From: an uncultured Clostridia bacterium
GTDB lineage: Bacteria > Bacillota > Clostridia > TANB77 > CAG-465
Length of the DNA stretch: 64,000 bases
Assembly: GCA_934169925.1 (NCBI GenBank)
Contig: CAKPOO010000004.1
Coordinates: 65,604-129,603, forward strand
Direction: 5' to 3'
Numbering within the stretch: position 1 is the first letter of the stretch; each line of letters starts with the position of its first letter. Both the position numbers and the translations under genes were made by a program. The notes below the pieces were generated by a model. The model searched no databases and was not told the DNA's origin. It worked only from the letters and a program-made list of their open reading frames with translations. Positions 1 through 64,000 of the stretch are shown here, piece after piece.

Positions 1-903
1 CCTAAAATACCAGCACATAAACCTTCTATAAAAGTTTCGGCATTAAATATCTTTGAGATATCTTTTTTAGATGTCCCCATAGCTCTTAATATACCTATTT
101 CTTTTGTTCTTTCAAGTACAGAAATATATGTAATAATTGCAATCATAATACTTGAAACAACTATTGATATTGAAACAAAAGCAATAAGTACATAACTTAT
201 AATATTTACAATATTTGTAACTGAAGACATTAAAGTACCAACTAAATCTGAATATTCTATAACGTTATCTTCATTTCCATCATTTTTTTGTATTGTGTTA
301 TATTCTTCTATATAAGGATTAGAATCATCTATTACTTCACCATCTAGTAATTTTACTATTCTTGATGAATATTTTTTTGCTAATTCTGGATTATGTGTTA
401 CCATTACAATTAATTTATTTTTTGATATATTTTTTAATAAATCCATAATCTGAATACTAGTTTGTGTATCTAAAGCTCCTGTTGGTTTGGTTTTTTATTT
501 ATCTGTTTTCCAAGTCCAACATCTTCTAATGCTTTTATCGCTTTTTTCTTTTTTCATCTTTGGAATAACCAGAAATAGTAAGTGCCATTTCAACATTTGC
601 AAGTACAGTTTAATGTTGAATCAAATTGTAACTTTGAAACACAAAACCAACTGAGTAATTTCTATAATAATCCCAGTCACTATCCTTAAAATCTTTTGTA
701 GATTTACCATTTACAATTAAATCTCCTGATGAATATTTATCAAGACCTCCAATTATATTAAGTACGGTTGTTTTTCCAAACCCACTTTGACCAAGAATTG
801 ATACAAATTCAGAAATTCTAAATTTTAAATTTATACCTTTTAAAGCATGGATTTTTTCATTTCCAATAACATAATCTTTCTTTATATCTTTTAATTCAAT
901 CAT
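1..903 (-). pseudogene. Disrupted MacB/FtsE-like ABC transporter (ATP-binding domain fused to FtsX-like permease). The N-terminal 97-aa ATPase fragment stops early; the signature/Walker-B region is missing or frameshifted.
   Basis: ORF 610-903 has Walker A GQSGFGKTT and then terminates. Minus-strand translation of 350-600 continues in other frames: ...TGALDTQTSIQIMDLLKNISKNKLIVMVTHNPELAKKYSSRIV..., then a hydrophobic FtsX-like region to the window edge. No LSGGQ is present. Confidence 0.6.
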
Positions 904-1169
904 TAAATCACTTTCTTAAATAAATCTCAAAAGTAATCCTTAAGAGAGTTTTAATAATACAAAATAAAGTACGTCAAATTAGTAGAATTATACCATATAT
1001 TTTTACTAAAATGCAACTAAAATATTTTGACAAAAAAAGCTAAAAATAAGGAAAACTTGAATTCTTATGTAAAATATGTTAGAATTACATTGCAACATTT
1101 TTTTACTTTTAAAATAATCGCAATTTTAAAAGTACCGTACTCTAAATATAATTATAAGGAGGTTAAAAT

Positions 1170-1799
1170 ATGAAAAAACGTGTACACTACGCAGATTTAG
1201 AGAATATGAAAAAATATATCGATGATTTTGATCCTGACGAATATGAAAGCTGCACTGAAAAGACTGACCCTACTGTTGTAGATTATGTGCGTGACTACTA
1301 CGACAAGCATTTACCAATAGATGTAACTGCCTGGATGCGGGTAAACGAACCTAATGAAAATCTATTTTATGCCAAAGGCTTAGGAGAACAAATACGCTTT
1401 GTTCAAAATATTATTTGCAGCTTATTAATGCCAAATTATGAAGAAGCGATCGATAATCCACCTCTTGTAATTTCTACTCACTATTCAAAGTCTGTCAAGT
1501 TACCTGTTTTTCAAATTAATTTGAAAAAATATGGTATAGAAATAGTACTTCGTAATAATTTCTATGATTGGAAAATTTCAATAAAATCTGATAATCCTCT
1601 AGACTTTGATCACATGGGACTTTTTAATCCGGAAGAAGAAATCTCATATTTATTTTGTGAAGGATTTCCAAAAGATAAAGTTTATGGTTCATATAATCAG
1701 AATCATTCTAAGTTTACAATTGAGATTAGTAATCATTATAAATTATACACTTTCATGTTTTTACTCAAAAACTACTTAGGTATAAAAGAAGGTATTTAA
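1170..1799 (+). CDS. Hypothetical protein (209 aa). Locally higher GC than the flanks.
   Basis: Strong RBS aaggaggt at 1157-1164. Hairpin terminator immediately downstream. No recognisable motifs. Confidence 0.5.
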   Translation: MKKRVHYADLENMKKYIDDFDPDEYESCTEKTDPTVVDYVRDYYDKHLPIDVTAWMRVNEPNENLFYAKGLGEQIRFVQNIICSLLMPNYEEAIDNPPLVISTHYSKSVKLPVFQINLKKYGIEIVLRNNFYDWKISIKSDNPLDFDHMGLFNPEEEISYLFCEGFPKDKVYGSYNQNHSKFTIEISNHYKLYTFMFLLKNYLGIKEGI

Positions 1800-1811
1800 T
1801 ATTATTTATCT

Positions 1812-1850
1812 TATCACAGTTATTTATTATGATAACTGTGATATTTTTTA
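1812..1850 (+). terminator. Rho-independent terminator after ORF 1170-1799
   Basis: Inverted repeat tcacagttat...ataactgtga followed by a T-run. Confidence 0.55.
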
Positions 1851-1880
1851 TATTATTAAAATAAAAGCTTACTAAAGCAA

Positions 1881-1903
1881 AAAAAAACGAACCAAAAAGT
1901 TCG
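1881..1903 (-). terminator. Terminator downstream of tRNA-Leu
   Basis: cgaac/gttcg stem with an A-run on the plus strand (a U-tail on minus) just 3' of the tRNA. Confidence 0.5.
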
Positions 1904-1911
1904 TTTCTCAT

Positions 1912-2000
1912 TGGTGGGAGTGACCGGAATCGAACCGGTACGCCTTTTGACGGGCGCAGGATTTTAAGTCCTGTGCGTCTGCCAGTTCCGCCACACTCCC
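1912..2000 (-). tRNA. tRNA-Leu(UAA), type II tRNA with a long variable arm
   Basis: Reverse complement reads GGGAGTG...ACAGGACTTAAAATCCTG...GGTTCGATTCCGGTCACTCCCACCA. Cloverleaf is consistent: anticodon loop CUUAAAA, encoded CCA. Confidence 0.85.
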
Positions 2001-2141
2001 AACAGAGATTATTATAACAAAAATTTTTTAACTTGTCAATAAAAAATATATATTTTTTATTTTTATATTATAAATTTATATTCTAATATATAAAAAATAA
2101 ACTAAAAAATACAAAATGTACTCTCTAGTTTATAAATTAAT

Positions 2142-2489
2142 TTATTTCAAATTTCTTGCTATACCAAATATAATAAGTAGTAAAAAATATATAATAATAA
2201 GTATATTATTAATTTTTTTAAACTTTGTTTTTTCTATTTTTTTATTAAATAAAATTTCTAATAATAAAAACGGAATTGTTACAAAGATGAATTGATTTGC
2301 AAAAAAAGCTGACACAAAGTCTAATTTTATTATACTAAGTATCATTCTAGTTATACCACATCCAGGACATAATAATCCTGTCACTTTATAAAACATACAA
2401 GGAATTGATATTCCTGTAAAACAAACAAAAACATAATAAATTAAACCTAATATTAATATTTTTACATATATATTTATATTATTTAGCAT
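2142..2489 (-). CDS. DUF2752-family membrane protein (CPGCGxTR motif)
   Basis: LLCPGCGITR motif and four hydrophobic segments. Confidence 0.55.
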   Translation of the reverse strand: MLNNINIYVKILILGLIYYVFVCFTGISIPCMFYKVTGLLCPGCGITRMILSIIKLDFVSAFFANQFIFVTIPFLLLEILFNKKIEKTKFKKINNILIIIYFLLLIIFGIARNLK

Positions 2490-2824
2490 CTTTTATTGAT
2501 TGCATCTTGAGCAATACAGTAGTTTATTATTCCAAGTCCAAGTAAGTTAAGAACTAAAAATAATATTGATGAACTTCCATTTGGATTACCATTTATTTCA
2601 TCTGTTTTTTGACCTAGTTTATATGCCCAATAAAAAAAATAAATTCCACATGTCAAAAGAGAATATAAAAATGCTAAACCACCACTAGCAGTTTGATTTT
2701 CTGATACCAAACTATTTGTTTCATCAGTAATTTTAATAAACCAATAAATACCATAGATTCCACATGTTATGATAGAAAATACAATACAAAGTGCAATATT
2801 TCTATTAGTTGCCATATTTACCAC
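2483..2824 (-). CDS. DUF4234-family membrane protein
   Basis: Repeated CGIY..YW motif (TCGIYGIYWF and TCGIYFFYWAY). Confidence 0.55.
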   Translation of the reverse strand: MVNMATNRNIALCIVFSIITCGIYGIYWFIKITDETNSLVSENQTASGGLAFLYSLLTCGIYFFYWAYKLGQKTDEINGNPNGSSSILFLVLNLLGLGIINYCIAQDAINKRC

Positions 2825-2906
2825 TCCTCCTAAAATAGCACATAAAATGTACTTACACTTTTATTATACAGTATTTTAAAAAACAATCAATACATTTTTC
2901 ATTATT

Positions 2907-3632
2907 TTATAAATTAAATTCCAATTTATTAATATTTAATTTAACTTTTAAAATTCCAACAACATAAGGAGCAACTGTATATTCATTAAAATATATAATT
3001 AATTCATTTTCATTAAAAGAAAAAGTTGAATAAATATTAGGATCATTTTTAACTTTTTCTTTTATTTCTTTTTCTAAATTATATTTTTTTATCTTATCAT
3101 TATTTAATAAAGTATTTTCACACTCTGTTTTTAATACATTTAAATTATTATCACTTTTTATAATATCATCAATTGTAATAATTTTATTATCAGTTATACT
3201 ATAATTGATACAAAATAATTCAAGATTTGGATGCACTATTTGTTGTGAAATCTTTTTATAAAAAACACATGTAATATACTTCTTTTTATTTAAAGTTATT
3301 TCTTTACAATCGTACGTTATATCCATTTTTACTTTAGAATTATATTCACTTTTTTCTTTTATTAAATAAACTCTATTTTCTATATCACTTTTTATTTGAT
3401 TGTTTAATACATCATATTTAGTTTGTGGATAATAAATATTACAACTTATCTTTTCTTCATCTATAACTAATTTTTCCATTTTAAATTCTTCATTATTTTG
3501 ATAAACTTGTTTTACATTTTCAACATCATAACTTCTACTTACAAAGTATGTACATACTGAAAATACAAAAAAAATAAATAATGAAAAAATGTATTTATAT
3601 TTCATAACCTCACCCGTTAACATTATATTCAT
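2907..3632 (-). CDS. Membrane-anchored DUF3298/DUF4163-like protein (RsiV/PdaC C-terminal-like)
   Basis: N-terminal TM, then a C-terminal ...IIYFNEYTVAPYVVGILKVKL pattern typical of DUF3298. Confidence 0.4.
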   Translation of the reverse strand: MNIMLTGEVMKYKYIFSLFIFFVFSVCTYFVSRSYDVENVKQVYQNNEEFKMEKLVIDEEKISCNIYYPQTKYDVLNNQIKSDIENRVYLIKEKSEYNSKVKMDITYDCKEITLNKKKYITCVFYKKISQQIVHPNLELFCINYSITDNKIITIDDIIKSDNNLNVLKTECENTLLNNDKIKKYNLEKEIKEKVKNDPNIYSTFSFNENELIIYFNEYTVAPYVVGILKVKLNINKLEFNL

Positions 3633-3651
3633 TATTTATTTATATATTTTT

Positions 3652-4053
3652 TTATTCTTTAAATTCATACGAAAATTTGCTAAATTCTTCAGGCTTTAAA
3701 CTAACAAGTTTTCCATCTATATAGCAAATAACATCAATATCTTTACACATATCTATCATAAATTGTCTACAAATTCCACAAGGAATTAAAGTTTTATCTA
3801 TATCTTGTCCACATTTTCCACCAACAATAGCTATAGCTTTTAAATTTTTTTCACCATATGTTAAAGCATTATATATTGCAACTCTTTCTGCGCAAGATGA
3901 AAGTGTTGGCAGTGCTTTATCTTCAATATTAGCACCTAAATAAACATTTCCCTTGTCTGAAATTAAAGCAGCTCCTACACTATAATTAGAAATACCTACT
4001 ACAGCATTCTTTCTTGCATTTTTTGCTATATTTATAAGTTCAATATTTGTCAT
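3652..4053 (-). CDS. cdd: Cytidine deaminase
   Basis: Zinc-binding motifs CAERVA and PCGICRQ; 133 aa. Confidence 0.92.
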   Translation of the reverse strand: MTNIELINIAKNARKNAVVGISNYSVGAALISDKGNVYLGANIEDKALPTLSSCAERVAIYNALTYGEKNLKAIAIVGGKCGQDIDKTLIPCGICRQFMIDMCKDIDVICYIDGKLVSLKPEEFSKFSYEFKE

Positions 4054-4063
4054 ATAATCCTCC

Positions 4064-4852
4064 TTAAAATAAATTATTTAAAAAAGTAACCATACTTGGT
4101 CCAACTAAAACTAATTGATATACTATTAAGACAACTAAAATTCCAAGAGCAGCGCTAAGTAGTAAATATGCAAAACTTTGAGAATCATTTTCTCTTTTTA
4201 ATTCAAATACCATTAAACTTATAAGTAAAGTAACACCACCAACAAATAAATTTTTAGTTATTAAATATAAATAAACTGTACATGCAAAGCTTATGGCAAC
4301 TCTTGCACTAGGATATGCCTTTGAATATTTATGATGTTTTCCAAGAACTCCTTTTAATATTACAGCAAGAACAATTATTGCAAATAAAATTGTAAATAAT
4401 ATATGTAACTTTGATTCTAAAATTGATGAAATTATTGAGGTTGTTGCAAATCTAATTTTATCGACAAATAAAAAATAAGCAACAGCAACTGAAACAAAAG
4501 ATGCAATTAAAACTCCACCTGCAGCTATATCCTTTGCCGCTTTTGCTCTATCATCATATTTATCTGTAATTAAATCAACAATATACTCAACTGTTGAATT
4601 AATCATTTCAGCAAAAATAACAAAACCGATTGTAAGGCAAATGCAAGCAAATTCTGTTTTAGTAAAATCAAAAAATAAACTAAATATTAAAACAGCAAGA
4701 CCAATTATATAATCGATTCTTAGATTTCTTTCTGTTTTGAAAGCTTTTATTACTCCATCTAGTGCATGTCCAAAAGCAGTTGCAAAATTTTTATTTTTAC
4801 CTTTTAATACTTTATTTTCATTAGTATCTTTACTTTTATCATTATCTTTCAT
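4064..4852 (-). CDS. dgkA: Diacylglycerol/undecaprenol kinase DgkA domain fused to an extra ~130-aa C-terminal 4-TM domain
   Basis: Residues ~30-135 align to DgkA (ERNLRI...AEMINSTVEYIVDL...AKDIAAGGVL). A C-terminal extension carries KYSKAYPSARVA, a degenerate PAP2-like motif. Confidence 0.8.
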   Translation of the reverse strand: MKDNDKSKDTNENKVLKGKNKNFATAFGHALDGVIKAFKTERNLRIDYIIGLAVLIFSLFFDFTKTEFACICLTIGFVIFAEMINSTVEYIVDLITDKYDDRAKAAKDIAAGGVLIASFVSVAVAYFLFVDKIRFATTSIISSILESKLHILFTILFAIIVLAVILKGVLGKHHKYSKAYPSARVAISFACTVYLYLITKNLFVGGVTLLISLMVFELKRENDSQSFAYLLLSAALGILVVLIVYQLVLVGPSMVTFLNNLF

Positions 4853-4854
4853 AA

Positions 4855-5367
4855 TTATTTTACTCCTATTTTTGATAATACTTTTTCTTCAACAGCTCTC
4901 ATTTTTACTTTGTCAGATTCTATTATATGATCATGACCTACTAAATGACAAACACCATGAGTTATCATATATAAAACTTCTCTTAATAAACCTGTTTGAT
5001 ATTCAATAGAATGTTCTTTTACAACATCTAAGCATAAAATTATATCTCCAAGTTCTACTTCTTTTATTTTTTTATCTTCATCTTGGACATCAGATAACTT
5101 TCTTAATTCTTCTTTTTCGAATATAGGGAAAGATAAAACATCAGTCTTTTTATCTATTCCTCTATATTCTTTATTTATTTTTCTTATATTTTCAGCATCA
5201 GTACAATCAATAGAAATAAAAACATTTTCAAAATTTAAATTTTCTTCTTCTAAAACAAATTTTACAATATTGTTTATTGATTCTTTTAAATCAATTTTTA
5301 AATCTAATTTTTCAGAATTTACAAAATCTATAATTTCATCATTTAAATCAACTTGTATATTACTCAT
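4855..5367 (-). CDS. ybeY: rRNA maturation endoribonuclease YbeY
   Basis: HGVCHLVGHDH metal-binding motif. Confidence 0.9.
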   Translation of the reverse strand: MSNIQVDLNDEIIDFVNSEKLDLKIDLKESINNIVKFVLEEENLNFENVFISIDCTDAENIRKINKEYRGIDKKTDVLSFPIFEKEELRKLSDVQDEDKKIKEVELGDIILCLDVVKEHSIEYQTGLLREVLYMITHGVCHLVGHDHIIESDKVKMRAVEEKVLSKIGVK

Positions 5368-5380
5368 TTTTTCTCCTTTT

Positions 5381-6616
5381 TTAATTACTATTATTTTCTT
5401 CTCTTTTTAGTAAATAATCCACATTTTCATCAGCTTCAACAAATCTACCGATGTTTTCTTCCACATTATACACAGTATGATAAATAATTTTTTCATCATC
5501 AACTTCTTTTGTGTATTGTTTTTTTAGTAAAACTCCATTTTCACAATTTTCATTAATGATTTTTTCTATTAAATTATTGGATTCTTTTTCATACTGAGCA
5601 AATATTTCATCTTCAGTTTTAATAACATTTTTTTCAACATACTCTTTACATTTATATGTATTAAATTGTAGTATAAATTTAAAAATATGGATTTTTTTCT
5701 CGCTTTTAGTTATATCATATTTATATAATTTATTCAAACTATTAATAATATTTTTATCATCTGTACCAAAATTAAACCTATACTTTGTTTTATTTGTATA
5801 TTCTTTCTCTATATCATTAAAATAATAAACAAGATCAAAATTATATTCACAATTTGCTCTTACAATTCCTTTTGCTGTAACTTTTTTATTTTCAATATAC
5901 TTATTATATATTGCTCCTTCTATCAAAACAGAATCTTTTTGAATATAGCTTCCTTCTTTATATATAGCAGTTCCATTTGAAGGAATAATTCTTGTTAATA
6001 TACCAGATTTAGTAGCTACTATATTACCAATTTTAGTATCTTGAATTTCATCTTCGTCTAATCTTGTCTTTTCAACTATAGTTAATATTGCCTTAGTACC
6101 ATCAAAATCAAGACCTGCCCACGTTATATCCTGCTCTACAATCCTCATATTATTGATAACTTTTTTCTTGTCGATATTTAATCTAAATTTTCCTATATAT
6201 ACACCACTATCTTTTAAATCTTTTATAATCTTTTCTTTCTGCAAATAAGTATTACCACAAACTTCAATTTTCCATATAAAACAAGATGAAGTTATCATTA
6301 AAGCAATTAGTAATAACGCTAAAATCAAAATTATCTTTCTTTTTTTATACTTAGTAATTCTAAAATATATTCCACTTTTTTTCTTAATTTTAACTTTACA
6401 TTTTGTTTTTCTAGCAATCTTTCTTAATTTTTTAAAATCTTTTATTAAAATTTCAAATCTAACTACACCTGGAACAATATTTCTAATCTTAGTAATTTGA
6501 ATATTATTTATTCTACACAAATTAATGAATCTTTCTGTAAAAAATCCTTCTATTTGAACTTCTAAGTAACCATATTTATACTTTGCTTTATTTATTATAT
6601 CCATTTTAATCTCCAT
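5381..6616 (-). CDS. yqfD: Sporulation protein YqfD
   Basis: Size and N-terminus match YqfD; sits downstream of yqfC as in Bacillus. Confidence 0.8.
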   Translation of the reverse strand: MEIKMDIINKAKYKYGYLEVQIEGFFTERFINLCRINNIQITKIRNIVPGVVRFEILIKDFKKLRKIARKTKCKVKIKKKSGIYFRITKYKKRKIILILALLLIALMITSSCFIWKIEVCGNTYLQKEKIIKDLKDSGVYIGKFRLNIDKKKVINNMRIVEQDITWAGLDFDGTKAILTIVEKTRLDEDEIQDTKIGNIVATKSGILTRIIPSNGTAIYKEGSYIQKDSVLIEGAIYNKYIENKKVTAKGIVRANCEYNFDLVYYFNDIEKEYTNKTKYRFNFGTDDKNIINSLNKLYKYDITKSEKKIHIFKFILQFNTYKCKEYVEKNVIKTEDEIFAQYEKESNNLIEKIINENCENGVLLKKQYTKEVDDEKIIYHTVYNVEENIGRFVEADENVDYLLKREENNSN

Positions 6617-6947
6617 TATATACTTGATAACTTACGTTATCTATTATTCCATCTATAACAAGCTCATCATCTGTCATTTCTTTTAAATCTAAATTTTTAC
6701 CATCTATACTAATATATAACTTATTTGCTTTAATTTTTATATAATTATCAAAATATTCTACTATTGATTTATATCCTTCTACAAATATTGAACTATTTCC
6801 AATCATAGTAATTTTACTATAACCTAAAGTTAATTCTTTTGGTAATTCTAAAAAGTCTGATATTTTTTCTTTTTTGGAGCATATTCTTGATTCAATTTTA
6901 AATTTTTTATTTAACTCTTTTATAATATTCTTACTTTTTTTAATCAT
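6606..6947 (-). CDS. yqfC: Sporulation protein YqfC (YabP family)
   Basis: YabP-family size and pattern; overlaps the yqfD start. Confidence 0.75.
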   Translation of the reverse strand: MIKKSKNIIKELNKKFKIESRICSKKEKISDFLELPKELTLGYSKITMIGNSSIFVEGYKSIVEYFDNYIKIKANKLYISIDGKNLDLKEMTDDELVIDGIIDNVSYQVYNGD

Positions 6948-7044
6948 ACAAACACCTATTATAATATATAAGTTTATTACCTAAAATATGTACAAGAATG
7001 TCGAATTTTGTAAATAAATCAACCTATTTTTTTGTTTTTATTTG

Positions 7045-7073
7045 TTGACTTTTATAACTCTTTGTAGTATATT
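7045..7073 (+). promoter_or_regulatory. Sigma-A-like promoter for the LytTR regulator
   Basis: TTGACT, 17 nt, TATATT. Confidence 0.4.
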
Positions 7074-7089
7074 TTTCTTAGTGATTTTT

Positions 7090-7785
7090 ATGGAAATAAA
7101 CGAGAATTATATTGTAAAAATTGGAATGTGTGATGATAATTTAAATATATTAAACCTTACTTCAAAAATGCTAGAATCATCAATTATTGAAAATGATTTT
7201 AATGCAGAAATAGTTGAAGTTACAGATGATCAAAATAAAATTTTCGAATTAGTTAAAAATAAAAAAATCGATATTTTATTCTTAGATGTAGATTTTAAAA
7301 ACCATGGTCAAAATGGTATAGAATTTGCAAAGAAATTAAGGGAATATAATAAAGATTTTTTTATTATTTATTTAACAGCCCATCAAAGATATATGCATAT
7401 ATCATTTTATGTAAAAGTATTCGATTATTTGATAAAACCTATATCACGAGAAGTTTTAGATGATATTGTACTTAGACTAAAAAATGAATTTGAATTTAAT
7501 GATTGTGTTTTTTTACATCTTAATAAATGGCTTGCTTTAAGAACTGAAGATATTGTATACATTGAAAGAATTCAAAATAAATCTTTAATTTACACTAATG
7601 ATATTTCTTATGCAACATATTTAAATCTAGAAAACTTACTAGATAAACTACCCAGAAATTTTGTTAAGTCTCATAGATCATACATTGTAAATACCAATAA
7701 AATTAAAAGTATTGATAAAAAAGATAAAATGATACTTTTTGAAAATAAACTCACTTGTCCAATGAACTCACATTTTAATATTTAA
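7090..7785 (+). CDS. LytTR-family response regulator (AgrA-like)
   Basis: REC domain (IVKIGMCDD...ILFLDVDF) plus a C-terminal LytTR domain. Likely start is MEINENY; the annotated ORF start at 7042 lies upstream of the predicted promoter. Confidence 0.85.
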   Translation: MEINENYIVKIGMCDDNLNILNLTSKMLESSIIENDFNAEIVEVTDDQNKIFELVKNKKIDILFLDVDFKNHGQNGIEFAKKLREYNKDFFIIYLTAHQRYMHISFYVKVFDYLIKPISREVLDDIVLRLKNEFEFNDCVFLHLNKWLALRTEDIVYIERIQNKSLIYTNDISYATYLNLENLLDKLPRNFVKSHRSYIVNTNKIKSIDKKDKMILFENKLTCPMNSHFNI

Positions 7786-7796
7786 GGAGTTAATTT

Positions 7797-9161
7797 ATGA
7801 CCAGCGTTATTACAAATATTTTTAGTTATTTAATTCAATCGATTGTGAATACACATTTCTTTTTAATTGTTTCAAAAAAAGTTTACAAAAATTATGAAAA
7901 TAAACATTATACAAATAAACAAAGAATAATATTTTTCATTTGTATTATTTTTTCTACTAGTTTACTAAGTACAATTTATAATTTAAATATCCAAGTTTTA
8001 TTACCCTTTAGAGGTGTTTTAATGATAGCATTGACTACTTTAATCTGTAAATTTACATTAGATATAAAGTTAGGATTATCAATAATATTAAGTATATTAT
8101 CTGCTATTTTCTCAGCTATAATTGAAATGTTTTCTACAATATTTTGTACTGCTATTTTAAGAATGGATGTTAATTTTTTACTAACAACATCTATAGGAAA
8201 ATTGTCAATTATGTCTGTTTATGGAATTTTTTCAATGTTATTAATTTTATTAATACAAAAGAAATTAAAGAATTTAAAACTTGATTCATTTACAAATAAA
8301 TTATCATTAAAAAATTTAGTAATTTTTACTATTAGTTTAGTTTTTTATGTATTTCCCCAAATGTTTTTATTTGTTAGTAATAAATATGAATATCCAATAG
8401 CATTTTTAATACTTAATATGATACAATTTCTACTAATAAATGTATTTTTACTTATATATTTAAATAAAGAACTAAAATATCAAAAATATAAATCAGATTT
8501 ATTTACATCTGAAGTTCATAATAAAGCTTTAATTGGTATGATTGATGGAGTTAGAACTTTAAAACATGATTATAATAATATTATCCAATCTTTAAACGGA
8601 TATGTTTTAACTAAACAATATGATAAATTAGAAGAATATGTAAATTCTTTACTTAACGAATGTAATTCTATTAATAACATTGCAAATTTAGATCAAAATA
8701 TATTTAATGATCCTGCAATATATGGTGTAGTTGGTTCAAAATACTTTTTGGCAACTGAAAAAAACATTAAATTTGACTTTGATATTTCAATAGATATATC
8801 AAGTATTTGCTTTTCTATGCCAGATTTATCTAGAATATTAGGAATTATTTTAGATAATGCTATTGAAGCTACTTTAAAAACAAATAAAAAATATATCAGA
8901 TTACAAATGTCTTATGATACTAGAAAAAATGCTGATGTTATCAAGGTATTCAACACATATGATAATTCTATCCAAATAGATTTAAATGAAATATACAAAA
9001 AAGGTGTATCTTCTAAAAAGATTAAATCAGGTATTGGTTTATGGGAAGTTAAAAAATTAATTTCAAAATCAAATAATTCACAAATTTATGCTACAATAGA
9101 AAAAAATAAATTTGTTCAAAATATAATTATTGAAAAAACAGATGCAAAAAATAAGAAGTGA
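7797..9161 (+). CDS. AgrC/LytS-type sensor histidine kinase (GHKL, HPK10-like)
   Basis: Six to seven N-terminal TM segments, a C-terminal ATPase domain, and adjacency to the LytTR regulator. Confidence 0.85.
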   Translation: MTSVITNIFSYLIQSIVNTHFFLIVSKKVYKNYENKHYTNKQRIIFFICIIFSTSLLSTIYNLNIQVLLPFRGVLMIALTTLICKFTLDIKLGLSIILSILSAIFSAIIEMFSTIFCTAILRMDVNFLLTTSIGKLSIMSVYGIFSMLLILLIQKKLKNLKLDSFTNKLSLKNLVIFTISLVFYVFPQMFLFVSNKYEYPIAFLILNMIQFLLINVFLLIYLNKELKYQKYKSDLFTSEVHNKALIGMIDGVRTLKHDYNNIIQSLNGYVLTKQYDKLEEYVNSLLNECNSINNIANLDQNIFNDPAIYGVVGSKYFLATEKNIKFDFDISIDISSICFSMPDLSRILGIILDNAIEATLKTNKKYIRLQMSYDTRKNADVIKVFNTYDNSIQIDLNEIYKKGVSSKKIKSGIGLWEVKKLISKSNNSQIYATIEKNKFVQNIIIEKTDAKNKK

Positions 9162-9182
9162 TTTTATTTCACTTCTTATTTT
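9151..9182. terminator. Bidirectional hairpin terminator between the kinase and agrD
   Basis: aagaagtga...tcacttctt, flanked by an A-run and a T-run. Confidence 0.6.
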
Positions 9183-9196
9183 TTATTCTTAAAACA

Positions 9197-9310
9197 TTAT
9201 TTTTCAATTAATGTTCTAGGCATTTTTGGTTGATGAAATAACCAATAAACGCAAGCTGTTGTTGAATTTTTTGCATACCCTTCTACTAATTTTTTTAATA
9301 ATTTTTTCAT
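9197..9310 (-). CDS. agrD: AgrD autoinducing-peptide precursor (37 aa): MKKLLKKLVEGYAKNSTTACVYWLFHQPKMPRTLIEK
   Basis: Clostridial AgrD pattern: amphipathic leader, Cys-containing core CVYWLF, charged HQPKMP tail. RBS GGGGG sits 8 nt upstream. Not in the ORF track because it is under 60 aa. Confidence 0.75.
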   Translation of the reverse strand: MKKLLKKLVEGYAKNSTTACVYWLFHQPKMPRTLIEK

Positions 9311-9415
9311 ACTCTTTTCCCCCTTTATTCTTTCTAATCATACTAATTACTAAATGACGCTAATTAGTAAACTAAAAATATGTATGATTTATTTATATAA
9401 AAAGCTTATAGCTTA

Positions 9416-10060
9416 TTATATCTTGTTTATGAAATAATCTTTAAATTCTTCTGACTCAATACTTGTTTTACAATGTAACATTTTATAGATTAATTTTGTT
9501 GCATTTAAATTTATAAGAAATACATTTATCATTACTAAACTTTGTATTTTTATATCTTTAATTACAAAAAAACATAAAATATATACAATACCCAAAGATA
9601 AACTAGCAAATATTCTTAATTTTTTTCTTTTACTTTCTTTTAAAATAGGTACTTCTTCTGTATCTGCTGGTGCTCTTTTTATTATTATATAACCAGAAAA
9701 TATAAGATTAACTATATAAAAAATATATAATAAATACTGTGGTATAGTTATAAATTTTACTAACAAACATGGAAAAATAAAAAACATAGTTGATAATACT
9801 AAACATAAAATATTAGTCCTTGCATGTGCTCCTCCAATGAAACTCTTGTATATAAAATTTATAATAATAGAGACTAATAAAAATGGTAATATTTTTAGTA
9901 AGTATGAAATAATAAATATTACTAAAATTTTTGGTATATCTTCTATTATTCGAGTTACTCCAAAATTCATTATTTCTTTTTGCTCATTACTTACATTTTC
10001 TCCTTTATATAAGTAATTACAAACTATATAATCACTTACTTTTTCTATCATTCCTACCAC
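9416..10060 (-). CDS. agrB: AgrB, the AgrD-processing membrane peptidase
   Basis: FIGGAHARTNILC motif (AgrB His/Cys catalytic pair); polytopic. Probable true start is MIEK at 10051, with RBS GGTGGTAGG. Confidence 0.85.
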   Translation of the reverse strand: MVGMIEKVSDYIVCNYLYKGENVSNEQKEIMNFGVTRIIEDIPKILVIFIISYLLKILPFLLVSIIINFIYKSFIGGAHARTNILCLVLSTMFFIFPCLLVKFITIPQYLLYIFYIVNLIFSGYIIIKRAPADTEEVPILKESKRKKLRIFASLSLGIVYILCFFVIKDIKIQSLVMINVFLINLNATKLIYKMLHCKTSIESEEFKDYFINKI

Positions 10061-10105
10061 CGTAAATAATTATATATCAAAAATTTTTCACTTCTTATTT
10101 TTTAA

Positions 10106-10135
10106 TTTGAATTGTATTTCTTACTATTTGAATTG
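10106..10135. promoter_or_regulatory. Putative LytTR (AgrA-type) binding box upstream of agrB
   Basis: Two perfect 9-bp direct repeats TTTGAATTG (10106-10114 and 10127-10135) separated by 12 bp, 46-75 bp upstream of agrB. Followed by TATAAT on the agrB strand. Confidence 0.5.
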
Positions 10136-10225
10136 ATTATTTTTTTCATTCAAATAAAAAAATTATACTTTTAAATAAAAAAAGAAAAGTACCACCTAAA
10201 TGATACTCTTCTTATATATTTTTTA

Positions 10226-11845
10226 TTATTGTATATTTAAAAATTCTTCTAAACAAAGTCCTGATTTTGTAACTTCTTGTGCCTTTTTTGTACCTAAATA
10301 CCTAATATGCCAAGGTTCATAAATATACCCTGTTATATTTTCTTTTCCTTTTACGTACCTTATAATAAATCCAAATCTATCACAATTTTTCGCTAACCAT
10401 TTTCCCTCTTTTGTATCTGCAAAATTTTCTTCAATTGAACATATATCAAATGCAAGTCCTGTTTGATGTTCAGATGTACCAGGCTTTGCTGATATTACAC
10501 TTGCATAATCTTCACCGTAAAGTTTAACATACTTTTGATATAGGCCCGCTTGAAGTGAATATGACCTATACGAAGATATTATATTTAAATTTATCCCCTC
10601 ATTTGCTGCTGCAACTTTCATATCATTAAATGCCATAAGCGCTGTTTGATTTACACCGGGTGCAAAATCAGCAGGCAAATAATATTTTTTATTTGCAACT
10701 AATATTCCATCAACATATGTAATACCTGGAAAGTTATATTTTTCTGGGGCTGGATAAACTTTTTCATTACTAACAGATATAACTTTTGAAATTATAGGTT
10801 CACTTTTTGTTTTTACAGTTATATTACAAGTTCCTGCTGTGTGTAATGTAATTTTCCCATCTTCTACAGTTGCAATATTTTCATTATCGCTACTCCATTC
10901 AAGTTCTGTATTTGATGCATTTTCTGGTATAGGCGTTGCTTTTATTGTTACACTTTGACCAGGAGTTAATATAACAGAATTAGAACTTAATAAAATATCA
11001 GATACTACTTCGTTAATTTTTAAATCTATATTTTTTTCAATACTACCATTAGATAAAGTAATTACAGTATCTCCTGCTTGTTTACTAGATATTTTATTTC
11101 CATTAATATCAACTATATTAGAACTTGAAATGCAAGTAATAGCTACATCTGTTGCATTTTCTGGATATAGTTTATAATTTAATTCTAACTCTTGCAATTT
11201 ATTCATAACTAATTTATCATTTTCCACAGTTATATCTTTTAATGGAATATATGTAATAACAAAATATGCCTCATCAACAGTGATATCAACATTTACTTTA
11301 ACTTTACCGTTATCTACTTCTGCAGATTTTTGATATAAATTTAAATTTCCATTTTCATATTTGTATATATCAACGTTTTTCTTTTCACGCAAGTACTCTG
11401 GTAAAATAACTGTAATATTTTCAGTTATATATTTACTTGTATTTTTACCAAGTTTAAGTACGTACGAATTAATTTTTTCACCATTAAATTCAAATTCTTT
11501 ATCATAATTTTCTATATCAATATAATTAAAGTTATTAATTTTATTAATAACATACTCATACTTATCGTTGTAGATTATGTATTTCTTATCGCCTTCGTTT
11601 ATTATCTTTTTATTTTTGTTATCAAGTACTAATATTTTAGTATTATTATTAAGAAATATTTTTCCATCTTGTGAACTTCTTAATTTATTATTAAATCTTA
11701 TATTAAATACCAAAAAATACGTTGTAATTGTCAAAATTAAGCAAAGAATAACCAATAGTACTATTGTTACTATCTTTTTATTTCTTTTTACTTTATTTTC
11801 TTTTTTAGCATCTTTGTGATCTTCTTTTTCCATAACCATCACCAA
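10226..11845 (-). CDS. Membrane-anchored D-Ala-D-Ala carboxypeptidase (VanY/M15 family) with Big_2 Ig-like repeats
   Basis: C-terminal SEHQTGLAFD...EPWHIRY (M15B). Two Ig-like repeats. N-terminal TM anchor. Confidence 0.8.
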   Translation of the reverse strand: MVMVMEKEDHKDAKKENKVKRNKKIVTIVLLVILCLILTITTYFLVFNIRFNNKLRSSQDGKIFLNNNTKILVLDNKNKKIINEGDKKYIIYNDKYEYVINKINNFNYIDIENYDKEFEFNGEKINSYVLKLGKNTSKYITENITVILPEYLREKKNVDIYKYENGNLNLYQKSAEVDNGKVKVNVDITVDEAYFVITYIPLKDITVENDKLVMNKLQELELNYKLYPENATDVAITCISSSNIVDINGNKISSKQAGDTVITLSNGSIEKNIDLKINEVVSDILLSSNSVILTPGQSVTIKATPIPENASNTELEWSSDNENIATVEDGKITLHTAGTCNITVKTKSEPIISKVISVSNEKVYPAPEKYNFPGITYVDGILVANKKYYLPADFAPGVNQTALMAFNDMKVAAANEGINLNIISSYRSYSLQAGLYQKYVKLYGEDYASVISAKPGTSEHQTGLAFDICSIEENFADTKEGKWLAKNCDRFGFIIRYVKGKENITGYIYEPWHIRYLGTKKAQEVTKSGLCLEEFLNIQ

Positions 11846-11911
11846 CTACATTTTACTACAGTATTTTACAAAAATCAAATATATATTACAAAACTCAGCA
11901 ATTAGACAAAA

Positions 11912-11940
11912 AAATAACACCCATATGGATGTTATTTTTA
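11912..11940. terminator. Bidirectional terminator downstream of secY
   Basis: ATAACACCCATATGGATGTTAT hairpin with A/T runs on both sides. Confidence 0.5.
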
Positions 11941-11947
11941 AAACAAA

Positions 11948-13258
11948 CTAATTTAAAAATCCTTTGTAATTTCTGCTTACCATTTGTGTTTCTAAGTTCT
12001 TTAATATTTCTAGTGCAACACTTACTACGATAAGTACTGATGTACCACCAAATGAAATTGAAAGTGTTGTAGCACCTTGTAACAATACAGGTAATACTGC
12101 AATTAATGCTAAGAATAATGCACCAAAAGCAGTTATACTTTTTAATACTTTAGAAATATATTCAGATGTATTTTTACCAGCTCTAATTCCTGGTATAAAT
12201 CCACCATTTTTCTTTAATTGATTTGCTATTTCTACTGGATTAACCATAAATGTTGTATATACGAAAGTAAATGCAACGATTAATCCCATGTATATTAAAG
12301 CATATGCTAGTAAATAATACCATGCATTACCTTGAGATGCTGTAAATACTTTGTATACACCTCCCCAGAACCCTGTTGGATTTCCACCACTACAAAGTGA
12401 AATAATTGTACTTGGGAACATCATAAATGACATAGCAAATATTATTGGCATAACGCCTGCCATTGCAACTTTTATTGGAATGTGAGTGTTTTGACCACCA
12501 TACATTTTTCTTCCAACAACACGTTTTGCATAATTTACTGGTATTTTACGTTCAGCTTGTTGAACATAAATTACACCTGCAATTATAACAATAATAGCAA
12601 GTACAAGAGCAATAACAACTAAAACATTAGTTATACCGCCACTTGCAAAACTAAATAGTGCAGTTGCACCACTTGGAATACGTGATATTATACCTATGAA
12701 TACAATTATTGAAATACCATTTCCAACACCATATTCAGTTATTTTATCACCAAACCAAGTAAGTAGAGCAGTTCCTGCCATAAGAGATCCTATAAACAAG
12801 AACACACCTAATACTTTTCCAGCACCAAAAGTTAAATAAGGTAATAAATATGCTTTATATGTTAAATATAATCCTAAAGCTTCTATAAAAGCAAAAGCAA
12901 TAGTTAAATATTTAGTATATTTAGCAATTCTTTTTCTACCTTCTTCTCCTTCTTTAGCAAGTCTTTCAAGACTTGGTATTACAACTTGTAAAAGATTTAA
13001 TACAATTGATGCTGTAATGTAAGGACCTATTGTCATAGCAAATATTGATAATCTACTAAAAGATCCACCAGATATTAAATTAATTGTTCCAACTAAACCA
13101 TTTGATGCTGCTCCAACTTGCTCCATAAATAGAGTTTTGTTAATACCTGGAACAGTAATAAATGATCCTAATCTAAATAAAAGTATTAAAAATAAAGTAA
13201 TTAATACCTTTTTTCTCATTTCTTTATCGGCGAAAATGTTCTTGAAGGTTTGTAGCAT
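11948..13258 (-). CDS. secY: Preprotein translocase subunit SecY
   Basis: 436 aa, 10 TM, conserved SecY sequence. Confidence 0.97.
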   Translation of the reverse strand: MLQTFKNIFADKEMRKKVLITLFLILLFRLGSFITVPGINKTLFMEQVGAASNGLVGTINLISGGSFSRLSIFAMTIGPYITASIVLNLLQVVIPSLERLAKEGEEGRKRIAKYTKYLTIAFAFIEALGLYLTYKAYLLPYLTFGAGKVLGVFLFIGSLMAGTALLTWFGDKITEYGVGNGISIIVFIGIISRIPSGATALFSFASGGITNVLVVIALVLAIIVIIAGVIYVQQAERKIPVNYAKRVVGRKMYGGQNTHIPIKVAMAGVMPIIFAMSFMMFPSTIISLCSGGNPTGFWGGVYKVFTASQGNAWYYLLAYALIYMGLIVAFTFVYTTFMVNPVEIANQLKKNGGFIPGIRAGKNTSEYISKVLKSITAFGALFLALIAVLPVLLQGATTLSISFGGTSVLIVVSVALEILKNLETQMVSRNYKGFLN

Positions 13259-13259
13259 A

Positions 13260-13700
13260 CTACTTCACCTCTATCTTTCCACCTGCAGCTGTAATTTTTT
13301 CTTCAGCAGATTTAGAGAATTTTTTAGCTTCAACAGTTAATTTTTTAGTTAGATTTCCGTTACCTAAAACTTTTAATCCATCTAATTCTTTACTTACTAA
13401 GCCTTTTTCCATTAATAAATCAATTGTTACAACTGTATCATTGTCAAACATTTCTAAATCAGAAACGTTAACACATGCATATTCAACTGCAAAATGATTT
13501 TTAAATCCTCTTTTAGGAATTCTTCTATATAAAGGTGTTTGGCCTCCTTCAAAGCCTCTTCTGATTTTTCCACCAGTTCTAGCTTTTTGACCTTTATGAC
13601 CTTTTCCTGCTGTTTTACCTAAACCACTACCTGTTCCTCTACCAACTCTTGTAGCTTTAGTAGTAGCTCCATATGCTGGACCTAAATCATGCATTTTCAT
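13260..13700 (-). CDS. rplO: 50S ribosomal protein L15
   Basis: Sequence and operon position. Confidence 0.95.
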
Positions 13701-13736
13701 AATTTGAAGTCTCCTCCTCTCTATTTTAAGTATATA

Positions 13737-14228
13737 TTATTTTAAAATTTCTTCTACTGTTTTTCCTCTTAAAGCTGCAACTTCTTCAGGTGTTCTCATA
13801 GCTTTTAATGCTTTAATTGTTGCATAAACAACATTTCTGCTGTTACGAGAGCCTAAAGTTTTTGCTGTAACATTTTTAACACCTACTAGTTCAAGAACTG
13901 GTCTTACAGCACCACCTGCGATAACACCTGTACCTTCAACTGCTGGTTTTAATATTACTTTTGATGATCCAAAATTAGTAGTGTATTCATGTGGTAAAGT
14001 TCCATTAACGATTGAAACTTTTACTAAATTTTTTCTTGCATCTTCAGTTGCTTTTTTTATAGCTTCTGGAACTTCTGAAGATTTACCAGTTCCAACACCA
14101 ATAGATCCTTTTCCGTCTCCAACAACAACCATTACGCTAAATCTAAAAGTTCTACCACCTTTAACAACTTTTGCAACTCTTTTTACACTAACAACTTTTT
14201 CTTTTAATTCTTGTTTGTTTTCAGTCAT
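13737..14228 (-). CDS. rpsE: 30S ribosomal protein S5
   Basis: Sequence. Only 36 nt separate it from rplO, so there is no rpmD. Confidence 0.95.
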
Positions 14229-14249
14229 TTTATTGGTTACTCCTTTCTA

Positions 14250-14609
14250 CTAGAATTTAAGACCTGCTTCTCTTGCAGATTCTGCTAAAGCTTTTACTTT
14301 TCCGTGATATAAATATCCATTTCTATCAAATACTACTGTATCTATTTTATTTTCAATAGCACGTTTTGCAACTAATGCACCAACTTCTTTAGCTGCTTCT
14401 ATATTAGAAGCTTTTGTTTTAACTTCTTTATCTAAAGTTGAAGCTTGTACTAAAGTAACTTGTTTTTCATCATCAATAATTTGTGCATATATGTTATTTA
14501 AACTTCTAAATACACATAATCTTGGTCTTATAGAAGTTCCTTTAACTGTTGCTCTAACTCTTTTTTGTCTAGTAGATCTTGCAACGTTTTTGCTTACTTT
14601 TTTGATCAT
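14250..14609 (-). CDS. rplR: 50S ribosomal protein L18
   Basis: Sequence and order. Confidence 0.95.
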
Positions 14610-14636
14610 GTAAGTTTCCCTCCTTTTATTTTAGGT

Positions 14637-15173
14637 TTACTTTTTACCGCCAGCTTTACCTTCTTTTCTTCTTATATGTTCGCCAACGTATTTAATACCT
14701 TTACCCTTATATGGTTCTGGTAATCTATATTCTCTAATATTTGCAGCAACTTGACCAACTAATTGTTTGTCAATACCTTTTACAATAATAGAGTTTTGTG
14801 ATGGTACATCAATAGTTATTCCTTCAGGAGCTTCTACTTCAACTGGGTGAGAGAAACCTAAAGTTAATACTAATTTATTACCTTGTTTTTGTGCTCTATA
14901 TCCAACACCATTGATTTCTAATGCTTTTTCAAAGCCATCAGTTACACCAACAATCATGTTATGAATTAAAGTTCTTGTTAAGCCATGAATGTTAGAAGCT
15001 TTTTCGTTTACTAAAGAAACAATTATTTTTCCATCTTCATTTTTGATTTCTACATCTTTTAAAAATTCTTGAGTTAGAGTTCCTTTTGGTCCTTTAACTG
15101 TAACTTTTGTTCCATCTATTGTAACTTCAACGCCTTGTGGTATTGTAATAGGGTTTTTACCTATTCTTGACAT
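14637..15173 (-). CDS. rplF: 50S ribosomal protein L6
   Basis: Sequence and order. Confidence 0.95.
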
Positions 15174-15197
15174 GGTACTTCCTCCCTTTCTATAAAA

Positions 15198-15587
15198 TTA
15201 CCATATATATGCTAATACTTCGCCTGCAACATTTTGTTTTCTAGCTTCTTTATCAGTCATAACGCCTTTAGAAGTAGAGATTATTGCAATACCTAATCCA
15301 TTAAGAACTCTAGGTAATTCTTCAACACTTGCATATATTCTAAGTCCTGGTTTACTAATTCTTTTTAAACCTTGGATAACTCTTGTTTTGTTTTGATATT
15401 TCAAAGCTAATCTGATTGTTTGGTGATTTCCATCTTGTAAAATATCTTTAGATTCTACAAAACCTTCAGAAACCAATATATCAGCTATTGAATTTTTAAC
15501 TTTTGAATAAGGAATATCAACGCTTGCTTTTCTTTGAGCGTTAGCATTTCTTATTCTTGTTAACATGTCTGAAATTGGATCGTTCAT
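15198..15587 (-). CDS. rpsH: 30S ribosomal protein S8
   Basis: Sequence and order. Confidence 0.95.
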
Positions 15588-15602
15588 TTTTTACCTCCTT
15601 CT

Positions 15603-15788
15603 TTACCAGCTTGCTTTTTTAACTCCTGGTATTTCTCCTTGATATGCTAATTTTCTAAAGCATAGACGGCATATTCCATATTTTCTCATGTAAGAGTGTG
15701 GTCTACCACATATTTTACATCTATTATAATATCTTGTGCTAAACTTTGGTTCTCTTTGTTGTTTAGCTATCATAGATTTTTTTGCCAT
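15603..15788 (-). CDS. rpsZ: 30S ribosomal protein S14, zinc-binding type Z
   Basis: 61 aa with CKICGRPH...CRLCFR. Confidence 0.95.
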
Positions 15789-15800
15789 GTTCTATCCTCC

Positions 15801-16343
15801 TTACTTTTGATGTTCGAATGGCATTCCTAGCATTTCTAATAATGCATAAGCTTCTTCGTTAGTATTTGCAGTTGTTACAAATATAACATCCATTCCTCTA
15901 ACTTTGTCTATTTTATCATATTCAATTTCTGGGAAAATTAATTGTTCTTTTACACCCATAGAGTAATTTCCTCTACCGTCAAAAGATTTTGGATTAACAC
16001 CTTTAAAATCTCTAACGTGTGGAAGTGCTACATTAACAAATTTAGTTAAGAAATCGTACATTTTATCAGCTCTTAAAGTAACTTTACAACCTAAATCCAT
16101 ACCTTCTCTAACTTTAAATGCAGCTATTGATTTTTTAGCTTTAGTAACAATTGGTTTTTGACCTGTTATTAATTCTAAATCTCTCATAGCATTTTCTAAT
16201 GCTTTTGAATTTTCTTTTATATCAGAAACACCCATATTTATAACGATTTTTTCTAATTTTGGAACTGCCATTATAGACTTATATCCAAATTTATCTTTTA
16301 AAGCAGGTCTAATTTCTGATTCATATTTTTCTTTAAGGTTCAT
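15801..16343 (-). CDS. rplE: 50S ribosomal protein L5
   Basis: Sequence and order. Confidence 0.95.
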
Positions 16344-16359
16344 TTATTTTTTCCCTCCT

Positions 16360-16680
16360 TTACTTTTCTTCTTGACATTTCTTGCAGAATCTTGCTTTTG
16401 TACCATCTTCTGCTACTTTTATTCCTAATTTAACACCTTTACCGCATTTATCACAGTAATAATTTACTTTAGATGCGTCTAGTGCTGCTTCTTTCTTTAT
16501 AATTCCAGATTCTTGTCCTTGTTTTCTAGCTTTTACATGCATAGTTCTTACATTGATTCCTTTAACGATAACTTTAGCATTTTTTCTATCAATTTTTATT
16601 ATTTCGCCTTTTTTACCTTTTTCAGAACCTGAGTTAACTACTACTGTATCGCCAACTTTAAGTTTCATTTTTGCTACCAC
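16360..16680 (-). CDS. rplX: 50S ribosomal protein L24 (KOW) with a C-terminal CxxC...CxxC segment
   Basis: KVGDTVVVNSGSEKGKKG KOW motif. C-terminal YYCDKCGKG...RFCKKCQ. Start is probably GTG 16680 or ATG 16668, after RBS GGAGGTG. Confidence 0.9.
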   Translation of the reverse strand: MVAKMKLKVGDTVVVNSGSEKGKKGEIIKIDRKNAKVIVKGINVRTMHVKARKQGQESGIIKKEAALDASKVNYYCDKCGKGVKLGIKVAEDGTKARFCKKCQEEK

Positions 16681-16697
16681 TTCATTCACCTCCAAGA

Positions 16698-17063
16698 TTA
16701 TAGAACTTCTGGTGCTAAAGAAATGATTTTCATGTATTCATTTCTTAATTCTCTTGCAACAGGTCCAAAGATACGAGTTCCTTTTGGAGTCTTATCTTCT
16801 TTAATGATAACTGCTGCATTTTCATCAAATTTAATATAAGAACCGTCATCACGTCTTAATCCTTCTTTTGATCTAACGATAACTGCTTTAACAACATCAC
16901 CTTTTTTTACAGATCCACCTGGTGCAGCTTTTTTTACAGAAGCTACGATAACATCACCAATGTTACCCCATTTTCTGTAACTTCCGCCTAAAACACGGAT
17001 ACACATAAGTTCTTTTGCTCCAGTGTTGTCAGCTACTTTTAACAATGTTTGTTGTTGTATCAT
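16698..17063 (-). CDS. rplN: 50S ribosomal protein L14
   Basis: Sequence and order. Confidence 0.96.
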
Positions 17064-17096
17064 GGATTAGTCCTCCCTTCAAACTAATTTAATATA

Positions 17097-17351
17097 CTAT
17101 TTAACTTTTTCCACAATTCTAACTAGTCTATATCTTTTATCTTTGCTTAGTGGTCTAGTTTCCATTACTTCTACGATATCACCTATACTACAAGTATTTT
17201 CTTCATCGTGAGCTTTTATTTTTAAAGTTTTGTTAACAATTTTTCCATATAAAGGATCTTTAACTTTAGTGTCTATTCTTACAACTATAGTTTTATCCAT
17301 TTTATTACTAACAACTTTACCTATTTTTGTTTTTCTTAAATTTCTTTCCAT
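17097..17351 (-). CDS. rpsQ: 30S ribosomal protein S17
   Basis: Sequence and order. Confidence 0.95.
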
Positions 17352-17381
17352 AAGTCTAGTTTAATCCTCCTTACCACTAAT

Positions 17382-17579
17382 CTATTTTGATTTTTTTGTC
17401 AATTCTGTATTAGCTCTTGCAATATTCTTTTTAAGAATAGTAATTTTTTTAGGGTTATCAAGACCATTTAAAGCATGTTGAAATCTTAATTTGAAAAGTT
17501 CATTTTTCATTTCTTTGATTTCTTTTTGTAATTCTTCTACTGACATATTTACATAATCATTCATTTTACTAGATTTCAT
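17382..17579 (-). CDS. rpmC: 50S ribosomal protein L29
   Basis: [13 protein letters not shown] core. The annotated start at 17609 overlaps rplP; an internal Met is more likely. Confidence 0.85.
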
Positions 17580-17583
17580 TAGT

Positions 17584-18021
17584 CTACTCCCCCTTTTCTT
17601 CTTGCTCAACTTGGCTAGCTTTGCTTACAATTTTACATTTAATTGGTAATTTATGCATAGCTTTTGTTAAAGCTTCTTTACTTGTTTCTTCACTTAAACC
17701 AGTAATTTCAAATAAAATTCTACCTGGTTTTACAACTGCTACGAAATACTCTGGATTTCCTTTACCAGAACCCATACGAGTTTCAGCTGGTTTTTTAGTT
17801 ATTGGTTTATCTGGAAATATTTTTATCCAAGTTTTACCAACTTTTTTTGTATATCTTGATAAAGTTACTCTGACTGCTTCAATTTGATTTGCAGTTATCC
17901 AAGCAGGTTCTAAAGCTTGTAAACCGTATTCTCCGTCAACAACTCTAGTTCCTCTAGTTGCTTTACCATTATTAGTACCTTTTTGTACTTTTCTAAATTT
18001 AGTTCTTTTTGGTGACAACAT
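17584..18021 (-). CDS. rplP: 50S ribosomal protein L16
   Basis: Sequence and order. Confidence 0.96.
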
Positions 18022-18023
18022 CT

Positions 18024-18680
18024 TTAGTTACCTCCTTTTTCTGTTTTTTTAGCTGGAAGTACTTCACCTTTATATATCCAAACTTTAACACCGATAATAC
18101 CGTATGTAGTTAATGCTTCAGCAAAACCATAATCGATATCTGCTCTTAAAGTTTGAAGAGGAATTGTACCTTCGCTATATTGTTCAGTTCTAGCTATTTC
18201 AGCTCCTCCTAAACGACCAGATACAGCTGTTTTTATTCCTAAAGCTCCAGCTTTCATTGTTCTTTGAATAGAAGATTTCATTGCTTTTCTAAATGAAATT
18301 CTTTTTTCAAGTTGAGTTGCAATGTTTTCAGCAACAAGTTGAGCTGCTAAATCAACATCTTTAACTTCAACTATATTTAAAGAAATTTCTTTCTTTACTA
18401 ATTTGTTTAATTTTTGTTTTAATTCTTCAATAGCTGCTCCACCTTTACCAATAATCATACCAGGTTTTGCTGCATAGATATCAACAAAAATTTTATCACC
18501 TTTTCTTGAAATATCTAACTTATTTATTCCTGCTGGTTTAAGTAAGTTTTTTAAATATTCACGAATTTTATGATCTTCTACTAAGTTTTTAGAATAATCT
18601 TGTTTATTAGCATACCAAGTTGAAGACCAGTCTTTTATTATTCCGACTCTAAGTCCGTGTGGACTAACTTTTTGACCCAT
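18024..18680 (-). CDS. rpsC: 30S ribosomal protein S3
   Basis: Sequence and order. Confidence 0.96.
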
Positions 18681-18698
18681 TTAAACTTACCTCCTAAA

Positions 18699-19040
18699 TT
18701 AAGCTTCTTTTAGAACAACTATTATATGAGATGTTCTTTTTCTTATTCTACAAGCTCTACCTTGAGCTCTTGGCATAATTCTTTTCATTGTAGGACCTTG
18801 GTTTGCATATATTTCACTAATATATAGCTTAGTTTCGTCCATAGAATTATTGTTTACTGCATTTGCTTTAGCTGATTTTACTAATTTTTCAACCATAGGT
18901 GCAGCTGCTTTATTTGTATATTTTAAAATTGCTATAGCTTCATCAACTTTTTTACCTCTAATTAAGTCAATAACAATTTTAACTTTTCTTGCACTTATTC
19001 TAGCATTACGTAATTCTGCTCTTGCTATTTTTTCTTCCAT
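18699..19040 (-). CDS. rplV: 50S ribosomal protein L22
   Basis: Sequence and order. Confidence 0.95.
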
Positions 19041-19067
19041 TTTAAGGCTCCTCCTTTTTTAGATTTA

Positions 19068-19346
19068 TTATTTTACTTTTGATTTTTTATCTCCAGCGTG
19101 TCCTCTGAAAAGTCTAGTTGGAGCAAATTCTCCTAATTTATGTCCTACCATTTCTTCAGTAATATATACTGGTACATGTTTTCTACCATCATGTACTGCT
19201 ATTGTATGACCAATCATTTGAGGATATATTGTTGAAGCTCTAGACCATGTTCTTATAGCTTCTTTAGTGTCTGTTTCATTCATTTTTTCTACTTTAGCTA
19301 GTAATCTTTCATCAACGTAAGGTCCTTTTTTAAGCGATCTTGACAT
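19068..19346 (-). CDS. rpsS: 30S ribosomal protein S19
   Basis: Sequence and order. Confidence 0.96.
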
Positions 19347-19363
19347 ATTTTATACCTCCATTA

Positions 19364-20197
19364 TTATTTTTGATTTCTTCTTTTAACAATGTATTTGTCA
19401 GTTCTATGATTTGTTTTTCTTGTTTTATATCCAAGAGCTGGTTTACCCCAAGGAGTAAGTGGTCCTGCATGACCAACTGGAGCTCTACCTTCACCACCAC
19501 CATGTGGGTGATCAACTGGGTTCATTACACTACCTCTAACAGTAGGTCTTATTCCCATATGTCTAGTTCTACCAGCTTTACCAAGTTTAACATTTTCAGA
19601 TTCTTGGTTACCAACTGTACCAATACAAGCTTTACATTCAACAGAAATAAGTCTCATTTCTCCAGAAGGCATTCTTACATGTGCGTATTTTCCTTCTTTA
19701 GCCATAAGTTGAGCTGACATACCAGCACTTCTTACAAGTTGAGCACCTTTTCCTTTATGTAATTCAATATTATAAATTGTTGTACCTACAGGAATTGAGC
19801 TTATTGGCATACAATTTCCTGGTTTGATATCAGCTTTTTCAGCAGATATAACTTTATCACCATCTGTAAGACCTAAAGGAGCAATGATGTATGCTCTTTC
19901 TCCATCTTCATATTCGATTAAAGCTATATTTGCACTTCTGTTTGGATCATATTCGATACCAATTACAGTTGCTTCCATATCAACTTTATTTCTTTTAAAA
20001 TCAATTATTCTATATTTTCTTCTGTTTCCACCACCATGATGTCTTACAGTTATTTTACCAGAAGCGTTTCTACCTGCAGTTTTCTTTAAAGGAGCAAGTA
20101 ATTTTTTTTCTGGTTCAAATTTTGTAATTTCATCGTTAGTTAACATAGTTGTGTTTCTAAGTGATGGAGTAACTGGTTTAAATGTTTTTATTCCCAT
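19364..20197 (-). CDS. rplB: 50S ribosomal protein L2
   Basis: Sequence and order. Confidence 0.97.
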
Positions 20198-20208
20198 TTT
20201 ATTCCCCC

Positions 20209-20574
20209 CTAGTTATTACTTCCAAAAGCTGAACTAATTTCTTCGATTTCAGTTTTATATTTTTTATTTGTTTTAGTTTCTTTTCCACCTTTTGCAAGAT
20301 ATTTTTCATCTGATGGATTAGTATCAATTGCAACTATAGCTTTTTTCCAAGCTTTAGTTGTTCCTTGGTGTACTCCAACTCTTTTATTTTTTCCATCATA
20401 TCTTAAAGTATTTACTTTTAATACTTTAACATTAAATAATTCTTCTACTGCATTTTTGATTTCAACTTTTGTAGCATTTATAGCAACTTCAAAAGTATAT
20501 TTTCCATCTGCAATAGCTGCATAAGACTTTTCAGTCATTATAGGTCTTATTATAACGTCTGCTGCATGTTTCAT
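20209..20574 (-). CDS. rplW: 50S ribosomal protein L23 with a ~25-aa Lys-rich C-terminal extension
   Basis: L23 core plus a [18 protein letters not shown]... tail. Confidence 0.9.
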
Positions 20575-20575
20575 A

Positions 20576-21196
20576 TTAAGCGTACACCTCCTCTAATTTT
20601 TTAACTGAATCTAAGTCCATTACTAAACTATCATATTTTAATAAATCATATACATTAATTGTGTTAACTAATGTAGTTTTTACATTTTCAATATTTCTAG
20701 CTGAAGCTTGAACATTTAAATTCTTTTCGTTTAACATTATTAAAGCTTTGTTAACTTTTAAGTTATTTAATACATTAACCATAGCTTTTGTTTTAATTTC
20801 ATTTAATTCAATTTTATCAACAATTACTAATGAACCTTCTTGAACTTTAGAAGTTAATACAGATTTTATAGCAAGTTGTCTCATTTTTTTAGGAATTGCA
20901 TATTTGTATGATCTTGGTTTTGGTCCAAGTGCAATACCACCTTTTATCCATTGTGGAGCTCTTATACTACCTTGTCTAGCTCTACCAGTTCCTTTTTGTT
21001 TCCATGGTTTTCTACCACCACCACGAACTTCTGCTCTAGTCTTTGTAGATTGAGTTCCTTGTCTTTGATTAGCTAAGTAATTAACTAAAGCTGCATGAAC
21101 TGCAACATCATTTACTTCAACAGCAAATACGTTTTCATTTAATTCTACTTCGCTAACTTTTTTACCTTCGATATTTAAAACGTCTACTTTAAGCAT
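20576..21196 (-). CDS. rplD: 50S ribosomal protein L4
   Basis: Sequence and order. Confidence 0.95.
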
Positions 21197-21214
21197 CTCA
21201 AATCCTCCTTCCTA

Positions 21215-21835
21215 CTACACTTTTCTTACTTTTACAATTGAGTTTTTAGCACCAGGTATAGAACCTTTAACTAAAACAACATTTTTATCACTGTCAACTT
21301 TAACAACTGTTAAATTTTTGATAGTTGAAACTACACTTCCCATGTGACCTGGTAATTTTTTACCTTTAAATACTCTACCTGGAGTAGAAGTTGGTCCCAT
21401 AGAACCTGGTCTTCTATGATACATAGAACCATGAGCCATAGGTCCTCTGTGTTGTCCATGTCTTTTAATATTACCTTGGAAACCTTTACCTTTAGAAGTA
21501 CCTTGTACATCAACTGCTGTTACATCAGCAAGATCAGCAACAGTTATTTTACTACCAATTTCAAATTCATCAACATTTTCAACTTTGATTTCTTTTAAAT
21601 ATTTTTGAACTTCAATTCCTGCTTTTGCAAAAATTCCTTTGATAGGTTTAATAACATTTTTTTCTTTTACACTACCGAAAGCTACAACGATTGCATTGTA
21701 TCCTTCTTTGTCAGCTGTTTTTTTAGCAACAACTGTTAATGGTTCAACTTCAATTGCAGTAACTGGAATAGCAATTCCATCTTCACTGAAAATTTGAGTC
21801 ATTCCGATTTTCTTACCGTAAACTTCTTTTACCAT
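21215..21835 (-). CDS. rplC: 50S ribosomal protein L3
   Basis: Sequence and order. Confidence 0.96.
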   Translation of the reverse strand: MVKEVYGKKIGMTQIFSEDGIAIPVTAIEVEPLTVVAKKTADKEGYNAIVVAFGSVKEKNVIKPIKGIFAKAGIEVQKYLKEIKVENVDEFEIGSKITVADLADVTAVDVQGTSKGKGFQGNIKRHGQHRGPMAHGSMYHRRPGSMGPTSTPGRVFKGKKLPGHMGSVVSTIKNLTVVKVDSDKNVVLVKGSIPGAKNSIVKVRKV

Positions 21836-21956
21836 TTTTTATTTCCTCCCTTTAATTTAACAACATATTAAACATAAATTAATATTACGATTTTTCAACA
21901 TAGGGTATGCCATTGCCAATTTTTGGATAGCTATTGAGAAATCTTGTAGTTTAATA

Positions 21957-22274
21957 TTATAATTTTACTTCGATATCTACACCAGCAGGCATATCAATTG
22001 ACATTAATGCATCAACTGTAGCTTGATTTGGATTTAAAACATCGATAACTCTTTTGTGAGTTCTCATTTCAAATTGTTCTCTTGAATCTTTGTGTTTGTG
22101 TGGAGAACGTAATATTGTAACGATTTCTTTTCTAGTTGGTAGTGGAATAGGTCCTGAAACTTCTGAACCAGTTTTCTTAGCTACTTCAACTATTTTAGAT
22201 GCTGCTTGTTCAAGCACTACATGATCATAAGCTTTAAGTCTTATTCTCATTTTTTTAGTTTGTTCTTTTGCCAT
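21957..22274 (-). CDS. rpsJ: 30S ribosomal protein S10
   Basis: Sequence. First gene of the S10 operon. Confidence 0.96.
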
Positions 22275-22536
22275 ATGTAAAACACTCCTTTTCTAAAAAT
22301 TTTAGGCCAACAAGTTTTACACTACCCCGTGTGTTTCTTTTTTGTATATTTTAAAACCAAATTGATTTTACCTTTTAAAATTCAAAGTTAAAACAAATTT
22401 GGCAAATACAAATATATACTTGCCGCCTGATTTAAAATCAGACATACTCCATGAGAGTTCCCTACTTCTTAGAGTAGCCACATCTCATTTCAACGCAGAT
22501 CAAATTAATTATAACTTATTATTGTAAAAAAATCAA
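22275..22536 (-). promoter_or_regulatory. S10-operon promoter and a ~225-nt structured 5' leader
   Basis: On the minus strand: TTGATT (22531-22536), 17 nt, TATAAT (22508-22513). The leader holds several hairpins (CTGATTTAAAATCAG; GAGA...CTACTtcttagAGTAG...TCTC) and is GC-richer than typical intergenic DNA here. Confidence 0.6.
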
Positions 22537-22604
22537 GTAATTTTTACAAAAAAATTGATTTTTTAGCACTTTTTAAAATATATTACAAATTTATTACAAA
22601 AAAC

Positions 22605-22632
22605 TTGATTATCAAATTATCTTTGATATAAT
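22605..22632 (+). promoter_or_regulatory. Sigma-A promoter for the gmk-like gene
   Basis: TTGATT, 16 nt, TATAAT. Confidence 0.5.
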
Positions 22633-22686
22633 TACAAAAAATAATAATGTTAATAACATATTACTATTATGTTTGGAGGTATTTAT

Positions 22687-23274
22687 ATGAAAAAAATGTT
22701 TATGATACTTGGAAGATCTAGTTCCGGTAAAGATAGTATATATTCAAAATTACTAAAATATACAGATTTATCTTTCCTTATACCTTACACACCTTATACC
22801 ACAAGACCAATGAGAAAAGATGAAATCAATGGAAAAAATTATAAATTTATTTCTGAAGCTGATTTTTACACATTAAAAGATGCTGGTAAAGTTTTAGAAT
22901 ATCGGACTTATGAAACTAATAAAGGAATTTGGATTTATGCAACAATCGATGATGAACAATTAAAAAATGGTGATTATTTCTTAGCAATAGGAACTTTAGA
23001 ATCCTATATTTCCTTAAAAAAATCAAATAAGTTTGAAATTATTCCAATCTATCTTAATGTAGATGAATACGATTTACTTATTCGTTATATTGAAAGAGAA
23101 CACAAAGAAAAAAATCCTAATTATAATGAGGTTTGTCGTAGATTTATTGCAGATAGTAAAGATTTTTCTGAAGAAAAGTTAAATAAAGCTGGTATAACCA
23201 AAGTTTTTAACAACAATAATTTACAATATTGCACTGAAGAAATAAAAAATTACATTTTATCTTTTTTAAATTAA
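22687..23274 (+). CDS. Guanylate-kinase-family protein (Gmk-like paralog)
   Basis: P-loop GRSSSGKDS and the GMPK-like TTRPMRKDEINGKNYKFIS motif. RBS GGAGGT precedes ATG 22687. Confidence 0.65.
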   Translation: MKKMFMILGRSSSGKDSIYSKLLKYTDLSFLIPYTPYTTRPMRKDEINGKNYKFISEADFYTLKDAGKVLEYRTYETNKGIWIYATIDDEQLKNGDYFLAIGTLESYISLKKSNKFEIIPIYLNVDEYDLLIRYIEREHKEKNPNYNEVCRRFIADSKDFSEEKLNKAGITKVFNNNNLQYCTEEIKNYILSFLN

Positions 23275-23432
23275 TTTATTTTGAATCCTTATTTTTTAAG
23301 GATTCTTTTTTTATTTTTCTTATAAAAAAACATAAAATTCATATAAATTTATTTTTTTATGTTGCTTTTTATTTTTTTTTATGTTAAAATGTGTAGGTAA
23401 TTATTAAACGCTATTATGAGGAGGTGCATTTA

Positions 23433-23687
23433 ATGCCAAATATTAAATCAGCAAAAAAAAGAGTTAAAGTTATCGAAACTAAAACTTTACAAAATAGAGC
23501 TACAAAAAAAGCTTACAAAGAAGCTGTAAAAGCTTTTGAAGCTGCTGTAAAAGAAAACAGTGAAAACAAAGTTGAATTATACAAAGAAGCTGTAAGTTTA
23601 GTAGATAAAGCTTGGTCTAAAGGTGTTCTTGCAAAAAACACTGCTGCAAGAAAAAAAGCACATTTAGCAAAAGAATTAAATAAGTAA
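23433..23687 (+). CDS. rpsT: 30S ribosomal protein S20
   Basis: [10 protein letters not shown]...; RBS GAGGAGG; terminator follows. Confidence 0.95.
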
Positions 23688-23697
23688 TTTCATAAAA

Positions 23698-23731
23698 AAC
23701 AGGAATATATGTAGATATTCCTGTTTTTTTA
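23698..23731. terminator. Bidirectional terminator between rpsT and yabG
   Basis: AACAGGAATAT...ATATTCCTGTT plus a T-run. Confidence 0.7.
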
Positions 23732-24616
23732 ATTTATACCAGGCATACCAACTCTAAACTGCCCTCTTGTTTGAATTCCACCTATTCCACTAATTCCTTC
23801 TCTTGTATTTGAAATTATGTTTGCAAGGGGAACAAACTCATCAACAGGCGTATACGCTATTGTTTGTGCTACTATTAAAGGATCCATCATATCGATCAAA
23901 ACTCTTTTTGGTGCACTTGCAAAATTTGCACCAGCTGAAATAATTGCTTCATAATAACTTTGACAAGCTCCTGCAAATATAACCAAATTATCTAAATTAT
24001 GTTCATACCTTCTTGCTTCTAATACTCCTTGTATGTAATATCTTGAATTTTTATAACTATCAATACTATACATATCATTTTTTCTTCTATGAAAAGCATC
24101 ATGTCCTGTCAAAATCAAAATGTTAGGCCTAATTCTTTGTAGTAAAGAATAGACCTGCTTATATTGTTCTGATTCTGGTATGTTATATATGTATGCTGTA
24201 ATTCCCATTTTTTTATAACTTTCTTTACACCTTTGGGAATATTCCTGATCTCCATCTATATGTAATACTATTCCTGGTTTTTTTAACATTTTTTCTCTTT
24301 GATAAATGTTAGGATTATCATTATAATTTGAATAATTTGAGTTATAATTATATCCTCTATTTCTTCTTAAGTTATTCATATTATTGTAGCATCTACTAAG
24401 TCTAGTTGATCTCATTTTTTCTATATTATGCATTCTAGACGCTATTTCTGTTGAATCAATATGTTTTAAATCATAATCAGGTGCATCTGCTACAATTCTT
24501 ACACTCATACCAACCAAATCACAAATTCCATTACTTCTCACATTTACTATTTTAAACAATATATCATAATTATATGATTTTCTTGCTACTATATCACCTA
24601 TTTTAAACATTTCCAT
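23729..24616 (-). CDS. yabG: Sporulation-specific protease YabG (peptidase U57)
   Basis: Collinear with B. subtilis YabG: IGDIVARKSY..., HIDGDQEY, ILTGHDAF, LVIFAGACQSYYEAIISAGANFAS, GIQTRGQFRVGMP. Confidence 0.85.
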   Translation of the reverse strand: MEMFKIGDIVARKSYNYDILFKIVNVRSNGICDLVGMSVRIVADAPDYDLKHIDSTEIASRMHNIEKMRSTRLSRCYNNMNNLRRNRGYNYNSNYSNYNDNPNIYQREKMLKKPGIVLHIDGDQEYSQRCKESYKKMGITAYIYNIPESEQYKQVYSLLQRIRPNILILTGHDAFHRRKNDMYSIDSYKNSRYYIQGVLEARRYEHNLDNLVIFAGACQSYYEAIISAGANFASAPKRVLIDMMDPLIVAQTIAYTPVDEFVPLANIISNTREGISGIGGIQTRGQFRVGMPGIN

Positions 24617-24753
24617 TAATAAACACCTCACTATAATATTTTATGAAAAAAATACTGTGAAGTTCTATCATCTTTGCTATTTTTTAAATATTACGTTTGA
24701 CTTTAACATATATATATAATATAATTACACTGTTATTTATATAAGGGGGTTTT

Positions 24754-25593
24754 ATGAATTATTTTATTAACTTCTTAAAAGGCGCTGCCGTTGGAATTGC
24801 AAATATTATACCAGGAGTAAGTGGTGGAACTTTAGCAGTTATCACAGGTATTTACAATAAATTAATTGATATAATTGGTAACTTCTTATCACACTTAAAA
24901 AGTTGGACAAAATTAAAAGAAGATTTTAAATTTTTAATACCAATTGGTCTTGGCGCTGTTATAGGAATTGTACTATTTAGTAAAGTTTTAAAATGGTTAC
25001 TTGCAACTTTTAACATGCCTACTCTGTTTTGCTTTATGGGATTAATTATAGGAAGTTTACCTTTACTATTTAATCAAGCAAAAGAAAAAGGATTTAAAAT
25101 TAAGTATTTAATTCCTTTTGCAATTACTTTAGTACTAATGATCATACTTAATATTATAGGTGCAAACGTTACTGAGGGTTCTGGAATAGAAACTTTTGAT
25201 AAAACACCAATAAATATGATTTTACTTGTATTTTATGGATTTATTGCAGCAGGAACTATGGTTATACCTGGAATTAGTGGATCAATGGTTATGATGATAA
25301 TGGGAATTTATACAGCTATACTTACTGCTGTTTCTACACTTGATATTATAATATTATTACCATTTGCCTTTGGAGTACTAATCGGCGTAATTGTAGTATC
25401 AAAATTAATGGATATTTTACTTGAAAAATTCTATAGCTACACTTATTTTGCTATTCTTGGATTTATTATTGGTTCAATAATATTTATATTTCCAGGATTT
25501 GCATTTAACCTAACTGGTCTTGTAAGTGTTATAGTATTTATAATTGGTTTTGTAGCTTCATATTTTGTAAGTAAACTAGTTAAAAATGATTAA
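24754..25593 (+). CDS. DUF368-family membrane protein (polyprenyl-phosphate transporter-like)
   Basis: Two PG(V/I)S(G)(G/S) repeats (PGVSGGTLA and PGISGSMVM); polytopic. Confidence 0.7.
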   Translation: MNYFINFLKGAAVGIANIIPGVSGGTLAVITGIYNKLIDIIGNFLSHLKSWTKLKEDFKFLIPIGLGAVIGIVLFSKVLKWLLATFNMPTLFCFMGLIIGSLPLLFNQAKEKGFKIKYLIPFAITLVLMIILNIIGANVTEGSGIETFDKTPINMILLVFYGFIAAGTMVIPGISGSMVMMIMGIYTAILTAVSTLDIIILLPFAFGVLIGVIVVSKLMDILLEKFYSYTYFAILGFIIGSIIFIFPGFAFNLTGLVSVIVFIIGFVASYFVSKLVKND

Positions 25594-25657
25594 AATAAAC
25601 TAAAAACAAAAAAGAATCTAAATTTGAATTTCAAACTTAGATTCTTTTTATTATTTA

Positions 25658-25921
25658 TTACTTAACTGTAAATGGTAATAAAGCAATTGTTCTTGCTCTT
25701 TTAATTGCTACAGTTACAGCTCTTTGGTGTTTTGCACAAGTTCCTGTAACTCTTCTTGGTAATATTTTACCTTTATCACTTACGTATTTTTTTAATTTTT
25801 CTACGTCTTTGTAGTCAATTTCTTCAACTCTATCTACGCAAAAATTACAAACTTTTTTTCTTGGTCTTCTAAAGTTTTTATCACCTTTAGAATTTCTTTT
25901 TGCATTTCTATTGTCTGCCAT
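25658..25921 (-). CDS. rpsR: 30S ribosomal protein S18
   Basis: Sequence. Part of the rpsF-ssb-rpsR operon. Confidence 0.96.
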
Positions 25922-25941
25922 TGGTTTACCCTCCTTTTTTA

Positions 25942-26355
25942 TTAGAATGGTAATTCGTCAGTATCATCTATAGTGATGAATTCTCCATCTAAGCTTCCTG
26001 ATGGAGCTACATCTGATGCCATACCATCATTTTCTCTTCTTGAATCAGCAAAGTATGCATTTTCAACAATAAAATCTGTTGCATATCTTTTTTGACCGTT
26101 TTGATCATCCCAACTTCTATTTTGAATTCTACCTTCTACTAAAACTTGTTGTCCTTTTCTATAATATTTAGAACAAAATTCTGCTAATTTTCCAAAAGCA
26201 GTCAAATTAAAGAAATCAGTTTTTCTTTCTCCATTTTGATCTGCAAATCTTCTGTTTACAGCAAGTGAAAAATTGCAAACTTGTGTATTAGAGTTAGGTA
26301 TAACTCTAGTCTCTGGATCTCTTGTTAATCTCCCCATAAATTGAAATTTATTCAT
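25942..26355 (-). CDS. ssb: Single-stranded DNA-binding protein
   Basis: OB-fold sequence and an acidic C-terminal tail DDTDELPF. Confidence 0.95.
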
Positions 26356-26406
26356 ATAAAAATCCCCCTTCGAGCATCAGCAAGGATGTACTCTTTTATT
26401 TTTTAA

Positions 26407-26691
26407 TTAATCTTCTTTTTTTATAACCATGTGTTTTAAAACAACATCTTCTATTCTTAAAACTCTTTCAAACTCAGCAATAAATTCTGGCTTAGCTACA
26501 AATGTTAAAAGTGTGTATACACCTTCTGTTTGTTTTTTAATAGGATAAGCTAATGTTTTTTTACCCCATTCTTCAACATTTGTAAGTTCGCCATTTGAAG
26601 ATATTAATGCTTTCATTTTTTCTCCAAATGCTACAGTTTCCTCTTCTGCTGCAGTTGCTGAAAGTATTATAACTGCTTCATAATTGTTCAT
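26407..26691 (-). CDS. rpsF: 30S ribosomal protein S6
   Basis: Sequence and order. Confidence 0.95.
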   Translation of the reverse strand: MNNYEAVIILSATAAEEETVAFGEKMKALISSNGELTNVEEWGKKTLAYPIKKQTEGVYTLLTFVAKPEFIAEFERVLRIEDVVLKHMVIKKED

Positions 26692-26833
26692 GACTTACAC
26701 CTCCTTTTGGTCGTCTGACTCTATAATCATATAGAGTAAGGAAATTAACTTTTGATATTATAACATACTTTTTATTATTTATCAACTACATATTTTCTTT
26801 TTTTTAACTAAAAATATATAATATATGTATTAT

Positions 26834-26861
26834 TGACTTTGTAACTCTTTAATTATATAAT
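26834..26861 (+). promoter_or_regulatory. Sigma-A promoter for mecA
   Basis: TTGACT, 16 nt, TATAAT. Confidence 0.5.
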
Positions 26862-26898
26862 ACATATAATTATAATAACACATTTAGGAGGGTACCTA

Positions 26899-27504
26899 AT
26901 GAAAGTTGAAAAAATTAATGATAACAAAATAAAAATTACATTATCTTTGGAAGAACTAGAAAAAAGAAAAATATCATTAACAGATTTAGAACATGATTCT
27001 TCCCTAGCTAAAAATTTATTTTTAAGTTTAATTGAAGAATCAGACTTAGAAGATGAATTTAAACTAGAAAATTCTCAATTATTTATAGAAGCATTTTCTG
27101 ATAACAATAATACTTTTGTAATCACAATTACAAAAATAGATGCAATACCAGAATTATTAAAATATAATAACGAAAATATGCCTATAAAAAATAAAGTTAG
27201 CACATATAAAGTCGAAAGTAACATTTTTGAATTTGAAAACTTAGATAAAATTCTTAGTATGTGTGCAGCTTCAAAAAATGAAAATTTATTTTTTGGAAGA
27301 AATAGTTTATATAAATTAAATGATAGATATTTTATCATTTTTAAAAAATCAAGTGTAAAAAATAAAAAATTTATAAAAACATTCATTTTCTTATCTGAAT
27401 ATTGCACATCATATTATAACGATGAAATATTTGAAGCTTCTCTTATTGAAAAATCAACTAATATCATAAAGAGTACAGCTCTTCAAAAATTATCTAATTT
27501 CTAA
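26899..27504 (+). CDS. mecA: Adaptor protein MecA
   Basis: N-terminus MKVEKINDNKIKITLS and a C-terminal region parallel to B. subtilis MecA. Confidence 0.65.
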   Translation: MKVEKINDNKIKITLSLEELEKRKISLTDLEHDSSLAKNLFLSLIEESDLEDEFKLENSQLFIEAFSDNNNTFVITITKIDAIPELLKYNNENMPIKNKVSTYKVESNIFEFENLDKILSMCAASKNENLFFGRNSLYKLNDRYFIIFKKSSVKNKKFIKTFIFLSEYCTSYYNDEIFEASLIEKSTNIIKSTALQKLSNF

Positions 27505-27525
27505 AAGCAACTCTAGTTGCTTTTT

Positions 27526-27954
27526 TTATACCTTAGAATAACTAAATTTTTCAATTTTCATATCAATATATTTGTAATTTTTAGAAAAAGTATTATTAAA
27601 AAAATTCAAACTATTTACTTTACATTTATACATTATTTCAAAATTAATTTTTTTACCATAATCTTGTTTTATACTAGGCACGTTTATAACTATATTATTA
27701 ATATCAAACCCACTATCACTTAATTCATTTAATAATTTTTCCCTTTCAGAATTATTTAAATAACCATATTTTTCTGTAATAAACAAATATTTTGATGAAA
27801 TTGTATTTAATTTTTCATACCATATCAAAGGTTCAATTACACTATACATTTGTATAAATATAGCTATTATAAATAACATACTACTAACTACGATTAGTGG
27901 ATATACTGCAACATTGCCTCTTTTTTTATTATTTAATTTTAACTTTAAATTCAT
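27526..27954 (-). CDS. TadE-like minor pseudopilin (putative)
   Basis: N-terminal KKRGNVAVYPLIVVSSMLFI hydrophobic segment; last gene of the pilus-like operon. Confidence 0.35.
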   Translation of the reverse strand: MNLKLKLNNKKRGNVAVYPLIVVSSMLFIIAIFIQMYSVIEPLIWYEKLNTISSKYLFITEKYGYLNNSEREKLLNELSDSGFDINNIVINVPSIKQDYGKKINFEIMYKCKVNSLNFFNNTFSKNYKYIDMKIEKFSYSKV

Positions 27955-27955
27955 A

Positions 27956-28375
27956 TTATTTCACATCCAACATTTTTAATTTTACTTCATAATTAAACCC
28001 TACTTTACATTTATTATTAAGACTAAAAATCATAGGAACTATTTCTACTTCTATTTTTCCATATACAACATTTTTTAATTTATCATATTTTATACTAACA
28101 AGTTTTGCATTTTTATAATTTTCAATTAATATTTTATCAACCTTTTCCTTCATTAAATTCTCATCTATAACATAATCAAAATTTGAAAGAGAATTTTCAT
28201 TACAAGAAATAATTGCATTTTGAACTATATAAAATATATCCTCTTTTAATGGATAAACATAAGAATTTATTTGTAACTTTAAAATAACAATACCAGTAAA
28301 AATTATAAGTATAAAAACAATAAATATACTTAAGAAAAATATTTCAAAATATCCATTTCTTAATTTTCTAGCCAT
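27956..28375 (-). CDS. TadE/TadF-like minor pseudopilin (putative)
   Basis: N-terminal TM immediately after a basic stretch; position in the operon. Confidence 0.35.
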   Translation of the reverse strand: MARKLRNGYFEIFFLSIFIVFILIIFTGIVILKLQINSYVYPLKEDIFYIVQNAIISCNENSLSNFDYVIDENLMKEKVDKILIENYKNAKLVSIKYDKLKNVVYGKIEVEIVPMIFSLNNKCKVGFNYEVKLKMLDVK

Positions 28376-29952
28376 TTGTTAATTAAAACCTTTTCTATTT
28401 TATCTTCACTACTAAAGTTAGAATAAAAAGTAAAATTATTATTATATAAATAATCAGATAATTTATCTATTTTAAACTCAAGCTTATCATTTTCATATAT
28501 AAATTTCACAATATTAGGTTCTTTAATTCTATTTCCAACACTTGAAAAATCTATATTAAAAAATTCAATATTTTTATCCCTTAAAGTATTCCAATCTTCT
28601 ATGGTATTATTAAATTTTTCATTTACATTAATTTTAAAAACAAAATACTTTTCATTTTCAAAATATAATTCATACTCATTTTTAGCCAATTTATTATCAT
28701 TTATATACACCTCAAGTTTAGAAAAATCATTTATACTCTTTTTGTTAATTCTAAATAACAAATTTCTTTTTCCTTCGATTATACCTAATGAATTATTTAC
28801 TGTATTATTTGTCACAAATAAATTTTTAACATATTTTTCTCCATTGTAAACATCTAACACTCTACATTCTGAATTTTCAATCATTTTTGGAACTTCTTTT
28901 TTGGGAGTTATATGTACTTTTATATCTTTTTGAATTTCAGATTTTAATAATCCATCTACTATAAACTCTGTATATAAATAACTTACAACTTTAACATCAA
29001 TTATATCCCCGTCTACATATTCATTTCTATCTATTTTAAAAGTCTTATTTTTTGTAACTTCATCTGTTTTACTTGAAGAAATTTCATCTATTAATACACC
29101 ATCTATATATAACTTAGAATTAATTTCTTTAATATATTCTTTTTTAGCATAATCATTTAAATTAATAGCCTTAGCACCAAACGAAACATTTATTATTTTA
29201 TAATCTTCATCTTCAAGAATATCTAAATTATCATCAATATTTAGCGTAGAAATAGTGCTAGCACTAGCTGCCATTGGTTTTGTAGACATAGTAGCTACAC
29301 CATAATACCCACTTGGCGTTATTCTTCTTACTGTTACTATCCCATTTGTTTTCCAAGTTGAAGCCGTATTTAGCATCACTTTATCAAGACCTATTGAGCT
29401 TGCTGAGATATTATATTCTTTTAAATTATATGGATCTATTGTATTGTTTGCATAATCAATAGTATCAAATAGCAATTTTGTTGTTTTCATATAATCTTTT
29501 TGTTCTTGGTATTTAAATTTTGATATATCATCCCAAGATTCTAAAGCTCCTTGAACTCCTGTAAAATTCCAATTATCGGGTGTTGTTTCTGGAATTTTAT
29601 CAACAGGAAAATAAACATTATATACAAGACCTCCAGAAAAATTAAATCCTAAAATGTTATATTCACCTGTAACTCCATTATTTGAATCTTTTCCATTATT
29701 AACACTTTTAAACCTTTGATCAGAAGTATATGCATATACATCTAAAGGATTTCCATAAACAAAAACATTATATTTATAATAAAACTCTTCATTTATGCTT
29801 TTGCCTATAGCATTATATTCTGGTATACCTATTGTATCTAGACAAAATCTAAAATCATCACTTAGAGCAAAAAGATTTGATTTAAAACTCATTATAACAA
29901 TTACAAAAAACAACAAAGATAAAACTTTAAACCTCTTATTTTTCATAATCAC
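28360..29952 (-). CDS. Large secreted or membrane-anchored protein (TadG-like position), 530 aa
   Basis: Signal-like N-terminus and operon context. No catalytic motifs. Confidence 0.4.
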   Translation of the reverse strand: MIMKNKRFKVLSLLFFVIVIMSFKSNLFALSDDFRFCLDTIGIPEYNAIGKSINEEFYYKYNVFVYGNPLDVYAYTSDQRFKSVNNGKDSNNGVTGEYNILGFNFSGGLVYNVYFPVDKIPETTPDNWNFTGVQGALESWDDISKFKYQEQKDYMKTTKLLFDTIDYANNTIDPYNLKEYNISASSIGLDKVMLNTASTWKTNGIVTVRRITPSGYYGVATMSTKPMAASASTISTLNIDDNLDILEDEDYKIINVSFGAKAINLNDYAKKEYIKEINSKLYIDGVLIDEISSSKTDEVTKNKTFKIDRNEYVDGDIIDVKVVSYLYTEFIVDGLLKSEIQKDIKVHITPKKEVPKMIENSECRVLDVYNGEKYVKNLFVTNNTVNNSLGIIEGKRNLLFRINKKSINDFSKLEVYINDNKLAKNEYELYFENEKYFVFKINVNEKFNNTIEDWNTLRDKNIEFFNIDFSSVGNRIKEPNIVKFIYENDKLEFKIDKLSDYLYNNNFTFYSNFSSEDKIEKVLINKWLEN

Positions 29953-29953
29953 C

Positions 29954-30574
29954 TCAATTTACAACTATTTTTAACATATCATCTTGAACTTGAATAGTTA
30001 TTTTTACACTTTTTATCTGTATATCTTGCTTTTCATTTGTATTATCTTTCTTTATATTTTTAGCTTTTGTATATTCTTCCTTTATCAAATTTTCTAAAAA
30101 AAGTTTATCTGTTTTTTCTATATAACCAGTATTATCTTTATTTTTTAAATCTATTATTTCATATATAAAATTCATAATTTCATTAAAATATTCATCTTGT
30201 ATAATAATATTTTCTTTAGTTATTTCATAGTTTTTAAATAATTTATTCATATAAATATCAATGTGATAATCACTGCCTACTTTTTCATTAAAATCAATTT
30301 TTACATCATAAAAATTATTTTTTAGTTCTTTTTCATTTTTACCTATGTAAAACGATTGATTTTCTTCATCAAAAAAAACATACCTATCTTTAAAATTTAA
30401 TAATTTTTTTATTTCATAAACATTTACACTATTTTTTAAATCATCATTTTTCAAATTATTTTTATTATCATTTTTTATATTTCTAAAATATAAAAATATT
30501 GAAGATATCAATATAGTTAAAACAATAATTATAAACACAAAAATAAAACAGCTACTCCTTTTTATTTTTTTCAT
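29954..30574 (-). CDS. Membrane-anchored hypothetical protein
   Basis: N-terminal TM and operon context. Confidence 0.4.
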   Translation of the reverse strand: MKKIKRSSCFIFVFIIIVLTILISSIFLYFRNIKNDNKNNLKNDDLKNSVNVYEIKKLLNFKDRYVFFDEENQSFYIGKNEKELKNNFYDVKIDFNEKVGSDYHIDIYMNKLFKNYEITKENIIIQDEYFNEIMNFIYEIIDLKNKDNTGYIEKTDKLFLENLIKEEYTKAKNIKKDNTNEKQDIQIKSVKITIQVQDDMLKIVVN

Positions 30575-30905
30575 ATACTTTTTCTATCCTATCGCATATA
30601 ACCTTGTCTGTGCTATTTAAAAATCCTACATTTTCAGAATATTTTATACATTCCATAATATACTCTTTATTTAATTTATTTGTTAAAATAATAACATTAT
30701 CTTTGAATTTATATTTTTCCTTATATTTTTTTATTTCTTCTATACTATTTGTAAGTATCAAATAAATATCGTATTTAGATTTTGATGTGGATTTTAGATA
30801 TATTTTCATTTCTTTACCACTATTTTCTATATATTGTTTTAAATTATTTATAATATTTGATACATTTTCACTTTTAGTATCATAAGCTGCAAGTACATTT
30901 ATCAT
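30552..30905 (-). CDS. Pseudo-receiver (TadZ N-terminal-like) domain protein
   Basis: 117 aa with a CheY-like alpha/beta pattern and no canonical acidic pocket. Confidence 0.3.
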   Translation of the reverse strand: MINVLAAYDTKSENVSNIINNLKQYIENSGKEMKIYLKSTSKSKYDIYLILTNSIEEIKKYKEKYKFKDNVIILTNKLNKEYIMECIKYSENVGFLNSTDKVICDRIEKVYEKNKKE

Positions 30906-30913
30906 TATTTCAC

Positions 30914-31645
30914 CTACTTTACTATGACTACACTAAAATCGCCATATTGTTTTAAATTTTCTATAATCATTGCTGTATCCTTATCAATTTTTATTAATAC
31001 TGTATCTATCAACTTTTCATCTTGAGTTAAATTGTTATAACTTTTAGAAATATCTACACCATTTTTGTTATATATGCCTTTGATATCCACATTTTCCACA
31101 ACATTTAAGGTTATATAGCTAGTAGCACCACTTTTTGAACTAACTATACTACTTTTTTCTAACTTACTGACTACATCATATGCATATTCAGATTTTCCTG
31201 TATAAATTAAATTTATAATACTACCTTTTTTTATTTGATATGAAGCTAAATTTTCAGAATTTTTTAAATTTATTGACATTAAAACTTCATTATTTTCAAC
31301 TAAAATAAATTCACTATCATCTAAAAAATCACTATTTTTTAATAGATTTCCTTTTTTTACATTTTCATTTAAAGTACAATTTTTTATACTACTAAACTCT
31401 GTTATATACTGATCTTTCACATTATTATTTACAAGCGCTAACTTAGTAACCATATTTTCATTTATTTTAATTCCTTTTTCAAAATCTTCATTAAAAACAT
31501 ACACATATTCTATCTTCTTGTTATAATTAAAGTAATTATACAAAGACTTAACCATAAAAAATAATCCAAAAGCTATTAATATAACAATAAAATATTTTCT
31601 ATATTTCATTAAAATCCCATATTGATCAAAGATGAAGTAAACCAA
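30914..31645 (-). CDS. CpaB/RcpC-like Flp pilus assembly protein (putative)
   Basis: N-terminal TM followed by a SAF-like region; position next to the pilin. Confidence 0.4.
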   Translation of the reverse strand: MVYFIFDQYGILMKYRKYFIVILIAFGLFFMVKSLYNYFNYNKKIEYVYVFNEDFEKGIKINENMVTKLALVNNNVKDQYITEFSSIKNCTLNENVKKGNLLKNSDFLDDSEFILVENNEVLMSINLKNSENLASYQIKKGSIINLIYTGKSEYAYDVVSKLEKSSIVSSKSGATSYITLNVVENVDIKGIYNKNGVDISKSYNNLTQDEKLIDTVLIKIDKDTAMIIENLKQYGDFSVVIVK

Positions 31646-31821
31646 CCTGAAATAGATGCAAGTGTGTTAGTAATTAAGCCTTGAATTGCTGGGAAAAATA
31701 TAGTAACTATAACTACTGCAAGTACTGCAATTAAAAGCAAAGTTTCTGCTGTAGCAATACCCTTTTTATTTTTTAATTTTTTATTTTTTTTAATTATTTT
31801 TTCTTTTTTATCCTTTTTCAT
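31609..31821 (-). CDS. Flp/type IVb-like prepilin (70 aa)
   Basis: Basic leader ...KNKKG | IATAETLLLIAVLAVVIV; Glu at +5 after the cleavage-site Gly; short mature peptide. Confidence 0.6.
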   Translation of the reverse strand: MKKDKKEKIIKKNKKLKNKKGIATAETLLLIAVLAVVIVTIFFPAIQGLITNTLASISGWFTSSLINMGF

Positions 31822-31841
31822 TTTTCTCCTTTCTAAAAAAA

Positions 31842-32675
31842 TTACTTAAACATAATCTCAAAATTACTAATAATTTGGTTTAGTATTGGATACATCATAA
31901 GAAGTAATGTATTTAGTAACACTACAAAAATAACAATTATTAATAATAATGATTTTTTTGACATTTTAAATTTAACAAATTTAAAATATGAAAGTTCCAA
32001 AGAATCTAAAAAATTTTCTAACATTTTAATTATATTTCCATTTTTTTGATTTTGTATTAAAATAGATAAAAACATATTTAATTCATAAGAGTTGAATTTT
32101 TCTTTTAAAATTTGTGATGCACTTTCTATATTAAAATTATACAATTGATAATTTGATACAAAAGTTGCATATTCATTTTTGAATCTATTATATTTTACAG
32201 AATTAATTGATAATTTTAACGAATCATATAAAGATAAATTTGCAGACAATGATAGAATTAAATTTTGAACAATGTTTCCAATTTCATTTATTAAATAAAT
32301 AGACTCTTGTTTTACATATGCTTTTATAACAATATCTGGTAACAAGAAAAAAAGAATAAAAATAATAATTGATGCAAAAATATTATGATAATTAATTAAA
32401 ATAAATAAGAATAAAAAGCTAGATATAATATATTTTATAACTATATATCTTTTCAAACTAAATCCATACGGATAACCTAAATTAAATAAATATCTAGATT
32501 TTTGATTAAATCCCATTTTAAATATTAGATCTTCTTTTTTTAATTCTTTGGAATTACTATCAATAACATATTTACGTTTTAGTAAAACACTAAAATACAT
32601 AACCATGTTATACGATAATATTAAAGAAAATAAAATTAATATTATTTCCTCATAAATATAATCACCTCCTTGCAT
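31842..32675 (-). CDS. TadB/TadC (GspF-family) inner-membrane platform protein (putative)
   Basis: TM, a ~100-aa cytoplasmic helical domain, then C-terminal TMs; sits immediately upstream of the pilin. Confidence 0.45.
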   Translation of the reverse strand: MQGGDYIYEEIILILFSLILSYNMVMYFSVLLKRKYVIDSNSKELKKEDLIFKMGFNQKSRYLFNLGYPYGFSLKRYIVIKYIISSFLFLFILINYHNIFASIIIFILFFLLPDIVIKAYVKQESIYLINEIGNIVQNLILSLSANLSLYDSLKLSINSVKYNRFKNEYATFVSNYQLYNFNIESASQILKEKFNSYELNMFLSILIQNQKNGNIIKMLENFLDSLELSYFKFVKFKMSKKSLLLIIVIFVVLLNTLLLMMYPILNQIISNFEIMFK

Positions 32676-32765
32676 AAAAAATATATCATCTGCTCCTTAT
32701 TACGTCAAGAAAATTCCATCGCGTAATTCGACAAAAATAAAAAGATTTAATCTAAACTTTGTTTA

Positions 32766-32794
32766 TTGATAATTAATTATTTATTTGATATAAT
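32766..32794 (+). promoter_or_regulatory. Sigma-A promoter for the HD-GYP gene
   Basis: TTGATA, 17 nt, TATAAT. Confidence 0.55.
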
Positions 32795-32814
32795 CACAAT
32801 TGGTGATGAGATAA

Positions 32815-33846
32815 ATGGGAAATGAAGACTATGAAAAAATTACAAGTGCTAATATTATGATAATAGATGAAGATGTTAATATGATGGAAGTTTTATCTGC
32901 CGTTTTGAAAAAATATGGTCATGTTGTTAAAGCGTATACAGAACCAATATCTGCAATTGAAGAATTAAAATCTCAAAAATATGATATTTTAATAGTTAAT
33001 TACTTAATGTCTACTGTAAACGGAGATAAAATAATTGAGCTTGTAAGAGAATTTGATAAAGAAATTTATATAATTCTTATGTCTATGCATAAAGATCTAG
33101 CTCTTTCTATGGATGATATGCGTAACTTAGATATACAAGCTTACTTTGAAAAAAGTTCAAGATTTGACCAACTAGTTATGTTTGTACAAGGTGGTATTAA
33201 ATATATTGAACAACTTAAAAATATAAAAAAAATGAACTTGCAATTAGAACACTATTTAGTTGATTTTGCATCTATATTACTAAAAACTATAGAAGCAAAA
33301 GACCACTTTACAGAAGAACATTCATATAGAGTTTCTAATATGTGTGCTTTATTTGCAGACTACATAAATCTTACACCTAAAGAAAAAAATGATTTAGTAA
33401 CAGCTGCTAAATTCCATGATGTAGGAAAAATAGGAGTACCCGATTCTGTGTTAATGAAAGAAGGTAAATTAACAAATGAAGAATATGAAACCATGAAATT
33501 ACATACTGTCATTGGTGCAAGCATTTTCTCTACCTCTGATATTTTTAAAGATGTTACTCCAATTATAAAAGGACATCATGAAAGAGTTGATGGAAAAGGT
33601 TATCCTGATAAATTAAAATCAGATCAAATTTCAAAATTAACAAAAATGCTTACTTTATGTGATTCTTTTGATGCAATTGTTTCTAAAAGAGTATATAAAG
33701 ATGCAAAAAGTGTTGAAGATGCATTAAAAGAAATAGATAAAAATTCAGGTAAACAATTTGATTCATATTTAGCATATAAATTTATAGATATGGTAAATGA
33801 AAATAGAGAAGTAGTAGACAAAATAATCGAAAAGAAGAAAGAATAA
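32815..33846 (+). CDS. Response-regulator-like HD-GYP phosphodiesterase (putative c-di-GMP PDE) with a degenerate receiver
   Basis: HD...HHERVDGKGYP motif. N-terminal REC-like domain with Asn (ILIVNYLM) where the phospho-acceptor Asp is expected. Confidence 0.8.
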   Translation: MGNEDYEKITSANIMIIDEDVNMMEVLSAVLKKYGHVVKAYTEPISAIEELKSQKYDILIVNYLMSTVNGDKIIELVREFDKEIYIILMSMHKDLALSMDDMRNLDIQAYFEKSSRFDQLVMFVQGGIKYIEQLKNIKKMNLQLEHYLVDFASILLKTIEAKDHFTEEHSYRVSNMCALFADYINLTPKEKNDLVTAAKFHDVGKIGVPDSVLMKEGKLTNEEYETMKLHTVIGASIFSTSDIFKDVTPIIKGHHERVDGKGYPDKLKSDQISKLTKMLTLCDSFDAIVSKRVYKDAKSVEDALKEIDKNSGKQFDSYLAYKFIDMVNENREVVDKIIEKKKE

Positions 33847-33873
33847 AGAGTTTGGTAATTTACTAAACTCTTT

Positions 33874-34530
33874 TTATTCTATATATATAGCTATTGCTTT
33901 TAAAATTTTTTTATCATCTCTTAATTCTCTAGAATTCATCATATACCCAATTACATTTACTTTACATTCCATTTCAGATAACAAATCAATATCTCCTTGA
34001 AGCATATCTTTTTCATACCATATAAAAGTATCATCAATCATGAAAAAAGAATTATTTTTTGTTATAGTTTCTGCACTCAAATCATCTCTATATCTATTTA
34101 CTTTTATATATCCACATAAATTATATATTCTATCTGAATTTTCTTCTCTAGTTAAATTTTGATTTACTTTATCTAGTAAAGTATGATAAAAATTATTGTT
34201 TTTTATTTCAGTAATATCTTCAATATTAAGATATTTTTTTTGTGTTTGAGTGTTATATGAACTAGAACTTCCATAAGACATATCTACTTTTTTTCTATTG
34301 CCTTTTTCATCTTTACACCCTTCATTTAATTTTTCTTCTTCTTTTTTTTCATCGCAAAAATTCTCATTGCGAAACATATTTTCAACTCCAGGGTTTAGAG
34401 CAAAATTATTATTAGTTGTTGTACTATTAGTAACAGTAAATTCAAAAACATTTATATCAAAATCCACAGTTGTTATTGTTGAAAAAAGTCTTTTTAAAAA
34501 TTCTTTATCCAAATACATGTAATATCTCAT
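33874..34530 (-). CDS. Hypothetical protein
   Basis: ORF only; low-complexity N/T-rich region. Confidence 0.4.
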   Translation of the reverse strand: MRYYMYLDKEFLKRLFSTITTVDFDINVFEFTVTNSTTTNNNFALNPGVENMFRNENFCDEKKEEEKLNEGCKDEKGNRKKVDMSYGSSSSYNTQTQKKYLNIEDITEIKNNNFYHTLLDKVNQNLTREENSDRIYNLCGYIKVNRYRDDLSAETITKNNSFFMIDDTFIWYEKDMLQGDIDLLSEMECKVNVIGYMMNSRELRDDKKILKAIAIYIE

Positions 34531-34593
34531 TTTTCCCCTCTAAAACATACACTATCTTCTATTATTATATTTTAAAAATTTATTTATATTAAA

Positions 34594-35181
34594 CTATATG
34601 CATATATCATTTTCAATATTTAAAAATTTACTTTCTCCTATACCTGGTACATTCATTATATCTTCTATACTTTGAAAACTTTGTTCCTTTCTATAATTAA
34701 TTATCTTTTGTGCAGTTTGTTCTCCTATTCCATCTAATGTTTTTAATTCTTCTAATGTTGCAGTATTAATATTTATTTTATCTTTTTCTAAATTATTTTC
34801 TTCATTTTCAATATTTTCTGTTTCATCTTTTTTTGCTAAAATATTTATCATATCTGAATCACTTAATTTCTTAGATAAATTAAGACTAGATACATCTGCA
34901 TCTTGTGTAACTCCACCACATAAATCTAGCAACTGATACAGCCTTGAACCTGAATCTAAATAATATACGCCAGGATTTTTTACACAACCTATAACATACA
35001 CAGCAATATCATTTGAATCTTTTGAACTTATTTTACTTACACTCATTCTATCATTTTTATCGCTCATTTGTATAAAAATAGAAATTGACGAAATAATTAT
35101 TATTGAAAAGCAAAATGCTATAGTTTTATTTTTTATTATTAATTTTTTTATATCATTTAATTTTGAAAAAAATTTTTTCAT
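34594..35181 (-). CDS. comEA: Competence protein ComEA (SLBB + tandem HhH)
   Basis: C-terminal INTATLEELKTLDGIGEQTAQKII...VPGIGESKF and an SLBB region. Confidence 0.85.
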   Translation of the reverse strand: MKKFFSKLNDIKKLIIKNKTIAFCFSIIIISSISIFIQMSDKNDRMSVSKISSKDSNDIAVYVIGCVKNPGVYYLDSGSRLYQLLDLCGGVTQDADVSSLNLSKKLSDSDMINILAKKDETENIENEENNLEKDKININTATLEELKTLDGIGEQTAQKIINYRKEQSFQSIEDIMNVPGIGESKFLNIENDICI

Positions 35182-35258
35182 TTTATCACTCCTTTTTCAT
35201 AATTTTTGTATATTTTTTATATAATACTTAATAAATATTATCAGAGGTTACTTCTTAT

Positions 35259-36641
35259 ATGAAAATATTAAATTTTTTATTTTTTACATGTATTTGTATA
35301 CTCATACCTTTTAGTTTTTCGTTTGTTTATGCAAATAATGATTATACAAATTTTGATAACGAACTTTACTGTATGAGCGATATTGCAATGGATTTAGAAA
35401 CAGAAGATATACTTTATTCCAAAAATGAGGATTTAAAAATCTATCCAGCAAGTACTACAAAAATATTAACTGCTTTAATTGTAATTGAAAATTTAGATCT
35501 CGAAAAAAAAGTCATAATTACAAAAGATGAAGTAGATATGATTCCATATAACAGCTCTGTTATGGGGATTAAAACAGGAGAAATCTTTTCAGTAGAACAG
35601 TTATTATATGGACTATTATTACCTAGTGGAAATGATGCTGCCATAGTGCTTGCAAAAGAAACAGCCGGAAATGTTGAAAATTTTGTAAATTTAATGAATG
35701 AAAAATGTAGTAAACTTGGTCTTACAAACACACATTTTTGCAATCCACATGGATATCATGATGAAAATCACTACTCAACGGCAAAAGATATGGCAAAATT
35801 ATTTAAAACTTGTATGCAAAACGATGTTTTTGTAAAAATTATTTCTTCACTTTCATACAAGATTGAAAAAACAAATCTAAGTGACGAAAAAATATTAGTT
35901 AATTCAGCTAAAATACTAAATCCATCATATTCTGGAATATATAATAAATATATAAAAGGTGGAAAAACTGGATATACTATAGAAGCTAATGGGACATTTA
36001 TTGGATATGCTCAAAAAGAAAACAAAAAAATAATAATAGGATGTTTTAATGGATTGCAAAATATAAATGGATATCAAGGAAGATTTTTAGATGCAACAAA
36101 ATTAACAGATTATATTTTTAAAAACTATGATACTACTACTTTAGTAGAAAAAAATTCTTTGTGTCTTAAAATACCAGATAAATATAAAAAATTAGCATAT
36201 ACAGTAACACTAAATGATGATATAAACGTTTTAAAAAATATAAATGATACAAAATATGAAAATTTTTCATATGATATAAATATTGATTTTAATAAAATTG
36301 ATAATGTAGCAAACAATATTGAAAGTACTGATTTTAATAATGTAGAATGTGGTTTTATTACTTTCTTTTTAAATAAAGATAATCAAACTTTAAGTATCAA
36401 GAAAAAGTTATACTTAACCAAAATAGAAATTCAAAAAAATAATACAGTATTCTTATCAATTTTTTATGTTTCTATTATTCTAATAATCTTAATTTATACA
36501 ATAATAAAATTAAAAAAAATATTTAGAGTTAAACATAATGAAAAAAATTATATAAAAAATATTGAAAGTAAAAAACATCAAAAGATAAAAAAATCCTCTT
36601 CAAAAATGATAAAATCAATAGAAAAATATGTAAGATTCTAA
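35259..36641 (+). CDS. D-alanyl-D-alanine carboxypeptidase (PBP5/DacA-like, S11)
   Basis: SxxK (ASTTK), SGN (LPSGNDAA), KTG (KGGKTGYT); C-terminal TM anchor. Confidence 0.85.
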   Translation: MKILNFLFFTCICILIPFSFSFVYANNDYTNFDNELYCMSDIAMDLETEDILYSKNEDLKIYPASTTKILTALIVIENLDLEKKVIITKDEVDMIPYNSSVMGIKTGEIFSVEQLLYGLLLPSGNDAAIVLAKETAGNVENFVNLMNEKCSKLGLTNTHFCNPHGYHDENHYSTAKDMAKLFKTCMQNDVFVKIISSLSYKIEKTNLSDEKILVNSAKILNPSYSGIYNKYIKGGKTGYTIEANGTFIGYAQKENKKIIIGCFNGLQNINGYQGRFLDATKLTDYIFKNYDTTTLVEKNSLCLKIPDKYKKLAYTVTLNDDINVLKNINDTKYENFSYDINIDFNKIDNVANNIESTDFNNVECGFITFFLNKDNQTLSIKKKLYLTKIEIQKNNTVFLSIFYVSIILIILIYTIIKLKKIFRVKHNEKNYIKNIESKKHQKIKKSSSKMIKSIEKYVRF

Positions 36642-36702
36642 TATTATTATGATAAATGTAATCTATAATAAATAGACTACATTTATCATTTTTTATAATT
36701 TA

Positions 36703-37353
36703 TTATATTTTAAATTCTCCTTTTAAAACATTAACTATTACATTGTTATCATATACAATTTTTGTAATTTTTGTTTCTTCAATACTATCTTGTAATTTTG
36801 ATACAAAAGGTATAAAGCTAACAAAGTATATAATTGAAAAAGCAACCCAGAATTTAAAAATTGTTTTTAAAATATTTGCTACAACGCCACCAATATCATT
36901 AACAACATTTAATATTGGTAAATCAAAAAATATATTTAAAATCATTGTTAACATATAACAAATAATAAAAACTAAAATAAAAATTCCAACAAAAGATACC
37001 GCTTTTAAAATAATATTTGTAATATTTTGTGCTACACTAGTAGACATATCTTCTTGTATTTTATCAACATCAACAAAGTTTTCAACAAAGCTCTTTTCTT
37101 GGCTAGTTTCTGCTTCTTCTGTTTTATTATCAACTTCATCTTGAACTATATTAGAAATTTTTTCTTCAAGCATTGTGCCTACTCCTGATTGCTTTAAATA
37201 ATTAGTTAAAGGTGTTTGTAAGATTAGAGCTGCAATAATTGCAATTACTAAACTAACAACGCTCATTAAAATTCCAACTAATCCTTTTTTAAAACCAATA
37301 AATCCACTAAGTACAACTAAAGCCACAAAAATTATATCTATTACTACACTCAT
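36703..37353 (-). CDS. cvpA: CvpA-family membrane protein
   Basis: N-terminal TM pair typical of CvpA. Confidence 0.6.
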   Translation of the reverse strand: MSVVIDIIFVALVVLSGFIGFKKGLVGILMSVVSLVIAIIAALILQTPLTNYLKQSGVGTMLEEKISNIVQDEVDNKTEEAETSQEKSFVENFVDVDKIQEDMSTSVAQNITNIILKAVSFVGIFILVFIICYMLTMILNIFFDLPILNVVNDIGGVVANILKTIFKFWVAFSIIYFVSFIPFVSKLQDSIEETKITKIVYDNNVIVNVLKGEFKI

Positions 37354-37362
37354 TTTTCCCTC

Positions 37363-38718
37363 CTAGATATTTACCACATCAATCTTATTGCTATATATTA
37401 AAGCTACGGTTTTTCCATTATTAAATAATACAATATTTTTAGGGTACAATTTTGTATTTATTTCTTTTATTTTTATTCCCCATTTATTATATATTTTAAC
37501 ATTATTTTGATATACCAAGTAATTTAAATATCCCATGCTTTTTACCATCATAGGTGATGTTTCTATATTATTACTAGATATATTTTCATTTAAATATGAA
37601 CTAGTATCAAAATAGTATGAATTACTTTCCTCTTCATCTAATGCTTTATATACTACTGAATAATATGTATCTGAAATATCATAAAATAGCAACTGTGATT
37701 TTTCAAATTCTTTTATTTTTTTAAATTCATTTGTTTGTATATTAAAAGTGTAAATTGCAGAACTAGTTATAAAATTAATTTTATTATCAATTCTTAATAC
37801 GTTAAATACAATATCATTTTCAATTGTATATATATCCTTGCTTTCTTGTGAGCTTGATGTTAAATCAAAGCTTAATATTTTTGTACCTGCGTTATATGAA
37901 GTTGAAATTACTTTTGTAAGTATAAGTTTATTAGCATTTCCTAAAATTTGAATATTTATAATTGCATCTGAATCTAAGTAAATTTCAGATAAACAATTTC
38001 CTTTTTTATCAAATGTAGCTATAACTTTTTTATAACCACTTGTACTATATTCAACTGCAAAATTTCCATATTCATCAATATATATATTATTTATAGTTCC
38101 TTCTATTTTTTTATTTAAAATCTCTTTTTTCTGATAGAAAAGATAAATATATCCAGATGTATTATTTGAAACTATCATATAATTATCTTCTACATATATA
38201 TTTGGAACAAAACTTTGCTCTAGGTTATAATTCCAAGTTAATTTTCCTTTTTTGTTATATGTAAACAATTGTTGATTTGAATATACTAACAATTCATCCA
38301 TATAATTATCATATATATTATCATCATTTGTTACTATATCTAATGTAACACTTTTGCCATCTAAATTTAAATTTATTCCAAAGATTGAAGCATATTTAAA
38401 AAAGAAATAAATTAATATTATACTAATAATTAATACTAAAGTAAGAATAAACTTTGAAAGATCAAATTTTTTCTCTTCTTTTTGATTAGTATTTTGTTCT
38501 AATTCTTCTTTTAGCTCTTTTGTTGTTTTTCCAATTCTACTATTTCTTAAAACATTGCTTTTTGCTTTAGAATTATTTAACATTTCTATATTTTTATTAG
38601 TTTTTTCTTCTTCTTTTTTTAATTCTTTTTTATATTCATCTGTGCCTTTTCTTGGAACATTTTTTTTACTATTATATTCTATATTACTATAGACTTTACT
38701 ATTCTTCTTTTTTTTCAT
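37363..38718 (-). CDS. Membrane-anchored hypothetical protein (451 aa)
   Basis: Charged N-terminus, single TM, large extracytoplasmic domain. Translationally coupled to rarA. Confidence 0.45.
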   Translation of the reverse strand: MKKKKNSKVYSNIEYNSKKNVPRKGTDEYKKELKKEEEKTNKNIEMLNNSKAKSNVLRNSRIGKTTKELKEELEQNTNQKEEKKFDLSKFILTLVLIISIILIYFFFKYASIFGINLNLDGKSVTLDIVTNDDNIYDNYMDELLVYSNQQLFTYNKKGKLTWNYNLEQSFVPNIYVEDNYMIVSNNTSGYIYLFYQKKEILNKKIEGTINNIYIDEYGNFAVEYSTSGYKKVIATFDKKGNCLSEIYLDSDAIINIQILGNANKLILTKVISTSYNAGTKILSFDLTSSSQESKDIYTIENDIVFNVLRIDNKINFITSSAIYTFNIQTNEFKKIKEFEKSQLLFYDISDTYYSVVYKALDEEESNSYYFDTSSYLNENISSNNIETSPMMVKSMGYLNYLVYQNNVKIYNKWGIKIKEINTKLYPKNIVLFNNGKTVALIYSNKIDVVNI

Positions 38719-39968
38719 ATATTTTCACCTAAGTTTTTCTCCCAATCTTTAGGAATAAAATATTTTTTATCTTTTAAAGCATCAGGCAAATATTGTTGTT
38801 CTACAAACCCATTTTCATAGTTATGTGGATATTTATAATCTACACCATATCCAAACTTTTCCATTCCTGAAATTTCAGCATTTCTTAAATGCATAGGAAC
38901 AGTTCCAATATCAATATTTTTTACATCTTCTATTGCTGCATTAATTCCCATATATGATGTATTTGATTTTTTACTTAAAGCAACTGTAAGTGCAGCTTGA
39001 GCAAGTATAATTCTGCTTTCTGGCATTCCAATTTGACTTACAGCATACATTGCATTAGTTGCAACCAAAAGTGCATTGTTATTTGCAAGCCCTACATCTT
39101 CTGATGCTTGTATTACAATTCTTCTAGCAATAAACATTGGATCTTCTCCACCTTCAATTAATCTTGCTAAATAATGCAAAGTGGCATCTGGATCTGAACC
39201 TCTCATTGATTTTATAAATGCTGATATTATATCATAATGAGAGTCATCACTTTTATCATAAATTACCTTCTTTTGTGTAATACAATTTTTAACCACGTCT
39301 TTAGTTATAACAATTTTTCCATCTTCATTCATATCTGTTGTTAAAACTGCAAGTTCTAAAGAATTTAATGCTGTTCTTACATCTCCTCCTGAAAATTTTG
39401 CAAAAACTTTTAAAACATCATCTGTAATTTCAATATTATAATTTCCAAGACCATTTTCTTTATCATCAATACATTTCTTTAATATTTTAAATACATCTTC
39501 ATCTTTTAACTCATTAAACTTAAAGATTGTAGATCTTGACAATAATGCTTTATTAATTGAAAAAAATGGATTCTCAGTTGTAGCACCTATAAGTATAACT
39601 GTACCTTTTTCAACATGTGGTAATAATGCATCCTGTTGTAATTTGTTAAATCTATGTATTTCATCAATAAATAAAATTACTTTACCTGTTGGATTATCAA
39701 ATATATTTTGAGCTTTTTCAACAACTGCTTTTATATCTGATACTCCAGCTGTAGTCGCATTTAAAATTACAAATTTATTTTTTGTTGTTTTTGCAATAAT
39801 TCTTGCAAGAGAAGTTTTACCACAACCAGGTGGACCCCAAAAGATTGCTGATGTTAATTTGTCTGCTTTTATAAGTCTATATAATAATTTATCTTTTCCT
39901 ACTATATCTTCTTGACCATAAAAATCATCTAATGATTTTGGTCTTACTCTATATGCTAATGGTTCCAT
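38715..39968 (-). CDS. rarA: Replication-associated recombination protein A (RarA/MgsA)
   Basis: AAA+ Walker A GPPGCGKTS plus the RarA C-terminal domain. Confidence 0.93.
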   Translation of the reverse strand: MEPLAYRVRPKSLDDFYGQEDIVGKDKLLYRLIKADKLTSAIFWGPPGCGKTSLARIIAKTTKNKFVILNATTAGVSDIKAVVEKAQNIFDNPTGKVILFIDEIHRFNKLQQDALLPHVEKGTVILIGATTENPFFSINKALLSRSTIFKFNELKDEDVFKILKKCIDDKENGLGNYNIEITDDVLKVFAKFSGGDVRTALNSLELAVLTTDMNEDGKIVITKDVVKNCITQKKVIYDKSDDSHYDIISAFIKSMRGSDPDATLHYLARLIEGGEDPMFIARRIVIQASEDVGLANNNALLVATNAMYAVSQIGMPESRIILAQAALTVALSKKSNTSYMGINAAIEDVKNIDIGTVPMHLRNAEISGMEKFGYGVDYKYPHNYENGFVEQQYLPDALKDKKYFIPKDWEKNLGENI

Positions 39969-40093
39969 ATCTACCTCTATAAAATATAATAATTCAAAAA
40001 TATTATACTATACTTTATATCTTCTTTCAAGAATTGAAAAAAAATATGAGAAAATGTTTCATTTCTCATATTTTAATTATTAATTTATTTTAC

Positions 40094-42128
40094 CTAATCA
40101 TTATCATCAGAACCAAAAAGTTCATCAAATTTTTTCTCTAATTCTTTTTGTAAATCAAAGCTATCTTCTTTTGGTTTTCTAACAACTTTAGGTTCAGTTT
40201 CAATTTTAGCAAAAGTTGCCTGCTGCTCAGTGCTTTTTTTATCTGTAAGAGATTCATCAACAAATAAATCATCAAGTGTAGAATCAATAGCTGGATCAGG
40301 TTTTGAGACTCTTTGTTGTAAAATAGCTTTTGCTTTTTCTTCTCTTTTCTTTAAATGTTCTCTTACATCCATTATTTTTATTTCAACATTTTCAGTTTTT
40401 GGCATTTGAGTAATATCTTTAATTTCATATTGTTTTGCAACATTTCTCATAGGATGATATTTAAAATACCAAGCTTTTTTTGCTTTAATTGGTTTTAGTG
40501 TTCTAACAATTATTATTTCTTCATTTGGATCAAGTCTTTTTAATTCATCAATTGTCATTAAGTCTCTACCTTGTTTTTGTTCACTTATATTTACCCCTTG
40601 TTTTTCTTTTTCTTTTTTGTCTTTACTTACTGATTTACTTTTATATTTAATAGTTTTTTGACCAAGAGATTTATTAAAATATTCACAAGTTTTTATTGAC
40701 TGACTTCCTAAGAAAAGTTGTGTATCACAGTTACCAATTATTGTTTCATATTGCTCTTTATATAAAGATTCAAGTTGATCTAAAGCTTGAACAACTATAG
40801 AAATACTAATTCCCATACTTCTAGTTACACTCAATTTTTTATGGAAGTCTGGAATTTGTCCAATATTTGCAAATTCATCAAGTAAGAAATATACTTGTTG
40901 ATTTAAACGTCCACCATTATGATCAGCTTGTAAAAATAGTTTCTGAAGCATTTGGCTAAAAAACATTGTAGAAACAAAATCATATGTACTATCAGATGTT
41001 GATGTTATAACAAATATAGCTAATTTTTTTCTACCTAGATCATCAAAATTAAAACTATTTGATGTTGTAATTCTTTGCATTGCTGGAGTATCAAAAGTAC
41101 TAATCTTAGAAATTGTTGAAATAACAATACTTTGCATTGTTTTATCAGCAGATGTACTAAAGTTTTCATATTCTTTTCTACCTGGATGTTCTGGTTTTAA
41201 TTCTTCCAAGAATAGTTTTTTAAATATTCTATCATCAGCACCACCTGCTCTTATTATATTTAAACAACTTGATATATTTTGTTCTTCTTCCGGTAAAACT
41301 GATATAACATAATATATACAAGCTTTAAGTAACATTTTTGCCGTATCATCCCAGAAAGGATCACTACTTCCAACAGAGCCTTTTTTTGCACCTTGCACAA
41401 TTGTTTCTGCAAGTACATCAACACTTTGGTGATCAATTAAATGTGATAATGGATTATATCTATCACTATATTCTGGATTAACTAAATTAAAAGCTTTTAC
41501 TTCATATCCATTTGCCTTTAAGAATCCTGATGTTTCTCTATATAACTCACCTTTTGGATCTGTTATTACATAAGAACCAAGCATTTGTAAAATATTTGGT
41601 TTTATAAAACATGCAGATTTACCAGCACCAGATCCGTCCTACGACTAATATGTTTTTATTAATCAAAACTTTTTTTAAGTCTGTTCCTAAATAATGATCT
41701 TTACTTAGTATAAATCCTCTTTTTCTATTTAAGATTTCTCTGCCATCACTTGTTTTATTAAATTCTTCACCATTTTTAGCCCAATCACTTGACCCATTTT
41801 CTATATTATCATATTCACCATTACTACTATTTTTAATTTTCCAAGCTATAAATAACACTAACATTATTACAAAAGTATAACCAGTTATATTTAAGAAACT
41901 AGAAAAATTTTCAAAAATACCAGCAAAGAATTTAAAACTTGTTAATGTTGGCATAAAATTATTTGTAACTACAGATATAGTATCAATAGTTGTTGCTCCA
42001 TCACTTACTAATGTTAAACAGTGATTTATTGTTCCACCTATTATTACATCAATTAGTACAAACATGATTAAAAAAGGCATAGCCTCTTGCTTTAATTTGT
42101 TTAATTTACTACTCATATCAAACCTCAA
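40094..42128 (-). pseudogene. VirD4/TraG-family type IV secretion coupling protein, split by a frameshift between the TM domain and the NTPase domain
   Basis: ORF 41619-42128 has 2 TM segments and a GSSDWAKN motif (VirD4 hGsArwA-like). Walker A DGSGAGKSA is readable only in a third frame across 41585-41640. ORF 40094-41584 begins at ...VITDPKGE and has an acidic C-terminal tail. Confidence 0.7.
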
Positions 42129-52917: not shown

Positions 52918-53250
52918 TTACAATATTTTTTTATAAATAGATTCTTTAAAATTTTTATACTCTATTGTTTTTACATAGATGCCAGTATTTTTTGAAAATG
53001 TAAAAATGTTTAGTAAAATTTCAACTATATTATTGTTTTCATAATTTAAAGCTATAAACACAGGAATTGGAAATAAAAAGATAGAAGAAACATAAACTTG
53101 TACTTTGAATGAAAGTTTAAAAAGACTTAAAAATTTAAAAATAGCTAAAACATATATAGAAATAAAAAACAGCCATTTATATTCTATAATACCTAACCAT
53201 TTATTTTTTCTATCAACATATGAAAATATTTTTTCTTTTATTTTTATCAC
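52918..53250 (-). CDS. Small two-TM membrane protein, part of the T4SS-like cluster
   Basis: Hydrophobic profile and operon position. Confidence 0.35.
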   Translation of the reverse strand: MIKIKEKIFSYVDRKNKWLGIIEYKWLFFISIYVLAIFKFLSLFKLSFKVQVYVSSIFLFPIPVFIALNYENNNIVEILLNIFTFSKNTGIYVKTIEYKNFKESIYKKIL

Positions 53251-53254
53251 CTAC

Positions 53255-54052
53255 TTATTTTTGAAAAAATTGACTAGTTATTCCATTTATCTTATATAAC
53301 ATATAAACGCTTCCTATCATTATAACTTGGTATAATTCCTCATCTAAATTTTTACACATAAGAGGTATACAAATTATAAAATAACCTATAAATTGTTGAA
53401 TAATATTGATTATAAAAACTTTTGTTAAAGATAAAAATATCCAACTTGTATTTTTTCTTGATAAAAAAATTAATGAAATTGGAAATAACATGATAGCTAA
53501 AATTATAGTTACATATCTTATAGAAAAATTAATTAAAATAGAAATACAACCAAAAGATACTGTAGTTTTTAAAACTCCACTTAAACTTAGCATATCTTGT
53601 CCTAAGACCTGATTTACACTTATTATTTCATCTTTTAAATTTACAAATGATATATCAGATTTTATAACACTAGTAAATAGTTTGTCTATACAAAACAAAA
53701 TAGAATCTGAAAGTTCAAAAAAGATTTCAAATATAAATTTAAAATTTTGTATTATTATCCCAATTACAACTATTTTAAATAAAAACAAATATATATTTTC
53801 ACTTTCTTTTCCATTATATAAATTTATTATTTTTATTGTTACAAAATAAATGACATACATAAAAAGAAGGGTTAAGCAAATCAAAACATAATTATTATAA
53901 AACTTTTTATCAAAAAAATCTTTAAGAGGAGATATTTCTAAGATATCAGATCTTATTATGAAAATTTTATCCATTAATTCATATATTTTACTATCAACTG
54001 ATGCATATATTTTTTCTAATGTAACATTTAAATTACTTATTATATCATTCAT
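53255..54052 (-). CDS. Polytopic membrane protein with VirB6/TrbL-like topology (putative)
   Basis: About 6 TM; context next to the VirB2-like protein and the ATPase. Confidence 0.35.
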   Translation of the reverse strand: MNDIISNLNVTLEKIYASVDSKIYELMDKIFIIRSDILEISPLKDFFDKKFYNNYVLICLTLLFMYVIYFVTIKIINLYNGKESENIYLFLFKIVVIGIIIQNFKFIFEIFFELSDSILFCIDKLFTSVIKSDISFVNLKDEIISVNQVLGQDMLSLSGVLKTTVSFGCISILINFSIRYVTIILAIMLFPISLIFLSRKNTSWIFLSLTKVFIINIIQQFIGYFIICIPLMCKNLDEELYQVIMIGSVYMLYKINGITSQFFQK

Positions 54053-54053
54053 T

Positions 54054-54401
54054 TTATTTTAATATTGTTTGTAAAAAAGATATTATCCAATCTAAGCTTA
54101 ATACTAATGCATATCCAACTATAGCGTTTATAATTACTTTTTTACCTTTAGCCAATTTTTCCTCATCCCCAAAGCTTAATTTTCTCATTAAAATTCCAAC
54201 AATTAAAGCAATACTTGCAATTGGTGTTGCAAGAGTTTCTAAATATGTTATTATTTTTTTCATTGCACTATTAAGTTTTGTAACTAACGTTGGATTTGTC
54301 GTTGTTGCACCATATACAAGACTAAAGCTTATAAAAAAACAAAAGAGTATTAAACTTAAAATTATTTTTTTGTTTTTTAATTTTTTTACTTTAATTTTCA
54401 T
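54054..54401 (-). CDS. VirB2/TrbC-like pilin-topology protein (signal peptide plus two hydrophobic helices)
   Basis: 115 aa with a signal-like N-terminus ...SLVYGATT and two TM segments. 4-nt overlap with the upstream ATPase gene. Confidence 0.4.
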   Translation of the reverse strand: MKIKVKKLKNKKIILSLILFCFFISFSLVYGATTTNPTLVTKLNSAMKKIITYLETLATPIASIALIVGILMRKLSFGDEEKLAKGKKVIINAIVGYALVLSLDWIISFLQTILK

Positions 54402-56068
54402 TCATCACCCTCCTTAAAATTTTTCATATTTACCTTTTCAAACAAATTTATATTATATCCATCAGATATTAAACACATAGCTTCAAAAGTTTTTAAATCT
54501 TGAGAAAAGAATTTCTCACTATACTTATATTCGTAGATATTATTATAATTATAACTTTTTGAAATTGATGTTTTATAACTTTTAAAATTTTTAGTAATAA
54601 AACTATATTTTGAATTATTTCCATTTTCACTATATGATGAATTTTTAACTATTTTATTTATCTTACCAATTTGTTTTATTATTTTTTCTATTGTATATAA
54701 GTCATCATTTCTAAACCAAATTTTATTAACAAAATTTTGAATAATAACATCAGATGTTTTTTCATTGTTTAAACTATTATAAATTGATGAATAACTTTGA
54801 ACAGCAACTACATTTATACAATTATATTCTCTTGATAAAGAAAAAAAGTGTGCATCTTCAGCATTTACAATTTCTTGAAATTCATCTGCAACAAAAAATA
54901 TAGGTTTATTTGATTTATTAGATAAAATAAATCTTTGAAATTCTAATTTTAAATATGTAGCTATTATTTTAGTTAAATTCATATTTTCTCCAAAATTTAA
55001 AGATAAAATATAAATTTTTTCATCAAAATTTAGTCTATCCTTAATTGTACAAAAACTTTTATATATCCCATAGTCATTCGAAAAAATATTTGTTATTCTC
55101 GTTATTTCTGCATTTATAATATTTTTAGTTCTTGAATCTAAATTAAAGTATTCATTATTTATAACAAAAAATGCATTATTAAATTCAAATACTTTATCTT
55201 CTGTATAATTTTTAGTTAATATGTTTTCTTTTGCTTTTAATAATAATTCATTTAAAAAATCATTTTTACAAATAACATCATTTAAATTTTTAAAATTTAT
55301 TTTTTCTCCTGCAATTTCTAAAATACACAAAAAAGCTCTTGTATACATTTCCACTTTATCAAGCCAAAAAGATTCCGTATTTTTTCCATTTGAAATTATA
55401 TTTAATATTTTCTTTATATCAGCAGATTTTTCAAAATTTGATATATTTGATGCAAGTGGATTATATTTAAAATTACTATTTAATGAAATTACTTCAATCT
55501 TTTTTTGTACATTGTATTTCTTACATATCTTTTCTAAGGTGCTATAATAATTTCCTTTTATATCGATAATAAGTCCTGTTAAATTTTTATTAATTAATCC
55601 TGTAACAATATTGTTTATTGCAGTTGATGTTTTTCCACTACCGATACTTCCAGTTATTAAAACATTTTGATAAAGACCTTTTATTGGTACATATATTTCG
55701 TTATTAACTGTTTTTCCTAAATAAATTAAATCATCATTGTCTAATCTTTTATTTTCTTTTTTTAATTTTACATTAGCCACTTTCAAATTTATTTTAAATA
55801 CTATTATTAAAATAAATATAAAAGACTCCAATAAATATAATACCTTAAAAATTAACTCATTTTTAAAAATTTGACTTAAACAAATATTTTTTGAAAATAT
55901 CTTTAGATAGATAAAATTGAAAGATAAAAATTTATAAGTTATAGAAATTTTAAATAAAAATAAAGAAATAGTTTGAATAAAAATGTAAAATATAAAAAAT
56001 ATTTTTTGAGATAAGTTGAATTGGTTAAAAAAAATCTTAGATAAAACATTATTATTTTGACTTACCAA
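54398..56068 (-). CDS. TraD/TrwB/VirD4-like P-loop NTPase with N-terminal TM segments (T4SS coupling-protein-like)
   Basis: NVLITGSIGSGKTSTA...GLIIDIKGNYY (Walker A plus the xxDpKG-like motif) and FFVADEFQEI (Walker B); N-terminal TMs. Confidence 0.55.
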   Translation of the reverse strand: MVSQNNNVLSKIFFNQFNLSQKIFFIFYIFIQTISLFLFKISITYKFLSFNFIYLKIFSKNICLSQIFKNELIFKVLYLLESFIFILIIVFKINLKVANVKLKKENKRLDNDDLIYLGKTVNNEIYVPIKGLYQNVLITGSIGSGKTSTAINNIVTGLINKNLTGLIIDIKGNYYSTLEKICKKYNVQKKIEVISLNSNFKYNPLASNISNFEKSADIKKILNIISNGKNTESFWLDKVEMYTRAFLCILEIAGEKINFKNLNDVICKNDFLNELLLKAKENILTKNYTEDKVFEFNNAFFVINNEYFNLDSRTKNIINAEITRITNIFSNDYGIYKSFCTIKDRLNFDEKIYILSLNFGENMNLTKIIATYLKLEFQRFILSNKSNKPIFFVADEFQEIVNAEDAHFFSLSREYNCINVVAVQSYSSIYNSLNNEKTSDVIIQNFVNKIWFRNDDLYTIEKIIKQIGKINKIVKNSSYSENGNNSKYSFITKNFKSYKTSISKSYNYNNIYEYKYSEKFFSQDLKTFEAMCLISDGYNINLFEKVNMKNFKEGDE

Positions 56069-56369
56069 GTTGCTATTTATATCATTTTGATTTTCTGGTG
56101 ATATTTTTTGTAACTTTTTACCTACAGTACAAAAAAATATTCATTTATCAACGAAACGATATAAAAATAGAATTAAAGAAATTGAAATAAAAACTATATC
56201 GATAAAAATCATTCAACTCACCTCCCATAACATTGTAATACAGATTTTCAAAATATCAACTTAATTTATCAATTATTACATTTTATTACAATTCTTGTTG
56301 TTTTTCGACAACATTTTTTGATATATTTTTATAATTTTTAAATTTTTTAAAATTTTTTTATTTTTTCTA

Positions 56370-56399
56370 TTGACTTTTTAATAAAAGTGTAGTATTATT
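56370..56399 (+). promoter_or_regulatory. Sigma-A promoter for the tRNA cluster
   Basis: TTGACT, 18 nt, TATTAT. Confidence 0.55.
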
Positions 56400-56417
56400 A
56401 ATACGCAATACAGTTGT

Positions 56418-56493
56418 GGGCTATTAGCTCAGTTGGCAGAGCACTTGACTTTTAATCAAGTTGTCCGCAGTTCGAACCTGCGATAGCTCACCA
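56418..56493 (+). tRNA. tRNA-Lys(UUU)
   Basis: Cloverleaf, anticodon loop CUUUUAA, encoded CCA. Confidence 0.9.
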
Positions 56494-56501
56494 CTTTTTT
56501 T

Positions 56502-56576
56502 GGCCCGTTGGTCAATCGGTTAAGACATCGCCCTTTCACGGCGGAGTGGGGAGTTCGACTCTCCCACGGGTCACCA
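56502..56576 (+). tRNA. tRNA-Glu(UUC)
   Basis: Acceptor GGCCCGT/ACGGGTC, anticodon loop CUUUCAC, CCA. Confidence 0.85.
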
Positions 56577-56586
56577 TGTATTGCAT

Positions 56587-56662
56587 GCTGGAATAGCTCA
56601 GCAGGTAGAGCAACGGTCTTGTAAACCGTAGGTCGCCCGTTCGATTCGGGCTTTCAGCTCCA
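56587..56662 (+). tRNA. tRNA-Thr(UGU)
   Basis: Acceptor GCTGGAA/TTTCAGC, anticodon loop CUUGUAA, CCA. Confidence 0.85.
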
Positions 56663-56675
56663 TAAAAATATGTTT

Positions 56676-56706
56676 TAGATCCTTTACCGATTGAGGGATC
56701 TATTTT
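56676..56706 (+). terminator. Terminator after the tRNA cluster
   Basis: AGATCCttt...gaGGGATCT plus a T-run. Confidence 0.65.
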
Positions 56707-56813
56707 TTATACTTTTTTTATTTTTTCTTTCAAATTAAGTTGACATAATTTTTAACGTGTGTTATTCTATTATTGTAAATAATATGAATTTCTTTTAATT
56801 ATGGAGGAAGCTT

Positions 56814-57149
56814 ATGAGAAAAAATTCAAATTTGAAATCAAAAATTAAAACCAACATTATCATTATTGTTATAACACTACTGATAATCATAACATTCTTT
56901 TATTGTATTTATTATTCTGAGCATAACGGACAAATATCTCAAAGTACTGGTGTTATTACTTATAAAGAGTATGTAAAAGGTAATGAATATATAAAAAGAC
57001 CTCTTATTTTACAAAATGGTAAAATAATATATTTAGATTATTTCAGTTCTGATTATGAAAAAATAGAAGTTGGTAAGGAATACAAACTTGAAATTTCAAA
57101 TTCAGGCGACAGATATTTCTTAAACAAAATTATTGAAGTTATCGAGTAA
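56814..57149 (+). CDS. Small membrane-anchored hypothetical protein
   Basis: RBS GGAGG; N-terminal TM; hairpin terminator follows at 57151-57185. Confidence 0.5.
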   Translation: MRKNSNLKSKIKTNIIIIVITLLIIITFFYCIYYSEHNGQISQSTGVITYKEYVKGNEYIKRPLILQNGKIIYLDYFSSDYEKIEVGKEYKLEISNSGDRYFLNKIIEVIE

Positions 57150-57189
57150 AAAAATCCCATCAGATAATACTGGTGGGATTTTTTATACA

Positions 57190-58062
57190 TTATTGATAAT
57201 TTTCATATATATAATTTGAAATTTTAACAAAATCTTCTACTTGTAACTCTTCAGCTCTTACATTTGAAGATATTTCATTTTTATTTAGTATTTCTATATA
57301 TTCATTTTTATTTAAATTTAAAAATTTAGCTGCTTCTAATGAATTTAATAATTTCTTTCTTCTATTTGTAAAACTTGCTTTAACTAATTTTTTTAACAAA
57401 TCCATGTCTTTTATATCATACTTTTTATTTTTTATAATACTAACAACTGCAGAATCTACATTTGGTGATGGTACAAAGCATTCACGTGGCACATTTATCT
57501 TTATACTTGCATCTGCAACTAAATCTATCATTACTGTTAATACTCCAAAGTCTTTACATTTATTTTTTGAAATAATTCTATCTGCTACTTCTTTTTGTAC
57601 CATTACATTTATTCTTGTGATTCTTTTTGAATCTTCTAATAATTTAAATATGATCGGTGAAGTTATATAATATGGTAAGTTTGCTATTACCTTTACATCG
57701 TCAAATTTATGATTTAATTTTTCTTCTATTTCACTAATTTTTTTATCAATATCTAACGTTAAAATATCTTGATTGATAAGCATAAAATTTGTTCTATCTT
57801 TAAATCTATCATTTAAAACTTTTATCATATTATTATCTATTTCTACAAGAAGTGCAAATCTTGAATTATCCAATAAATATTCAGTAAGATTACCAAGACC
57901 TGGACCTATTTCTATTATTAAATCATTATTTCTTATCTCTGATACTTCTACTATTTTATCTAAGATATTATCATCAACTAAAAAGTTTTGTCCAAATCTT
58001 TTATTAGCAGTTAAATTATATTTATTTAACAAAGCTTTTGTTTTTATTAATGTATTTTCCAT
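57190..58062 (-). CDS. rsmA: 16S rRNA (adenine1518/1519-N6)-dimethyltransferase KsgA/RsmA
   Basis: FGQNFLVD and EIGPGLGNLT SAM motifs. Start is MENTLIK, with RBS AAGGAAA. Confidence 0.92.
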   Translation of the reverse strand: MENTLIKTKALLNKYNLTANKRFGQNFLVDDNILDKIVEVSEIRNNDLIIEIGPGLGNLTEYLLDNSRFALLVEIDNNMIKVLNDRFKDRTNFMLINQDILTLDIDKKISEIEEKLNHKFDDVKVIANLPYYITSPIIFKLLEDSKRITRINVMVQKEVADRIISKNKCKDFGVLTVMIDLVADASIKINVPRECFVPSPNVDSAVVSIIKNKKYDIKDMDLLKKLVKASFTNRRKKLLNSLEAAKFLNLNKNEYIEILNKNEISSNVRAEELQVEDFVKISNYIYENYQ

Positions 58063-58104
58063 ATTTTCCTTTCTAAAAAAAGTAGCTGCTATAAGCAACT
58101 ACTT

Positions 58105-59169
58105 TTAAATTGTTCCCCTTGATATAAGTGAATTTTTTACACTTATTACTCTATTGCTATATGCTCTATTTAATATACCTTGTGAGAAACATTGTGAATA
58201 ATATGCTGCATCTCCCATATTATATGAGTTTAAAGCATAAACTTCAACAGAATCTTCTGATACAAATTTTCTTGCATTATTCATATATAATGATAACATA
58301 TATGCTCCAGATGTCATATTATCATATGGATCAAATAAATCTGTAACACCTAATTTACTAGATAAATTTGAATAATTAGAATAATGTATTTGGCATAAGC
58401 CATATGCTGTTCCACTTGATGCATTTACATTAAATCCACTTTCGCAATACATAACTGCAAGCAATAATTCATACTGTATGCCATACTTTTTACATATATT
58501 ATACGCATATTCTTGATATTCTCTTGAAAGTGGTATGTTATAATACCTAAATCCTGCATCTGTAGCTGATGATGCAACAGATTGAACAATATTACTTCTT
58601 GAAGATGTAATAATTTTTGTACCTATTTCTATTACTTGATTTTCTACCTCAGATAATACTTCAGTACCAATTTTTGCTCTTTCTACTACTTCACCATTAT
58701 TATATCTTACTAAATATTTTGTACATATTTTTCCATCTTTTCCTTCTTTTAAAACATTTGTTACTCCCCTATCTAAAGTTGAGTTATTTTGTTTTTCTTC
58801 TTCATAAGGAACATCTTCTATAACTTCTTCAATTTTAGCAATTATAACCTGATTATCTTTAATCATTTTATCAATATCAATCTTTGCTAATTGATCTGTA
58901 CTTTCAATTTCAATAACCATACCATTTTCTAATTCAGTAGAAGTCTCAGGCCATATTTTTTCATTATTATTTAATGATATTTTATTTTGAATTAAAAAAT
59001 CTTGAACATTTGTTGCCATGGTTTTTATTGTTTGTTTATCACCATGATAGTCTAAAGTAACTGTTTTTAATTGTGAGTTAATCATAAATAGACCAACTGT
59101 TGAAAAAAACAAAATTAAGCAAATTACTGTGAAAGTCTTTCTTACATAATAAGCTTTATCTTCTTTCAC
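58105..59169 (-). CDS. Membrane-anchored G5-domain lytic transglycosylase (YabE-like position upstream of ksgA)
   Basis: G5-like KEGKDGKICTKYLVRYNNGEVV and a C-terminal SLT-like CESGFN...AYGLCQI. Confidence 0.7.
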   Translation of the reverse strand: MKEDKAYYVRKTFTVICLILFFSTVGLFMINSQLKTVTLDYHGDKQTIKTMATNVQDFLIQNKISLNNNEKIWPETSTELENGMVIEIESTDQLAKIDIDKMIKDNQVIIAKIEEVIEDVPYEEEKQNNSTLDRGVTNVLKEGKDGKICTKYLVRYNNGEVVERAKIGTEVLSEVENQVIEIGTKIITSSRSNIVQSVASSATDAGFRYYNIPLSREYQEYAYNICKKYGIQYELLLAVMYCESGFNVNASSGTAYGLCQIHYSNYSNLSSKLGVTDLFDPYDNMTSGAYMLSLYMNNARKFVSEDSVEVYALNSYNMGDAAYYSQCFSQGILNRAYSNRVISVKNSLISRGTI

Positions 59170-59346
59170 TATTACTCCTCCTTAATTAGTGCTTTTATTA
59201 TACTATATCACTTAATGTTTGTCAAATAAATTAATTATCATTATTCTTTACTTTTTGTTGATTTACATACCTCTTTTGTGATACAATTTTATACATATTA
59301 TGTTTATATTTTAAATTTATTACTAATACATTACGGAGGTATTATT

Positions 59347-59859
59347 ATGAAAAATAGAGGATTTGAGATTTGCTCATATTACGAAAATCAAGGTTTAGAA
59401 TTGCCTGTTAGAAAAACAAAAAATTCTGTAGGATACGATTTAAAAGCAGCAAAAGATACTGTAATTCCAAGTATATGGAAAACAGTTTTTGAAAACTTTA
59501 AGCTTAAACTTTCTGGTAATAATGAATTTAAAGAATTAAAACCAACACTTGTTGAAACTGGAATAAAATCATATTTTAATGAAGATGAAATATTGGTGCT
59601 TGCAAATAAAAGTTCATTTCCATTAAAATTTGGACTAGTACTTTCAAATAGTATTGGTATTATAGAATCTGATTATTACAACTGCGAAGCAAACGAAGGC
59701 AATTTAATGTATGCTTACTATAATTTTTCTTTTTCAGATAAAATAATAAAAAAAGGAGAAACTGTTGGACAAGCATATTTTCAAAAATTTTTAATTGCTG
59801 ATGAAGACTGTGCTACTGGTGTAAGAAAAGGTGGTTTTGGAAGTACAGGAATAAAATAA
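59347..59859 (+). CDS. dut: dUTP diphosphatase (trimeric dUTPase family)
   Basis: SVGYDL motif and C-terminal RKGGFGSTG. RBS GGAGGT precedes ATG 59347. Confidence 0.8.
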   Translation: MKNRGFEICSYYENQGLELPVRKTKNSVGYDLKAAKDTVIPSIWKTVFENFKLKLSGNNEFKELKPTLVETGIKSYFNEDEILVLANKSSFPLKFGLVLSNSIGIIESDYYNCEANEGNLMYAYYNFSFSDKIIKKGETVGQAYFQKFLIADEDCATGVRKGGFGSTGIK

Positions 59860-59903
59860 AAGTATTGATTTGATTTTTAAATTATGATAAAATATTCTCC
59901 GCT

Positions 59904-60512
59904 ATGAAAAGGAGGATTTTTTTGAAATACATATATTTATACATAAAAAATGAATTAGTTGAAGAGTGTTTAAAATATGGGATGAAATTATCCGAATTTT
60001 CAAATAAAGTTTTAACAACTAGTGATAATTCCACAAAATCTGGTATAGTTGCCTTTTTATCACCTTATGATTCTGAACTATATTATGATGATTCATATAC
60101 ATGTTTAAAAATAGCAACAGCTAATATTAACTGTTATATTTTTAATGAAACTTGTATTTATGATAAAAAAATATCTGATGATTTTTTTGTTTCTATTGAA
60201 GATTATCATATTGGTAGCTTTGAAGAACCTTATGCTCTTATAACATCAACAATATTACCAGAAAATTTGTTTTTATATAATAAAATATTAGATACACCAA
60301 TTTTAATTGAAAATTCAAAAGAATATTATTATAAAAAATCTATTAATGATATGCTAGAAAATGATATTTTTTCAAATTATGAAATATATCAACTTTTATT
60401 ACTTCTTGGAAATAAAAAGAATTCTTTTAATAAAATCGATGTAAATGATCGTCTAAAAATATACGTAGATAAAATATCAGGGAAAAAATATACTAAAAAA
60501 AGTAGCATCTAG
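59904..60512 (+). CDS. Hypothetical protein (202 aa)
   Basis: ORF with a downstream hairpin terminator at 60496-60525. Confidence 0.45.
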   Translation: MKRRIFLKYIYLYIKNELVEECLKYGMKLSEFSNKVLTTSDNSTKSGIVAFLSPYDSELYYDDSYTCLKIATANINCYIFNETCIYDKKISDDFFVSIEDYHIGSFEEPYALITSTILPENLFLYNKILDTPILIENSKEYYYKKSINDMLENDIFSNYEIYQLLLLLGNKKNSFNKIDVNDRLKIYVDKISGKKYTKKSSI

Positions 60513-60527
60513 CTACTTTTTTCATAT

Positions 60528-61751
60528 TTATTCTACTAAAACTATGTCATATCGTTCTATTTTTAAATCTTTGTTTAAACCTAAATTTACATATTCTTCA
60601 TCATTTAAGTTTTCTATAATACAAGTAACATCACTTTCAGCTTTAACTTTTATTGGAACATCAATATATTTTCCACCGTAAATCAAAGTTACATATGAAT
60701 ATCTACCATCATCAGAAGTTTTTATAGCATCTTTTACTACCATCATTCCTTGTGTTGTATTCCAGATTATTTTAAGACTTTCTATTCTACTATTTATCAA
60801 ATGTTCAATGTAATTATATATTTCAAACACCGCATAAAAGTAATCTTTATCTTCTGCCTGAATTGTTTTTAAAAGATATGCTGGAATTTCAATATTTGCA
60901 TTATCATTTAGTTTTAATTTATAATTTTTTCCTGAAACTGCATAATCTTTCATTGAAATATCAATTTTTGAAACAACATATGCTTTAAAATTATCAACAA
61001 TTTTTATTCCAAATTCATTATTTTTAGTATTTTCATATTTTAAAAAGAATTCATCTAAATCTTGAAATGATGCACTTTCTATATTTTTACTATCTAAAAG
61101 TCCTTCTAAAGTATCTATTTTATATGTAACTATACCTGATACATTAGATTTTATATTTTTTGAAGACTCTTTTGATTTAGAAATAATATCAGCTCTTTGT
61201 TTAACAAGTTCTTGTATTTTTGAACCATCTGGACTAAGATTTGCAAGTATTTCTACTTTTCTTGATGTTAAATTATTAATTTTATTCTTATATTCTAACA
61301 TTTTTATATATGAATTTGTTTCATATGCTTCTTTTATAACTAAATTAATTTGTTTATCAATATTTACAATTTCTGTTGAATATGTATATGGTAAATCTTT
61401 AATTAATGTAGATATTTGTTCATCAATTTTTTGTATACTTTCTTCATATTCATTATTTTCAGAATTTTTATACACAGCTACAATTCCATCTTTTGCAACT
61501 CTTGTTCCATCTTCAATAGATGTAACAATTGAAGATGATTTATCATAATCTATAATTGTTTCATCTTTTACAATCATACATTCAGAATCACAACTTTTTT
61601 CAATAGTTCCATTTATTACAGTAAAAGTAGTTTTGTCACTTAGCGCATCACTATTAAAAAATAGAACTGCCATTAATAAAATTATAATTATTATAATAAA
61701 AAATATAACTATCTTTTTTGAAAAAAATTTTTTAAAACTACTTTTTTTCAT
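60528..61751 (-). CDS. HlyD-family membrane-fusion-like protein (orphan)
   Basis: N-terminal TM, lipoyl-like beta segments, a long coiled coil, C-terminal beta domain. No adjacent transporter. Confidence 0.45.
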   Translation of the reverse strand: MKKSSFKKFFSKKIVIFFIIIIIILLMAVLFFNSDALSDKTTFTVINGTIEKSCDSECMIVKDETIIDYDKSSSIVTSIEDGTRVAKDGIVAVYKNSENNEYEESIQKIDEQISTLIKDLPYTYSTEIVNIDKQINLVIKEAYETNSYIKMLEYKNKINNLTSRKVEILANLSPDGSKIQELVKQRADIISKSKESSKNIKSNVSGIVTYKIDTLEGLLDSKNIESASFQDLDEFFLKYENTKNNEFGIKIVDNFKAYVVSKIDISMKDYAVSGKNYKLKLNDNANIEIPAYLLKTIQAEDKDYFYAVFEIYNYIEHLINSRIESLKIIWNTTQGMMVVKDAIKTSDDGRYSYVTLIYGGKYIDVPIKVKAESDVTCIIENLNDEEYVNLGLNKDLKIERYDIVLVE

Positions 61752-61759
61752 AATATCTC

Positions 61760-62695
61760 CTATATACCAACATCTTCTTTTATTTTTTCTACTAAAACTT
61801 CTTTATCTTTGTTACCATCTAAATAAATACAATTTAATTTATTTTTAAACCAAGTAACTTGCCTTTTTGCATAGTTTCTTGTTTCTTTTTTTAATTTTCC
61901 AATACAATTTTCAAGACTATCTTTACCTTTAAAATATGGAAAGAACTCTTTATATCCTATAGCTTGCATACAAGTAAGATTGTTTGGTAAATTAAGATTA
62001 AATACTTCTTTTGCCTCTTCTAAAACACCTTGCTTTACCATTAAATCAACTCTGTAATTAATTCTATCATATAAAATTTCTCTTGGAAAATCTATACAAA
62101 AAACATAAAAATCATATTTAGTTTCTAAATTTTTGATTCTATTTTCCTCTTCTTCCATATGTTTAGATTTTGATTTTTCTGAATTTTTAGCTATTTCTAA
62201 AGCTCTTATTACTCTTTTAACATTATTTGCATGAATAGTTTTTGCAGAAGAAGGATCAACTTCTTCTAGCATTTTGTATAAAACATCGTTACCTTTTGTT
62301 TTTGCTATATTTTCAAGTTCTTCTCTATATTTATAATCTATTTCTTGTTCATCAAATTGCATATCTTTTACTACACTTGTCACATATAGTCCTGTACCAC
62401 CAACAATAATAGGAACTTTATTTCTACTTAATATTTCTTCTATTTTATCATAACATAGAGCTTTAAAATCTGCAACACTAAAGCTTTCATCTATATTACA
62501 AATATCAATCATATGATGTGGTATTCCTTCTGTTTCTTCTTTTGTTACTTTAGCCGTTGCTATATCTAAACCTTTATATATTTGCATTGAATCTGCTGAT
62601 ATTATTTCTCCACCTACAGCTTTTGCAAGTTTTACACCTAAAGATGTTTTTCCAGAAGCTGTTGGTCCTACTATACAAATTACTTTATCTTTCAT
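61760..62695 (-). CDS. miaA: tRNA dimethylallyltransferase
   Basis: P-loop GPTASGKT and MiaA-family sequence. Confidence 0.95.
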   Translation of the reverse strand: MKDKVICIVGPTASGKTSLGVKLAKAVGGEIISADSMQIYKGLDIATAKVTKEETEGIPHHMIDICNIDESFSVADFKALCYDKIEEILSRNKVPIIVGGTGLYVTSVVKDMQFDEQEIDYKYREELENIAKTKGNDVLYKMLEEVDPSSAKTIHANNVKRVIRALEIAKNSEKSKSKHMEEEENRIKNLETKYDFYVFCIDFPREILYDRINYRVDLMVKQGVLEEAKEVFNLNLPNNLTCMQAIGYKEFFPYFKGKDSLENCIGKLKKETRNYAKRQVTWFKNKLNCIYLDGNKDKEVLVEKIKEDVGI

Positions 62696-62696
62696 A

Positions 62697-64000: not shown

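What the first reader, a model, noticed from the sequence alone, without database searches (positions are those of the whole stretch)
7045..10140. Complete agr-type quorum-sensing locus with a recognisable AgrD peptide and a LytTR direct-repeat box
agrB (GGAHA...C motif) is followed by a 37-aa AgrD (MKKLLKKLVEGYAKNSTTACVYWLFHQPKMPRTLIEK). The predicted thiolactone core starts at Cys20 and is followed by the clostridial HQPxxP recognition tail. A LytTR response regulator and an AgrC-like 6-7 TM histidine kinase converge on the agrBD pair. Two perfect TTTGAATTG repeats 12 bp apart lie at the right distance upstream of agrB, matching AgrA-family binding-site architecture and implying autoregulation. 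The ORF track missed agrD.
Basis: partly seen in the sequence, partly recalled or inferred. Interest (0 to 1): 0.55.

Follow-up and report, generated by a model that had tools for sequence, protein, structure and literature searches.

The report
Clostridial agr peptide quorum-sensing locus
This is a complete but ordinary agr-type cell-to-cell signalling locus, with a peptide-maturing enzyme, a 37-residue signal precursor, a membrane sensor kinase and a DNA-binding regulator, in an uncultured, very AT-rich spore-forming Clostridia bacterium.

Summary
All four agr components are present and intact:
- AgrB (9416-10051, minus strand) carries the catalytic His and Cys.
- AgrD (9197-9310, minus strand; 37 aa) scores above the curated cutoff of NCBIfam's AgrD model.
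- The kinase (7797-9161, plus strand) has S. aureus AgrC as its only matches among solved structures.
- The regulator (7090-7785, plus strand) has a receiver domain plus a LytTR domain.

The two operons converge on a shared terminator hairpin. Eleven syntenic loci from related metagenome-assembled Clostridia have the same layout beside yabP-yqfD. In them the AgrD flanks are conserved. The five residues after the Cys and the kinase's membrane sensor are hypervariable. This is the classic agr specificity pattern.

Cleavage before the invariant His predicts a six-residue macrocycle, CVYWLF ([M+H]+ 812.380). By analogy with characterised clostridial signals, it is probably tail-less and rearranges from thiolactone to lactam.

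The repeat box is real. It is a perfect 10-mer, twice, 21 bp apart, centred about -58 from the predicted start site and upstream of a poor -35. Its role as the regulator's binding site remains inferred. It is only modestly unlikely by chance (p about 0.01), it is not conserved in relatives, and its match to the LytTR consensus is not significant.

Verdict: a new member of a known kind, of low to moderate interest.

The parts
6999..7005 (+). TGTCGAA motif, a perfect match to the Spo0A '0A box', in the divergent yabP/regulator intergenic region about 40 nt upstream of the -35 of the regulator-kinase promoter. It is positionally conserved in five relatives. Which regulator binds it is not established.
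   Evidence: the consensus TGNCGAA is from my own knowledge
7045..7073 (+). Promoter of the regulator-kinase operon: -35 TTGACT, 17-nt spacer, -10 TATATT. The TTGAC and TTTGTAGTATA blocks are invariant or nearly so in nine loci. No copy of the agrB box lies here.
7090..7785 (+). AgrA-like response regulator (231 aa): a receiver domain with the predicted phospho-acceptor Asp66 in LFLDVDF, plus a LytTR DNA-binding domain.
7797..9161 (+). AgrC-like sensor histidine kinase (454 aa): about 6-7 hydrophobic segments in residues 1-220, His in RTLKHDYNN, and a GHKL ATPase domain.
9145..9185 (.). Bidirectional intrinsic terminator hairpin (16-17 bp stem) shared by the two convergent operons. Its left arm is the last codons of the kinase gene.
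   Evidence: z = -5.6
9197..9310 (-). agrD: 37-aa precursor with an amphipathic leader (residues 1-19), a core CVYWLF (20-25) and a follower HQPKMPRTLIEK (26-37).
9311..9415 (-). agrB-agrD spacer (105 nt) holding two blocks conserved in relatives: TATAAAT-like, and GTTTACTAATTAGCGTC (9372 to 9356 on the minus strand). It may be an internal agrD promoter or a 5' leader element.
9416..10051 (-). agrB: a 211-aa polytopic membrane cysteine peptidase/cyclase with His76 and Cys83.
10069..10097 (-). Predicted agrBD promoter: -10 TATAAT (10074 to 10069), perfectly conserved in all nine loci compared, and a poor -35 TAAGAA (10097 to 10092). The estimated transcription start is near 10062.
10105..10135 (-). 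Direct-repeat box, reading CAATTCAAAT-N11-CAATTCAAAT on the agrB sense strand (9-mers [T/A]CAATTCAA with a 12-bp spacer). It spans about -73 to -43 and is centred near -58. It is the predicted binding site of the LytTR regulator.
10146..10155 (+). Partial third copy of the repeat in inverted orientation (TCATTCAAAT). It is part of a 16-nt, 94% complementary inverted repeat with the proximal box copy. Its significance is unknown.
10182..10213 (-). Terminator-like hairpin of the upstream VanY/Big_2 gene. It marks the upstream limit of the agrBD control region.

Best explanation
This is a functional four-gene agr-type autoinducing-peptide system split into two convergent operons.

**Signal production (inferred).** AgrB, a membrane cysteine peptidase, recognises the conserved follower HQPKMPRTLIEK of the 37-aa AgrD. 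It cuts between Phe25 and His26 and joins the Phe25 carbonyl to the Cys20 thiol, giving a six-residue macrocycle, CVYWLF. A second protease removes the 19-residue amphipathic leader.

**Signal chemistry (inferred).** If the leader is removed right at Cys20, as in the characterised clostridial signals, the thiolactone rearranges spontaneously (S-to-N acyl shift). The product is the lactam cyclo(CVYWLF), [M+H]+ 812.380.

**Signal reception (inferred).** The exported peptide is sensed by the polytopic N-terminal domain of the AgrC-like kinase. The kinase phosphorylates the REC+LytTR regulator.

**Feedback (inferred).** The regulator most likely binds as a dimer to the two CAATTCAAAT repeats just upstream of the weak -35 of the agrBD promoter and raises signal production. 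The receptor operon has a near-consensus promoter without the box, so feedback appears to act on signal synthesis only.

**Shown here:** gene identities, motifs, layout, conservation and the hypervariability pattern. **Inferred:** cleavage site, ring size, absence of a tail, binding of the regulator to the box, and target genes beyond agrBD. Sporulation is a plausible output, given the conserved position beside yabP-yqfD and the phenotypes of other Clostridia.
For: - **Gene identities.** Pfam and NCBIfam hit all four proteins, and AgrD scores above the curated cutoff.
- **AgrB active site.** His76 and Cys83 are invariant and align with the S. aureus catalytic H77/C84.
- **Kinase.** Its only PDB matches are two S. 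aureus AgrC fragments, the better at E 2.4e-17 with the HDY histidine motif aligned.
- **Regulator.** Its LytTR domain matches AgrA and ComE.
- **Synteny.** Eleven related loci keep the order agrB-agrD, then kinase-regulator on the opposite strand, beside yabP-yqfD wherever the fetched DNA reaches that far.
- **AgrD family alignment.** M1, C20, H26, P31 and K37 are invariant. Positions 21-24 have no majority residue and position 25 is a variable hydrophobic residue. A within-species V21A variant exists.
- **Co-diversification.** The kinase sensor domain averages 27% identity against 64% for the kinase core across the clade. In a closer pair with different AgrD cores the figures are 55% and 87%.
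- **Ring size and chemistry.** Six-residue, tail-less clostridial signals that rearrange to lactams are documented: CWFWSY in R. cellulolyticum, and C. acetobutylicum. The Pro-X-X-Pro follower is described as the AgrB recognition motif.
- **Box.** It is a perfect 10-mer occurring twice at period 21, and these are the only copies in 64 kb. Its position and spacing match published AgrA sites: 12-13 bp spacing, upstream of the -35, centre near -60. The agrBD promoter has a conserved TATAAT but a poor -35.
Against: - No transcript, peptide or binding data exist for this organism.
- The box is not conserved in the 45-50%-identical relatives. Only two of them have any period-21 repeat upstream of agrB. 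Those repeats differ in sequence and lie about 40 nt further upstream, and one is on the opposite strand.
- Scoring against the LytTR consensus does not separate the box from shuffled sequence.
- Perfect period-21 repeats are not rare in this AT-rich window.
- Pfam's AgrD model does not hit the peptide.
- The NCBIfam AgrA, AgrC and AgrB matches are far below their curated cutoffs, so these are not orthologues of the staphylococcal proteins in the strict sense.
- Ring size and the absence of a tail cannot be read from sequence.
Confidence: 0.8

Rival explanations
1. The locus is a genuine agr system, but the TTTGAATTG repeat pair is not the regulator's binding site. It would be a chance or structural feature of an AT-rich promoter region, such as phased A/T tracts or an UP-like element. 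Any autoregulation would then use another site, or agrBD would not be autoinduced.
For: - Six perfect period-21 repeats of at least 10 nt occur in the window, and another lies only 17 nt away at 10152/10173.
- Region shuffles give about 1% for such a repeat, which is not negligible for a post-hoc pattern.
- Relatives have no equivalent box at the same position.
- The LytTR consensus score is not significant.
- A metagenome scan for the pattern returned only unrelated coding repeats.
Against: - The exact 9+12+9 architecture, the placement ending 7 nt before a weak -35, and a centre near -58 all match published AgrA sites.
- The 9-mer occurs nowhere else in 64 kb.
- LytTR sites are known to diverge between species.
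Confidence: 0.35
2. The mature signal is not the tail-less six-residue macrocycle. It could be a canonical five-residue ring (CVYWL, cleaved before Phe25). Alternatively, it could keep an N-terminal exocyclic tail (for example TTA-CVYWLF) and so remain a stable thiolactone like staphylococcal signals.
For: - Five-membered rings are described as by far the most common.
- The N-terminal cleavage site cannot be predicted.
- Relatives vary in the number of residues between Cys and His: five in most, six in L009 and in a second subfamily. AgrB therefore may not always cut right before His.
Against: - His26 and Pro31 are invariant, while everything between Cys and His is variable. This places the recognition and cleavage boundary at His.
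- Position 25 is always hydrophobic, like the C-terminal ring residues of known signals.
- Six-residue tail-less signals were demonstrated chemically in two Clostridia.
Confidence: 0.2
3. The kinase-regulator pair is not the receptor for this AgrD. It would be a neighbouring LytTR two-component system that senses something else, with the peptide sensed elsewhere, as with AgrBD and VirSR in C. perfringens.
For: - The two gene pairs are separate, convergent transcription units.
- Orphan agrBD pairs exist in Clostridia.
- One relative has unrelated genes inserted between the pairs (L012).
Against: - The four genes stay together in all 12 loci examined.
- The kinase's sensor domain is hypervariable in step with the AgrD core, while its catalytic core and the regulator are conserved.
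- Its only PDB matches are S. aureus AgrC fragments.
Confidence: 0.07

Closest known systems
Clostridium acetobutylicum agr system (agrBD + agrCA; Steiner et al. 2012, as summarised in PMC10301443 and PMC8251862)
   Same: - It has separate agrBD and agrCA transcription units.
- Its signal is a six-membered ring without an N-terminal tail.
- The host is a spore-forming Clostridium in which agr controls sporulation.
   Different: - Here the two units converge, and the order is regulator then kinase.
- No LanM-like CA_C0082 homologue is adjacent. The neighbours are VanY/Big_2 and YabP/YqfD.
- The sequence similarity of this AgrB to the C. acetobutylicum protein was not measured here.
Ruminiclostridium cellulolyticum Rc-AIP1 (cyclo-CWFWSY, PMC8251862)
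   Same: - It is a six-residue, aromatic-rich core beginning with Cys.
- It has no tail, and the thiolactone rearranges to a lactam.
- It controls sporulation.
   Different: Only the analogy of core length and composition is shown here. The chemistry of the present peptide is untested.
Staphylococcus aureus agrBDCA / P2-P3
   Same: - It has the same four protein families.
- The AgrB catalytic His and Cys are spaced seven residues apart.
- It uses an HPK10-type kinase with an HDY histidine motif.
- Its LytTR regulator binds 9-bp direct repeats spaced 12-13 bp apart, upstream of a suboptimal promoter.
- AgrD and the AgrC sensor are hypervariable.
   Different: - S. aureus has a single operon plus the divergent RNAIII. 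Here there are two convergent operons and no RNAIII-like RNA.
- The S. aureus precursor is 46 aa with a five-residue ring and an exocyclic tail. Here it is 37 aa with six residues before the follower.
- The follower here is HQPxxP, not DEVEVP.
- The box sequence CAATTCAA differs from ACAGTTAAG.
- NCBIfam scores for the kinase, regulator and AgrB lie far below the curated cutoffs of the staphylococcal AgrC and AgrA models and of the AgrB-like model.
Clostridioides difficile Agr2 (R20291) and C. perfringens AgrBD/VirSR
   Same: - C. difficile Agr2 has all four genes, arranged in the opposite order to S. aureus.
- The clostridial follower carries a Pro-X-X-Pro motif.
- The HQP tail of C. perfringens and C. 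difficile AgrD is from my own recollection.
   Different: From recollection, those AgrDs have four residues between Cys and HQP, giving a five-residue ring. This family has five.

Membership tests
agr-type autoinducing-peptide quorum sensing (general) | AgrB-family membrane peptidase with catalytic His and Cys | tested here: met
   PF04647 hit at E 1.1e-32, 113 bits against a cutoff of 23.
agr-type autoinducing-peptide quorum sensing (general) | Small AgrD precursor encoded next to agrB, with an amphipathic leader, a Cys or Ser in the core, and a charged, Pro-containing follower | tested here: met
   NCBIfam TIGR04223 scores 24.4 bits against a cutoff of 19. The gene lies 105 nt downstream of agrB on the same strand. 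The leader has a hydrophobic moment of 0.50 at 100 degrees. C20, H26 and P31 are invariant in 22 family members.
agr-type autoinducing-peptide quorum sensing (general) | Match to Pfam's AgrD model | tested here: not met
   No Pfam family hit the 37-aa peptide at E <= 0.01. The NCBIfam model, which is broader, does match it.
agr-type autoinducing-peptide quorum sensing (general) | AgrC-type (HPK10) kinase: polytopic membrane sensor, HDY histidine box, GHKL domain of the HATPase_c_5 type | tested here: met
   PF14501 and PF14689 hits. There are 6-7 hydrophobic segments in residues 1-220. The only PDB matches are S. aureus AgrC fragments, with RTLKHDYNN aligned to RKFRHDYVN.
agr-type autoinducing-peptide quorum sensing (general) | AgrA-type regulator: receiver domain plus LytTR domain | tested here: met
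   PF00072 and PF04397 hits. A full-length NCBIfam AgrA alignment covers 10-224 against 2-229 of 238. PDB matches include AgrA LytTR and ComE.
Staphylococcal agr (strict orthology: NCBIfam curated models) | Scores above the curated cutoffs of the NCBIfam AgrA, AgrC and AgrB-like models | tested here: not met
   AgrA scores 50.9 against 400, AgrC 82.1 against 500, and AgrB 63.7 against 282 bits. The proteins are family members, not orthologues of the staphylococcal proteins.
Staphylococcal agr (strict orthology: NCBIfam curated models) | Single agrBDCA operon with a divergent RNAIII effector | tested here: not met
   There are two convergent operons separated by a bidirectional terminator. No Rfam family matched 6900-10300 apart from a sub-threshold chance hit.
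AgrA/LytTR-regulated promoter | Pair of 9-bp direct repeats, 12-13 bp apart, just upstream of a suboptimal -35/-10 | tested here: met
   The repeats are perfect with a 12-bp spacer and end 7 nt before a poor -35 (TAAGAA). The pair is centred near -58.
AgrA/LytTR-regulated promoter | Half-sites matching [TA][AC][CA]GTTN[AG][TG], and conservation of the site in related genomes | tested here: inconclusive
   Each half-site ([T/A]CAATTCAA) matches 6 of 8 specified positions, which is no better than shuffled AT-rich sequence. No equivalent box occurs in nine related promoters.
AgrA/LytTR-regulated promoter | Physical binding of the regulator and box-dependent induction | not testable with these tools
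   This needs EMSA or footprinting and reporter assays.
Clostridial tail-less cyclic signals (cAIPs, PMC8251862) | Macrocycle starting at an N-terminal Cys with no exocyclic tail, rearranged to a lactam | not testable with these tools
   Sequence fixes only the C-terminal boundary, at the invariant His26. The leader cleavage site and the chemistry need LC-MS with maleimide labelling.

The most novel reading that the evidence does not exclude
In this uncultured Clostridia clade the agr circuit may be wired directly into sporulation control. The locus always sits beside yabP-yqfD. The receptor operon has a near-consensus promoter preceded by a positionally conserved TGTCGAA element, a perfect Spo0A 0A-box that in this genome sits in a 10-bp-phased run of TGT heptamers. 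Only the signal genes carry the LytTR-type box. Spo0A would then set receptor levels while the hexapeptide signal amplifies itself. In addition, agrD may have its own conserved leader or promoter element in the unusually long agrB-agrD spacer.
Probability: 0.25. Interest if true: 0.45.

Novelty: new member of a known kind. Interest (0 to 1): 0.3.

Why it matters
The finding extends agr peptide signalling, with a predicted six-residue aromatic macrocycle, to a very AT-rich, spore-forming Clostridia lineage known only from metagenomes.

It gives concrete, testable predictions:
- peptide masses of 812.380 and 784.349
- a 31-bp candidate operator
- a set of natural AgrD and sensor variants that could be used to study signal specificity

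It does not change what is known about how agr systems work.

Tried and rejected
- **Genome scan.** A genome-contig scan with AgrB found only a 32%-identical 'Bacilli' MAG.
- **Regulon scan.** A metagenome-wide scan for the box (CAATTCAAAT-N11-CAATTCAAAT) returned more than 120 hits. The 40 lowest-GC hits, the ones inspected, were all unrelated sequences, mostly coding tandem repeats, and none had this organism's spacer. The regulon could not be defined.
- **Consensus scoring.** Scoring all related agrB and regulator upstream regions against the LytTR consensus pair was uninformative in AT-rich DNA. The one exception was L010, which has TCAGTTTGG twice on the strand opposite agrB (p = 0.025).
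- **De novo repeat search.** In relatives it found period-21 repeats only in L010 and L012, with different sequences and positions.
- **Promoter alignment.** Aligning nine agrB upstream regions showed only the -10 and the ribosome-binding site conserved.
- **AgrB structure.** There is no sequence relative of AgrB among solved structures.
- **AgrD homologue search.** The exhaustive phmmer search worked. Its two top multi-stretch hits (P0148, P0151) are repetitive proteins unrelated to AgrD, and I rejected them as spurious.
- **Spacer hairpin.** A conserved RNA hairpin around the agrB-agrD spacer motif was considered. RNAalifold found no consensus structure, and per-locus folds are significant only in this genome. 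Only the sequence block is claimed.
- **Taxonomy.** SecY relatives are unnamed 'Clostridia bacterium' MAGs at 83% identity or less, so no genus could be assigned.


Full report
**1. What is in the sequence**

The mechanical ORF list and translation show four genes.
- On the plus strand, a 231-aa protein starts at 7090 and a 454-aa protein runs from 7797 to 9161.
- On the minus strand, a 211-aa protein runs from 10051 to 9416 and a 37-aa peptide from 9310 to 9197.

Profile searches identify them as follows.
- The 231-aa protein is a Response_reg + LytTR regulator.
- The 454-aa protein is a SPOB_a + HATPase_c_5 (GHKL) kinase.
- The 211-aa protein is AgrB (PF04647, E 1e-32).
- The peptide matches NCBIfam's 'AgrD family cyclic lactone autoinducer peptide' above its curated cutoff (24.4 against 19 bits).
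- Pfam's own AgrD model does not hit the peptide.

The two operons converge on a perfect 16-17-bp hairpin at 9145-9185. It folds far better than shuffles (z = -5.6) and can terminate both. The flanking genes are yabP/yqfD (sporulation) on one side and a VanY/Big_2 carboxypeptidase and secY on the other.

**2. Functional residues**

In an alignment with nine homologues and S. aureus AgrB, G74-A75-H76-A77 and C83 are invariant. They correspond to S. aureus G75, H77 and C84, which are required for AgrD cleavage. Its numbering agrees with the paper's R70/G75/H77/C84.

The kinase's only matches among solved structures are two S. aureus AgrC fragments, the kinase module and the ATP-binding domain. 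In the better match (E 2.4e-17) the histidine box RTLKHDYNN aligns to RKFRHDYVN. Its first 220 residues hold about 6-7 hydrophobic segments. The regulator's LytTR domain matches AgrA and ComE structures. Its receiver domain has the usual acidic pocket and LFLDVDF.

**3. Relatives**

The identical AgrB occurs on several metagenome contigs with the same gene order, and a 37-aa gene is called there. AgrB homologues at 45-50% identity come from unnamed 'Clostridia bacterium' MAGs. Eleven of their loci were fetched. All have agrB, then agrD, then the kinase and regulator on the opposite strand. Where the fetched DNA reaches that far, yabP-yqfD follows. SecY relatives reach only 83% identity or less and are also unnamed. 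The window is 21-31% GC. The host is therefore an uncultured, very AT-rich, spore-forming member of the Clostridia.

**4. The peptide**

Across 22 family members M1, C20, H26, P31 and K37 are invariant, and the leader and follower are well conserved. Positions 21-24 have no majority residue, and position 25 is always hydrophobic. A within-species variant differs only at position 21 (CAYWLF).

The kinase sensor domain averages 27% pairwise identity against 64% for the catalytic core. In a closer pair with different cores the figures are 55% and 87%. This pattern, a hypervariable AgrD core and AgrC sensor with conserved surroundings, is the hallmark of agr specificity groups. It argues that the kinase is the cognate receptor.

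The invariant His and the Pro-X-X-Pro follower mark the AgrB recognition region. Cleavage before His26 gives a six-residue macrocycle, CVYWLF. Six-residue, tail-less signals are documented for C. acetobutylicum and R. cellulolyticum (CWFWSY). Those rearrange from thiolactone to lactam.

Predicted [M+H]+ values are 812.380 for CVYWLF and 784.349 for the variant. The same calculation reproduces the published 873.3389 for CWFWSY.

**5. The box**

TTTGAATTG occurs exactly twice in the window, at 10106-10114 and 10127-10135. The identity is 10 nt long. On the agrB sense strand it reads CAATTCAAAT-N11-CAATTCAAAT.

All nine loci share a perfect TATAAT 14-38 nt before the annotated agrB start. In this genome it lies at 10074 to 10069, with a poor -35 (TAAGAA). 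With a start site near 10062, the box spans about -73 to -43 and is centred near -58. Published AgrA sites are 9-bp imperfect direct repeats, 12-13 bp apart, upstream of the -35 of promoters with suboptimal elements, and centred near -60.

Several points count against over-reading the box.
- Perfect period-21 repeats of at least 10 nt occur six times in the window, at least two of them inside a gene.
- Shuffles of the intergenic region give roughly 1%.
- The half-sites match the degenerate LytTR consensus no better than shuffles do.
- Relatives show no equivalent box.
- A metagenome scan returned only unrelated repeats.

I rate the box as the regulator's site at about 0.55-0.65. The receptor operon has a near-consensus promoter (TTGACT-17-TATATT, 7045-7073), conserved in all relatives, and no copy of the box. 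Any box-mediated feedback would therefore act on signal synthesis only.

**6. Comparison and verdict**

In mechanism and family this is an agr system. It is closest in layout and predicted chemistry to the C. acetobutylicum and R. cellulolyticum type: separate operons, a six-residue tail-less signal, and a link to sporulation.

It is not a strict orthologue of the staphylococcal system. NCBIfam scores lie far below the curated cutoffs, there is no single operon, and there is no RNAIII. It is a new member of a known kind.

**7. Side observations**

- A 19-nt exact direct repeat brackets agrBD. One copy lies in the promoter's -35 region and one is an arm of the terminator.
- A TGTCGAA element, a perfect Spo0A 0A-box, is positionally conserved upstream of the receptor operon in six loci.
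- The agrB-agrD spacer is unusually long and contains conserved blocks.
- A short upstream ORF in relatives is fused in frame to the regulator here.

These are recorded in the notebook. None changes the main verdict.

Noticed in passing
window 10086-10104 and 9167-9185 (minus strand): An exact 19-nt direct repeat, TAAAAAATAAGAAGTGAAA, brackets the whole agrBD unit. One copy covers the predicted -35 of the agrB promoter. The other is the 5' arm of the agrD/kinase terminator. These are the only two exact copies in 64 kb, and related species lack the repeat. It is not chance, and its origin or role is unexplained (possibly a recombination footprint or a deletion substrate).
   Followed up: partly
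window 6999-7005 (+); L007 7225, L009 7413, L010 7132, L013 7187, L014 7167: TGTCGAA, a perfect Spo0A 0A-box, lies about 40 nt upstream of the -35 of the regulator-kinase promoter, in the divergent region shared with yabP. It has the same strand and distance in five relatives, within a conserved block ATGTCGAATTTTGTA. In this genome three TGT heptamers are phased at 10 bp. TGTCGAA pairs also lie upstream of agrB in L012 and L137, with a TGTCGAA/TGTCTAA pair in L007. It could be a Spo0A site or the LytTR regulator's own site.
   Followed up: partly
window 9311-9415 (minus strand); conserved block at 9356-9372: The agrB-agrD spacer is long (105 nt here, 120-210 nt in relatives). It contains two conserved blocks: AAATATAAATT, which resembles a -10 element, and GTTTACYTAATAGCGTA. 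A hairpin around the second block is strong only in this genome (spacer fold z = -3.5), and RNAalifold found no consensus structure. It may be an internal agrD promoter or a 5' leader element.
   Followed up: partly
window 7090-7113 (+) and equivalent positions in L009, L013, L014: Relatives carry a 7-8-codon upstream ORF (for example MELEENI*, MEIEEVIW*) whose stop overlaps the regulator's ATG. In this genome and in L007 the relatives' ATG is ATT and the mini-ORF is fused in frame, giving the N-terminal extension MEINENY. The true translation start here is therefore slightly uncertain.
   Followed up: partly
P0118; L002 4976-6370; L011 and L014 kinase genes: Natural variation is present. An AgrD V21A variant (CAYWLF) occurs within the species. 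One contig has the kinase extended to 464 aa, seemingly by a frameshift near its 3' end. In two related species the kinase is called as truncated or split genes, which may reflect decay or assembly errors.
   Followed up: no
L010 3875-3905: A related locus has a perfect TGCCAAACTG repeat at period 21 upstream of agrB. Its reverse complement (TCAGTTTGG / GCAGTTTGG) fits the LytTR consensus at 15 of 16 specified positions (p = 0.025). However, it reads away from agrB and lies about 95 nt from either neighbouring start site.
   Followed up: partly
window 10152-10183 and 10146-10163: Next to the box lies a second perfect period-21 repeat (AAATAAAAAAA, twice). An inverted partial third copy of the box motif is also present, as a 16-nt, 94% complementary inverted repeat with the proximal copy.
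   Followed up: no
P0148 (591 aa), P0151 (399 aa): The exhaustive AgrD search gave top hits to two highly repetitive proteins with 6-10 matched stretches each. They are tandem-repeat sequences with a chance resemblance (…KHSTTTKCHYIVH…), not multi-core AgrD precursors.
   Followed up: yes
window 46890-47231 (-), 56418-56659 (+), 1915-2000 (-): The window also holds a bacterial RNase P RNA (class A) and four tRNA genes. GC content is 21-31% throughout.
   Followed up: no

What the first reader, a model, noticed from the sequence alone, without database searches (positions are those of the whole stretch)
27526..33846. ATPase-less Tad/Flp-like pilus cluster beside an HD-GYP phosphodiesterase with a non-phosphorylatable receiver
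Eight co-directional, tightly packed genes resemble part of a Tad/Flp pilus system: a GspF-like platform protein, a 70-aa Flp-type prepilin (G|IATAE, Glu+5), a CpaB-like protein, a pseudo-receiver, and TadE/TadG-like minor pilins with N-terminal hydrophobic segments. No TadA/CpaF ATPase, TadZ or prepilin peptidase lies within or next to the operon. The divergent neighbour is a REC-HD-GYP protein whose receiver has Asn where the phospho-acceptor Asp should be, so it cannot be driven by a kinase. This layout suggests a c-di-GMP-linked surface-appendage module whose motor is supplied in trans, or an undescribed ATPase-independent filament system. The minor components have no recognisable domains.
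Basis: partly seen in the sequence, partly recalled or inferred. Interest (0 to 1): 0.72.

Follow-up and report, generated by a model that had tools for sequence, protein, structure and literature searches.

The report
Conserved motor-less Tad/Flp pilus gene module
An eight-gene cluster in an uncultured low-GC gut Clostridia lineage encodes the membrane platform, pilin and surface parts of a Tad/Flp-type pilus but never its ATPase motor, and it is kept under selection in about 35 independent assemblies, so the motor is either encoded elsewhere or truly not needed.

Summary
Window 27526-32675 (- strand) is a tight eight-gene operon. It encodes:
- a single-domain T2SSF (TadC-like) platform;
- an Flp-like prepilin (KKG|IATAE);
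- a CpaB/RcpC-like anchored protein;
- a small cytoplasmic protein and a membrane-anchored protein;
- a 530-aa secreted protein;
- two pilin-like proteins with a K-K-G leader.

The 64-kb window contains no T2SSE ATPase, TadZ, second platform protein or A24 peptidase. The same holds within 10 kb of the module in about 35 related loci. Mis-assembly is excluded. All eight genes show dN/dS of 0.05-0.34, so this is not a decaying remnant.

More distant T2SSF relatives sit in complete Firmicute Tad-like operons ordered TadZ-like, T2SSE, TadB-like, TadC-like, Flp, DUF4320, x, RcpC. The module is therefore the distal part of such an operon, starting exactly after the missing tadZ-tadA-tadB.

- The 530-aa protein is not TadG/vWA. 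It has an Athe_2463 domain followed by Ig-like domains.
- The "pseudo-receiver" call for the 117-aa protein is unsupported.
- The HD-GYP neighbour, whose Asp-to-Asn receiver is confirmed and conserved, accompanies only one clade.

Most likely this is a split Tad system with its motor in trans.

The parts
31842..32675 (-). TadC-like inner-membrane platform. 277 aa with one T2SSF domain (residues 137-263). Hydrophobic segments at about 7-32, 76-122 and 233-269.
   Evidence: Pfam T2SSF 29.4 bits, above the 25.2 cut-off. Hydropathy. The profile hits the second (283-287 aa) platform gene of complete Tad-like loci L029/L030 at E 2e-23 and 3e-18. The family is small: 53 representatives at E<=1e-30 among 1.84 billion proteins.
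31609..31821 (-). Flp-like prepilin, 70 aa. Lys-rich leader, predicted cleavage KKG|IATAE with Glu at +5, one hydrophobic helix, and conserved FYPQ and W motifs.
   Evidence: Flp1_like PF16982, E 8e-5, below the cut-off. 12 of 14 orthologues hit it, best E 9.3e-7. G21, F42, P44 and W60 are invariant.
30914..31609 (-). CpaB/RcpC-like protein. 231 aa from the ATG at 31609 (the ORF extends to 31645). N-terminal membrane anchor.
   Evidence: 6 of 10 orthologues hit RcpC PF16976 (best E 2.5e-4), 3 hit ChapFlgA and 2 hit SAF. Weak FlgA hits. The profile hits the RcpC-like gene of L029/L030.
30552..30905 (-). 117-aa soluble, presumably cytoplasmic protein with an alternating beta/alpha pattern. Function unknown and fast-evolving.
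   Evidence: No TM segment. No Response_reg or other credible family hit. The single-sequence AF2 model has pLDDT 50.6 and cannot be assigned. dN/dS is 0.05-0.54.
29954..30574 (-). 206-aa N-terminally anchored extracytoplasmic protein. This is the variable slot of the module.
   Evidence: One N-terminal hydrophobic segment and no family hit. In L024 and L026 an SLH-domain (cell-wall-binding) protein occupies this slot. The slot is absent in L031.
28360..29952 (-). 530-aa secreted protein (528 aa in called genes). Sec-type leader, conserved N-terminal Athe_2463 domain (about residues 53-215), then Ig-like beta-sandwich domains.
27956..28375 (-). 139-aa pilin-like (pseudopilin candidate) protein. 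Short basic leader ending in a nearly invariant Gly, then a hydrophobic helix.
   Evidence: Alignment A7: G8 is conserved in at least 90% of sequences and follows K/R-K/R. Hydropathy. No Pfam support.
27526..27954 (-). 142-aa DUF4320-related pilin-like protein. KKG leader followed by a hydrophobic helix.
   Evidence: 7 of 14 orthologues hit DUF4320 PF14208 (best E 3.2e-5) and 3 hit TadF weakly. The profile hits the DUF4320 gene that follows flp in L029/L030 at E 1e-13 to 1e-15.
32676..32814 (.). 139-bp divergent intergenic region between the module and the HD-GYP gene.
   Evidence: One extended -10 promoter-like site on each strand. The count across the region is not above shuffles, so this is positional plausibility only. 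No Rfam riboswitch.
32815..33846 (+). REC-HD-GYP phosphodiesterase with Asn at the phospho-acceptor position. It is a clade-specific neighbour, not a core part of the module.
   Evidence: Pfam Response_reg, HD_5 and HD. It aligns to the HD-GYP structures 4MCW and 5Z7C with the HD and HHE..GYP motifs present. The motif IL[IL]VNYLM is conserved in the window protein and all six aligned orthologues, opposite CheY D57 and Spo0F D54.

Best explanation
This is the distal, structural part of a Firmicute Tad/Flp-type (type IVc) pilus system that has become a free-standing operon.

Inferred working model:
- The 70-aa Flp-like prepilin and the two K-K-G pilin-like proteins insert into the membrane.
- A prepilin peptidase encoded elsewhere cleaves them after the conserved Gly.
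- They assemble on the TadC-like platform.
- The anchored CpaB/RcpC-like protein, together with the variable anchored or SLH protein, guides or anchors the fibre through the cell wall.
- The Sec-exported 530-aa Athe_2463/Ig-like protein is the surface-exposed, probably adhesive, partner.
- Energy comes from a TadA/CpaF-type ATPase, probably with a TadB-like partner and a TadZ-like protein. These are encoded at another locus or borrowed from another type IV filament system.
- In one clade a divergently transcribed HD-GYP protein with a non-phosphorylatable receiver probably ties expression or activity to c-di-GMP.

Shown here: gene content, homology, conservation, purifying selection, and local absence of the motor. 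Inferred: cleavage, assembly, the roles of the accessory proteins, the trans motor, and c-di-GMP control.
For: - Family assignments: T2SSF above the cut-off; Flp1_like in 12 of 14 orthologues; RcpC in 6 of 10; DUF4320 in 7 of 14.
- All three pilin-like families keep a basic leader ending in Gly before the hydrophobic helix.
- Distant T2SSF relatives lie in complete operons ordered AAA_31 (TadZ-like), T2SSE, weak-T2SSF (TadB-like), T2SSF homologue, Flp1_like, DUF4320, x, RcpC. The module therefore begins exactly where tadZ-tadA-tadB end.
- The eight genes are syntenic in about 35 loci across at least three genomic contexts.
- dN/dS is 0.05-0.34 for every gene in unsaturated pairs.
- The prepilin peptidase is also missing locally, so trans-encoded components are needed anyway. 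Sharing of peptidases between systems, and loner tadV genes, are documented (PMC6668835).
Against: - No trans-encoded ATPase, TadB or peptidase was seen. Only 64 kb of this genome, and at most 10 kb of flank on each side of the matched gene in each related locus, could be inspected.
- Denise et al. report that Tad systems scattered over several loci are very rare.
- The module has only one platform protein, whereas Tad systems use a TadB/TadC pair.
- The Pfam support for Flp, RcpC and DUF4320 is below the curated cut-offs in the window proteins themselves.
Confidence: 0.6

Rival explanations
1. The module builds a surface structure without any type IV filament ATPase. One form would be a short static pseudopilus or membrane-anchored scaffold that displays the 530-aa protein, assembled by membrane insertion alone.
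For: No T2SSE lies within 10 kb in about 35 loci or anywhere in the 64-kb window. The module keeps its composition while its upstream neighbours change, as expected for a self-sufficient unit. All genes are under purifying selection.
Against: An assembly ATPase is treated as a core component of every described type IV filament system (PMC6668835). The T2SSF platform is the ATPase's partner and would have no obvious role alone. The peptidase must come from elsewhere in any case, so local absence is weak evidence of genomic absence.
Confidence: 0.1
2. The module has no dedicated motor. It is an accessory pilin/adhesin cassette that plugs into a different resident type IV filament machine (type IVa pilus or Com pseudopilus), using that machine's PilB/ComGA ATPase and PilD/ComC peptidase.
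For: The pilin leaders have the general G|xxxxE class III form. comEA lies two genes away in one clade. Peptidases are known to be exchanged between systems.
Against: The module carries its own platform protein and its own CpaB-like protein. Both are Tad-specific partners of TadA/TadB in the closest complete loci. comEA adjacency is lost in the other clades.
Confidence: 0.2
3. The cluster is a decaying remnant of a Tad operon, or an assembly artefact that hides tadZ-tadA.
For: The cluster lacks exactly the three proximal genes of the related complete operons. A few MAG copies have split genes: p530 in L009 and the CpaB-like gene in L022 and L032.
Against: The same gene order appears in about 35 independent assemblies. 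ORFs of conserved length persist down to about 35% identity. dN/dS is 0.05-0.34 for all eight genes.
Confidence: 0.03

Closest known systems
Firmicute Tad-like loci carried next to conjugation genes (loci L029 and L030, found here; uncharacterised metagenomic contigs)
   Same: They share homologous TadC-like T2SSF (E 2e-23 and 3e-18), DUF4320-type pilin-like protein (E 1e-13 to 1e-15) and RcpC-like protein (E 7e-14 and 2e-8). An Flp1_like small pilin follows directly after the T2SSF gene.
   Different: Those loci have a TadZ-like AAA_31 protein, a T2SSE ATPase and a second, TadB-like platform gene immediately upstream. They sit beside relaxase, T4CP or PcfJ genes. They lack the 530-aa Athe_2463/Ig protein, the 139-aa family and the 117-aa family.
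Canonical Tad/Flp (type IVc) pili: Aggregatibacter tad locus, Caulobacter cpa locus, and Gram-positive tad operons described by Imam et al. 2011 (PMC3244431)
   Same: Small Flp-type pilin with G|xxxxE, a single-domain T2SSF platform, an RcpC/CpaB-like protein, and pilin-like minor proteins. As in the Gram-positive 'Flp-like' pilins of Imam et al., Tyr at +6 is missing.
   Different: No TadA/CpaF, TadZ/CpaE, TadB or TadV in the locus. No secretin, as expected for a monoderm. No vWA TadG. Extra lineage-specific proteins are present (117, 206 and 530 aa).
MSH pili, whose loci lack a prepilin peptidase and borrow one from a co-resident system (Denise et al. 2019, PMC6668835)
   Same: A precedent for a type IV filament locus that is systematically incomplete and depends on a component encoded elsewhere.
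   Different: MSH loci lack only the peptidase. They keep their ATPase and platform together.
HD-GYP c-di-GMP phosphodiesterases with N-terminal receiver domains (RpfG type; solved HD-GYP domain structures 4MCW and 4R8Z)
   Same: REC plus HD-GYP architecture with the HD and HHE..GYP motifs present.
   Different: The phospho-acceptor Asp is replaced by Asn in the window protein and all six orthologues aligned with it. Activity cannot be switched by conventional phosphorylation.

Membership tests
Tad/Flp (type IVc) pilus system | TadA/CpaF T2SSE-family assembly ATPase encoded with the system | tested here: not met
   No PF00437 hit among the window ORFs of 100 aa or more that were scanned. No G.TGSGK[ST]T Walker A in the window or in about 45 loci. 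Presence elsewhere in the genome could not be tested.
Tad/Flp (type IVc) pilus system | Inner-membrane platform of T2SSF-family protein(s) | tested here: met
   The 277-aa protein scores 29.4 bits on PF00482, above the 25.2 cut-off. It is homologous to the TadC-position gene of complete loci.
Tad/Flp (type IVc) pilus system | Paired platform proteins TadB and TadC | tested here: not met
   Only one T2SSF gene is present in the module in all loci. The related complete loci have two.
Tad/Flp (type IVc) pilus system | Small Flp-type prepilin with a Gly cleavage site, Glu at +5 and a hydrophobic Flp motif | tested here: met
   KKG|IATAE in the window. Gly is invariant. Glu at +5 occurs in most orthologues; the rest have Gln at +5 with Glu at +2. 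Flp1_like is hit in 12 of 14 orthologues, but the window protein is below the cut-off. Tyr at +6 is absent, as in the Gram-positive Flp-like pilins.
Tad/Flp (type IVc) pilus system | Prepilin peptidase TadV/CpaA (Peptidase_A24); may be a loner gene | not testable with these tools
   None in the window.
Tad/Flp (type IVc) pilus system | TadZ/CpaE ParA/MinD-like localisation ATPase | tested here: not met
   No AAA_31, CbiA or ParA-type hit in the module. The related complete locus L029 has one. The 117-aa protein shows no similarity to receiver or TadZ N-terminal domains.
Tad/Flp (type IVc) pilus system | RcpC/CpaB SAF-domain protein | tested here: met
   6 of 10 orthologues hit PF16976, 3 hit ChapFlgA and 2 hit SAF. 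All hits are weak. The precomputed Pfam entry for L031 lists SAF.
Tad/Flp (type IVc) pilus system | TadE/TadF pseudopilins | tested here: inconclusive
   Both small proteins have a conserved basic leader ending in Gly, then a hydrophobic helix. Pfam TadF gives only weak hits (3 of 14 and 1 of 14) and TadE gives none. The 142-aa family matches DUF4320 instead.
Tad/Flp (type IVc) pilus system | TadG with a vWA-like domain | tested here: not met
HD-GYP c-di-GMP phosphodiesterase | HD-superfamily metal site and the HHExxDGxGYP motif | tested here: met
   HD_5 E 7.6e-34. FHDVGK and GHHERVDGKGYP align to 4MCW. Enzymatic activity was not tested.
Two-component response-regulator receiver (the REC domain of the HD-GYP protein) | Phospho-acceptor Asp at the end of beta3 | tested here: not met
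   Asn at this position in the window protein and all six orthologues aligned with it. The acidic pair, Ser/Thr and Lys positions are retained.
Receiver-like domain (the 117-aa protein) | Detectable similarity to Response_reg or CheY-like fold | tested here: not met
   No Pfam or NCBIfam hit. The profile search against PDB returns only noise. The AF2 model has pLDDT 50.6, so the fold remains undetermined.

The most novel reading that the evidence does not exclude
The module is a self-sufficient type IV-filament-derived surface apparatus. It assembles or anchors Flp-like subunits and an Ig-domain adhesin on a lone TadC-like platform, without any T2SSE-family ATPase in the genome.
Probability: 0.07. 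Interest if true: 0.9.

Novelty: new variant of a known kind. Interest (0 to 1): 0.5.

Why it matters
Every described type IV filament machine is built around an ATPase, a platform and a pilin that are normally encoded together, and scattered Tad systems are reported as very rare. This module is a conserved, selected, lineage-wide case in which the platform, the pilins and the surface parts are permanently uncoupled from the motor. It comes with new accessory proteins: an Athe_2463/Ig-domain secreted protein and two unassigned families. If the motor is in trans, the module is a clean natural example of a split Tad system. It also marks a probable adhesion apparatus in uncultured gut and anaerobic-digester Clostridia. 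If no motor exists in these genomes, that would overturn a core assumption about type IV filament assembly. The question can be settled by scanning a handful of public MAGs.

Tried and rejected
- Rfam scan of 26500-35500 for a c-di-GMP or other riboswitch: nothing at E<=1.
- Promoter and terminator scans: counts not above shuffles. Only a hairpin after the HD-GYP gene stood out.
- Profile searches against PDB sequences for the T2SSF, Flp, CpaB-like, 117-aa and 142-aa families: no credible hits.
- Plasmid collection, tblastn with the T2SSF and 142-aa proteins: no match.
- A SpoIIIA-like sporulation channel was considered because SpoIIIAB is GspF-like (from my own knowledge). I rejected it because no SpoIIIA Pfam family was hit and the 70-aa protein is pilin-like.
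- Single-sequence AF2 of the 117-aa protein was too poor to search with.
- The afdb50 fold library was unavailable.
- Cluster look-ups of distant T2SSF relatives returned no names.
- The trans-ATPase could not be looked for.

Full report
**What is at the coordinates**

The window has about 24% G+C and comes from a spore-forming Firmicute. It carries yabP/yqfD, yabG, mecA and rpsF-ssb-rpsR. On the - strand, from 32675 to 27526, lie eight co-directional ORFs of 277, 70, 243 (more likely 231), 117, 206, 530, 139 and 142 aa. They are separated by 1-20 nt or overlap. The divergent neighbour at 32815-33846 is a REC plus HD-GYP protein.

**Family assignments**

- *277-aa protein.* It passes Pfam T2SSF (29.4 bits against a cut-off of 25.2). 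It has one such domain and hydrophobic segments like a TadB/TadC-type platform.
- *70-aa protein.* It hits Flp1_like only below the cut-off. Twelve of 14 orthologues hit the same family (best E 9.3e-7). The alignment shows a Lys/Arg-rich leader, an invariant Gly, Glu at +5 in most sequences (Gln at +5 with Glu at +2 in the rest), one hydrophobic helix, and invariant F, P and W positions. Tyr at +6 is absent, as in the "Flp-like" pilins of Gram-positive tad loci described by Imam et al. (PMC3244431).
- *231/243-aa protein.* It has an N-terminal anchor. Six of 10 orthologues hit RcpC/CpaB, 3 hit ChapFlgA and 2 hit SAF.
- *142-aa family.* It hits DUF4320 in 7 of 14 members and TadF weakly in 3.
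- *139-aa family.* It hits nothing.
- *Pilin-like leaders.* Both small families keep a K-K-G type leader directly before a hydrophobic helix, like the Flp protein. The module therefore encodes three candidate substrates for a prepilin peptidase.
- *117-aa protein.* It is soluble and has no receiver similarity by Pfam, NCBIfam or a profile search against PDB sequences. A single-sequence model was too poor to use (pLDDT 50.6), although it alternates strands and helices.
- *206-aa protein.* It is N-terminally anchored and has no family hit.

**The 530-aa protein**

**Absence of a motor**

None of the window ORFs of 100 aa or more that I scanned is a T2SSE ATPase, a ParA-like TadZ, a second T2SSF protein or an A24 peptidase. 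A six-frame search for the T2SSE-type Walker A found only FtsE or ABC proteins, in the window and in about 45 fetched loci.

**Conservation**

The T2SSF family is small. A word-indexed search found 18 homologues among 5.8 billion proteins. An exhaustive profile search of 1.84 billion representatives found 53 at E<=1e-30. Loci fetched through identical proteins, GTDB species genomes and JGI/ENA metagenomes all come from uncultured Clostridia. All carry the same eight-gene order.

The genomic context falls into at least three types:

1. comEA, a 218-aa protein and a divergent HD-GYP gene upstream, with mecA and rpsF-ssb-rpsR downstream. This is the window's clade. One member has an extra GGDEF-like gene.
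2. ruvA, ftsE and an ftsX::M23 fusion upstream, with the same downstream genes.
3. A different neighbourhood containing rlmH and a metallo-beta-lactamase-fold gene. Here an SLH-domain protein replaces the 206-aa slot.

Mis-assembly is therefore excluded. The HD-GYP link is clade-specific rather than a property of the module.

Nei-Gojobori estimates for six pairs of loci give dN/dS of 0.05-0.34 for each of the eight genes wherever dS is unsaturated. The module is functional, not a remnant.

**Where the module comes from**

Two distant T2SSF relatives (profile E about 1e-16 and 1e-11) could be placed on contigs. Both lie in complete Tad-like operons beside conjugation genes (PcfJ, or relaxase plus T4CP). 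The gene order is AAA_31 ParA-like protein, T2SSE ATPase, a 317-329-aa weak-T2SSF protein, the T2SSF homologue, an Flp1_like 70-aa protein, a DUF4320 protein, a roughly 200-aa protein, and an RcpC-like protein. The profiles of the module's T2SSF, 142-aa and CpaB-like families hit the corresponding genes. The module therefore corresponds to the part of such an operon that starts at tadC. Exactly the three proximal genes (tadZ-like, tadA, tadB-like) are missing.

**The HD-GYP neighbour**

The HD and HHE..GYP motifs align to solved HD-GYP enzymes. In an alignment with CheY and Spo0F, the acceptor Asp is Asn in the window protein and all six orthologues aligned with it. The acidic pair, Ser/Thr and Lys positions are kept. 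No riboswitch lies in the intergenic region.

**Interpretation**

The best-supported reading is a split Tad/Flp system. The operon encodes the platform, the fibre subunits, the wall-spanning and anchoring parts, and a surface Ig-domain protein. The peptidase is certainly encoded elsewhere, and the ATPase with its TadB and TadZ partners most probably is too, or they are borrowed from another type IV filament system.

Denise et al. treat the ATPase, platform and pilin as the three key components of all type IV filament systems. They note that scattered Tad systems are very rare, while peptidases are often shared or encoded apart (PMC6668835). A permanently motor-less, conserved module is thus an unusual variant. 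It is not evidence of ATPase-independent assembly.

An ATPase-free apparatus therefore stays open at low probability.

**Verdict**

This is a new variant of a known kind, of moderate interest. Scanning the public MAGs that carry the module would settle the open question.

Noticed in passing
window 52918-56068 (- strand): A 556-aa TrwB/HerA/FtsK-like ATPase (54398-56068) is followed by a 115-aa VirB2/TrbC-type T4SS pilin (54054-54401) and two proteins with no family hit. They sit in a chromosomal context next to dnaD/dnaB-like and dnaC/dnaI-like genes. This may be a minimal or relic T4SS-like unit.
   Followed up: no
window 40094-41584 (- strand): A stand-alone VirD4/TraG-type coupling protein of 496 aa. 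The profile match starts at model position 71, so the N-terminal membrane part seems to be missing. It lies between a rarA-like gene and a vanW-like gene, with two unassigned small ORFs upstream. It is not conserved at this position in related loci.
   Followed up: partly
window 33874-34530 (- strand): A 218-aa protein with no family hit lies downstream of comEA and converges on the HD-GYP gene. It is conserved (32-47% identity) in every locus of the HD-GYP clade, always between comEA and the HD-GYP gene.
   Followed up: partly
L028 5091-6818: In this MAG (GCA_026415435.1) a 575-aa protein with a weak GGDEF hit lies between the HD-GYP gene and the module. L033, L036 and L038 also have about 1 kb of extra sequence at this position. 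This hints at a fuller c-di-GMP pair in some members.
   Followed up: no
L012 7450-9792 (also L014-L017 and L020; split into two genes in L021 and L022): A single 765-780-aa polypeptide fuses FtsX (extracellular domain plus permease) to a PcsB-type coiled coil and an M23 peptidase. The FtsEX activator and its hydrolase are thus in one chain, directly upstream of the module in this clade.
   Followed up: no
L024 2054-3301; L026 8619-9308: In the most divergent versions of the module, an SLH-domain (cell-wall-binding) protein occupies the slot held by the 206-aa anchored protein. This suggests that the slot's function is attachment to the wall.
   Followed up: partly
L029 and L030: Complete Tad-like operons (TadZ-like, T2SSE, two T2SSF, Flp1_like, DUF4320, RcpC-like) lie beside PcfJ, or beside a relaxase and a VirD4-type coupling protein. 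Tad-like pili may therefore be cargo or part of the mating apparatus of Firmicute conjugative elements.
   Followed up: partly
window 7042-10060: An agr-type quorum-sensing set: AgrB (9416-10060, - strand), plus a LytTR response regulator (7042-7785) and a GHKL histidine kinase (7797-9161) on the + strand.
   Followed up: no
L009 5687-7296; L022 11039-11696; L032 8839-9478: In a few MAG copies the 530-aa gene or the CpaB-like gene is split into two ORFs. These could be sequencing errors or occasional inactivation. I did not resolve which.
   Followed up: no

What the first reader, a model, noticed from the sequence alone, without database searches (positions are those of the whole stretch)
52918..56068. 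Compact T4SS-like module next to a tRNA cluster: TraD/TrwB-like ATPase plus VirB2-like and VirB6-like membrane proteins, with no relaxase or VirB4
Four overlapping minus-strand genes make up this module: a 556-aa N-terminally membrane-anchored P-loop NTPase with coupling-protein-like Walker A and viiDxKG motifs, a 115-aa protein with pilin-like signal plus two-helix topology, a polytopic 265-aa protein, and a small TM protein. They sit between the chromosomal dnaB-dnaI pair and a tRNA-Lys/Glu/Thr cluster, separated from it by a ~350-bp AT-rich gap. No relaxase, VirB4, integrase or repeats are visible. The module is either a stranded ICE remnant or a minimal secretion/DNA-uptake apparatus of unknown function.
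Basis: partly seen in the sequence, partly recalled or inferred. Interest (0 to 1): 0.62.

Follow-up and report, generated by a model that had tools for sequence, protein, structure and literature searches.

The report
Conserved mini type IV secretion operon
Four tightly packed genes encode a stripped-down version of the machine that conjugative plasmids use to push DNA or protein out of a cell; the same gene set, in the same place next to replication genes, is found in about 80 related species of uncultured gut Clostridia, so it is a domesticated host system of unknown cargo and not a dead mobile element.

Summary
The four minus-strand genes are real. All four can be tied to type IV secretion families:
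- a coupling-protein (VirD4/TrwB-type) ATPase
- a VirB2/TrbC-type pilin
- a VirB6/TrbL-like polytopic protein
- a PrgI/VirB3-like two-helix protein

In 59 of 68 species-level relatives with enough sequence, the order ATPase–pilin–VirB6–small ORF–dnaD–dnaI is kept without insertion, and 6 more keep it with 1–2.3 kb inserted. In most relatives the tRNA Lys-Glu-Thr cluster lies upstream. The relatives are uncultured, low-GC gut Clostridia of the TANB77 kind.

Evidence for a native, functional operon:
- Divergence tracks that of the neighbouring core genes.
- dN/dS is 0.04–0.35 (most values at or below 0.2).
- GC3 equals the genome background.
- No integrase, relaxase, att repeats or VirB4 lie nearby.

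The best reading is a domesticated, vertically inherited T4SS-derived membrane translocon driven by a coupling-type ATPase. It resembles the archaeal Ced/Ted systems and the chromosomal T4SS of Patescibacteria. The cargo is unknown. Whether a VirB4 is encoded elsewhere in the genome is untested.

In this genome the ATPase gene has an in-frame TGA at codon 24. An independent assembly carries the same TGA.

The parts
56232..56259 (-). Promoter-like site (TTGATA-16 nt-TACAAT) upstream of the true start of the ATPase gene
   Evidence: Consensus scan, 10 of 12 matches. This is weak evidence: such matches occur at chance frequency in this AT-rich DNA (63 found, 62.8 expected).
54398..56212 (-). Full-length coupling-protein-like (VirD4/TrwB-type) ATPase gene of 604 codons. 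The start is ATG 56212 behind GGGAGG (56221-56226). An in-frame TGA at 56141-56143 (codon 24) cuts off the first of three predicted membrane helices.
   Evidence: ORF. Sequence and frame. Alignment with the 608-aa homologue P0001, which has Trp at the stop position. The same TGA is present in the independent assembly L091. Pfam TrwB_AAD_bind and TraG-D_C. AF2 model with pLDDT 85. Foldseek top hits Cag-beta and TrwB. Three TM segments predicted in the full-length protein.
54054..54401 (-). VirB2/TrbC-type pilin gene: signal peptide, conserved cleavage-type motif (VYG|A..(D/N)PTL), then two hydrophobic helices joined by the conserved loop RK(F/L)SFGDEEK
   Evidence: Pfam T4SS_pilin 31.5 bits and TrbC 29.1 bits, both above threshold. 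Family alignment A7. TM scan. The start overlaps the ATPase stop codon by 4 nt.
53255..54052 (-). VirB6/TrbL-like polytopic membrane protein gene (5 predicted membrane helices)
   Evidence: The window protein itself has no Pfam hit, but 38 of 72 syntenic orthologues hit TrbL/VirB6 PF04610, best E 5.7e-7. AF2 model with pLDDT 80. The five best Foldseek PDB hits are all TrwI/VirB6 of R388, but they are weak (E 0.12, TM 0.32-0.37). A local hhalign match to the VirB6-like region of TcpH gives E 6e-4.
52918..53250 (-). PrgI/VirB3-like small protein gene with two membrane helices (motif LGIIxYK before the hairpin, invariant Pro in helix 2)
   Evidence: A 93-131-aa ORF occupies this position in nearly all relatives. 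Alignment A3. 22 of 68 members hit PrgI PF12666 (best E 1.5e-4) and 6 hit VirB3. The window protein alone has no hit, and there is no hhalign match to TcpE.
51902..52885 (-). DnaD/DnaB_2-domain replication initiation gene, directly downstream on the same strand. The probable start is ATG 52861 behind AGGTGG.
   Evidence: Pfam DnaB_2 110 bits and NCBIfam DnaD_dom 77 bits. It follows the small gene within 1 kb of the VirB6-like gene in 59 of 68 relatives. A promoter-like TTGTAA-17-TATAAT lies at 52923-52895.
50878..51891 (-). DnaI/DnaC-type helicase loader gene, last gene of the co-oriented block. A convergent DnaJ-like gene follows.
   Evidence: NCBIfam PRK06835 312.9 bits, cutoff 215. It is adjacent to dnaD in 67 of 68 relatives.
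56418..56662 (+). Divergently transcribed tRNA Lys(ttt)-Glu(ttc)-Thr(tgt) cluster, a conserved neighbour of the module
   Evidence: ARAGORN. The same cluster lies upstream of the ATPase gene in 42 of 56 relatives scanned, in divergent orientation in 34 of them. The module lies at the 5' side of tRNA-Lys, not at a tRNA 3' end.

Best explanation
This is a domesticated, vertically inherited set of type IV secretion genes fixed in the chromosome of a whole lineage of uncultured, low-GC gut Clostridia (the TANB77 kind). It is not part of a mobile element.

**What the four genes encode.** The genes are closely spaced or overlapping and probably translationally coupled. Together they encode a membrane translocon:
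- a hexameric coupling-protein-type ATPase anchored by N-terminal helices, acting as the motor;
- a VirB6-like polytopic protein acting as the channel or platform;
- a PrgI/VirB3-like two-helix subunit;
- a signal-peptide-bearing VirB2-type pilin that would be extracted from the membrane to form a short conduit or pilus.

**How it is arranged.** The genes are co-oriented with dnaD-dnaI and sit directly upstream of them, probably as one transcription unit with an optional internal promoter.

**Proposed function.** I infer that the machine moves a macromolecule across the single membrane without a relaxase. The most likely cargo is DNA exchanged between cells, as in the archaeal Ced/Ted systems. 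The coupling-type ATPase would do the job that VirB4 does in all described T4SSs.

**Shown versus inferred.** Shown: the family assignments, the gene order, the vertical inheritance, the purifying selection, and the lack of element hallmarks. Inferred: assembly into one complex, independence from VirB4, the cargo, and the direction of transport.
For: **Family assignments.**
- The ATPase passes the Pfam thresholds for TrwB_AAD_bind and TraG-D_C.
- Its AF2 model (pLDDT 85) has N-terminal membrane helices, a RecA-type core and a helical insertion at residues 211-339. It matches Cag-beta (E 1.6e-12) and TrwB (target-normalised TM 0.68) better than HerA or VirB4 (1.4e-8).
- The pilin passes T4SS_pilin and TrbC.
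- VirB6/TrbL is hit by 38 of 72 orthologues, and TrwI gives the top fold hits.
- PrgI or VirB3 is hit by 28 of 68 orthologues of the small protein.

**Fixation and vertical descent.**
- 186 species-level genomes encode a relative.
- In 59 of 68 loci with room, dnaD starts less than 1 kb after the VirB6-like gene, and 6 more have 1-2.3 kb insertions there. dnaD-dnaI are adjacent in 67 of 68.
- The tRNA K-E-T cluster lies upstream in 42 of 56 relatives.
- Identities fall together: ATPase 35-54%, DnaD 32-70%, GyrA 58-90%.
- dS of the module genes is broadly similar to dS of dnaD/dnaI in the same genome pairs.

**Function retained.**
- dN/dS is 0.04-0.35 for all four genes in informative pairs, most values at or below 0.2.
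- 57 residues are invariant across 52 ATPases, including Walker A and the Walker B DE pair.

**Not an element.**
- GC3 is 0.10-0.13 against a window mean of 0.115.
- No att-like repeats.
- Only housekeeping neighbours.
- Only 15 of 72,556 plasmids give any tblastn match, all at 26% identity or less.
- The nearest outgroup ATPases are in integrase-bearing elements without dnaD, which suggests where the module came from.

**No second motor nearby.** No TcpF-type VirB4 and no paralogous ATPase was found in the window or in 1.44 Mb of related loci.

**Precedents.** Ced/Ted are chromosomal, relaxase-free T4SS derivatives made of an ATPase, a VirB6 and a VirB2, and they import DNA in concert with type IV pili (PMC9905601). 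Patescibacteria keep relaxase-free chromosomal T4SS genes, including VirB2-like pilins (PMC12102498). TANB77 has an order-wide conserved Tad pilus cluster (PMC11680825).
Against: - VirB4 is described as the only ubiquitous T4SS protein (PMC4027160 abstract), and VirB3 normally partners VirB4. I could not search whole genomes, so a VirB4, a VirB8 or a relaxase may be encoded elsewhere.
- The VirB6-like and PrgI-like assignments rest on orthologues and weak scores. The window proteins themselves hit nothing, profile searches against PDB sequences found nothing, and the TrwI fold matches have E 0.12.
- Nothing identifies the cargo or the direction of transport. The DNA reading is an analogy.
- The link to dnaD-dnaI may be frozen synteny rather than function. 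A promoter-like element precedes dnaD.
- The ATPase gene is interrupted in this species by a TGA at codon 24, present in two assemblies, and in about 4-5 other relatives. So the system is dispensable in at least some lineages.
- The module genes evolve several-fold faster than dnaD/dnaI.
Confidence: 0.5

Rival explanations
1. Split but otherwise ordinary T4SS. The four genes are the coupling protein, pilin, VirB6 and VirB3 of a complete system whose VirB4 (and VirB8, a cell-wall hydrolase, and perhaps a relaxase) is encoded elsewhere on the chromosome. This would resemble Patescibacteria, where coupling-protein genes usually lie far from virB4.
For: - VirB4 is regarded as universal in T4SSs (PMC4027160).
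- In Patescibacteria only 148 of 5,713 coupling-protein homologues are encoded near virB4.
- VirB3-family proteins normally bind VirB4.
- My search for VirB4 covered only the 64-kb window and about 8-10 kb around the module in relatives, and it used a single VirB4 query.
Against: - In described systems virB3 lies next to, or is fused with, virB4 (established knowledge). Here it is packed with the coupling-type ATPase in all relatives.
- No VirB4 Pfam family appears in the gene tables of three long contigs.
- No VirB4-like hit appears in 1.44 Mb of loci.
Confidence: 0.2
2. Pilus or protein-secretion device. The module assembles a VirB2-type surface fibre, or exports proteins, for adhesion or for interaction with neighbouring bacteria or the host. 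No DNA is moved.
For: - The pilin is the best conserved of the four proteins, at 33-71% identity.
- It has a strictly conserved loop and a cleavage-type motif.
- Coupling proteins of effector-translocating systems such as Cag-beta are the best fold match.
- Relaxase-free T4SSs in Patescibacteria are thought to serve host interaction.
Against: - No candidate effector, adhesin or VirB5-like tip gene is conserved next to the module.
- Pilus biogenesis in known systems depends on VirB4, not on the coupling protein (established knowledge; not tested here).
Confidence: 0.15
3. Chromosome-handling DNA pump. The membrane-anchored, FtsK-related ATPase works with DnaD and DnaI on the cell's own chromosome, for example in membrane attachment of the origin, in segregation, or in restart. 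The membrane partners serve as its anchor.
For: - The six genes are co-oriented and adjacent in 59-65 of 68 relatives, whereas the genes around them vary in position and orientation.
- Coupling proteins belong to the FtsK/HerA superfamily.
- No terminator was found between the module and dnaD.
Against: - A secreted, signal-peptide-bearing VirB2 pilin has no place in such a role.
- The ATPase gene is interrupted in several lineages, including this one, which does not fit a core replication function.
- The module genes evolve several-fold faster than dnaD/dnaI.
- FtsK_SpoIIIE scores below threshold.
Confidence: 0.08
4. Stranded remnant of an integrative conjugative element that is decaying after loss of its relaxase, VirB4 and integrase.
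For: - All four genes belong to families typical of conjugative elements.
- A tRNA cluster is adjacent.
- Overall GC is about 19% against 25% for the window.
- There is an in-frame stop in the ATPase gene.
- The closest outgroup ATPases sit in integrase-bearing elements.
Against: - The gene order and flanks are the same in about 80 species whose ATPases are only 35-54% identical.
- dN/dS is 0.04-0.35, most values at or below 0.2.
- Catalytic residues are invariant.
- GC3 is identical to the background, and the low overall GC is shared by other membrane-protein genes and by dnaI.
- No att repeats.
- The module lies at the 5' side of the tRNA genes, not at a 3' end.
Confidence: 0.03

Closest known systems
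Archaeal Ced and Ted DNA-exchange systems (CedA/CedA1/CedA2/CedB; TedA/TedB/TedC)
   Same: - They are chromosomal, vertically inherited, relaxase-free derivatives of a T4SS, reduced to one membrane-associated ATPase, a VirB6-like polytopic protein and VirB2-like pilin(s), plus a further small two-helix protein (CedA2).
- TedC, like the pilin here, has a cleavable signal peptide.
- Ced works together with type IV (Ups) pili, and TANB77 carries an order-wide Tad pilus cluster (PMC9905601; PMC11680825).
   Different: - The Ced/Ted ATPase is VirB4/HerA-type. Here it is coupling-protein (VirD4/TrwB) type.
- The host here is a monoderm bacterium.
- The second small protein here is PrgI/VirB3-like.
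- The module here is joined to dnaD-dnaI.
- I did not test sequence homology to the Ced proteins, and DNA import is not shown here.
Chromosomal, relaxase-free T4SS of Patescibacteria (CPR), derived from monoderm MPF-FATA conjugation systems
   Same: - It occurs in reduced-genome, uncultured bacteria.
- It is a chromosomal T4SS gene set containing PrgI/VirB3, VirB6 and VirB2-like pilins detected by the same Pfam models (PF04956, PF18895).
- It usually lacks a relaxase, and it is often placed near replication genes (PMC12102498).
   Different: - The CPR system is built around VirB4 (plus TrsD), and the coupling protein is usually encoded elsewhere. Here the coupling-type ATPase is the only ATPase in the cluster, and no VirB4 lies nearby.
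- There is a single pilin gene here, not an array.
Conjugative type IV coupling proteins (TrwB of R388, VirD4, Cag-beta of H. pylori)
   Same: - N-terminal membrane anchor.
- RecA-type nucleotide-binding domain with Walker A and B motifs.
- Inserted all-alpha domain.
- Pfam TrwB_AAD_bind and TraG-D_C above threshold.
- Best fold matches.
   Different: - Only 10-14% identity to the solved structures, and no HMM match to any PDB sequence.
- Three rather than two predicted N-terminal helices.
- An extra beta-rich C-terminal part at residues 469-547.
- No relaxase or VirB4 partner nearby.
- Chromosomal and vertically inherited.
Gram-positive conjugative T4SS (pCF10 PrgH/PrgI/PrgJ/PcfC; pCW3 Tcp)
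   Same: It is a monoderm system containing PrgI/VirB3-like and VirB6-like membrane proteins and a coupling ATPase. PrgI is the best Pfam family for the small protein's orthologues. There is a weak local match to the VirB6-like region of TcpH.
   Different: - Those systems are plasmid- or ICE-borne.
- They always include VirB4 (PrgJ, TcpF), a VirB8-like protein, a hydrolase and a relaxase.
- They are described as lacking VirB2 pilins.
- There is no detectable similarity to TcpE, TcpF or TcpA.
Helicobacter pylori ComB competence system (from my own knowledge, not tested here)
   Same: It is a chromosomal, relaxase-free T4SS derivative used for DNA transport, with VirB2, VirB3 and VirB6 homologues.
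   Different: ComB has VirB4 and the outer-membrane core (VirB7-10) and lacks a coupling protein. That is the opposite ATPase choice to this module.

Membership tests
Type IV coupling protein (VirD4/TrwB/TraG-TraD) | Sequence match to the family models above curated thresholds | tested here: met
   TrwB_AAD_bind 47.9 bits (cut-off 20.5) over residues 133-500. TraG-D_C 32.1 bits (cut-off 22). The NCBIfam SXT_TraD subfamily is not met: 48 bits against a cut-off of 366.
Type IV coupling protein (VirD4/TrwB/TraG-TraD) | N-terminal transmembrane anchor followed by a cytoplasmic nucleotide-binding domain with Walker A and B motifs | tested here: met
   Three hydrophobic segments in the full-length protein, two in the truncated ORF. 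GSIGSGKT and the D395-E396 pair are invariant in 52 sequences.
Type IV coupling protein (VirD4/TrwB/TraG-TraD) | TrwB-like fold with an inserted all-alpha domain | tested here: met
   AF2 model with pLDDT 85 and helices at 211-339. Foldseek finds Cag-beta at E 1.6e-12 and TrwB at E 1.3e-11 with TM 0.68 normalised to the target; VirB4 scores only 1.4e-8.
Type IV coupling protein (VirD4/TrwB/TraG-TraD) | Works with a relaxase/relaxosome or dedicated effectors and a VirB4-containing channel | tested here: not met
   No relaxase, VirB4 or effector candidates lie in the flanking 8-10 kb of the window or of the relatives. Genome-wide presence could not be tested.
Canonical type IV secretion system (mating-pair formation module) | VirB4 ATPase, the only protein found in all T4SS classes | tested here: not met
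   No CagE_TrbE or AAA_10 hit on the ATPase. No TcpF-like ORF (phmmer E<=1) and no second ATPase of this superfamily in the window or in 1.44 Mb of related loci. The test covers the locus only, not whole genomes, and used one VirB4 query.
Canonical type IV secretion system (mating-pair formation module) | VirB6/TrbL-type polytopic channel protein | tested here: met
   Met at family level: 38 of 72 orthologues hit PF04610 (best E 5.7e-7) and 2 hit TrbL_4. The top five fold hits are TrwI/VirB6, though weak. The window protein alone gives no Pfam hit.
Canonical type IV secretion system (mating-pair formation module) | VirB3/PrgI-type small membrane protein | tested here: inconclusive
   22 of 68 orthologues hit PrgI (best E 1.5e-4) and 6 hit VirB3 (best 0.018). 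The window protein has no hit. No match to TcpE by hhalign.
Canonical type IV secretion system (mating-pair formation module) | VirB2/TrbC-type pilin | tested here: met
   T4SS_pilin 31.5 bits (cut-off 26.6) and TrbC 29.1 bits (cut-off 27.9). Signal peptide plus two helices.
Canonical type IV secretion system (mating-pair formation module) | VirB8-like protein and a VirB1-like cell-wall hydrolase in the cluster | tested here: not met
   The cluster has only four genes before dnaD. A G5-SLT transglycosylase lies 2 kb away next to ksgA, on the far side of the tRNA cluster from the module. ksgA and this gene are detected upstream of the module in only 16-17 of the 85 loci. Reading it as part of the ordinary yabE-ksgA arrangement of Firmicutes is from my own knowledge.
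Integrative conjugative element or its remnant | Integrase and/or relaxase, flanking att repeats, insertion at a tRNA 3' end | tested here: not met
   No such genes in the flanks. No att-like repeats. The module faces the 5' end of tRNA-Lys.
Integrative conjugative element or its remnant | Patchy distribution, foreign composition, or decay of reading frames | tested here: not met
   The block is present with the same neighbours in 59-65 of 68 relatives. GC3 equals the background. dN/dS is 0.04-0.35, most values at or below 0.2. There are isolated interruptions of the ATPase gene in about 6 of 85 genomes.
Ced/Ted-type domesticated DNA-exchange system | Chromosomal, lineage-wide, relaxase-free set of one ATPase, a VirB6-like protein and a VirB2-like pilin | tested here: met
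   Definition taken from PMC9905601.
Ced/Ted-type domesticated DNA-exchange system | ATPase of the VirB4/HerA type; homology to CedA/CedB | tested here: not met
   The ATPase is coupling-protein type. Direct comparison with Ced/Ted sequences was not done.
Ced/Ted-type domesticated DNA-exchange system | Imports chromosomal DNA between aggregated cells | not testable with these tools
   This needs culture or enrichment experiments. TANB77 is uncultured (PMC11680825).

The most novel reading that the evidence does not exclude
The module is a bacterial counterpart of the archaeal Ced system: a self-sufficient, relaxase-free and VirB4-free DNA-exchange machine. In it a coupling-protein-type ATPase alone powers DNA passage through a VirB6/VirB3 channel and a VirB2 conduit. 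It would be the first T4SS-derived apparatus shown to work without VirB4. It is co-expressed with the DnaD/DnaI helicase-loading proteins, so that transferred single-stranded DNA could be primed and replicated or recombined. The order-wide Tad pili of TANB77 would bring the cells together.
Probability: 0.18. Interest if true: 0.85.

Novelty: new variant of a known kind. Interest (0 to 1): 0.62.

Why it matters
All described type IV secretion systems are built around VirB4, and VirB2 pilins are considered absent from the conjugation systems of monoderm bacteria. This module pairs a VirB2 pilin, a VirB6 and a VirB3/PrgI with a coupling-type ATPase as the only local motor. It has been kept for a long evolutionary time in the chromosome of a Gram-positive-type lineage.

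If the module works on its own, it shows a second route by which conjugation machinery has been domesticated, after Ced/Ted in archaea and the T4SS of Patescibacteria. It would also give a very small model system of four proteins for asking what the inner-membrane part of a T4SS can do without VirB4.

The host clade matters as well. TANB77 is an uncultured, reduced-genome gut order whose abundance tracks response to cancer immunotherapy (PMC11680825). Surface or exchange machinery conserved across the whole order is a candidate for how these bacteria depend on, or talk to, their neighbours.

I found no paper in the searchable library that links TANB77 to type IV secretion.

Tried and rejected
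1. **TGA read as Trp (genetic code 4).** Rejected. TGA ends 7 of 56 long ORFs, including the ATPase gene itself, and Trp is encoded by TGG 49 times. In-frame stops in relatives are not concentrated at Trp positions.
2. **The in-frame TGA as a sequencing error.** Rejected. An independent ENA assembly of the same species has the identical sequence.
3. **Defence-system ATPase.** PADLOC gave only a weak mad8 hit (32 bits) and a HerA hit (19 bits), and no hits for the three partners. I read this as generic P-loop similarity.
4. **Phage origin.** PHROGs gave nothing for the ATPase, and only unknown-function families for the pilin.
5. **Profile searches against PDB sequences.** Profiles of the ATPase, VirB6-like and small-protein families found nothing meaningful.
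6. **The 'conserved pilin' of TANB77 reported in PMC11680825.** It belongs to a Tad (type IVc) pilus cluster at a different locus.
7. **Named, cultured carriers.** The listing of cluster members on ten distant representatives gave no organism names.
8. **afdb50 fold search.** The library was unavailable.
9. **hhalign against pCW3 proteins.** The small-protein family against TcpE gave no match. The VirB6-like family against TcpH gave only a 45-column local match.
10. **Exact look-up of the window ATPase in the contig index.** Not on record.
11. **Promoter scan.** Hits occur at chance frequency in this AT-rich DNA, so they do not settle the operon structure.

Full report
**1. What is there**

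The tRNA Lys-Glu-Thr cluster lies at 56418-56662 on the opposite strand.

- The 556-aa protein passes the Pfam thresholds for the coupling-protein families TrwB_AAD_bind (47.9 bits, residues 133-500) and TraG-D_C (32.1 bits). It scores below threshold for FtsK_SpoIIIE and hits no VirB4 family.
- The 115-aa protein passes both T4SS_pilin and TrbC/VirB2.
- The 265-aa and 110-aa proteins hit nothing on their own.
- Downstream on the same strand lie a DnaD/DnaB_2-domain initiation protein and a DnaI/DnaC-type helicase loader (NCBIfam PRK06835, 312.9 bits against a cut-off of 215). A convergent DnaJ-like gene and gyrA follow.
- Upstream, beyond the tRNAs, are ksgA, a G5-SLT (YabE-like) gene, a dUTPase-like gene, miaA and mutL. 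The setting is therefore housekeeping.

**2. A correction at the 5' end**

Homologues of the ATPase are about 610 aa long, and the window ORF is short at its N-terminus. The sequence shows an ATG at 56212 behind a GGGAGG ribosome-binding site, 23 sense codons encoding a hydrophobic helix, and then an in-frame TGA at 56141-56143. At that position the 95%-identical homologue P0001 has Trp.

TGA is a genuine stop in this genome: it ends 7 of 56 long ORFs, and Trp is TGG 49 times. An independent ENA assembly of the same species carries the identical TGA. The interruption is therefore real and not an error.

The consequences:
- The interruption removes the first of three predicted membrane helices.
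- Every conserved residue downstream is intact.
- The product would have to come from an internal start such as TTG 56068, or from low-level read-through of TGA by tRNA-Trp. The read-through idea is an inference from what I know of Bacillus and was not tested.

**3. The decisive comparison**

A pattern scan of one genome per GTDB species found 186 genomes that encode a relative of the ATPase, and 80 loci were kept. All are uncultured gut MAGs labelled Clostridia or Clostridium sp. (CAG:465, CAG:492, CAG:921, CAG:1219, Ca. Scatovivens, Ca. Fimenecus). CAG-492 is named as a TANB77 genus in PMC11680825.

Mapping the window proteins onto these loci, and onto five loci fetched by exact protein look-up, gave the following:
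- The pilin follows the ATPase in 85 of 85 loci.
- The VirB6-like gene follows in 82.
- A 93-131-aa ORF follows that in nearly all.

Among 68 loci with enough downstream sequence:
- dnaD begins within 1 kb of the end of the VirB6-like gene in 59.
- dnaD begins within 1-2.3 kb in 6 more.
- dnaD-dnaI are adjacent in 67 of 68.

The divergently oriented tRNA Lys-Glu-Thr cluster is upstream in 34 of 56 loci scanned, and nearby but inverted in 8 more.

Identities decline together: ATPase 35-54%, DnaD 32-70%, GyrA 58-90%.

In genome pairs with dS of 0.2-0.9:
- The module genes have broadly the same dS as dnaD and dnaI.
- dN/dS is 0.04-0.35 for the module genes, most values at or below 0.2.
- dN/dS is 0.01-0.09 for dnaD and 0.03-0.21 for dnaI.

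GC3 of the four genes (0.10-0.13) equals the window mean of 0.115. The low overall GC is shared by other membrane-protein genes and by dnaI. No att-like repeats flank the block. The module also faces the 5' end of the tRNA genes, whereas integrases target tRNA 3' ends (for the orientation; the targeting rule is established knowledge).

That is exactly what is seen.

**4. Identity of the two unassigned proteins**

Every member of the orthologue alignments was scanned against Pfam.
- For the 265-aa family, 38 of 72 members hit TrbL/VirB6 (best E 5.7e-7) and 2 hit TrbL_4.
- For the small protein, 22 of 68 members hit PrgI, the VirB3 counterpart of Gram-positive systems (best E 1.5e-4), and 6 hit VirB3.

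An AF2 model of the 265-aa protein (pLDDT 80) is an all-helical bundle with five membrane helices. Its five best Foldseek hits in the PDB are all TrwI/VirB6 of plasmid R388, but with weak statistics (E 0.12, TM 0.32-0.37). hhalign gave a short local match to the VirB6-like region of TcpH (E 6e-4) and none between the small protein and TcpE.

I regard the VirB6 assignment as good at family level, and the PrgI/VirB3 assignment as probable.

**5. The ATPase is coupling-type, not VirB4-type**

The AF2 model (pLDDT 85) shows N-terminal membrane helices, a RecA-type core, a helical insertion at residues 211-339, and a beta-rich C-terminal part. Foldseek ranks the hits as follows:
- Cag-beta (8dol, E 1.6e-12)
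- TrwB (1e9s, E 1.3e-11, TM 0.68 on the target)
- HerA (5e-9)
- VirB4 (4ag6, 1.4e-8)

At sequence level the family is remote from everything characterised:
- A 9-sequence profile finds no PDB sequence.
- Only 15 of 72,556 plasmids give a tblastn match, all at 26% identity or less.
- In a library of 1.84 billion representatives, only 240 score E<=1e-30.

The next-best group of relatives (693-759 aa, 250-350 bits) lies in a different setting. Those loci carry an integrase in two of the three loci examined, a 1000-1668-aa protein with HTH_45/Replic_Relax-like traces, an M23 peptidase, and an HD protein in two of the three. That looks like an undescribed mobile element. It is a plausible source from which the ancestor of this lineage captured the gene set.

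**6. What is missing**

No VirB4, VirB8, relaxase or integrase appears in the gene tables of the long contigs. A phmmer search with the clostridial VirB4 TcpF, and an HMM of the ATPase family itself, found no further ATPase of this superfamily in the window or in 1.44 Mb of related loci.

This is a statement about the locus only. Whole genomes could not be searched with the tools available, so a VirB4 elsewhere remains possible. Against that possibility, virB3 is normally adjacent to or fused with virB4, whereas here it is packed with the coupling-type ATPase in every relative.

**7. How it most likely works**

*Shown.* There are four co-oriented genes, either overlapping or separated by a few bases: an ATGA overlap, then gaps of 1 and 4 nt. 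Each is under purifying selection. They encode a membrane-anchored hexamer-type ATPase, a pilin with a signal peptide and a conserved cleavage-type motif, a polytopic VirB6-like protein and a two-helix PrgI-like protein.

*Inferred.* They form one membrane complex. The ATPase feeds a substrate into a VirB6/VirB3 channel, and the pilin is extracted to form a short conduit through the wall.

These four proteins include three of the components that contact DNA on its way across the inner membrane in the Agrobacterium model: VirD4, then VirB6, then VirB2. That comparison comes from my own knowledge. With no relaxase nearby, I think the most likely cargo is DNA moved between cells, as in the archaeal Ced/Ted systems. 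Those systems are described as domesticated T4SS derivatives made of an ATPase, a VirB6 and a VirB2 that import DNA in concert with type IV pili (PMC9905601). TANB77 has an order-wide Tad pilus cluster (PMC11680825).

The persistent linkage to dnaD-dnaI could mean co-expression with the helicase-loading machinery, or it could be frozen synteny. A promoter-like element sits just before dnaD, and no terminator separates it from the module. In this AT-rich DNA such motif matches occur at chance frequency, so they settle nothing.

The ATPase gene is interrupted in this species and in a few relatives: L011 by an in-frame TGA, and L028, L054 and L057 by frameshifts. This fits an accessory function that can be lost, not an essential one.

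**8. Comparison with what is known, and novelty**

The closest analogues are Ced/Ted and the relaxase-free chromosomal T4SS of Patescibacteria. Both are VirB4-based.

The module fails the membership test for a canonical T4SS, because no VirB4 is present locally, and it fails the test for an ICE. Its ATPase meets all the structural criteria of a coupling protein but lacks the usual partners.

Searches of the paper library found nothing that links TANB77 or related Clostridia to type IV secretion.

I rate it a new variant of a known kind: a domesticated T4SS derivative that uses the coupling-type ATPase in place of VirB4, in a monoderm bacterium, with a VirB2 pilin. The rating depends on the untested absence of VirB4 elsewhere in these genomes, and the function is inferred by analogy only.

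Noticed in passing
window 56141-56143 (minus strand, codon 24 of the ATPase gene 54398-56212): There is an in-frame TGA where a 95%-identical homologue has TGG (Trp). The identical TGA is present in an independent ENA assembly of the same species (L091). The rest of the gene keeps all invariant residues. The protein may be expressed from an internal start or by read-through.
   Followed up: yes
L011 (about 8349), L028 (about 8220-8310), L054 (about 8378), L057 (about 3534-3548): The orthologous ATPase gene is also interrupted in a few other species-level genomes: one GGA-to-TGA stop and three apparent frameshifts. Some of these may be MAG assembly errors in AT-rich homopolymers. Otherwise they indicate recurrent loss of the motor.
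   Followed up: partly
window 56418-56662; relatives L001-L081: The tRNA Lys(ttt)-Glu(ttc)-Thr(tgt) trio is itself a conserved neighbour. It lies upstream of the ATPase gene, in divergent orientation, in 34 of 56 relatives, and nearby but inverted in 8 more. A few deep-branching relatives have tRNA-Arg(cct) there instead.
   Followed up: yes
L086 1-18082; L088 1-13868; L089; L090 1-14150: The nearest outgroup of the ATPase family (693-759 aa) sits in what looks like an undescribed integrative element. The loci hold a giant 1000-1668-aa protein with faint HTH_45/Replic_Relax matches, a 332-396-aa protein, a roughly 90-aa protein (171 aa in L090), the ATPase, and an M23 peptidase; a tyrosine integrase and an HD-domain protein are each present in two of the three loci (L086, L088). 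No VirB4 is recognisable there either.
   Followed up: partly
window 52895-52923 and 52859-52885: A near-consensus promoter-like motif (TTGTAA, 17 nt, TATAAT) overlaps the stop codon of the small gene. The dnaD-like gene more probably starts at ATG 52861, behind AGGTGG, than at the listed TTG 52885. That start gives 319 aa, in line with the 315-325 aa of most orthologues.
   Followed up: partly
window 56814-57149 (+): A 111-aa single-pass membrane protein lies between the tRNA cluster and ksgA. It has only a faint SosA-like NCBIfam match (18 bits). It is present in the same-species assembly L091 but was not detected in any other relative.
   Followed up: partly
window 58105-59169 (-): A G5 + SLT lytic transglycosylase (YabE-like) lies next to ksgA, 2 kb from the module. 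ksgA and this gene are detected upstream of the module in 16-17 of the 85 loci. This is probably the ordinary Firmicute yabE-ksgA arrangement, but it is the only cell-wall hydrolase near a module that lacks a VirB1-like enzyme.
   Followed up: no
window 1-64000: Gene orientation and cumulative GC skew fall steadily across the region profiled (46-62 kb), and most genes across the window are on the minus strand. The window also holds the large ribosomal-protein gene block (about 13-22 kb), ksgA and gyrA. From my knowledge of Firmicute chromosome maps, this suggests an origin-proximal position on one replichore, as reported for T4SS genes in some Patescibacteria. gyrA is not next to gyrB here.
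   Followed up: no
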